Below, in pieces: positions 1-30,976 of a stretch of 30,976 nt of DNA; the first letter of the stretch is position 1; the number at the start of each line of letters is the position of its first letter. The notes beneath the pieces were generated by a model that was given only the letters and a program-made list of their open reading frames with translations, was not told the DNA's origin and searched no databases. Both the position numbers and the translations under genes were made by a program. The stretch lies in assembly GCA_963843145.1 (NCBI GenBank), contig CAWJJC010000016.1, positions 1-30,976 of the forward strand. The letters run 5' to 3'. This DNA comes from an uncultured delta proteobacterium. Its GTDB lineage: Bacteria; Desulfobacterota; RBG-13-43-22.

Positions 1-2512
1 TACAGCGTCATCCAGGGCGGGTATGCCGATGGCACGAACATCATCACGGATAATCCCAATCTTGGCGCGCTCGGCAATTATGGCGGCTTCACCCAGACCA
101 TCCCGCTCCTGGCGGGTTCATCGGCCATCAACACGGGGAACAATGATTTCTGTCCGGCCACCGATGAGCGCGGCGTCACCCGTCCACAACCTGCCGGTGG
201 CAAGTGCGACATCGGCGCCTTTGAATACACAGGCATTGACTATGTCAGTGTGCGCTACGCCAAACCAGCCGCAAGCGGCGATTGCTCGAGTTGGGCGAAT
301 GCCTGCACCTTGCAAACCGCGCTGACCGGTGCGACCAACGGCGACGAGATCTGGGTCGCGGCCGGGACGTACAAGCCGACACGGTGGAAACAGACCGCAT
401 CGCCACTTTCCAACTCATAGACGGAGTGGCGCTTTACGGCGGATTCGCCGGGACGGAGACGGCGCGCGACCAGCGAAACCCCTCGGCCAACGTCACCATC
501 CTGAGCGGCGACATTGACAATAACGACAGCCAGACGCCGATCATTACCGACCTCACTACCGTGGCCGGTAATACCACCAACAGTTATCACGTTGTCACCG
601 ATGCAGACCGGCGCGACTCTGGATGGTTTCACCGTCACCGCGGGCAATGCCAATGGCGCTTCTCCAGAACAATCATGGCGGCGGGATGTACAATTCTCTC
701 CAGTGGTCCGACATTGACGAACGTCACCTTCAGCGGCAACTCGGCAATAACCGGCGGCGGGATGTTCAACGATTGCAGCAGCCCGACGTTGACGAACGTC
801 ACCTTCAGCAGCAACTCGGCTGCCTGGCAGGGGCGGGATGTACAACAATACGTCCATCAGTACGACATTGACGAATGTCACCTTCACCAACAACTCGTCG
901 TCGGATTACGCCGGCGGGATGTTCAACTGGGACAGCAGTACGATCTTGACGAACGTCACCTTCAGCGGAATACGGCGACAAACTACGGCGGCGGGATGGC
1001 CAACCGGACAGCAGCCCGACGTTGACGAATGTCACCTTCAGCGGCAACTCGGCGAACTACGGCGGCGGGTTATGGAACGTAACCGATTGTCACCCGACCA
1101 CACGCAATACGGTTTTCTGGGGCAATACGGCTACCTATGGAGCGCAGATTTACAATTGGGTGGCGGTTCTTCCACCACAGTAAGCGATAGTGTTGTCGAG
1201 GACGGATGCCTGAGGCAGATACTGCACGAACATCATCACCACTGATCCCCTGCTCGGCACGCTCGGCAATTATGGCGGCTTCACCCAGACCATCCCGCTC
1301 CTGGCGGGTTCATCGGCCATCAACACGGGGAACGATGCTGTCTGTCCGGCCACCGACCAGCGTGGTGTCATTCGTCCGCAAGGCTCACATGCGACATCGG
1401 CGCATTTGAATACAAAAGCATTTACTATGTAAAACCAACCGCAAGCGGAACTGGCGATTGCTCCAGTTGGGCGAATGCCTGCACCTTGCAAACCGCGCTG
1501 ACCGGTGCGACCAACGGCGACGAGATCTGGGTCGCGGCCGGGACGTACAAGCCGACCACGGGGACAGACCGCACCGCCACTTTCCAACTCATAGACGGCG
1601 TGGCCCTCTACGGCGGATTCGCCGGGACGGAAACGGCGCGCAACCAGCGCAACCCCTCGGCCAACGTCACCATCCTGAGCGGCGACATTGACGATAGCGA
1701 CAGCCAGACGCCGATCATTACCAACCTCACTACCGTGATCAACAATGACACCAACAGTTATCACGTTGTCACCGGCGCACACCGACGCGACCCTGGATGG
1801 CTTCACCATCACAGCGGGCAATGCCAATGGCGACTCGGCGCATCCCAGCACAAGTTGCGGCGGCGGGATGTACAACTTTTCCAGCAGTCCGACGTTGACG
1901 AACGTCACCTTCAGCGGCAACTCGGCAACTCACGACGGCGGCGGGATGTTCAACTATTCCAGCAGTCCGACGTTGACGAACGTCACCTTTAGCGGCAACT
2001 CAGGTACCGAGGGCGGCGGGATGAGCAACTTTTCCGGCAGTCCGACCTTGACGAACGTCACCTTCAGCGGTAACTCGTACGGGCTACATAGGGCGGCGGG
2101 ATGTACAACTCGATTCTCGGCAGTCCGACGTTGACGAACGTCACCTTCAGCGGCAACTCGGCGATCTACGGCGGCGGGATGTTCAACGAAATCGGCGGGG
2201 GCCCGCAGATCCGCAACACGATTTTCTGGGGCAATACGAATGGGCAGATTTACAACAACGACGGCGGTATTTCCAGCGTGAGCGACAGCGTCATACAGGA
2301 CGGGTATGCCGGTGGCACGAACATCATCCCGGATAATCCCAATCTTGGCGCGCTCGGCAATTATGGCGGCTTCACTCAGACCATCCCGCTCCTGGCGGGT
2401 TCCTCGGCCATTGACACGGGGAACGATGGTGTCTGCCCGGACACCGACCAGCGCGGCGTCTCCCGTCCGCAGCCCGTCGGCGGCAAGTGCGACATCGGCG
2501 CGTATGAATATC
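1..2512 (+). repeat. About 1.1-1.2 kb tandem modules (beta-helix + anchor-Q-like domain): one partial and two full copies
   Basis: Near-identical DNA at 277-600 vs 1453-1780, and at ~40-230, ~1250-1410 and ~2325-2510. Confidence 0.9.
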
Positions 2513-4024
2513 TAGTAGACGCCACCGCGCCCATTGTCACTTCCATTACTCGCCTCAATCCCAACCCTACCAAACTCGCCAGCGTGGATTTCACGGTCAC
2601 GTTCTCCGAAGCCGTCAACGGCGTGGATACGAGCGACTTCGCTTTGTCTGTAAGCGGCGTCTCCGGCGCGGCCGTAAGCGGATCCAGCGGCTCGGGCAGT
2701 GTCTACACGGTAACCGTGAACACCGGCTCGGGCAACGGCACGATCCGACTGGATGTGTCCGCTGGTGCAACCGTCACCGACTTAGCTGGGAACCCGCTGA
2801 CGGGCCTTCCCTACTCAAGTGGCGAGAACTACGTGGTTGACAAAACCGCGCCCACGGTGGCGATGACTTCGCTCGCGTCCGATCCGACCAACGCTTCACC
2901 CATTGCAGTCAGCGTGACCTTCAGCGAAAGCGTCACCGGCTTTACTTCAGACGACATTGCTGCCGGTAACGGCGCGGTCAGCAACTTCGCGGGTAGCGGC
3001 GCAAGTTACACCTTTGATCTCACGCCTGCCGGGCAGGGATTGGTCACTGCCAATATTGCCGCGCGTCGCCCGTTCGGCTGGCAACGGTAACACGATCCCG
3101 CCCAACTAGCCGCACTTACGACACACCGCGCACGTGGCGATGACTTCAGCTCGCGCCATCGACCACGCTTCACGCCATCGTAGCGTGACCTTAGCGAAAG
3201 CGTCACCGGCTTTACTCCAACGACAGCTGCCGGTAACGGCGCGGTCAGCAACTGGTAGCGGCGCGTACACCTTGACAGCCGCGGGCAGGGATGGCACCCA
3301 ATATTGCCGGCGTGGCAACCGATTCGGCTGGCAACGGTAACACGTCGCCGCCCAACTCAGCCGCATTTACGACACGACCGCGCCCACGGTGGCGATGACT
3401 TCGCTCGCGTCCGATCCGACCAACGCTTCACCCATTGCAGTCAGCGTGACCTTCAGCGAAAGCGTCACCGGCTTTACTTCAGGCGACATCACTGCCGGTA
3501 ACGGCGCGGTGAGCAACTTCGCGGGTAGCGGCGCAAGTTACACCTTTGATCTCACGCCTGCCGGGCAGGGATTGGTCACTGCCAATATTGCCGCGGGCGT
3601 GGCAACCGATTCGGCTGGCAACGGTAACACGATCGCTGCCCAACTCAGCCGCACTTACGACACGACCGCGCCCACGGTTTTATCCAGCCTGCGCGTCAAC
3701 CCCAATCCCACGAATCTCGCCAGCGTGGATTTCACGGTCACCTTCTCTGAATCCGTGACAGGCGTGGCTACCGGCGATTTCGCCCTGGCCAAAACCGGCA
3801 CCATCAGCGGCGAATCTGTCACGGGCGTCAGTGGCGGCCCGACAATCTACACCGTGACTGTCAACAGGGGCAGCGGAAACGGCACCTTCCGCCTGGATAT
3901 GCCCTCCAGCGCAACCATCTCCGATCAGGCCGGGAACCCGCTGGCTGGCCTGCCATACACAAGCGGCGAGACCTACACGGTGGAGGAAAGCTACTGGATC
4001 TACCTGCCGCAGATTAGGCGTTAG
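1..4024 (+). CDS. Large repetitive surface/extracellular protein (5' end outside window; multiply frameshifted): parallel beta-helix repeats, choice-of-anchor-Q-like domains, tandem bacterial Ig-like domains
   Basis: Stitching frames gives recurring [16 protein letters not shown] repeats, three [22 protein letters not shown](D/N)TGN..CP.TD.RGV.RPQ..CDIGA(F/Y)E blocks, D.TAP.V..V.FSE.V.G Ig-like units and a C-terminus [13 protein letters not shown] (TAG 4022-4024). Split over ORFs 282-1025, 838-1245, 1486-1992, 1745-2134, 2101-3090 and 3389-4024. Confidence 0.85.
1857..2185 (+). repeat. About 69-75 bp intragenic tandem repeats encoding beta-helix coils (similar array at ~680-1070)
   Basis: Repeated ccgacgttgacgaacgtcaccttcagcggcaactcg...ggcggcgggatg units. 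Confidence 0.9.
2845..3665 (+). repeat. Three tandem ~250-290 bp Ig-like domain repeats; middle copy heavily degraded
   Basis: accgcgcccacggtggcgatgacttcgctcgcgtccgatccgacc starts at ~2845 and ~3377; the copy at ~3126-3376 follows the same sequence with many small deletions. Confidence 0.9.
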
Positions 4025-4093
4025 CCACTGATAGAAGCAGATGCCGGGGCATGATTGCAGATTGCCCCGGCATCCAAATCCCAGCTTCGGGAT

Positions 4094-4886
4094 TCACATC
4101 AATCCCCGATAATAGCCCCCGTCCACTTGAATCGTGGCCCCAGTGATATAGCCGGCCCGCTCCGAGGCCAGAAAGACCACCAGGTCCGCCAAGTTCTTCC
4201 GGCTTCCCCAGACGCCCCATCGGTATCTCCGCCTCCCAGCCTTTGATGACCGCTTCGGGGGTGGTCTGCTGCCGTTGGGCTATCACTTCGGATAGTTCAC
4301 GAACCCGTTCGGTCAGCGTGTATCCCGGGCAGACGTTATTGATCAAAACATTGTCCGGCGCGTAGATTGTGGCTAGGGTCTTGGCCAGTCCCACCAATCC
4401 GGTCCGCAGGGCATTGGAAAGAATCAACCCCAGGATCGGCTGTTTTACGGCCACGGAGGTCAGGTTGATGATCCGTCCGAACTTTCGGGCCTGCATGACC
4501 GGGATCGCCGCCTTCATCAAAGTCGCGGCACTCATCAGGGTCAACTGGAAGGCCTCCTGCCAGTGATCCTCGCTGATCTCCATAAAAGGCAGGGAAGGCG
4601 GTCCTCCGGCGTTGTTAACCAAGATATCCACCTGCCCGTAATGCTCATAGGCCTCCCGGAAAAAACGACGAGCCTCTTCGGAAGAAGACAAATCCACCGC
4701 CAGAGAGATGACTTCCGTCCCGGCCTCCCTGCGGATCTCCTCGGCCGCCTGCTGAATATTTTCCAGATTACGGGAACAGATCGCCAACCGAACCCCCTCC
4801 CGGGCCAACCCCAGGGCCACGGCTTTCCCCAAGCCCTTACTGGCCCCGCACACCAGGGCTACCCGATCCTTAAGACCTAAATCCAT
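4094..4886 (-). CDS. SDR family NAD(P)-dependent oxidoreductase (FabG-like), one +1 frameshift near the 3' end
   Basis: GASKGLG Rossmann motif, VNNAG, NNVCPG. Removing one base near 4192 restores the canonical SDR end [34 protein letters not shown] (TGA at 4094-4096), 263 aa. SD AAGGAGG upstream. Confidence 0.9.
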
Positions 4887-4957
4887 GTCAGGGCCTCCTT
4901 ATTATATTGAAAATACCATGATATCCAGAGGATTACATAAAATGGCGACGAATACTC

Positions 4958-4999
4958 TGTCAACAGATTTATTGACATTTAGAATGATTTAAGTAGGAT
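4958..4999. promoter_or_regulatory. Back-to-back TTGACA boxes, candidate divergent sigma70 promoters
   Basis: TGTCAA 4958-4963 (minus-strand -35) and TTGACA 4972-4977 with TAGGAT at 4994-4999 (16-bp spacer); the minus-strand -10 is weak. Confidence 0.45.
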
Positions 5000-5081
5000 A
5001 TGATAGATGGGACCGAACCCATCTTGATCTAGAGAAGCAGTCTGATAGGAGTGTTGTGCTGGCGACTATTTGGGGGTTGCT

Positions 5082-5741
5082 GTGAGAAAGGCGGTTGACG
5101 GGACGAATGGGAATCATGAGATTAATGGGAAAGCGTCTCCCCAGAATTCCCAGACCTCCCATGATTCTCACTCTTTGATTTTACCCCCTCGGGGCGACTA
5201 CCAAACCCTTCTTTCTTATCAGAAATCCGAGGTGGTCTATCAAATAACCTACCGGTTCTGTGAGCGCTTCCTCAGAAAGAGTGACCGCACGGTCGATCAG
5301 ATGGTACAGGCCGCCCGCTCCGGCAAACAAAATATCGTTGAGGGGAGCAAGGCTGCGACCACATCCAAAGAGATGGAGATCAAGCTGACGAATGTGGCGC
5401 GGGCCAGTCTGGAAGAGTTGCTGGAGGATTACCGGGATTACCTGCGAGTGCGTGATTTGTCCATCTGGGACAAAGATAACAGCAAAGCCAAATACGTCCG
5501 CAAGCTGGGGATGACTTCGCCCCTGACATTCGAGGTATTTCGAGAGTTCACCGAGACCCGCCCCGCCGAGATTTTGGCCAATATTGCGATATGTCTGATT
5601 CACCAGGCTAATTATTTGCTGGATCAGCAGCTAAAGGCGCTGGAAAAGAATTTTCTAAAAGACGGTGGTCTGCGCGAGCGGATGACCCGCGCCCGTTTGC
5701 GGGCAAGAGATCAACAGCGGAAGGGACGGGTAAAGGACTAA
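5082..5741 (+). CDS. Four helix bundle protein with suffix domain (23S rRNA IVP/Avd-like superfamily)
   Basis: GDYQTLLSYQKSEVVY..DRTVDQMVQAARSGKQNIVEGS..EIKLTNVARASLEELLEDYRDYL and C-terminal GGLRERMTRARL are characteristic. Start uncertain (TTG 5070 or GTG 5082). Confidence 0.85.
   Translation: MRKAVDGTNGNHEINGKASPQNSQTSHDSHSLILPPRGDYQTLLSYQKSEVVYQITYRFCERFLRKSDRTVDQMVQAARSGKQNIVEGSKAATTSKEMEIKLTNVARASLEELLEDYRDYLRVRDLSIWDKDNSKAKYVRKLGMTSPLTFEVFREFTETRPAEILANIAICLIHQANYLLDQQLKALEKNFLKDGGLRERMTRARLRARDQQRKGRVKD
5100..5170. repeat. Inverted arrays of degenerate 9-mers in the 5' end of the four-helix-bundle gene
   Basis: GGGACGAAT GGGAATCAT GAGATTAAT GGGA (5100-5130) opposed by TCCCAG/TCCCAT-type units; TGGGAATCATGAGA (5108-5121) pairs with TCCCATGATTCTCA (5157-5170), with two non-Watson-Crick positions. 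Confidence 0.65.
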
Positions 5742-5763
5742 CGGTTGAACGCCACGGTTAGGC
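5736..5763 (+). mobile_element. Collapsed attC-like site
   Basis: GACTAAC (contains the upstream gene's TAA) ... GTTAGGC; R''/R' boxes only 28 bp end to end, L boxes missing. Confidence 0.55.
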
Positions 5764-6308
5764 TGCCAACCATTCAACTATCGCTACCTCAATTGATTGC
5801 ATCCATCCTCTATAGGTCTGGAGGTTCTTGGGAGAATTTGGGCAAGTTTTGTTATGGGTGGGGGGGGGAATATTTTACACAAAAGTCAAAGTAATAACGA
5901 AGCCATTTTCTATAAATCTCTCGCAGGTTGGCGGGAACAGCATTATTTTGCAAATAATGCTCGAATTGGTCCCGTACCGCGGGAGGGATAGCCAGCATTA
6001 AGAATCCTCCGGTTTCTGTATATCTATCTATTTGACATGATATAGATCATGTCCATTTATGAAACAAAAATAATTTATCAATAAAATATTTATATTTTAT
6101 GGTTGGTTACCAAGAATCTGAGGGGGTTGCAAACCAAATAGTCAACAAAGATAGGCCAATAGTATTTGTTCCCCTCCCCCAAAAAAACCAATTGGGGGGA
6201 GGTTACAAAGAAAACTTTAGAATAACTTGATGGGCCGCCCGTCGTCTCCCCAACCCCCAGGCTGCGGAGCGCCTCCGTCAAAAAGTTTTTAGGCCTGCGG
6301 GTCCCCGG

Positions 6309-6367
6309 CCCATCAAACGGATGGAGCAGACGCGCCAACGTCGCGCTCCTCATCCTGGGGGTTATGA
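6309..6367 (+). mobile_element. Degenerate attC site
   Basis: caaacGGATGGAGCagacGCGCcaacgtcGCGCtccTCATCCtggggGTTATGA: imperfect palindrome with L-box-like GGATGGAG/CTCATCC and R'-like GTTATGA, followed by SD and ATG; R'' damaged. Confidence 0.65.
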
Positions 6368-6388
6368 TTAAACTGAAAGGAAGCGATA

Positions 6389-6914
6389 ATGCTCGTGTCC
6401 AAATCCAAAGTTTATGAATTGGCTCTCTCCTCTATCAAAGAACAATACGTCAGTGACTTTCTGCACAAGTACCTCCCAAGTGTCTCCCCCAATTCTCACT
6501 GAATATGGTGGCAGGTTCTTGATAAACGGGATTATTCAAAACTCGATTGCCGGAAAGTTTCCCGCAAAGAGCTTTGCCATTCTGGAATGGCCTTCAATCG
6601 AGCAGTTTATCAGAATCAATGAAGATGAGAGAGTAATCCCTTTGCTTCGAAGGCGGAATCAATACCTGGATTTCATCGCTGAAGGCTGTTTCTACAGAGT
6701 TTTGGAAGACACTGACTTTGAGTTCCCAAGAAACAAGACGATGAACCTCCTCTTAACCGATAGGGCTATTCCTGACGACCGGAACACCCGATTTCAATGG
6801 ATAGACGACGTCAAGAACTCGAAGCTCTCACTGAACGTGTATTTCTATGGTGATGGGGCAAGTCGATATGACGAAGACCGAGACGTTGAGGAGTTGTCAG
6901 TTCAAGTTTTGTAA
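6389..6914 (+). CDS. DUF1330-like protein, cassette-type gene with one frameshift
   Basis: SD AAAGGAAG then ATG 6389 (MLVSKSKVYELALSSIKEQYVSDFLHKYLPSVSP); an extra C in the C5 run at 6486-6490 shifts into ILTEYGGRFLING..AILEWPSIEQF, which resembles DUF1330. Confidence 0.65.
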
Positions 6915-6920
6915 ACCCAG

Positions 6921-6965
6921 CCATAACCCGCCGTTGCACCGGATCGCTTACGCTCCAGGGAAGCA
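6921..6965 (+). mobile_element. attC left part (right end decayed)
   Basis: CCATAACccgccgttgcaccggatcgcttacgctcc begins 6 nt after the stop; its CATAAC is the reverse complement of GTTATG at 6361-6366, as expected for one cassette. Confidence 0.7.
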
Positions 6966-7057
6966 AGTTTCTAATATTCTGTTACTAGATGTAATCTCGA
7001 CCTATCCACCATTTTGACCTGGGGCCTAGGAACCAAATCAATCTGACGACCCTCTAT

Positions 7058-7084
7058 GCCGCCAGCTGATGACTATCGTTGACC
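7058..7084 (+). mobile_element. attC right-half remnant preceding vapBC
   Basis: gccgccagctgatgactatcGTTGACC; GTTGAC nearly matches the reverse complement of GCCAAC at 7746-7751 at the far end of vapC. Confidence 0.45.
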
Positions 7085-7129
7085 TTGACATACATTGAAT
7101 TGTGTGCTAGATTGTGTAAAACTTTGTGT
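7085..7129 (+). promoter_or_regulatory. sigma70 promoter of vapBC with overlapping direct repeats
   Basis: TTGACA 7085-7090, 17-bp spacer, TGn-TAGATT 7108-7113; TTGTGT at 7100, 7112 and 7124. Confidence 0.8.
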
Positions 7130-7145
7130 TGATAGGAGGGCGAAA

Positions 7146-7343
7146 ATGGCAACTAATCTAGCTATCGACCAGAAATTACTAGAAAAAGCATTGGAAGTCA
7201 GTGGCTTTAAAACCAAGAAGGAAACTGTTAATTTGGCTTTACAGGAATTCATAAACAGACATAAACAGTTAGAAATACTTAATCTTTTTGGCAAAATGGA
7301 TCCAGACCCCAAATATGATTATAAAAAAGGAAGAGCCCGGTGA
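7146..7343 (+). CDS. vapB: Type II toxin-antitoxin VapB-family antitoxin
   Basis: SD AGGAGG then MATNLAIDQKLLEKALEVSGFKTKKETVNLALQEFI..YDYKKGR; GTGA overlap with the PIN gene. Confidence 0.9.
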   Translation: MATNLAIDQKLLEKALEVSGFKTKKETVNLALQEFINRHKQLEILNLFGKMDPDPKYDYKKGRAR

Positions 7344-7762
7344 AAGTTCTCGTCGATACTCCTATCTGGTCTTATGCTTTACGGACTCGACAAACAGAAT
7401 ATTCATATGAAATAGATCAGCTTGAATCTCTCATCAAGGATCAAAGAGCTCTGATCATTGGACCAATTCGTCAAGAAATCCTTTCCGGTTATAGTGACTT
7501 TAAGAAATTTGGAGAATTGAAAGAAAAACTATCTTTTTTTGAAAATTCCCTTATTCAAGACTCTGATTATGAATCTGCAGCCGAAATGTGTAATCAATGC
7601 AGAAAAAAAGGAATTCAAGGCTCTCACATTGACTTCCTCATATGTGCAGTTGCAAACAGATTGGATGTCCCCATTTTCACCACAGATAAGGACTTTTTCC
7701 AGTACAGGAAGGTTCTTTCGATAAAACTATTTGAGCTGCAACCAAGCCAACGACAAATGTGA
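7340..7762 (+). CDS. vapC: PIN-domain toxin VapC
   Basis: VLVDT, QEILSG, IDFLICAVA, IFTTDKDF acidic PIN motifs. Confidence 0.92.
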   Translation: MKVLVDTPIWSYALRTRQTEYSYEIDQLESLIKDQRALIIGPIRQEILSGYSDFKKFGELKEKLSFFENSLIQDSDYESAAEMCNQCRKKGIQGSHIDFLICAVANRLDVPIFTTDKDFFQYRKVLSIKLFELQPSQRQM

Positions 7763-7779
7763 ATTTGTGGCGAACGCTC

Positions 7780-7976
7780 TCTGGAATGGAAAATGGAGGC
7801 TGCAAGGAACTGGAAACTTCAAAACATGGTTTCCGCTGGATTTTAGCCGCCCCAAACGGGACCGGATATTCCTGGCTACGCTAAAGGACCAACGGGTTAC
7901 TATCGGATTCACTGTTGAAGATGGGGACCGAGTGGAGCTGCTCCTAAGAGACAAGAATCTGATTAGATCAGGATAA
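7780..7976 (+). pseudogene. 3' remnant of a hypothetical cassette gene
   Basis: Protein-like GKWRLQGTGNFKTWFPLDFSRPKRDRIFLATL..IGFTVED with no credible start; its stop lies in an attC-like GGATAAC. Confidence 0.45.
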
Positions 7977-7996
7977 CCACCAAGCTATCGTTACCG
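7971..7996 (+). mobile_element. Collapsed attC-like site
   Basis: GGATAAC (contains TAA) caccaagctatc GTTACCG, then SD and the methyltransferase start. Confidence 0.45.
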
Positions 7997-8020
7997 CGAA
8001 GGATAAGGAAACCATCGAAA

Positions 8021-8593
8021 ATGGCATCTACCAAGACGCACGTCTGTCCCTGGTGGTTGATTTACACCTTTGATAACCCCCTGCGGCGGTTGGTCCAGAA
8101 GCCGGAGCGGATTCTCCAGGATATCGTTCGTCCGGGGGACGCCTGCCTGGACCTGGGATGCGGGATCGGCTTTTTCACGATTCCCCTGGCCCGAATCGTC
8201 GGACCTTCCGGGTCCGTTACGGCCGCGGACTTGCAGCCGGAGATGCTCTCCGGTGTCAAACGTCGCGCGGAGAAAGCCGGATTGTTGTCCCGGATCCGTT
8301 TCCATCAGGTAGAACTTTCAGGTTTGTCTTTTGATGCGGAATTTGACCTGGCCCTGGCGTTCTGGATGGTGCACGAAGTGCCGGATCAGGAATCGCTGCT
8401 TCAACAGATCTGCCGGGCGCTCAAGCCCGGCGGACGATTCCTGCTGGCGGAGCCTAAAGGACACGTCAGGCAAGCCGCCTTCGATCGGACCGTGGATATC
8501 GCCGAGAAAACCGGACTCACGAAAGTCAAACCTCTCGACGTTATCTTTAGCCACGCTGTCCTCCTGATCAACAGGAGTGGGTCGGTTGCCTAA
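8021..8593 (+). CDS. Class I SAM-dependent methyltransferase
   Basis: CLDLGCGIG motif I, ADLQPEML, FDLALAFWMVHEV, LKPGGRFL; N-terminal HVCPWW. Confidence 0.9.
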   Translation: MASTKTHVCPWWLIYTFDNPLRRLVQKPERILQDIVRPGDACLDLGCGIGFFTIPLARIVGPSGSVTAADLQPEMLSGVKRRAEKAGLLSRIRFHQVELSGLSFDAEFDLALAFWMVHEVPDQESLLQQICRALKPGGRFLLAEPKGHVRQAAFDRTVDIAEKTGLTKVKPLDVIFSHAVLLINRSGSVA

Positions 8594-8607
8594 CCCTGCG
8601 CTCAACA
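8588..8607 (+). mobile_element. attC left-end remnant
   Basis: GCCTAACcctgcgctcaac: RYYYAAC box containing the methyltransferase TAA, followed by a typical attC spacer/L'' start, then running directly into coding sequence. Confidence 0.65.
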
Positions 8608-8627
8608 GCAGACTCAGGCAACGAACC

Positions 8628-8987
8628 GTGGCGGTCGTCGCAGCAGTGTTCGGCCTCGCAACAATCGTGGCGGGCGGCCGTGTCCTCACGGGCTGGTCAG
8701 ACCCGGGATACGTCGTCTATCGACCTCTGCTGATCTACAACTCGGCCATGGGCGTGGCGTATTTCGCGGCGGGCGTGGTCATCTGGCGCAGCCTCCACTG
8801 GGGCAAGTACGCAGCGGCAACAATCTTTGTTCTCAATCTCGTCGTGCTAGGGGCCATCGTCTTTCTGTACGCGGCGGGGGGCTCAGTCGCGATCGACAGC
8901 CTGAAGGCGATGACCTTCCGGACCGCCATGTGGCTTGCACTGTTTGTGGGTTTGGTGTTGAAGATTCCCTTTCATCCCCCATTTTGA
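8628..8987 (+). CDS. Hypothetical membrane protein (~4 TM), probably truncated at both ends
   Basis: Four hydrophobic segments; the longer ORF start (8577) overlaps the attC remnant and the 3' end overlaps the convergent ABC gene. Confidence 0.6.
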   Translation: MAVVAAVFGLATIVAGGRVLTGWSDPGYVVYRPLLIYNSAMGVAYFAAGVVIWRSLHWGKYAAATIFVLNLVVLGAIVFLYAAGGSVAIDSLKAMTFRTAMWLALFVGLVLKIPFHPPF

Positions 8988-10747
8988 ACCTCGTTATACT
9001 GCAACTGGTAAAGCCGGTAATAGTACCCTTTCCGCTCCATGAGCTGCGCATGGGTCCCTTCCTCGACCAGGCGGCCCTGATGCAGGACCATAATCCGGGA
9101 GGCCTGGCGCAGGGTAAAGAGCCGGTGGGCGATGACCAGCGAGGTCCGCCCGGTCAGCAGCCTGCCCAGGACGGCCTGGACTTTTTCTTCCGTCTGGGCG
9201 TCCAGGTGGGCGGTGGCCTCATCCAGCACCAGGATCGCCGGGTCCCGGGCTAAAACCCGGGCCATGGCCACCAACTGCCGTTCCCCGGAAGACAGGGTGT
9301 CGACCTTTCGCCCCTGGAAATCCTGGAAAAGGGGCTGAATCTCCGCCCATATTTTATTCCGGCCATCACGGGAAGAAAGAGTTTCCTGATCCGCTAATAA
9401 AATATTTTCTTTCAGGTCTCCCGCGAAGAGAAAGACCTCCTGGGGGACCAACCCGACCAGAGCCCTCAAAAAATTCTTGGAAAAAGATTGAAGGGGAATC
9501 CCATCGATCCGGATTTCTCCCTTCTGGGGGGTATAAAAACCCTCCAGAAGTTGAATCAGGGTGGTCTTCCCTCCCCCGGTCATCCCGACGATGGCTACCG
9601 CTTCTCCGGGCCGGATGGTGAAAGAAATGTCCTGGAGTACCCACTCTTCGTCCTGATAAGCAAAGCTGACCCGGTCGAAAGCTATCTCCCCTTGGACCCG
9701 GGCCGGACGCCGAAATAAAGTTTCCTCCGGTCCCTCTTCGGCTTTTTCCTCCATCAGGGCGAAGATTCGCTCCAGGGAAGCCATGGCCGATTGCAGGACG
9801 CTGTATTTTTCGGTCAACTCCCGCAGGGGACGAAAAAACATCTGAATGTACGAGAGGAAGGCCACCAGGGCACCCAGCGTCAAGGTCTGGCGGATGACCT
9901 GACCGCCGCCGTACCAGATCAACAGGGCCACGGCGCCGGCCGAGATCAATTCCATGAGCGGCATGAACAAAGCGAACACCTGAATCTGCTTCATCCCGGC
10001 CAGATAGGCCTGGTGATTCACCCCACGAAAGTCCTCGTTCCGTTGCGCTTCCGTTTTCAGGAGCTGGATAAGGGTCATGCCGGAAAGGGTTTCCTGGATA
10101 AAGGAATTCAGGTGAGCTACCCAGCGGCGCAAATCGCGGAAGGCGTCCCGGGCCTTCCGGCTGAAAAGCCGGGCGGCCACAAAAATGACCGGCAGGACGG
10201 CAAAGGTGATCAGGGCCAACTTAAAATTTAGATAGAAAAGGACCCCCATAATCCCCAGGAAGAGCAGGATATCCTTAACCAGGGTAGAGAGCAGCGACTT
10301 GACCATCTCATTCAGGTTCTCAATATCGTTGGTGGCCCGGGTGACCAGCCGACCCACCGGATGCTGCTGGTAGAAGGGCAGCGGCAGCGACAGGAGATGG
10401 GCCACCAGGTCCAGGCGCAGGGCATGCATCACCCGCTGGCCCAATTGTTCCATGATCACTACCTGGGTATATTGGAGCGCATAGCCCAAAACCAGGGCCA
10501 CCAGCAGCAATAAAGCCAAAAACCCCAGACCCTGGACCCGCCCTTTGAGGATATATTGATCGATAGCCAGTTTAGTCAGGTAGGGAGGGACCAGGTCCAG
10601 GGCGGTCCCGGCCAGAGTCAGCACCATCACCAGCAGCCACCGGAATCGCCAGGGCCATAGATAAGGAAGGACCTTCTTCAGCAGGCCGAAATCGTAGGGC
10701 TTGCCCAAGTGTTCCCCTTCGAAATACCCGAAATCATTGGGAGCCAT
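8972..10747 (-). CDS. ABC exporter permease/ATP-binding subunit (MdlB/YheH-like)
   Basis: N-terminal TMD, Walker A GMTGGGKTT, signature LSSGERQ, Walker B ILVLDE, IAHR. Confidence 0.95.
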   Translation of the reverse strand: MAPNDFGYFEGEHLGKPYDFGLLKKVLPYLWPWRFRWLLVMVLTLAGTALDLVPPYLTKLAIDQYILKGRVQGLGFLALLLLVALVLGYALQYTQVVIMEQLGQRVMHALRLDLVAHLLSLPLPFYQQHPVGRLVTRATNDIENLNEMVKSLLSTLVKDILLFLGIMGVLFYLNFKLALITFAVLPVIFVAARLFSRKARDAFRDLRRWVAHLNSFIQETLSGMTLIQLLKTEAQRNEDFRGVNHQAYLAGMKQIQVFALFMPLMELISAGAVALLIWYGGGQVIRQTLTLGALVAFLSYIQMFFRPLRELTEKYSVLQSAMASLERIFALMEEKAEEGPEETLFRRPARVQGEIAFDRVSFAYQDEEWVLQDISFTIRPGEAVAIVGMTGGGKTTLIQLLEGFYTPQKGEIRIDGIPLQSFSKNFLRALVGLVPQEVFLFAGDLKENILLADQETLSSRDGRNKIWAEIQPLFQDFQGRKVDTLSSGERQLVAMARVLARDPAILVLDEATAHLDAQTEEKVQAVLGRLLTGRTSLVIAHRLFTLRQASRIMVLHQGRLVEEGTHAQLMERKGYYYRLYQLQYNEVQNGG

Positions 10748-10758
10748 CTATAACCTCG

Positions 10759-12510
10759 TCAAAAGACTCCCTCCTGGATTTCTTTTTCCAGACGCTGCCG
10801 CTGGTAGAGCCGGAAATAGAGGCCTTTTTGCTCCATCAGGGCCTGGTGCCGCCCGCATTCGACGATCCGCCCCGCCTCAAAAAGAAAAACCCCATCCACG
10901 GCCTCCAGCCCTACCAGGCGGTGAGAAATATAAATGGTGGTTAATCCCTTGCGCCGGGACTTCAAGGCTTCGAGAATCTGCCGTTCGGTGGACAGGTCGA
11001 CCGAGGCCAGGGTGTTATCCAGAATCAGAAAAGGCGGATTGAACAACAAGGCCCGGGCCAGGGCCAATCGTTGACGCTGTCCCCCGGAAAGGAGCACTCC
11101 TTTTTCCCCCACCACCGTCTCCAGCCCTTCGGAAAAGGCCTTGACATCCTTATCCAGGGCGGCCAGGGACAGGGCCTCCCACAATTGGGGCTCTTCGGCT
11201 TTGGGGTCGGCCATCCGCAGGTTGGCCCGCAAGGTATCGGAAAATAGAAAAGGTACCTGGGGGACTAAGGAAACGGTACTCCTTAAGTCCCCCAGCGGTA
11301 TGGTATGGATCGGCCGTCCGTCCAGGGCAACGGTCCCCTGGGGAGGATCATAGAGCCGGACCAGCAGTTGCGCCAGGGTGGTCTTTCCGGAACCGGTTCG
11401 CCCGGTGAAAAGTATCTGCTGCCCGGCGGCAATTTCCAGATTCAGGTCTTTCAAGACCGGCTGTTCCTCTCCCGGATAGGTAAAGCTCAGATTGTGGATT
11501 GAAATCTTCTGGATGGGTGCGGGCGGCGGCGTCATTCCGGGGCGATCAACGATTTCCGGTTTTTCATCCAAAAGCCGTCCGATCCGCTCCAGTGATACGC
11601 CTCCCCGTTTCAACAGGTTGACCACCCAGCCCAGGGCCATAACCGGCCATCCCAGCATGCCCAGGTAACTGATGAAGGCCACAAAATCGCCGGTGGTGAT
11701 CTTTCCCTGGTAGACCTGGACCCCGCCCAGCCAGATCACCACGGCCAGACTCAGGTTGGTCAAGAGCAGGGATAAGGGGAAAAGCGTCCCGGTAATGCGG
11801 GCCAACTGCAGATTTTTGTCCAGGTATTTTCCACTGAGTTCGGAAAGACGGCCCAATTCCCGCGGCTGGAGGTTGTAGGCTTTGACTACCAGGATACCCA
11901 CCAGGCTTTCTCGAACGGTTTCCATCAATCCCGAAAAAAGGACTTGCACCGATTCAAATTTTTTGTGGAAAACCCGGCTTAACCGGTAGGTCAGGTAGGC
12001 CACCAGCGGCATGGGCAGCAGGGCGGCGGCGGTCAGTCGGGGGCTGATGTAAATCATAAACCCGATAGCCGCGGAGCCTAAAAAAAACGAATCGACCAGA
12101 GAGACCAGTCCCATTCCCAGGGCCATCCGCACCGCCTCCATATCATTGGTGGTGTGGGCCATGAGATCGCCGATCGGCCGGCGCTGAAAAAAAGCCGGGG
12201 AAAGGAGGAAAAACTGATCGACCAGTCGATTTCTCAGGGCTTCCTCGATCCGCCGGGCCTGGCCGAAGATCAACCGCCGCCAAAGAAAACGAAAGCTGAA
12301 AATAAGCAGCGAAACGCCGACGATCAGGGCCAGGGTGTGTACCAGGGTCCCGGTTGTGGCTCGTCCGGAGGACAAGGCATCGACGACACCCTTAATAAAG
12401 CGGGGGATAAGCAGTTGGAGAAAATCCACCAGGATCAACAGACAGATGCCCGCGGCCAGCGAACGGAGGCCCGGGCGGAGGAAGGGAATTAAAATACGGT
12501 AAGGGTTCAT
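10759..12510 (-). CDS. ABC exporter permease/ATP-binding subunit (MdlA/YheI-like)
   Basis: TMD with GDLMAHTTND, Walker A GRTGSGKTT, LSGGQRQR, degenerate Walker B LILDN, ISHR. Confidence 0.95.
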   Translation of the reverse strand: MNPYRILIPFLRPGLRSLAAGICLLILVDFLQLLIPRFIKGVVDALSSGRATTGTLVHTLALIVGVSLLIFSFRFLWRRLIFGQARRIEEALRNRLVDQFFLLSPAFFQRRPIGDLMAHTTNDMEAVRMALGMGLVSLVDSFFLGSAAIGFMIYISPRLTAAALLPMPLVAYLTYRLSRVFHKKFESVQVLFSGLMETVRESLVGILVVKAYNLQPRELGRLSELSGKYLDKNLQLARITGTLFPLSLLLTNLSLAVVIWLGGVQVYQGKITTGDFVAFISYLGMLGWPVMALGWVVNLLKRGGVSLERIGRLLDEKPEIVDRPGMTPPPAPIQKISIHNLSFTYPGEEQPVLKDLNLEIAAGQQILFTGRTGSGKTTLAQLLVRLYDPPQGTVALDGRPIHTIPLGDLRSTVSLVPQVPFLFSDTLRANLRMADPKAEEPQLWEALSLAALDKDVKAFSEGLETVVGEKGVLLSGGQRQRLALARALLFNPPFLILDNTLASVDLSTERQILEALKSRRKGLTTIYISHRLVGLEAVDGVFLFEAGRIVECGRHQALMEQKGLYFRLYQRQRLEKEIQEGVF

Positions 12511-12666
12511 GGAATTCGGTTCGGTAATGATCCTTTTTGGTAACTAATAAGCCCCCGGTCCCTTAAAATCAATCTAATTCTATTTTCGTACTAAGGAGGT
12601 AAGCAGACAGCCGACGGACCGGACTGGACTGGATCTCAAAAAAATCGTTTGGAACCCATTTTTTCC

Positions 12667-12715
12667 TTGACAGGGCCCCGGGTTGGCTTTAAATTGTTAA
12701 CATCGTGAACGATTT
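12667..12715 (+). promoter_or_regulatory. marR promoter and candidate operator
   Basis: TTGACA 12667-12672, 17 bp, TAAATT 12690-12695; imperfect inverted repeat AAATTGTTAAC-ATC-GTGAACGATTT overlapping the -10 and start codon. Confidence 0.7.
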
Positions 12716-13184
12716 TTACCCCACTTCTAAAGAACAGATAAGCCGCTACCAGGCCCAAAAACTTCAGGACCTGATTGCCGAAATTACCCAGTGCTGCCAG
12801 GAAAAGACCCTCTACCAGGCCCAAAAGTTTGGTCTGACCCAGGCGGAGATGAAATGCCTGTTGCTCTTTAAGGAAGCGCGCTACCTGACGGTCAAGGGCT
12901 TGGCCCAAAAGCTGGAAGTGGCCAAAAGCCGGATCACCAAGATTATTGATGGATTAGTGAATAAACGATTGGCGCAGCGGATCGACGATCCGGAAGATGC
13001 CCGGGTGATATTAATCGGCCTGACCCCGGAAGGGCAAAAACAGGTCGAGGCCCTCGACGTGTTTTTAAAGGACCTCCACCACCAGTTATTGCGGGAACTG
13101 AAGGAAGACGACCGAAAAAGTGTTTTAGCCTCCTTGGAAACCCTAAGGTCATCCATGGAGGTGATCAAACAACAATTGGTTTAG
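12705..13184 (+). CDS. MarR family transcriptional regulator
   Basis: FGLTQAEMKCL..LTVKGLAQKLEVAKSRITKIIDGLVNKRLAQRIDDPEDARVILIGLTPEG winged-helix pattern. Confidence 0.93.
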   Translation: MNDFYPTSKEQISRYQAQKLQDLIAEITQCCQEKTLYQAQKFGLTQAEMKCLLLFKEARYLTVKGLAQKLEVAKSRITKIIDGLVNKRLAQRIDDPEDARVILIGLTPEGQKQVEALDVFLKDLHHQLLRELKEDDRKSVLASLETLRSSMEVIKQQLV

Positions 13185-13197
13185 CTGGTTTGGTTTT

Positions 13198-13224
13198 TTT
13201 GTTAATCCTATTAACTATAACAAA
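13198..13224 (+). promoter_or_regulatory. Second candidate MarR operator upstream of the dsrE-like gene
   Basis: Perfect GTTAAT-CCT-ATTAAC (13201-13215), same 6-3-6 layout as the site at 12696-12710. Confidence 0.6.
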
Positions 13225-13258
13225 GTAAATTAACCCAATTCACCGAAAGGGGGATGTT

Positions 13259-13810
13259 ATGGAAATGGAAGCCATTGAAAAACAACTGGCCGAATTAAAA
13301 GCCCAAGTGGACGGCCTGGCCGGCTCCAAAACGGAGGAAAAACTCTCCATGATTGTTTTCAGCGGGGACCTGGACAAAGCCCTGGCCGCTTTTATTATTG
13401 CTACCGGAGCCGTGGCCATGGGTTTGGAAGTGATTATGTTTTTTACCTTTTGGGGCACGCCGATCCTGCGGGATAAAAACAAGAATGTGGGCGGCAAGGA
13501 CCTGATGGGTACGATGTTCGGATCCATGCTCCCTAAGGGAGCCGGGAAAGTAAAGCTCTCCAAGATGAACATGGGCGGGATGGGTACCGCTATGATGAAA
13601 TCGTTGATGAAAAAGAAAAACGTGGCCTCTTTGGAAGAGTTTATTAAAATGGCCGCCGAACTGGAAGTCAAGATATTCATCTGCGAAATGTCCATGGACC
13701 TCATGGGTTTCAAGCATGAAGAAATGATCGATTACCCCGGGGTAGAATACGTCGGGGTGGCTACCTTTCTGGAACATGCCATCAACAGCAAAATTACCTT
13801 ATTTCTTTAA
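13259..13810 (+). CDS. DsrE/DsrF/DrsH-like (DsrE2-type) sulfur-transfer protein
   Basis: IVFSGDLDKALAAFIIATGAVAMG..MFFTFWG..LSKMNMGGMG..KIFICEMSMDLMG..YVGVATFL with the conserved Cys. Confidence 0.9.
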   Translation: MEMEAIEKQLAELKAQVDGLAGSKTEEKLSMIVFSGDLDKALAAFIIATGAVAMGLEVIMFFTFWGTPILRDKNKNVGGKDLMGTMFGSMLPKGAGKVKLSKMNMGGMGTAMMKSLMKKKNVASLEEFIKMAAELEVKIFICEMSMDLMGFKHEEMIDYPGVEYVGVATFLEHAINSKITLFL

Positions 13811-13829
13811 AATCAAAAGGAGAGAGACA

Positions 13830-14072
13830 ATGGCCGAAGCATTCAACGTCGACAAAGTGATGGACTTAAAAGGACTTCCCTGCCCTATGCCGGTGGTCAA
13901 GGTCAGCAAGGGCATCAAAGAAATTCAAGTAGGCCAGGTCATCGAAGCCCTGACCACGGACCCCGGGGCTCTGGCGGATTTTCCGGCCTGGGCCCGGACC
14001 AGCGGCAACGAAATTTTGAAAACCGACCAGGGCGACGGGGTTATAAAAATTTACATCAAACGCCTTAAATAA
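13830..14072 (+). CDS. tusA: TusA-family sulfur carrier protein
   Basis: DLKGLPCPMPVVK (CPxP), TTDPGALADFPAWARTSGNE; SD AAGGAG, ATG 13830, 80 aa. Confidence 0.93.
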   Translation: MAEAFNVDKVMDLKGLPCPMPVVKVSKGIKEIQVGQVIEALTTDPGALADFPAWARTSGNEILKTDQGDGVIKIYIKRLK

Positions 14073-14092
14073 ACCTCCTCAACTTCCCCAAC

Positions 14093-14119
14093 CCCCGTCC
14101 CCGGAATCCGGGGGCGGGG
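14093..14119 (+). other. GC-rich intergenic stem-loop between tusA and the cytochrome b gene
   Basis: CCCCGTCCCCGGA-A-TCCGGGGGCGGGG; no U-tract immediately after. Confidence 0.6.
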
Positions 14120-14196
14120 CCCTTCTCCGGCGGAGGGGCAACGGGAAAAATCCTTTTGAGGGAAAGATGGTCCTTCTTTTTATCCGATAGGAGGGA

Positions 14197-14913
14197 ATGA
14201 TGAAAACGATCTATTACCTGATCCTGGTACCCATGGTCTACCTGGCTTTCCTGGTCTTTATCGTGGGGACGATAAGCAAGTTGGCCAAGATTTTCGGCAG
14301 TCCGAAAAATCCGGCCAGCACGCTGCAGATCTATCCGCAAAAAAATCCCCCCTGGTTTTGGGCCCTGGCGGATTCCTTTTTAATGCCCTCGGTCCGGCGT
14401 CATAAACCGCTGCACTGGGTCTTCCTGATGTCCTTCCACATCGCCCTGCTGCTGTTGATCATCGGCCATCTGGAATTGTTCGAGGGCTTCAATGTCTTCC
14501 AGTTCATCCCCCACGAGATCTTTCTGGGGAAAGGCTTTGTCGGACTGGTTTTATCGCTGACCCTGCTCTTCTTTCTCTTCCGGCGTTTCGCCTCGCCGGT
14601 CAGGGACCTTTCCATTCCGGAAGACTATTATCTGCTGATCCTGCTGTTTCTGACCGTGCTCTTTGGCGCCCAGATGGACTGGGCCCGCCGCTGGTATGGG
14701 TACGGCGAAATGGGGCCCGGCGATTATAAAACCTATTTCACCAGTCTGTTGTTCCTGCGCCCCGAAGTCCCGGACGCCGTTTACCAGACCGGACATTCCT
14801 TCATGCTGGTCCTGCATATCTTCTTTGCCAACCTGTTCATCATGCTCTTTCCTTACAGCAAGATCATGCATTCATTTTTAACTATTCCCATGAATAAATT
14901 AAGGAGGGGATAG
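14197..14913 (+). CDS. NarI/DsrM/HmcE-family di-heme membrane cytochrome b
   Basis: About five TM segments; His pairs FH-x9-H and LH-x17-H (FPYSKIMH) match NarI-type heme b ligand spacing. Confidence 0.9.
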   Translation: MMKTIYYLILVPMVYLAFLVFIVGTISKLAKIFGSPKNPASTLQIYPQKNPPWFWALADSFLMPSVRRHKPLHWVFLMSFHIALLLLIIGHLELFEGFNVFQFIPHEIFLGKGFVGLVLSLTLLFFLFRRFASPVRDLSIPEDYYLLILLFLTVLFGAQMDWARRWYGYGEMGPGDYKTYFTSLLFLRPEVPDAVYQTGHSFMLVLHIFFANLFIMLFPYSKIMHSFLTIPMNKLRRG

Positions 14914-14915
14914 CC

Positions 14916-16169
14916 ATGGATGAAAAAACGCGCGACGATCTACTGAAACTCTTTCAATCCAAACTCAATGAAGCCATGCGCTTTTACCTGGAGACCTGCT
15001 CGCGGTGCGGGATCTGCACCGAGGCCTGCCATGCCTACCAGTCCATGGGCCAGGTCCGCTATATTTCAGCCTACCGCCACGAGATCGTCCGGCGGATTTA
15101 TAAAAAATATTTTAAGGGCCAGGGGAAAGCTTTTCCGGCCTGGGGGGAAAGCAAGGAATTGACCGAAATGGCCCTCCAGGAGTTATCGGAAGCGGCCTAC
15201 TCCTGCACCGGCTGCCGGCGCTGCATGGTCTACTGCCCCCACGGCATCGACACCCAGATGCTGATGTCGATCGCCAAACTGCTCCTGGTCGGATCCGGTA
15301 CCGAGCCGGAGATCCTTTCCATGCTGGCCGACACCTCCATTGAAAAAGGAAAATCCCTGGAGTTCTTCAAAGAGGGATTTTTGACCGGGATCAAGAACCT
15401 GGAGGCCCAGGTCGTTGAAAAATGGCGGGGGGAAGCCGGGCAAACCCCCATTCCTGTGGATGTGGAGGGAGCCGATCTGCTCTATGTGGCCCTGGCCGGG
15501 GCCCATTCGATTATTCCAGCGGCCGCCATTTTCAACGCCGCCCAGGAAAACTGGACCTTGAGTTTTTTTGAAGCGGTCAACTTTGGGGCCTTTGTGGGTG
15601 ATCCCACCAAGAGCAAGCTGATCTTGGATCGAATCCTGAACGAAGCCAAAAGGCTGAAAGTGAAGGAGGTCTGCATCTGCGAATGCGGCACCGCCTTCCG
15701 GGTGATGAAGCAGCTTTCCGGGAAACAGCCTTTTAAAGTCAGTTCCATCACCGAAGTCCACGCCCGTTACCTCCGGGAGGGACGGATCCGGGTAGAGAAA
15801 GACAAATTCCAGGTCCCGATCACCTATCACGACCCTTGTCAGATGGCCCGCAACGCCGGAGTCATCGACGAACCGCGGTATATCCTTAACCAGTTAACCA
15901 GCCGGTTTATCGATATGACCGCGGATGTACGCTACAACTGGTGCTGCGGCGGTGGCGGCGGTCTGGTGGCCCTGGGGGAGGAAACGCTCGACTTTCGCAT
16001 GAAATCGGCGACGGTCAAAGTGGATCAGGTCAAGAAAACGGGGGCCAAAATTCTGGCCACGGCCTGCGAAAACTGCCACACCCAACTCAGCGATCTAAAC
16101 GACCATTATCAGATGGGTGTGGAAGTGAAATTTCTCTCCTCCCTGGTGGCCGATGCCTTGGTTCATTAG
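14916..16169 (+). CDS. DsrK/HmcF/HdrD-like (Fe-S)-binding oxidoreductase with CCG domain
   Basis: CSRCGICTEACH and CTGCRRCMVYCP ferredoxin motifs; EAVNFG..ECGTA; YHDPC..CCGGGGG..TACENC. Confidence 0.92.
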   Translation: MDEKTRDDLLKLFQSKLNEAMRFYLETCSRCGICTEACHAYQSMGQVRYISAYRHEIVRRIYKKYFKGQGKAFPAWGESKELTEMALQELSEAAYSCTGCRRCMVYCPHGIDTQMLMSIAKLLLVGSGTEPEILSMLADTSIEKGKSLEFFKEGFLTGIKNLEAQVVEKWRGEAGQTPIPVDVEGADLLYVALAGAHSIIPAAAIFNAAQENWTLSFFEAVNFGAFVGDPTKSKLILDRILNEAKRLKVKEVCICECGTAFRVMKQLSGKQPFKVSSITEVHARYLREGRIRVEKDKFQVPITYHDPCQMARNAGVIDEPRYILNQLTSRFIDMTADVRYNWCCGGGGGLVALGEETLDFRMKSATVKVDQVKKTGAKILATACENCHTQLSDLNDHYQMGVEVKFLSSLVADALVH

Positions 16170-16233
16170 GGGAGGAGTATGTATATAAAATTTCTAATCA
16201 TTCAAAATCGAAAGGAAGAAAGGAGATGAAAGC

Positions 16234-17493
16234 ATGAAAAGAATCTTGAAAATGGGTGTTATGGTGGGACTAGTGGTCCTCTGGGCTTCCCTGGCCTTGG
16301 CTACCAACGGGGACAATTTAATCGGCATCGGACCGGCCTCTCGGGCCATGGGCGGCGTGGGCATCGCCGCTCCCCAGGACGCCATCAGCGCCGTGTTTTC
16401 CAACCCGGCCGCCATGTGCTTCGGGCCCTACTGCCCAGGGTCGGAATTCAATTTTGCTGGGACCCTCTTCACCCCCAAAGTGGACGCCAAGGTAACGCTC
16501 GGGGGCAATACGATCAAAGCGGACAGCAAAGAAAATGTCTATGCCATCCCGGCCATCGGCCTGTCCACCCCGATTACCAAGACCCTGCCCCTCTGGCGTT
16601 TCGGCTTAGCGGCCTACGGCGTCTCCGGGCTGGGGGTGGATTATCGCAATACCAGCCTGGATCAGCCCCAGTATGCCAATTTCGGTGGGTATCCCCTGGT
16701 CGCCGGCGGCTACACCCAGTTGTCGATCATGAAGTTCGCCCCCTCCATCGCCTTTGAGCCGAACAGCCAATTTTCCTTCGGCCTGGCCGCCCACATGGAT
16801 TACGCCATGCTGGACATGGGCAGCGGCACCTCTGCCGGCTACGGCTTTGGGGCTCAACTCGGCATGATCTACAAGCCGATGGATCGACTCTCCCTGGGCG
16901 CCACTTATGTCACCCCCCAGAAAGTCAAGCACGAGCGGGTCGCGGATTTCGACGGAAACGGCATCAAGGATGATCTCGATCTGGAATCTCCGCAACAGGC
17001 GGGTCTGGGTGTGGCCTTCGATATCCTGCCGGGCAAGCTGTTGGTCGAAATGGACGGCAAGTGGATCAACTGGGCCAACGCCGCCGGGTATAAGGATTTT
17101 GATTGGGAAGACCAGTGGGTCTTCGGCTTTGGGGCCCAGTACAAGCCCACGGAAAAACTGATACTGCGGGCCGGCTACAATTACGCCAACAACCCGGTCA
17201 AGAACCACAACGGTTTCGCGGGAACCAACCCGGTCCAGGTCCAGGGCAAATACATGCCCGCCTATTACTACGAAACCTTCCGGATTATCGGCTTCCCGGC
17301 TATCACCAAAAGCCACGTCACTTTCGGTATCGGATACGAATTTTCCAGCCGGTTTTCCGCCCATGTCGGTTATACCTATGGTTTCGGCGAATCGATCAGC
17401 GAAAATGGCACGGCCCTTAACGGCCAGCCGGCTCGCCTGGAATCCAACCTGACCGAAATGAGCTATGAATTTGGTTTGACCTGGCGCTTCTAA
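16234..17493 (+). CDS. OmpP1/FadL-family outer-membrane channel
   Basis: Signal peptide ending ALA|TNG, hatch motif RAMGGVGIA..NPAAM, amphipathic strands, LRAGYNY, terminal WRF. Confidence 0.9.
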   Translation: MKRILKMGVMVGLVVLWASLALATNGDNLIGIGPASRAMGGVGIAAPQDAISAVFSNPAAMCFGPYCPGSEFNFAGTLFTPKVDAKVTLGGNTIKADSKENVYAIPAIGLSTPITKTLPLWRFGLAAYGVSGLGVDYRNTSLDQPQYANFGGYPLVAGGYTQLSIMKFAPSIAFEPNSQFSFGLAAHMDYAMLDMGSGTSAGYGFGAQLGMIYKPMDRLSLGATYVTPQKVKHERVADFDGNGIKDDLDLESPQQAGLGVAFDILPGKLLVEMDGKWINWANAAGYKDFDWEDQWVFGFGAQYKPTEKLILRAGYNYANNPVKNHNGFAGTNPVQVQGKYMPAYYYETFRIIGFPAITKSHVTFGIGYEFSSRFSAHVGYTYGFGESISENGTALNGQPARLESNLTEMSYEFGLTWRF

Positions 17494-17512
17494 GGTCGCG
17501 GAGCGCTAAGCG

Positions 17513-17548
17513 CGGTTCGGAGAAGGCGGGTCCGTCTTCTCCGAACCG
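17513..17548. terminator. 17-bp stem-loop after the FadL-family gene
   Basis: CGGTTCGGAGAAGGCGG-GT-CCGTCTTCTCCGAACCG (one G-U pair). Confidence 0.6.
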
Positions 17549-17559
17549 GTCTGACAATT

Positions 17560-17600
17560 CTAAAGAAATCCCCCCTGTCCTTTAGGGGGGATTTCTTTAG
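17560..17600. terminator. Probable bidirectional intrinsic terminator
   Basis: Perfect 17-bp inverted repeat CTAAAGAAATCCCCCCT / AGGGGGGATTTCTTTAG between convergent genes. Confidence 0.8.
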
Positions 17601-19321
17601 CGTATATAGGCTTCGGTGACGTAGCGCCGCATCATCCGGTGGGTATTAAAATAGTAGGCATTCTGACCGATGGTGTTCCCCATCATCCAGACCCAGATGC
17701 TCCGGGCGTCATAATAGGTGGGGATAATTTCCGTTTCCAGCTTGGCATACAAATCATCGGAGTCCCGGGTGTCGTGGTTCTCCACCAGGTTCGTTTCCAC
17801 CGGACTGGGGCCGATCGACCAGCCGGTGTCCCCCTCGATATAGCCTTCGATCCACCAGCCGTCCAAGACGCTAAAATTCATCACCCCGTTATGAGCGGCC
17901 TTCATACCGCTGGTGCCGGAGGCCTCCCGGGGCCGTTGGGGAGTATTCAGCCAAACATCTACTCCGGATACCATCTTCAGGGCAATGTCCATATCGTAAT
18001 TGCTCAAATAAACCATTTTGATTTTGCCGGCCAGCCGTTCCTTATAAGCGAAAATTTTTTCGATCAGGGCCTTGCCCGGCGTGTCATGGGGATGGGCCTT
18101 GCCGGCATAGACGATCTGAATTTTTCCGGCGGCAATTTTTTCCAATCGCTCCAAATCGCTGAACAACAGATCGGCCCTTTTGTAGGCCGTGGCCCGGCGG
18201 GCGAAACCGAGGGTCAGGACATTCAAATCCATCTCCACCCCGGTCTGCTTCAAAATGAAATCCAGGAGCGCCCCTTTAGCCGTCTGGTGGGCCTCCCAGA
18301 TTTCATTATCCGGTATCCGGCCCACCCGGACGAAAAGCTCCGGCTCGTTGGCCCAGCCCGGCAGGTATTTGTCGTACAGTTTTTTAAAGCTGTCGCAGGT
18401 CCAGGTATAGGAATGGACCCCGTTGGTAATAGCATTGATTTTATATCCCGGGAACATATTCCGGGATACTTCCCCATGCTTCTTGGCCACCCCGTTGACG
18501 AATTCGGTCAGGTTCAGGGCCAAAATCGTCATGTTCAGTTCGTCGGTTCCGGCCAGTCCCTTGAGGATGTCCAGGGGGATGAGGCTTCCGAGAACGCGCT
18601 CGACCAGGTCGTAGGGGAAACGATCATGGCCGGCCTCCACCGGGGTATGGGTGGTAAAGACGCAGAGGTCCTTCACACTGTGGACGTCCCAGATCAGTTT
18701 TTCGTCCCAGACCTCCTCAATGGGCCTTTTAAATTTATTCAGCAACTCCAGGGTCAGCAGGCTGGCGTGCCCCTCGTTGAGGTGATATTTCTTGATTTCG
18801 AAACCCAGTTCCTTCAACATTCGGACGCCCCCGAGACCGAGGACGATTTCCTGCTTGAACCGGTAGGCCTGGTCGCCGCCGTAAAGCGAGGCGGTGATTC
18901 CCCGGTCTTCCGGGGTGTTCCCCTCCACGTCGGTATCCAGGAAAAAAACCGAGACCTTACCTCCGGTTAAACTTTTGACCACATAGTGCCAGGCTTGGAC
19001 TGCCACCGCCCGCCCCTCGATCTCCACCGAAACCTGCCGGCTCAGCCGAGTCATAAACGTGGCCGGGTCCCAAATATAGGGATGTTCAATCTGACGGCCT
19101 TTTTCATCCAATTCCTGGCGAAAAAATCCCTTCCGGGTAAGCAGGGTCACCGCCACCATAGGCAGTTCCAGGTCGGCCCCCGATTTGATCGTGTCCCCGG
19201 CCAGCACCCCCAGTCCGCCGCTGTAGGTGGGAATATTGCTGTTGATCCCGATCTCCATGGTAAAATAGGCGATCATCGGTTCTGCGGTTAGGTCCATCAA
19301 TAGTTTTTGTTCGGCGTTCAT
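17597..19321 (-). CDS. glgP: Alpha-glucan (glycogen/maltodextrin) phosphorylase
   Basis: YSGGLGVLAGD, HLNEGH, FTTHTPV, ITNGVH, FARRATAYKR, AGKAHP, PLP-lysine motif EASGTSGMKA. Confidence 0.95.
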   Translation of the reverse strand: MNAEQKLLMDLTAEPMIAYFTMEIGINSNIPTYSGGLGVLAGDTIKSGADLELPMVAVTLLTRKGFFRQELDEKGRQIEHPYIWDPATFMTRLSRQVSVEIEGRAVAVQAWHYVVKSLTGGKVSVFFLDTDVEGNTPEDRGITASLYGGDQAYRFKQEIVLGLGGVRMLKELGFEIKKYHLNEGHASLLTLELLNKFKRPIEEVWDEKLIWDVHSVKDLCVFTTHTPVEAGHDRFPYDLVERVLGSLIPLDILKGLAGTDELNMTILALNLTEFVNGVAKKHGEVSRNMFPGYKINAITNGVHSYTWTCDSFKKLYDKYLPGWANEPELFVRVGRIPDNEIWEAHQTAKGALLDFILKQTGVEMDLNVLTLGFARRATAYKRADLLFSDLERLEKIAAGKIQIVYAGKAHPHDTPGKALIEKIFAYKERLAGKIKMVYLSNYDMDIALKMVSGVDVWLNTPQRPREASGTSGMKAAHNGVMNFSVLDGWWIEGYIEGDTGWSIGPSPVETNLVENHDTRDSDDLYAKLETEIIPTYYDARSIWVWMMGNTIGQNAYYFNTHRMMRRYVTEAYIR

Positions 19322-19746
19322 TCAATCCTCCTCCAGGGTATTCAAACCCCCTTGACTTAAGCAGGCGTCAAAGGGTAGGAATGGCAAGATATCCTAATCC
19401 GGCAGGTAGGGCAACCACTTAATAGAAAGACGCTTCGCCCTTTGGGGCGGGTAGCCCCGCCTATCCGCTTAGGTCCGATTTTCATACTAAACCCCCAGGC
19501 CCGGGGCAGGGCACCCGAGAAGCATGAAAATAAAAGGGCTGCGAGCAAAACCTTGCTAACCAGAGAAGTGACTAAGGAATCCCCAATAATCCAATTGTCT
19601 AAGTTATCAATTGATTATTCGATTACTCTAAACCGATGCTGGGTCCTATTTGCGTACTAAATAAACCTGAACGTCGCACTCCGACATCGATTCAAAACAA
19701 ACATCCCGTCCAAACGGGCAAAGAACTTTGAAAAAGTGCTTCAACT

Positions 19747-20583
19747 ATGCTTGCTAAGATTACACTGGTTTTTTTCGCGGCCCTCTTTCTTTATTTTGGT
19801 TCCTTTTTCCTTTATCCGAACGTGGGGAAGCTGAAGAAGGAAAATCCCGTCAAGACCGCTTTTATGGAATACCGGGAGAAAGAGTGGCGGCAAGAAGGAA
19901 AAAATATAAAAATCAAGCGCCAGTGGGTTCCCCTGGCGCGGATCTCGCCTTACCTGATCAAGGCCGTGCTTATCGCCGAAGACGATAAATTCTATCAGCA
20001 CGAGGGCTTTGATCTTGAAGCGATCCAGAAGGCCATGGAAAAGGACCTTAAGGAGGGCAAGCTCAAGGTCGGCGGCAGCACCATCAGCCAGCAATTGGCC
20101 AAAAATCTATTTCTCAGCCCGGCAAAGAATCCCATCCGCAAGCTCAAGGAGGCCATCCTGACCTGGCGACTGGAAAGAGCGCTCCCCAAAAAGCGGATCA
20201 TGGAACTTTACTTAAACGTAGTGGAATGGGGCGAGGGAATCTTCGGCGTTGAAGCGGCGGCCCGAAATTACTATGGAAAATCGGCCTCGGCCTTAGGTCC
20301 GGAAGAATCGGCCCGCCTGGCCGCCGTCCTCCCCAACCCTCGAAAATACAGCCCGCTGAGCCAATCCCAATACGTGGTCCGTCGCTCCCGGATCTTTTAT
20401 AACATCATGGTTCGGAGGGGCATCGTCATCCCGGCCTTTGAGGAGGTCATGGTGCCGGAGATGAAAAATGAAGGGCCTCCTCTTCCTGAGACCAGCGATG
20501 TCCCGGCGCCGCTGCCGGCCGAGCCTCCCCTGACAAAACCGGAAGACCTTCCCCCTTTAAAGGAACTGGATCAAAAATGGTAG
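19747..20583 (+). CDS. mtgA: Monofunctional peptidoglycan transglycosylase
   Basis: N-terminal TM, GT51 motifs EDDKFYQHEG, GGSTISQQLAKNLFL, RKLKE, ELYLNVVEWG; Pro-rich tail. Confidence 0.95.
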   Translation: MLAKITLVFFAALFLYFGSFFLYPNVGKLKKENPVKTAFMEYREKEWRQEGKNIKIKRQWVPLARISPYLIKAVLIAEDDKFYQHEGFDLEAIQKAMEKDLKEGKLKVGGSTISQQLAKNLFLSPAKNPIRKLKEAILTWRLERALPKKRIMELYLNVVEWGEGIFGVEAAARNYYGKSASALGPEESARLAAVLPNPRKYSPLSQSQYVVRRSRIFYNIMVRRGIVIPAFEEVMVPEMKNEGPPLPETSDVPAPLPAEPPLTKPEDLPPLKELDQKW

Positions 20584-20646
20584 CGGTTAGTTTTTTTTCA
20601 ATTTATTAATGACGGCGGGGCAGATCAAACTCGAAGCATAAAGCTG

Positions 20647-20675
20647 TTGACAAAAAGGCTACGGAAAATAATAAT
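20647..20675 (+). promoter_or_regulatory. sigma70 promoter candidate for the deacetylase operon
   Basis: TTGACA 20647-20652, 17 bp, AATAAT 20670-20675. Confidence 0.6.
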
Positions 20676-20683
20676 TCGGGATT

Positions 20684-21664
20684 ATGAACAAGACGGGTCT
20701 TCTTTTTGATGAACGTTTTCTCCGCCACCAGACCGGGCCGTATCACCCGGAGGTCCCGGAGCGACTGACGGCCATTCACCGAGGACTGCAACAGGATGCC
20801 CTCCTCGACCGACTGACGCTCATCCCGGCCTGCCCGGTGGAAGAGCGCTGGATCGCAGCCGTTCACAGCGTCGGACATATCCGGCGTTTTGAAGAGGCCT
20901 GCCTCATGGGTAAAAGCGAACTGGATCACCCCGATAACCAAATCTGCGAGGAGACCTTTGAAACCGCCCTGCTGGCCGTGGGGGGAATCCTGGAAGTCAC
21001 CCGGCAGGTCATGGAGCGAAAACTGGACAATGCCTTCTGCGCCGTCCGGCCTCCCGGACATCACGCCGAGAGAGACCAGGCCCTGGGTTTTTGTTTTTTC
21101 AATAACGTGGCCATTACCGCCCGCTACCTGCAGGCGGAATGGGGCATCCGGCGCGTCGGGATCGTTGACTTCGACGTCCACCACGGCAACGGGACCCAGC
21201 ATATTTTCGAACGGGACCCCACGGTCTTTTATTATTCGATTCATGAGCATCCGACCTTTTCCTACCCCGGCACCGGCCGGGAATTCGAGAAGGGGATAGA
21301 GGCCGGCTATGGCTACACCCTCAATTCACCGGTGCTGCCCGGGCACGGGGACGAGGAATACCGGACCGCCATCGAAAAAGACTTGATCCCGGCCTTTGAG
21401 CGTTTCCAACCCGAGGTGATCCTGGTCTCCGCCGGATTCGACGCCCATGCGGACGACGACATGTCCAATATCAATCTTTCCACCGCCGGCTTTTCCTGGA
21501 TCATGGAGCGCATCAAGCGGATGGGGGATCAGCACGCCCGGGGAAAGGTGATCTCGATCCTGGAGGGGGGGTACTCCTTGAACCGGCTTCCTGAATTAAT
21601 CCGAAACCATCTGCAAATTCTGTTAGGCAATCACAGCGACCCTCGTGAGGAAGGAAATAGCTAA
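20684..21664 (+). CDS. Zn-dependent histone deacetylase-family protein
   Basis: HPEVPERL, RPPGHHA, GFCFFNN, DFDVHHGNGTQ, SAGFDAH, LEGGY. Confidence 0.95.
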   Translation: MNKTGLLFDERFLRHQTGPYHPEVPERLTAIHRGLQQDALLDRLTLIPACPVEERWIAAVHSVGHIRRFEEACLMGKSELDHPDNQICEETFETALLAVGGILEVTRQVMERKLDNAFCAVRPPGHHAERDQALGFCFFNNVAITARYLQAEWGIRRVGIVDFDVHHGNGTQHIFERDPTVFYYSIHEHPTFSYPGTGREFEKGIEAGYGYTLNSPVLPGHGDEEYRTAIEKDLIPAFERFQPEVILVSAGFDAHADDDMSNINLSTAGFSWIMERIKRMGDQHARGKVISILEGGYSLNRLPELIRNHLQILLGNHSDPREEGNS

Positions 21665-22350
21665 TGTTTATCGACCAAGCCATGATCAGGAATGTGACCA
21701 CCATCGGTCCGGAGGCCGGGATAGGGGAGGCCAAAGAGATGATGCGTCGGTACCGGATTCATTCCCTGCCGGTTGTCTCGGCCGATCGCACCCTGATGGG
21801 AATCGTCACCGATCGCGATGTGCGCAGCGCCTGGCCCTCGGATCTTTTTTCGGCCGAGGAGACCCTTCGTCAGAAAGAGCGCAGTGACGAACTGAAAATC
21901 AAGGATATCATGACCCCCGATCCGGTGACTGTTTCTCCGGCCAATACCCTGCAGGACGCCCTGCTGCTGATGCAAAAAATTCACGTGGGGGCCTTGCCGG
22001 TAGTGGATCGGGATGGGAAAGTCGCCGGCATTATCTCCCTCCGGGACCTGCTGCGGGCCTTTACCGAGGTCCTGGGAATCGACGAACCGGGGATGCTCCT
22101 GGGTATCCTGGCGGACGATCAACAGGGGCAGATGAAACGGATCGTGGAGGTCATCACTGAAGAAAAGATACGCTTCGGAAGCGTCCTGGTCTCCCGGCAC
22201 TGGGAGGAAGGGAAACGGGCCTTTTTCCCCTATCTTTTCACCAACAACGTGCTCCAGCTCAAGAAAAAACTGGAAGCCCGGGGGTTTACTCTTATCAACC
22301 CCCTGGAATGGTACCGGAAAGATCAGCCGCCGAAGATGGAAAGCGTCTAA
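21664..22350 (+). CDS. CBS-pair + ACT-like domain protein (AcuB-like)
   Basis: Two CBS motifs (LPVV..GIVTDRD; MTPDPVTV..LPVVD..GIISLRD) and a ~80 aa C-terminal domain; TAATG overlap with the deacetylase gene. Confidence 0.85.
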   Translation: MFIDQAMIRNVTTIGPEAGIGEAKEMMRRYRIHSLPVVSADRTLMGIVTDRDVRSAWPSDLFSAEETLRQKERSDELKIKDIMTPDPVTVSPANTLQDALLLMQKIHVGALPVVDRDGKVAGIISLRDLLRAFTEVLGIDEPGMLLGILADDQQGQMKRIVEVITEEKIRFGSVLVSRHWEEGKRAFFPYLFTNNVLQLKKKLEARGFTLINPLEWYRKDQPPKMESV

Positions 22351-22362
22351 GGGAGCCCCGCG

Positions 22363-23805
22363 ATGGCCCTGCCTCCGAACAAGACCAAGATCGTCTGTAC
22401 CATTGGCCCGGCCTCCCGCTCCCGGGAGGTGCTGGAGAAGATGTTACGGGCCGGCATGAACATCGCCCGGATCAATTTCTCCCACGGCGATTTTTCCGAA
22501 CACCGGGAGGTGATGGAGAACCTCCGGGCCGCGGCCCTGGCCGTCGGAACCCGTCTGGCTATCCTGGCCGACCTTCCCGGTCCCAAGATGCGTATCGGGG
22601 TGTTCGATCGGGAACCGATAGACCTGGAGCCGGGGGCCTTCTTCACCCTGACCACGGATGAGGCGATCGGAGACCTCCACCGGGTTTCGGTCACTTTTTC
22701 GCGCCTGCCTCAGGCGGTGAAACCGGGTAACACCCTGTATTTGAACGATGGTTTGATCCAGCTCGAGGTGGATCGGATTCAGGGCAACGACGTCCGCTGC
22801 CGGGTCATCGTGGGCGGAGAGCTGCGTTCCCACAAGGGGCTCAACCTTCCGGGCATCGATCTGGGCCTCAGCGCCTTTACGCCGCACGATCAGGCCTGCC
22901 TGAAATTCGCCCTGGAAAACGGGGTCGACGCGGTGAGCCAGTCCTTCGTGGAAAGGGCGGCGGATATCGAGGCCGTGCGCCAGGCGGCGGAGGCCCTCGG
23001 CTACCGCCCCTTTATCATCGCCAAGATCGAGCGGGCGAGGGCCCTCCAGCACCTGGAGGGCATCATCGCCGCGGCCGACGGGCTGATGATCGCCCGGGGA
23101 GACCTCGGCGTGGAACTGCCCATCGAACAGATCGCCGTGGTTCAAAAACAGGTCATGCGCCAGGCCCTTTTGGAGGCCAAGCCGGTGATCACGGCCACCC
23201 AGATGCTGGAGTCCATGACCACCAACCCCCGCCCCACCCGGGCCGAGGCGACCGATGTGGCCAATGCCGTTCTGGACGGAACGGATGGCGTCATGCTTTC
23301 CGGCGAGTCGGCCATGGGCGGTTTCCCGGTGGAGGCGGTGGCCATGCTGGCGAAGATCACCGCGGCTATCGAGCCCTACCGGGTGCCCCTTAAGGTAAAA
23401 AGAATCTTCCGGGACCCCAACCTTCAAGGCCGAAGGCCCCCGGCCAAATTGATCGAACTGGGGACGGAGGCCGTTCTCCAGTACGCGGACCCGGCGGCCG
23501 TCTTTGTCCCCACCCATAGCGGAGACACGGCCAGAAGTATCGCCCGCTTTCGCCCGCCGGTCTGGATCATTGCCGTTTCCTCCCAGGAAACCACCTGTCA
23601 GCAGTTGCAGTTTTCTTCCGGGGTTTACCCGCTGTTGGAAGCCAAACACCCGGAAAACTGGAACCGTTATGTATCCTCCTGGCTTAAGTCCCAGGGGATC
23701 GAAGGCCGATTGGCGTTGCTGACCGAAGGTCCCTCCTCCAAATACCCCGAGGCCAACAACCGACTCGAGATTATCGATCTTTCCCGAAACAGGATCGCCG
23801 GCTGA
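22363..23805 (+). CDS. pyk: Pyruvate kinase
   Basis: TKIVCTIGPAS, ARINFSHG, DLPGPK, IAKIE, MIARGDLGVE, ATQMLESM, PTRAEATDVANA, MLSGESA. Confidence 0.97.
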   Translation: MALPPNKTKIVCTIGPASRSREVLEKMLRAGMNIARINFSHGDFSEHREVMENLRAAALAVGTRLAILADLPGPKMRIGVFDREPIDLEPGAFFTLTTDEAIGDLHRVSVTFSRLPQAVKPGNTLYLNDGLIQLEVDRIQGNDVRCRVIVGGELRSHKGLNLPGIDLGLSAFTPHDQACLKFALENGVDAVSQSFVERAADIEAVRQAAEALGYRPFIIAKIERARALQHLEGIIAAADGLMIARGDLGVELPIEQIAVVQKQVMRQALLEAKPVITATQMLESMTTNPRPTRAEATDVANAVLDGTDGVMLSGESAMGGFPVEAVAMLAKITAAIEPYRVPLKVKRIFRDPNLQGRRPPAKLIELGTEAVLQYADPAAVFVPTHSGDTARSIARFRPPVWIIAVSSQETTCQQLQFSSGVYPLLEAKHPENWNRYVSSWLKSQGIEGRLALLTEGPSSKYPEANNRLEIIDLSRNRIAG

Positions 23806-23943
23806 CCGGTCCCCAGACCCCCGGCCTCGAATAATGGTCTCCCGGCCATAAAAATACTGTCTTTTTTTCTAAGAAACTACGGTTTCCCCCTATTCCCTTC
23901 AGGACCTGGCTTCGGTATTCTTTTACCTAAAGGAGGCCGAACC

Positions 23944-24219
23944 ATGTCACGCACGATTAAAATCCTGCATATCGATCCCGAATACGAGGTAACCTATTTT
24001 GTCTATCGTCCGGGGTCCACCATCCGGAGCTCGGTTCCCCTGGAGACGGCTATTAATCTTCTAAAAACAGAAGATTTTGATCTGATTCTCTCGGAGCCGC
24101 ACCAAAAGGCCATCTTAAAGGACCAGCCGCCTTCCGTTAAATCCGGACCCGCTCTGTCGGTTGAACAATTGAGCAAGGAGGATTTCCATGGCGATCTCTG
24201 GCAAGTACGGCCCAATTGA
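23944..24219 (+). CDS. Hypothetical protein, degenerate receiver-like
   Basis: SD AAGGAGG; IKILHID..AINLLKTEDFDLILSEP resembles a receiver N-half with Glu at the phospho-Asp position. Confidence 0.55.
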   Translation: MSRTIKILHIDPEYEVTYFVYRPGSTIRSSVPLETAINLLKTEDFDLILSEPHQKAILKDQPPSVKSGPALSVEQLSKEDFHGDLWQVRPN

Positions 24220-24403
24220 TATTCCTAAAATCGGAGAGCGGGAACCCGTCTTTATTCTCCGGGCCCAGGATCTGCTGGCCGGACCGGCCATCGAACTGTA
24301 TAAGACCCTGGTCCGGTCACACGGGTCTCCCCTGACCGAGGAATTGGGGAAGGAAATCGGCCGCTTTCAGCGCTGGACCGGCTTCAAAAAAATCCCGGAT
24401 TGA
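24188..24403 (+). CDS. Hypothetical protein (EPVFILRAQD motif)
   Basis: SD AAGGAGG, 71 aa, protein-like composition. Confidence 0.7.
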   Translation: MAISGKYGPIDIPKIGEREPVFILRAQDLLAGPAIELYKTLVRSHGSPLTEELGKEIGRFQRWTGFKKIPD

Positions 24404-24434
24404 TCCACAAAGAATATTGAGAGGAGGAGTTCCC

Positions 24435-24716
24435 ATGAGACCGGATACCGTCCGCGACGTAGAAAAGTTGTATGACCAGACCTTGAAATTTTTGGAAGGA
24501 GAAGGAATAACCGAAAAAGCGCCGAATCCCGGCCCGAGACGAAGCGAATACCAAAACAATTTCAGCGCCGTGCCGGAAAGGTATCTTTTGAAGGACAATC
24601 TTTTGCTGCTGCTTGAAGGAAGTTTGAAATACCGCTTCGAATTCGTTATCAATTGCCTAAAGCTAAAGAATGATGGTTTCGCAAAAAGTCCCCAGCGCTG
24701 TCATTGCGAGGAGTGA
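24435..24716 (+). CDS. Hypothetical protein whose C-terminus is replaced by a MITE
   Basis: SD GAGGAGG, ATG 24435; last residues DGFAKSPQRCHCEE come from the inserted element. Confidence 0.65.
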   Translation: MRPDTVRDVEKLYDQTLKFLEGEGITEKAPNPGPRRSEYQNNFSAVPERYLLKDNLLLLLEGSLKYRFEFVINCLKLKNDGFAKSPQRCHCEE

Positions 24717-24810
24717 AGCGACGAAGCAATCCCCAAGAATCAGCTAGTTACCATGGTGGGGATTGCTTCTCTTCGCAATGACAGGTTTTTGGACTTTTTG
24801 CGAGGTCGGC
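24672..24810. mobile_element. 139-bp palindromic MITE-like element with 6-bp target-site duplication
   Basis: AAGAAT direct repeats at 24666-24671 and 24811-24816; subterminal IR TCGCAAAAAGTCC/GGACTTTTTGCGA; inner IRs TGTCATTGCGA/TCGCAATGACA and GAAGCAATCCCCA/TGGGGATTGCTTC. Confidence 0.88.
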
Positions 24811-24859
24811 AAGAATAATCCTTTTATTATTTTAACCTAAAGAGCAAGGAGGAAAGCTC

Positions 24860-25198
24860 ATGACTCAAATGATGGAATGTAACGATCTGGTTTGTTGCGT
24901 CAATGACGCCTGGGGAAATTTTATGGACGGTCTCGAAAATTCGCTCCGGATGCTCGATGAAAAACTGACCGAGGCCGAGCAGATGTCCTCTCAAGTCACC
25001 GGTGAGTGGGCGGTCGCGATTGAACATGTCATGGACGACCTGTCGAATTTTGTTTTTTCCATCAGTGAGCCCCGGGGTTCATCCGAGGCCTATTCCCAGC
25101 GGCTGAAAAGTCTCCGGCACCGGCTTCATGAGCACTACGTCCGGTTTAAGGCCATCAAGGATGCCAAAGGCCTGCAAGTCTATACTCCTGCCGCCTAA
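24860..25198 (+). CDS. Hypothetical helical protein
   Basis: SD AAGGAGG, 112 aa, N-terminal CNDLVCC. Confidence 0.75.
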   Translation: MTQMMECNDLVCCVNDAWGNFMDGLENSLRMLDEKLTEAEQMSSQVTGEWAVAIEHVMDDLSNFVFSISEPRGSSEAYSQRLKSLRHRLHEHYVRFKAIKDAKGLQVYTPAA

Positions 25199-25232
25199 CC
25201 CTATAAATTCAAAAGGAAAGGGCCTCTCAACC

Positions 25233-25493
25233 ATGGAAACGATTACTATTACTACAGACAAAGCCGGATTTGACTTCGACACCGCCCGGAAAGTCTCCGG
25301 GGCCCTGGCCAAGAGCTATAACCCGGAAACCTCCCTCATGGCCTGGTTTGACAAAAAGCAAAACAAACACTCTCCCTCCGAGGTCGAATGTAACGCCGAG
25401 GGACTGCCCGGCTGGGAGGAATACGGCCGGCATCATGGTGGACAGAAAAAGGTGGTGTTCGGGGACGGACAATACATTTTTATTTACAGCTAA
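25233..25493 (+). CDS. AF1514/DUF5619-like protein
   Basis: DFDTARKV..LMAWFDKK..SPSEVEC..PGWEEYGRHHGG..YIFIY pattern; ATG 25233. Confidence 0.75.
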   Translation: METITITTDKAGFDFDTARKVSGALAKSYNPETSLMAWFDKKQNKHSPSEVECNAEGLPGWEEYGRHHGGQKKVVFGDGQYIFIYS

Positions 25494-25505
25494 AAGGGTT
25501 TCACG

Positions 25506-25703
25506 ATGAAGGTTGTCGTGGACGAAGCGGTGTGCATCGGCTGTGAGACCTGCGCCGAATTATGCCCGAAGATCTTCCGGATGGACGAAATGAAAAGAAA
25601 GGCCGAGGTCATTTTCCCCGGGGGCGGGTCGAAAGGCTGCATCGAAGAGGCCATGGAGGCCTGCCCCGTCTCTTGTATCCATTGGGAGGATTGCCAAGGT
25701 TAA
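25506..25703 (+). CDS. Monocluster ferredoxin
   Basis: CIGCETCAELCP and CIEEAMEACPVSCI, 65 aa. Confidence 0.92.
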   Translation: MKVVVDEAVCIGCETCAELCPKIFRMDEMKRKAEVIFPGGGSKGCIEEAMEACPVSCIHWEDCQG

Positions 25704-25801
25704 TTCGGGATCGACCGGTATAACTTAATAAAAGTAATTTTATTTTTTGAAAACCTCCCCTTCGCCAAACGAGGGGATTAACCCAAAAAAGGGAGGATCT
25801 T

Positions 25802-26197
25802 ATGAACGAATTCAAAGGGCTGTTTCAAAGCGCCGATTGGAAACTGGAAAAACATGTCCCGGTCATCGAGGCCCCGGAGGCGGTGGCCAAGGGAGAATTT
25901 TTTCGGGTGACCGTTACTATCGGGAAGGAAAAGGCCCACCCGAACAAGACCGAACACCATATCGCCTGGATTGCCGTGTACTTTCAGCCCCAAGGAGAAA
26001 AATACCCTTACCAGATCGGCCAGACGCAATTCTCTGCCCACGGTGCTTCCACTGAAGGCCCGGACACCAGTACAATCTATACCCATCACGAGACGGTATT
26101 GACCTTCAAAACCGACAAGCCGGGGACGATCTATGCGGCCAGTTTATGTAACATCCACGGACTCTGGCAAAATGCCCGTGAACTGGATTTGAAATAG
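25802..26197 (+). CDS. Class II superoxide reductase-like (neelaredoxin/SORL) protein
   Basis: EKHVP, HPNKTEHHIAWI and CNIHG iron-ligand motifs; no desulforedoxin domain; SD GGAGG. Confidence 0.92.
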   Translation: MNEFKGLFQSADWKLEKHVPVIEAPEAVAKGEFFRVTVTIGKEKAHPNKTEHHIAWIAVYFQPQGEKYPYQIGQTQFSAHGASTEGPDTSTIYTHHETVLTFKTDKPGTIYAASLCNIHGLWQNARELDLK

Positions 26198-26354
26198 TAA
26201 CCAAATTCGAAGAAACCGGAGAGGCATTGAACCACGAATCGATTTCAGGGACTTTTTCGGCTGCTCCCGCTGCCGGGGGCGAAAACGACCACTCCTCCGG
26301 CCGGCCCGGCGTCCGTAATTTAGGCGAAGGGATTTATTCTTAAGCTATTGGCAT

Positions 26355-27014
26355 TTAGACGAGCAGCCCTTTTTCCCGGGCATAGGAGGTCAAAGCGGCA
26401 ATCGAGTGCAAATTCAGTTTTTCCATCAGGTTCGACCGGTGTTTCTCCACCGTGTTGAGGCTGATGCAGAGGTAATCGGCCATTTGCTTGCTGGTATGCC
26501 CCTCGCCGATCAACTTCAGGACTTCCCTTTCCCGGTTGGTCAAAGTATCCCAACGGGTCTGAAGGTGTTCATCCTTTTCCCCGGCCAGATAGCCTTCAAT
26601 CACCTTATCCGATATGCTTGGACTGAGCACCCGTTTACCGGCCAGGATGCTTTCGATGGCCTGGATCAGTTCGCCCCGGGTGGAATCCTTCAGGATATAC
26701 CCGTCGGCCCCGGTCTTGAGGGCGGCCCGCACATATTCTTCCGAATCGTTGACCGTCAGGGCCATGATTTTTATCTTGGGCCACCGCTTCCTAATCTCCC
26801 GGATAGCCTCCACCCCGCCCATTCGCGGCATGGACAGGTCCATCAGAATCAGATCCGGAGACAACTTCTCCGCGGCCCAAATCGCTTCGCGGCCGTCCCC
26901 GGCCTCACCGAGAACTTCCAGGTCTGGGTGCGAGGAAAGTAGGGCTCGTAATCCTTCGCGAAGAATAGTGTGGTCTTCAACGATAAGAATGCCTTTTTTT
27001 TCACTAGCGGACAT
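26355..27014 (-). CDS. NarL/LuxR-family response regulator
   Basis: ILIVEDH, DLILMDLSMP, GYILK, LTNREREVL..TVEKHRSNLMEKL; start at 27014 or 27017. Confidence 0.95.
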   Translation of the reverse strand: MSASEKKGILIVEDHTILREGLRALLSSHPDLEVLGEAGDGREAIWAAEKLSPDLILMDLSMPRMGGVEAIREIRKRWPKIKIMALTVNDSEEYVRAALKTGADGYILKDSTRGELIQAIESILAGKRVLSPSISDKVIEGYLAGEKDEHLQTRWDTLTNREREVLKLIGEGHTSKQMADYLCISLNTVEKHRSNLMEKLNLHSIAALTSYAREKGLLV

Positions 27015-27144
27015 CATCTCCTCCAGGCATTATGGATTCCCTCGGGCTCGAAATTTCGGGTCCCGGGGTTACCCCGGCCAAAAAAACAGAAAGCAATTAG
27101 CTGGAATTCTAACCAAAAGAAGAAAATATACAACCAAAAACATA

Positions 27145-30100
27145 TTATTCAATTTTTTTTCGCTGCCCCTGCCCACTTATCAACGGCCAGGAGACTTCGA
27201 TCACCGCACCTTGTCCCGGGTGCGATTTAACGGAAAAAGATCCTCCGGATAGTTCCGCCCGCTCTTTCATGCTGGAAAGACCCATCCCCATTGGATGGGA
27301 GTCCGCGTAGTGCTTCGCCGGGAATCAAAGCCCTTCCCGTCGTCTTCTATTGCCAGCCTCAGTTGGTTCCTCTCCCGGCTCAGGGAAATCCGGATATGAG
27401 TAGCTTGGGAGTGCTTCCCGATATTATTCAGGGCCTCCTGGGTTATCCGAAAAATAATGACTTTCAGCTGTTCCGGCACGTCCTCCTCCCGAACTTCCAA
27501 CCGCGGTTCGATCGCTATATCGGGATATATCTTTTGAAATTCCCGAGAATACCAGGTTAGGGTGGGGAGAATCCCCAGGTCATCCAGGAGAGGAGGCCGC
27601 AAATCATTCTGCATCCTCCTGGCTTCCCCGATGATCCCCTGAATGATCGGAATCAGAGGGCCCAGGGTTTCTCCAATTTGCTGACAGATCCTGATCAGGC
27701 AAATGATGAATCAGATCCTCCATTTTGTATTTGAGGGCGCTCAGGGAGGCACCTAAACCGTCATGAATATCCCGGGCGAACTGTCATGCGTTCATTTTCC
27801 TGCACAGATAAAAGCTGATCGGCCAGGGTTCGAAGCTCCCGTTCAGACAGACGCAACGCCTCCTCGGCCACCTGGCGATCGGTGACTTCCTCCAAGGAGA
27901 AAACCAGGAAGGCCGTTTCACCCCGATCGTCCGCTAAGGGGGTCAGGATCCAATCCCAGTAGGTTACTCCCCACTCCGGATGATCCGGGAAAGAAAAGGG
28001 TTTGGCCAAGGCCTGGTAAGGGATCCCGGTTTCCACCACCTTGCGGAAAATTGCCTCATTGTCCTCGTGGGGGTAGAGCTCGAAATGGTTTTTCCCGAGA
28101 AAATCGCTTACCGTCCGCTGGCAGGATCGGGCGTAGGCCTCATTGACCCGGATGAAGTTGAAATCCCGGTCCAAGAGAACCAGAGGGGTAATGGTGTCCT
28201 TGAAAAACGACTCCAATACACGGGATTGCTCCGCCAGGTGCTGATTAGCACTAAGCAGTTCCGCTGTCCGTTCCTCCACCCGAATCTCCAATTCGTCCCG
28301 GCCGGCCTTGATCTCCTCCAACATTCGCATCTTTTCCATGGCCATCGCGACCTGATCTGTCACGGTTTTCATCAGCTCCAGGTCCTGGAGGGAGAAAGAG
28401 GATCGGGTCCTGGTCCCGAAAGACAGCGTGCCCAACAGGCGATCCTGGACTATTAGCGGATGGCAGGCGTAGGCCTGAACGCCAAAACTCCAGACCCGGT
28501 CCGTTCGAATATCGGGCTGCTGGAAGATGTTTTCGGCTATGATCCGCTCCTGGTCCCGAGCCACGCAACCGCAAACTGCCACCCCGTAATCGAGCCATTC
28601 GATCTTCCGAGCTTCTTCCTCAGGAATTCCGGCGTAGGCATTCAGGTGAAGACGCCCCCGAGGTTCGTCGAGCAGAAAATTGAAAAAAACCTGACAATCC
28701 AGATGTTTCATCACCCTGGTGCAGAGTTTCTCGACCTCCTGCTGAGGTGCTGGCGAAGCCAGGAGCGCTCCGGCCGTTTCTGAGAGCAGCCGGAAACGGA
28801 CTTCACTTTCCTTCAGCTTATCCTCGGCCTCTTTTCGCGCCGTGATGTCCTGGGTGGTTCCAAACCCTCCCAAAAGGTTTCCCTTCGAATCAAATTCCAG
28901 TTCGGCCCGCTCACGTACCCACTTTGTTCTTCCATCGACCACGATTCGATGTTCGATATCGTAGGCTTTCCCCTTGAAGGCCGCCACCCATTCCCAATCG
29001 ACGTATGGCCGATCTTGGGGGTGAACGATGGCCAGAAATTTTTCATAGGTCATCGAGGTCCCCCGAGGGACCCGAAAATCCGGTGATTTTCGTCGGACCA
29101 AAGCAGTTCATTGCGTTGAATGTTCAACCGCCAGCTCCCGGTTCGGGCCACGGCCTGGGCTCTGTTCAGATCGTCCCGGCTATCGAACAAGGCCTTTTCG
29201 GTTCGCCGGTGCGCGGTATCGTCGAACACATACCCCGTGATCTGCTGCAGTGCTCCCTGGCGGGTGAAAGTCCCCACCAGGTTTTCCACCACCTGAATGA
29301 TTTCCCCGTCGCGGCGCCGGTGATAACCGGTATATCGTTCCAGAATCCGTTCCTGCTTCAACATCCGCAGTAAGGCATCCCAGTCCTCGCCCTGGAGGTA
29401 CAGGTCGGCTAAATTAGTGCCCAGGGCTTCCTCCCGGCTGCTGAAACCATAAATTCTTAAGAAGGCCGAGTTGCACAGCAGAATGGTCCCATCGGCCGCT
29501 GCCAGAAAGTCTCCCGTCAAGTCTTCTTCAAAAAGATGGCGGTAACGCTCCTCACTTTCCTTTAGAGCTTGCTCCACCTGTTTGCGGTCAGTGATGTCGG
29601 CGTGCATGGCGATGTACCCGACATTTTCCCCTTCCTGGTCCTGGAAAAGTGATGCACTCCAAAGTGTCCAAAATTCCGAACCATCTTTTCGGCGGAACTT
29701 GTATTCTCCGCTACCCTTCTTTTGGCTCTGCAATTTTTGCCTTGTATCCAACACCAATGCTTTTTGTTCTTCGTCCATGAAATCGGGATCGAACTTTCCG
29801 AGAATCTCCTCTTTCGAATAGCCCAACATGTCTGCCCACTTCTGGTTGATGAAGGTTATTTTCCCATCCAACGTTCCGATTACTATTCCTTCGTTGGCTG
29901 TCTCCACAATTCGGCGATAGTTTTCCTCAGAAGCTCGCTTCGCCTCCTCAGCCTTCTTGATCACCTCGATATCGATGACGTGGACCACAAAGCCCTTGAT
30001 CCGGCCCCTTTCGTTAACATCAGGAGTGTAACTGGCTCGGATCCAGCGGCGGTCACCTCTCTGAAACGGCAGTTGGCGTTCGTAGGTGATCGTTTCCCCG

Positions 30101-30807
30101 GAAAGTACTTTTTCCACCCAGGGTTTGATTTGTTTCCATTGCTCCTCCCCGAGAACATCGCTCATTCGCTTTCCCTGAATTTCTTCGACCGTGGAACCAA
30201 ACCATTGGGCGTAGTTTCGATTAACTCGGAGATAGCAACCGTCGGTATTCACATAAGCAATCAAGGCCGGGACGGCGTCCATAACCAGAGAAAGTTCGGC
30301 CTCTTTGGTGCGCAAGGCCTCCTGGGCCTGCACCAGATCGTTTATATCGGTCAACGTTCCCGTCCAGCGGACAATATTTCCTTGGCGGTCTCGGGTCGGC
30401 AAGGCTCGCACCAAAACCCACCGGCCGGAGCCGTCCGCGGTTCGCAGGCGGGAGCGGTAAACTATGACCTGGTCTGTACGCCATATAGCCCTCCAGCGGG
30501 ACTCTTCTCCCGCTATATCCTCTGGAGGAACGGCCCGAAGCCAATCCCGCCCCGCCGTTTCCTCCGGGGTCAGTCCGGTCCATTGCGCCCACCGTTCGCT
30601 GACAAAGGTGTTGTGCCCCTGGGCGTCGGTCTCAAAAATGACACCGGGAGTGGCCTGGACCAGGGCCTGGTACCGCTCAAAGTTTTCCAGCAAGGCCCTT
30701 TCGTACTCCGTCAGGTTTTCGGGAGATGAGCGACTCCTGGCCCGGTCATCGACGAGATTTGAAGGACAAGGTAGGGTTCTGGATTTTTCATGGCCGATCC
30801 ATTTCAA
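27145..30807 (-). CDS. Multi-PAS + GAF sensor histidine kinase (HisKA_3/NarX-type), at least four frameshifts; start uncertain
   Basis: Fragments 29050-30807, 27761-29101 and 27267-27614 join: about five PAS, GAF, PAS, H-box ENERMTVARDIHDGLG, DLRPPLLDDLG, QEALNNIGKH, EDDGKGF, GMGLSSMKERAELSGG, ending at TAA 27145-27147. Shifts near 29072, 27780, 27685 and 27300. Confidence 0.88.
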
Positions 30808-30976
30808 ATCTATCCTTCATAGCCAAATTACCACATCAAACGTTTTTTTGAAAGAAATCCGGATGGAGGAAAACGGGAGTTGCTGCGGGAAGCGGTCGAA
30901 GAGGGGGAAGGCACCGACCGGTTTTCAAGACAGGTACCCGAAACATCCCTCCCCCGGGGGACGGTTCGGCCCGGTC

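Follow-up and report, generated by a model that had tools for sequence, protein, structure and literature searches.

Within a 30,976-nucleotide stretch of DNA (the window) from an uncultured delta proteobacterium, five adjacent genes encoding a MarR-family regulator, a DrsE_2 family protein, TusA, a NarI-like cytochrome b and a DsrK-like protein form one conserved module that is so far undescribed. The locus, which also includes a FadL-type channel gene, is probably one regulated operon for the handling of zero-valent (sulfane) sulfur in the cytoplasm, wired to the menaquinone pool. Our best reading, which we hold with even confidence, is that MarR senses persulfides and controls a reductase, linked to the quinone pool, for sulfane sulfur bound to TusA and DrsE_2. 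The substrate may be S8, polysulfide, an organic polysulfane or a thiosulfonate, and the direction could be reduction or oxidation. The features of the locus are as follows.

12667..12695, +, sigma-70-like promoter just 5' of marR, TTGACA / 17 nt / TAAATT (10/12 consensus matches)
12696..12710, unstranded, predicted MarR operator O1, GTTAACATCGTGAAC, overlapping the marR GTG start codon (motif scan)
12705..13184, +, MarR-family regulator, 159 aa (PF12802 5.9e-9, PF01047 1.4e-8)
13201..13215, unstranded, predicted MarR operator O2, GTTAATCCTATTAAC, in the marR-drsE2 spacer (motif scan)
13259..13810, +, DrsE_2 family protein, 183 aa, DsrE2B-like, soluble type (PF13686 1.3e-54)
13830..14072, +, TusA sulfur carrier, 80 aa (PF01206 1.4e-21)
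14093..14119, +, GC-rich hairpin, 13 bp, in the tusA/narI-like spacer (fold of spacer)
14197..14913, +, NarI/DsrM-like membrane cytochrome b, 238 aa (PF02665 1.1e-11)
14916..16169, +, DsrK-like CCG iron-sulfur protein, 417 aa, cytoplasmic (CCG domain 9.4e-13, Fer4_8)
16234..17493, +, FadL/TodX-family outer-membrane channel, 419 aa (PF03349 4.7e-22)
17513..17548, +, first terminator-like hairpin, 16-bp stem (folding)
17560..17600, unstranded, second hairpin, 18-bp stem, A-rich/T-rich flanks (folding)
17597-19321, -, convergent phosphorylase gene

Gene order and its conservation

The six open reading frames at 12705-17493 are intact, lie on the + strand and each match a family. The initial annotation had described six co-oriented intact genes closed by two strong hairpins, and this description holds: the region 17494-17600 folds at -64.9 kcal/mol (z = -7.3), a value equalled by none of 200 shuffles. 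The hairpin at 17560..17600 is likely a two-way terminator common to the operon and the convergent phosphorylase gene. No hairpin precedes the fadL gene and two strong ones follow it; the dsrK-like/fadL spacer is without structure (-4.7 kcal/mol, z = -0.28). The tusA/narI-like spacer folds at -57.1 kcal/mol, but its hairpin is not separable from base composition because z is only -1.3; an attenuator or processing site is possible there. The promoter upstream of marR is a consensus match only, and the number of sites in the scan was not above that in shuffles. The true start of TusA is most likely ATG 13830 rather than the ORF start at 13776, because AAGGAG precedes ATG 13830.

Is this gene arrangement a matter of chance? 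It is not, because the same order was found again in 80 related loci from other genomes. When each count is taken over the loci whose flanks permit it, the NarI-like gene adjoins the DsrK-like gene in 79/79 loci, TusA keeps its place in 73/73 and DrsE_2 in 69/69, and MarR lies 5' of DrsE_2 in 63/64. A second subfamily, 56-57% identical, keeps the order DrsE_2-TusA-NarI-DsrK-like in three of five loci fetched. FadL lies 3' of the core in 31 of the 66 loci with room and is absent from the other 35, where the downstream genes are heterogeneous. Of the dsrE2-tusA-narI-like-CCG-fadL synteny proposed at first, the part from dsrE2 to the CCG gene is kept wherever flanks permit, but FadL is not a constant member. 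A full-text literature search found no description of the cluster, which agrees with the earlier remark that the combination was not known as a characterised system.

For relatives, one study provides metatranscriptome contigs (85-95% alike) over DrsE_2, TusA, NarI-like, DsrK-like and FadL. Contigs of the same study span the junctions from tusA to narI-like and from narI-like to dsrK-like, and none of those listed spans the junction from dsrK-like to fadL. Such contigs say nothing on level, strand or a single transcript.

The redox pair, its carriers and the Dsr pathway

The NarI-like protein has five hydrophobic segments, corresponding to five predicted transmembrane helices, and its histidines 81, 91, 106, 200, 207 and 225 are kept in 72/72 sequences. 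Its NCBIfam matches, TmcC (45 bits) and DsrM (32 bits), are both far under cut-off. The dsrK-like gene starts 2 nt 3' of the narI-like stop codon, with its ribosome-binding site within narI-like. The DsrK-like protein carries two CX2CX2CX3C motifs and a CCG set (C308, C343, C344, C384 and C387) in 81/81 sequences, and all 16 cluster cysteines are kept in 79-81/81. It is under every NCBIfam cut-off (DsrK 255 vs 400 bits, TmcB 227 vs 735, HmcF 211 vs 750), and its identity to DsrK, TmcB and HmcF is 26-33% (26-29% to DsrK). In a tree with DsrK, K2-like proteins, TmcB and HmcF, the DsrK-like proteins group by themselves in a separate clade (SH-aLRT 100). The CCG protein is a relative of DsrK, as first supposed, in a distinct family that is not DsrK, TmcB or HmcF. 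From the families involved, the DsrK-like subunit would be bound to a NarI/DsrM-type cytochrome b with five helices and two haems, and this cytochrome would exchange electrons with menaquinol.

DrsE_2 is the sole copy in the genome. It scores 100.9 bits against NCBIfam DsrE2, under the cut-off of 210, and it matches PDB entries 3pnx (2.8e-33) and 2qs7 (3.8e-19). Its single Cys142 is kept in 69/69 sequences, as is Cys18 in the Cys-Pro-Met-Pro active site of TusA. By analogy with their families, DrsE_2 (Cys142) and TusA (Cys18) would take up and relay sulfane sulfur as Cys-persulfides. Against such a role, the available passages of PMC4175335 state that six sulfur compounds were offered in vitro to the DsrE2B characterised from Metallosphaera and that it reacted with none.

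A complex of TusA with the DsrK-like protein was predicted with a score of 0.70 (runs of 0.70, 0.70 and 0.75), and the best of three controls, none of them DsrC, a TusA paralogue or true DsrK, reached 0.00. Among solved complexes 116 of 157 reach this mark, against 2 of 215 mismatched pairs; both counts are only rough because own alignments were used. The runs had at least 95% of contacts in common, with a partner pLDDT of at least 86. The predicted contacts include TusA residues 16-19, the stretch with its active-site Cys, and residues 352, 354 and 385 of the DsrK-like protein, where E385 lies in C384-E-N-C387. A sequence search of the PDB found no similar complex. In the proposed mechanism, TusA that carries sulfur would dock on the DsrK-like subunit in the cytoplasm, beside the CCG-bound iron-sulfur cluster. 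The predicted position of the TusA loop at the CCG motif fits the initial proposal that TusA/DsrE replaces DsrC as substrate.

A quite unlikely alternative is that the pair is a second DsrMK, which reduces DsrC trisulfide like DsrMKJOP while TusA and DrsE_2 merely feed DsrC. DsrK is indeed the top NCBIfam match, '[DsrC]-trisulfide reductase subunit K' is the JGI name in 3 of the 120 records listed, and the available text of PMC10504309 and PMC6018796 records deltaproteobacterial dsrMK-only copies beside DsrMKJOP. However, the DsrK score is below cut-off, the clade is separate, the pair is beside dsrC or dsrAB in none of the 80 loci and always beside tusA and drsE2, and it is TusA itself that is predicted at the CCG site.

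The gene content of the genomes bears on this alternative in both directions. The host is a sulfate-reducing bacterium whose Dsr genes are of the reductive kind (dsrA, dsrC, dsrK) and whose apr genes were found in pieces, and the presence of DsrC and two weaker DsrC/TusE-like genes suits a second DsrMK. The lack of dsrC, dsrAB and dsrJOP reported at first is true of the window but not of the genome, which has dsrA, dsrC and true dsrK on contig C3. Among 16 carrier genomes 13 have dsrA, and the cluster is rare in the phylum sample, where 13 of 156 dsrA-positive genomes carry it. The full cluster is also found in three genomes without dsrA, in none of which DsrC or DsrK exceeds the cut-off, and this argues against DsrC as the substrate of the pair. 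On the other side, two dsr-less genomes of the same family have a stop or frameshift in the NarI-like and/or DsrK-like gene. In G138 the codon for the invariant Tyr285 of the DsrK-like protein is an in-frame TAG, and the NarI-like gene contains one stop; in G286 the reading frame shifts near residue 270. The MarR, DrsE_2 and TusA genes of both genomes are intact. These interruptions may point to a dependence of the redox pair on the Dsr pathway. Together with dsrA in most carriers, they leave the initial view of a self-contained route unsupported.

The regulator and the channel

Among aligned relatives of MarR, C30 and C31 are present in 60/60 and C51 in 52/60. The strict operator motif, a 15-bp palindrome of the form GTT[AC]A[TC]N3[AG]T[ATG]AAC, is present at the marR start in 32 of the 58 related loci compared (shuffle mean 0.025, maximum 1), mostly 9 nt 5' of the start codon. 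It also occurs in 24/65 marR-drsE2 spacers (31/65 in a loose form), against a shuffle mean of 0.02. There are two strict copies in the window and five in the 5.35-Mb genome, and an O2-type palindrome is also present in a reduced locus with the order MarR-DrsE_2-FadL (L158). MarR is predicted to bind this palindrome both at O1, on the marR start codon, and at O2, 5' of drsE2. By the sensing chemistry that we infer for it, it would probably leave the DNA once the Cys30-Cys31 pair is persulfidated or oxidised.

The FadL protein carries a signal peptide and a terminal Phe; in its conserved hatch, C62-x4-C67 comes after an NPA motif, and both cysteines are kept in 26/27. The top PDB match of its model (pLDDT 86.4) is TodX (3bs0_A, E 1.3e-30, TM 0.63), and FadL, TbuX and CymD are also among the best. 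Proteins of at least 50% identity occur in 10 of 301 sampled genomes; 8 of these have the cluster, and FadL is adjacent to it in 6 of the 8. Orthologues outside the cluster adjoin DrsE_2 genes in three of four loci with flanks (L158, L159 and L161), and a gene of this subfamily once adjoins a CsoR/CstR-family repressor gene. FadL belongs functionally to the module, though not as a fixed member, because it is the sole PF03349 gene in the genome and its orthologues outside the cluster adjoin DrsE_2 genes. The earlier assignment of the channel to a sulfur module is thereby supported. Where present, the channel would pass hydrophobic sulfur species (S8 or organic polysulfanes) through the outer membrane. 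The available text of bioRxiv 10.1101/172254 proposes the FadL-family protein CT2230 of Chlorobaculum tepidum for hydrophobic sulfur chains.

The locus could also serve against thiol/disulfide or electrophile stress and have no tie to inorganic sulfur, a reading that we consider highly improbable. Here MarR would sense oxidants or a hydrophobic organic compound entering via FadL, and the CCG protein would re-reduce protein or low-molecular-weight disulfides with TusA and DrsE_2 as redox partners. Oxidants and aromatic compounds are common signals for MarR regulators, the FadL/TodX channels that the PDB matches name transport fatty acids and aromatics, and thioredoxin with DsbD, or MsrAB, lies downstream in a few loci (L044, L058). 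But TusA and DrsE_2 belong to sulfur-carrier families with a single invariant active-site Cys and are not CxxC redox proteins. Furthermore, the FadL subfamily is repeatedly found beside DrsE_2 and once beside the CsoR/CstR-family repressor, and aromatic or fatty-acid degradation genes are absent around the cluster in the window.

The proposed reaction and known systems

In the preferred reading, a reductase for carrier-bound sulfane sulfur, the likeliest net reaction would turn menaquinol and carrier-bound sulfur, as TusA-S-SH or a TusA-S(n)-DrsE_2 bridge, into thiols and H2S. S0 reduction by menaquinol is thermodynamically tight, which counts against it. Sulfide to S0 with menaquinone is easier than the reverse, which counts for the same machinery working in the opposite direction. 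Carrier-bound sulfane sulfur or sulfide would then be oxidised with electrons passed to menaquinone, or sulfur handed to DsrC and DsrAB. In this way the module would feed sulfur oxidation or disproportionation in organisms whose Dsr pathway is of the reductive type, and FadL would take up or release S8. This reversal seems unlikely, though the frequency of dsrA among carriers suits it, as do genes for a rhodanese-metallo-beta-lactamase and ATP sulfurylase directly 3' in two loci (L081, L087). DsrMK(JOP) and TusA/DsrE2 run oxidatively in sulfur oxidisers according to the available text of PMC3397948, PMC5573963 and PMC13293266. However, the locus has no DsrEFH, DsrL or Sox genes and few dsrA-positive genomes carry the cluster; the sequence fixes the direction neither way.

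How does the module compare with known systems? Like DsrMK and DsrMKJOP, it combines a NarI-type di-haem cytochrome b with a cytoplasmic protein bearing two ferredoxin-type cluster motifs and a complete CCG, and as in DsrMK the two genes are translationally coupled and a small Cys-bearing protein is the presumed substrate. It differs in having no dsrJOP, dsrC or dsrAB at the locus and tusA and drsE2 as neighbours in every locus, and DsrK ORFs are ~540-555 aa, compared with 417 aa here. In the Staphylococcus cst operon (CstR-CstA-CstB), a persulfide-sensing repressor also controls TusA/DsrE-domain sulfurtransferases, but the repressor is CsoR-type, not MarR-type, and there is no membrane redox module.

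The rhd-tusA-dsrE2 genes of Allochromatium vinosum and the dsrE3A-dsrE2B-tusA genes of Metallosphaera cuprina (beside sHdr) share a TusA with Cys-Pro-X-Pro, a DsrE2-group protein and a tie to a heterodisulfide-reductase-type redox system (available passages of PMC4175335). The sHdr-linked systems use a soluble HdrABC-like complex and a lipoate-binding protein, whereas here there is a membrane DsrMK-type pair, no rhodanese, no DsrE3 and a host with a reductive Dsr set. DsrE2A is a two-helix membrane type in the available text of PMC12998232, whereas the DrsE_2 described here has one Cys and is closest to soluble 3pnx and 2qs7. The YTD cluster (yedE/yeeE-tusA-dsrE-like-chp1-chp2; DsrEFH type II) also pairs TusA with a DsrE-superfamily protein in Desulfobacterota and is proposed for sulfur disproportionation or oxidation (available passages of PMC12998232, PMC13047784 and PMC13293266). 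Unlike YTD, the cluster lacks a YedE/YeeE permease and chp1/chp2 (DsrFH-like), its DrsE_2 is PF13686, and it has a cytochrome b, a CCG protein, MarR and often FadL. CT2230 differs in not being clustered with TusA, DsrE or DsrMK genes, as far as the available text of bioRxiv 10.1101/172254 describes it.

HdrDE of methanogens and TmcBC and HmcEF of Desulfovibrio likewise join a membrane cytochrome b to a CCG iron-sulfur subunit, and so connect disulfide chemistry in the cytoplasm with a pool of quinone or methanophenazine. TmcB and HmcF fall in separate clades, and periplasmic cytochrome c subunits are absent from this locus. The proposed net reaction would be analogous to that of DsrMK with the DsrC trisulfide, or of HdrDE with CoM-S-S-CoB, but would not involve DsrC.

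Gene content and conservation of the cluster

The cluster consists of six open reading frames, all intact, that span positions 12705 to 17493 of the window in the following order.

Genes of the cluster (12705-17493)
marR, + strand: MarR protein, 159 aa (Pfam domain matches PF12802 and PF01047)
drsE2, + strand: DrsE_2 family protein, 183 aa (PF13686 at 1.3e-54, 184.8 bits)
tusA, + strand: TusA (PF01206 at 1.4e-21; 76.5 bits against a cut-off of 28.6)
narI-like, + strand: NarI/DsrM-like membrane protein, 238 aa (PF02665 at 1.1e-11; 45.3 bits against a cut-off of 22.9)
dsrK-like, + strand: DsrK-like CCG iron-sulfur protein, 417 aa (PF02754 at 9.4e-13)
fadL, + strand: FadL/TodX-family barrel, 419 aa (PF03349 at 4.7e-22; 78.5 bits against a cut-off of 29.7)

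The most probable start codon of tusA is the ATG at 13830, which is preceded by AAGGAG, rather than the start of its open reading frame at 13776. The dsrK-like start codon lies 2 nt past the narI-like stop codon, and its ribosome-binding site falls within the narI-like gene. Downstream of fadL are two stems of 16 and 18 bp (-64.9 kcal/mol, z = -7.3), and none of 200 shuffled sequences was as stable. The reading frames and the folding of native against shuffled sequence thus confirm the initial annotation's description of six intact, co-oriented genes closed by two strong hairpins. Folding of the 64-nt spacer ahead of fadL gave no structure. A 13-bp GC-rich hairpin at 14093-14119, between tusA and the narI-like gene, is no more stable than shuffled sequence (z = -1.3); it could reduce read-through into the redox genes.

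The neighbors of the cluster in the window are unrelated to it: a pair of divergent ABC exporter genes precedes it, and a convergent gene for a glucan phosphorylase-like protein follows it. Elsewhere in the window, positions 5000-8000 have a G+C content of 0.41-0.50 compared to 0.55-0.62 around them. An open reading frame in this region (5070-5741) has a sub-threshold match to the 23S rRNA intervening-sequence protein (27.7 bits, cut-off 33.8), the others have no Pfam match, and the region may be foreign or mobile DNA. Two open reading frames with bacterial Ig-like domains (Big_12 and Big_5) at 2101-4024 may represent a single gene broken by a frameshift.

More than 3000 database relatives of the DsrK-like protein were found at E <= 1e-20 among 8000 candidates scored. 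The best 120 are each at least 82% identical to it. Three of these, from JGI, bear the name '[DsrC]-trisulfide reductase subunit K', and the others are called only 'Fe-S oxidoreductase' or '(Fe-S)-binding protein'. Relatives are encoded at 215 places in one-genome-per-species contigs, and the six proteins were mapped by tblastn in the best 80 of these loci.

Cluster genes accompanying the dsrK-like gene in the best 80 of 215 loci (denominators are loci with sufficient flank)
narI-like: 79/79
tusA: 73/73
drsE2: 69/69
marR: 63/64
fadL, downstream: 31/66

In other words, the five-gene core (MarR-DrsE_2-TusA-NarI-like-DsrK-like) was found in the best 80 of the 215 loci wherever the flank suffices, and its order is conserved beyond the window. 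The sole exception for marR is L086, a tandem duplication of the entire cluster. In L086 (535-8615), two tandem copies of MarR-DrsE_2-TusA-NarI-DsrK-like precede a fragmented FadL match. The 35 loci that lack fadL have mixed downstream genes (47 open reading frames scanned), a few of which are sulfur- or thiol-related. Downstream genes at individual loci of this kind were a second DrsE_2 (L080), a rhodanese-metallo-beta-lactamase fusion resembling persulfide dioxygenase together with ATP sulfurylase (L081:7487-10171 and L087:7344-10029), thioredoxin with DsbD (L044), MsrAB (L058), and an ArsP-type permease (L039 and L040).

Of 301 genomes sampled evenly across the phylum, 16 carry the dsrK-like gene at E <= 1e-100 and 156 carry dsrA. 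Seven of the nine other sampled members of the host's own family have the dsrK-like gene. A second DsrK-like subfamily, 50-58% identical, keeps DrsE_2-TusA-NarI-DsrK-like in three of five loci and the redox pair alone in two. Carriers among the related loci are labelled Desulfatiglandales, Desulfobacterales, Desulfacinum, and Desulfosoma; Desulfacinum infernum DSM 9756 (L023) is a cultured carrier and the Desulfosoma carrier (L032) is a metagenome-assembled genome. Five carriers (L042, L025, L045, L037, and L063) are labelled variously as NC10, Leptospirales, Hyphomicrobiales, and Pseudomonadota, and their proteins are 79-82% identical to those of the window, which points to mislabelled bins or horizontal transfer.

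The redox pair, its sulfur carriers, and the Dsr pathway

The DsrK-like protein is a member of the DsrK/HdrD superfamily, as it has two CX2CX2CX3C motifs and a complete C...CC...CXXC (CCG) motif. These cysteines (C28/31/34/38, C97/100/103/107, and C308/C343/C344/C384/C387) are present in 81 of 81 sequences. The protein scored 255.1 bits against the NCBIfam DsrK equivalog NF045796 (cut-off 400), 227 bits against TmcB (cut-off 735), and 211.5 bits against HmcF (cut-off 750), and its pairwise identity to these three proteins is 26-33%. A tree of 58 CCG proteins (quick IQ-TREE search, LG+C20) was built from the window type, the subfamilies 56% and 50% identical to it, DsrK, K2-like paralogues, TmcB, HmcF, and two distant CCG outgroups. 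In this tree, proteins of the window type grouped with both of these subfamilies in a single clade (SH-aLRT 100). Likewise, DsrK, K2-like, TmcB, and HmcF (including HmcF-like) proteins formed separate clades, each at 100. The DsrK-like clade was sister to DsrK plus K2-like at an SH-aLRT of only 87, and long branches meet where DsrK and K2-like join. Thus, in the phylogeny that the initial annotation had called for, the 417-aa protein separates from DsrK, HmcF, and TmcB, but its sister position is weak. Judged by its sequence, it belongs to a family apart from DsrK, K2-like, TmcB, and HmcF.

The NarI-like protein is of the NarI/DsrM type (PF02665) by its Pfam score, five hydrophobic segments, and conserved histidines. 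It fell short of the models for DsrM (NF038037; 31.9 bits, cut-off 300) and TmcC (NF045723; 45.3 bits, cut-off 240). H81, H91, H106, H200, H207, and H225 are invariant in 72 of 72 sequences. The 10- and 18-residue spacings of H81/H91 and H207/H225 match those of the haem ligands of E. coli NarI, and these two pairs are putative haem ligands.

The TusA protein has a Cys-Pro-Met-Pro site, starting with C18, that is invariant (69 of 69), and it scored 41.2 against the E. coli TusA equivalog NF001423, for which 78 is required. A role in selenium metabolism was considered and rejected, as the scores of TusA against YedF models were below both its TusA score and the cut-off and no selenium genes lie nearby. 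The DrsE_2 protein has a single conserved cysteine, Cys142, invariant in 69 of 69 sequences. It scored 100.9 bits against the NCBIfam DsrE2 equivalog NF047629, which is of the DsrE2A type (cut-off 210). The DsrE2A type has two transmembrane helices and two conserved cysteines, whereas the DrsE_2 protein has one borderline hydrophobic segment and one such cysteine. Its closest PDB entries, 3pnx and 2qs7, are soluble, and 2qs7 is described in PMC4175335 as the Sulfolobus DsrE2B homologue. Neither signal peptides nor clear membrane segments were found in the DsrK-like, TusA, and DrsE_2 proteins, so their chemistry is expected to be cytoplasmic.

Does TusA bind the DsrK-like protein? A complex of the two, predicted as one pair from our own alignments, scored 0.70 (runs 0.70, 0.70, and 0.75) compared to 0.00 for the best of three controls, which did not include DsrC, other TusA paralogues, or the host's canonical DsrK. 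Of 157 solved complexes, 116 attain the mark set for this score, as do 2 of 215 mismatched pairs; both counts are only approximate here because our own alignments were used. The pLDDT of each partner was at least 86, and the runs shared at least 95% of contacts. On the TusA side, contacts include residues 16-19, the active-site cysteine being residue 17 in that numbering. On the enzyme side, they comprise residues 133-162, 193-199, 219-223, 352, 354, and 385, of which 352, 354, and 385 flank the CCGGGGG stretch or fall within C384-E-N-C387. A sequence search of the PDB found no similar complex; the sole match, 9ojn_A at 6e-8, was weak. This structure co-prediction, also suggested in the initial annotation, supports binding of TusA to the DsrK-like protein but does not show it.

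The window was initially described as free of dsrC, dsrAB, and dsrJOP, with TusA/DsrE taking the place of DsrC as the substrate. The absence is true of the window, which is contig C16 of the host genome (5.35 Mb in 32 contigs), but contig C3 of that genome carries dsrA (613 bits), dsrB, dsrC, and a canonical dsrK (726.8 bits; NCBIfam models). Host aprA (G000:C14:53502-55285) matched in six pieces and several frames. Together, these genes indicate that the host has a dissimilatory sulfite/sulfate-reduction gene set. The NarI-like and FadL matches at L009, the locus of the closest relative, are also split; assembly indel errors and genuine frameshifts are both possible for L009 and aprA. The host has one DrsE_2 gene and five TusA genes over the cut-off; the four TusA paralogues outside the cluster are on contigs C22, C23, C25, and C27. 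Two further host genes of the DsrK/HdrD family, G000:C3:55382-56554 (- strand) and G000:C32:45571-46587 (+ strand), each contain a single in-frame TGA. The same pattern occurs in weaker DsrK-model matches (~140-170 bits) in five other genomes (G042, G008, G058, G031, and G024), and such genes may encode selenocysteine-containing CCG proteins.

Among the 16 carriers in the 301-genome sample, 13 have dsrA. The other three, G138 (100% complete), G286 (100%), and G276 (93%), keep the full MarR-DrsE_2-TusA-NarI-DsrK-like order, and no dsrA and no DsrC or DsrK over the cut-off was found in them. That these genomes have the cluster but no DsrC over the cut-off speaks against an obligatory partnership with DsrC. 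However, the evidence from the 16 carriers cuts both ways on the relation to the Dsr pathway. The dsrK-like gene of G138 is interrupted by an in-frame TAG in place of the otherwise invariant Tyr285, and a single stop occurs in the narI-like gene of the same genome; the dsrK-like gene of G286 carries a frameshift close to residue 270. The MarR, DrsE_2, and TusA genes are intact in both, and the G276 copy ends at a contig end. The breaks in G138 and G286, which are two closely related genomes, may be assembly errors or a recent decay of the redox pair after Dsr loss.

The FadL channel and control of the operon

The structural model of the FadL protein (pLDDT 86.4, pTM 0.83) best matched TodX (3bs0_A, E 1.3e-30, TM 0.63), followed by FadL, TbuX, and CymD, with TM values of 0.66-0.69 for FadL proteins. 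The protein is placed in PF03349 by its Pfam score, the model match, the NPA motif, and a hydrophobic N-terminus. It scored 18.7 against the E. coli FadL equivalog, where 585 is required. In the NPA motif of the hatch, N57-P58 is invariant and A59 nearly so, and the N-terminal hatch is much more conserved than the barrel. A Cys62-x4-Cys67 pair follows this motif in 26 of 27 cluster-linked orthologues. Both cysteines are absent from L160, L161, and the divergent L029, and one is absent from L162.

The cluster's FadL is the only PF03349 member in the host genome. FadL matches at E <= 1e-30 were found in 19 of the 301 sampled genomes, and ten have a copy at least 50% identical. Eight of these ten also have the cluster, and fadL adjoins it in six (G000, which is the host, and G070, G258, G178, G169, and G288). 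In the remaining two, contig ends leave the arrangement unresolved (G199) or fadL is on a different contig (G138). Four FadL matches outside the cluster had flanking sequence. L158 has MarR (50% identical), DrsE_2 (72%), and FadL (51%) in this order, with the operator motif in between. In L159 (4488-6437, genome G244), three genes follow one another on the same strand: a frameshifted FadL gene, a CsoR/CstR-family repressor gene (PF02583), and finally a DrsE_2-like gene. L161 has FadL-DrsE_2. L160 (5609-10626, genome G210) has a FadL 42-44% identical, with no cysteine pair, beside SudA/NfnB-like and SudB/NfnA-like genes. The domains of these neighbors (Fer4_20 with Pyr_redox_2, and NAD_binding_1 with DHODB_Fe-S_bind) are the make-up of sulfide dehydrogenase/NfnAB.

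No other evidence for a role of the channel in the sulfur relay is as good as the linkage of FadL to DrsE_2 outside the cluster, and on this linkage the alternative that FadL is an unrelated neighbor was rejected. The inclusion of FadL in the cluster, as initially proposed, is thus upheld by its genomic link to DrsE_2 but weakened by its presence downstream in only 31 of 66 loci. For hydrophobic sulfur chains in Chlorobaculum tepidum, a FadL-family protein has been proposed (bioRxiv 10.1101/172254).

The first gene of the cluster encodes a MarR protein by both Pfam domains, and a conserved 15-bp pseudo-palindrome, GTT[AC]A[TC]N3[AG]T[ATG]AAC, occurs at exactly two sites in the window.

Candidate MarR operator, GTTMAYNNNRTKAAC
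12696: site 1, overlapping the GTG start of marR, directly after a TTGACA-17-TAAATT promoter-like site
13201: site 2, in the marR-drsE2 spacer

Among related loci, 32 of 58 marR starts and 24 of 65 marR-drsE2 spacers have the strict motif; shuffled controls averaged 0.02-0.03 occurrences, with at most 1. At marR, the motif usually starts 9 nt before marR, so the start codon falls within the motif. The entire host genome has five strict sites. A wider MarR regulon was rejected, as the other three sites (contigs C8, C12, and C19) are within or beside unrelated genes: an Lcl_C-domain protein gene, the far side of an HdrB-like CCG gene, and a sugar transferase gene. The Cys30-Cys31 pair of MarR is invariant (60 of 60). 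From these features, we infer that MarR is an autoregulated thiol-based repressor of the operon. A scan for promoters and terminators found sites no more numerous than in shuffled sequence.

Three metatranscriptome runs of a single study contain 5-8% of the sampled words. At a threshold of 85% likeness, their RNA contigs are 85-95% alike and come from relatives; they cover the DrsE_2, TusA, NarI-like, DsrK-like, and FadL genes and bridge tusA to the narI-like gene and the latter to the dsrK-like gene. No bridge from the dsrK-like gene to fadL was found among the RNA contigs listed. These contigs establish no more than the presence of close homologues in RNA libraries, and they do not speak to transcript level, strand, or continuity.

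Interpretation and comparison with known systems

The mechanism proposed for the cluster is plausible and can be tested, and the interpretation of the cluster as a sulfur uptake-relay-redox module is partly supported, while the underlying observation is confirmed. The best explanation, which we consider evenly balanced, is that the cluster encodes a MarR-controlled, quinone-linked reductase acting on TusA/DrsE_2-bound sulfane sulfur. A fuller proposal is that the NarI-like/DsrK-like pair would be a DsrC-independent, quinone-coupled reductase/oxidase of TusA-persulfide (or TusA-S(n)-DrsE_2) and, with FadL as a dedicated S8 channel bearing a conserved Cys-x4-Cys in its hatch and MarR as a persulfide sensor, would complete an uptake-relay-redox route; this seems rather doubtful at present. 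If the pair does act in this way, it would constitute a minimal module for respiring zero-valent sulfur, and such a route could supply the missing cytoplasmic S0-handling step of many sulfate reducers and disproportionators. Furthermore, TusA as a substrate instead of DsrC would widen the known partners of DsrK/HdrD-type enzymes, and many 'DsrK' and 'Fe-S oxidoreductase' database names could be corrected.

The uptake and processing of S0 and polysulfide in Desulfobacterota are still debated, with YTD, MOLY, and DsrE2 as contested markers, in the literature consulted. The locus is a different and directly testable S0 candidate: a five-gene operon, strongly conserved, with a predicted regulator and operator. 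It couples sulfur carriers to a CCG enzyme that is quinone-linked and forms a separate clade, and it has a genomic tie to an outer-membrane channel for hydrophobic molecules. Its parts come from known families, and the conserved cluster appears to be uncharacterised and poorly named in databases.

A search of full-text literature found papers on YTD, DsrEFH type II, sHdr, and rhd-tusA-dsrE2, and no account of this combination; supplements of such papers may list the cluster genes without comment. Pereira et al. 2011 may mention extra dsrMK copies. How does the locus compare with characterised systems? For the DsrMKJOP operon, dsrJ, dsrO, dsrP, and dsrC/dsrAB were absent from the window, and the genes mapped by tblastn in the 80 loci included none of them. 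At the locus, no yedE/yeeE permease, chp1, or chp2 of the YTD cluster was found, nor were hdrC1B1A-hyp-hdrC2B2 or lbpA with dsrE3 and tusA of the sHdr system. The initial view that the combination matches no characterised system thus holds for DsrMKJOP, Tmc/Hmc, YTD, and sHdr, as well as for the literature searched. The locus differs from the YTD cluster, sHdr, DsrMKJOP, Tmc, and Hmc, and it shares the logic of DsrMK with DsrC and of HdrDE, in which sulfur carriers work with a CCG enzyme seated on a cytochrome b that is linked to quinone.
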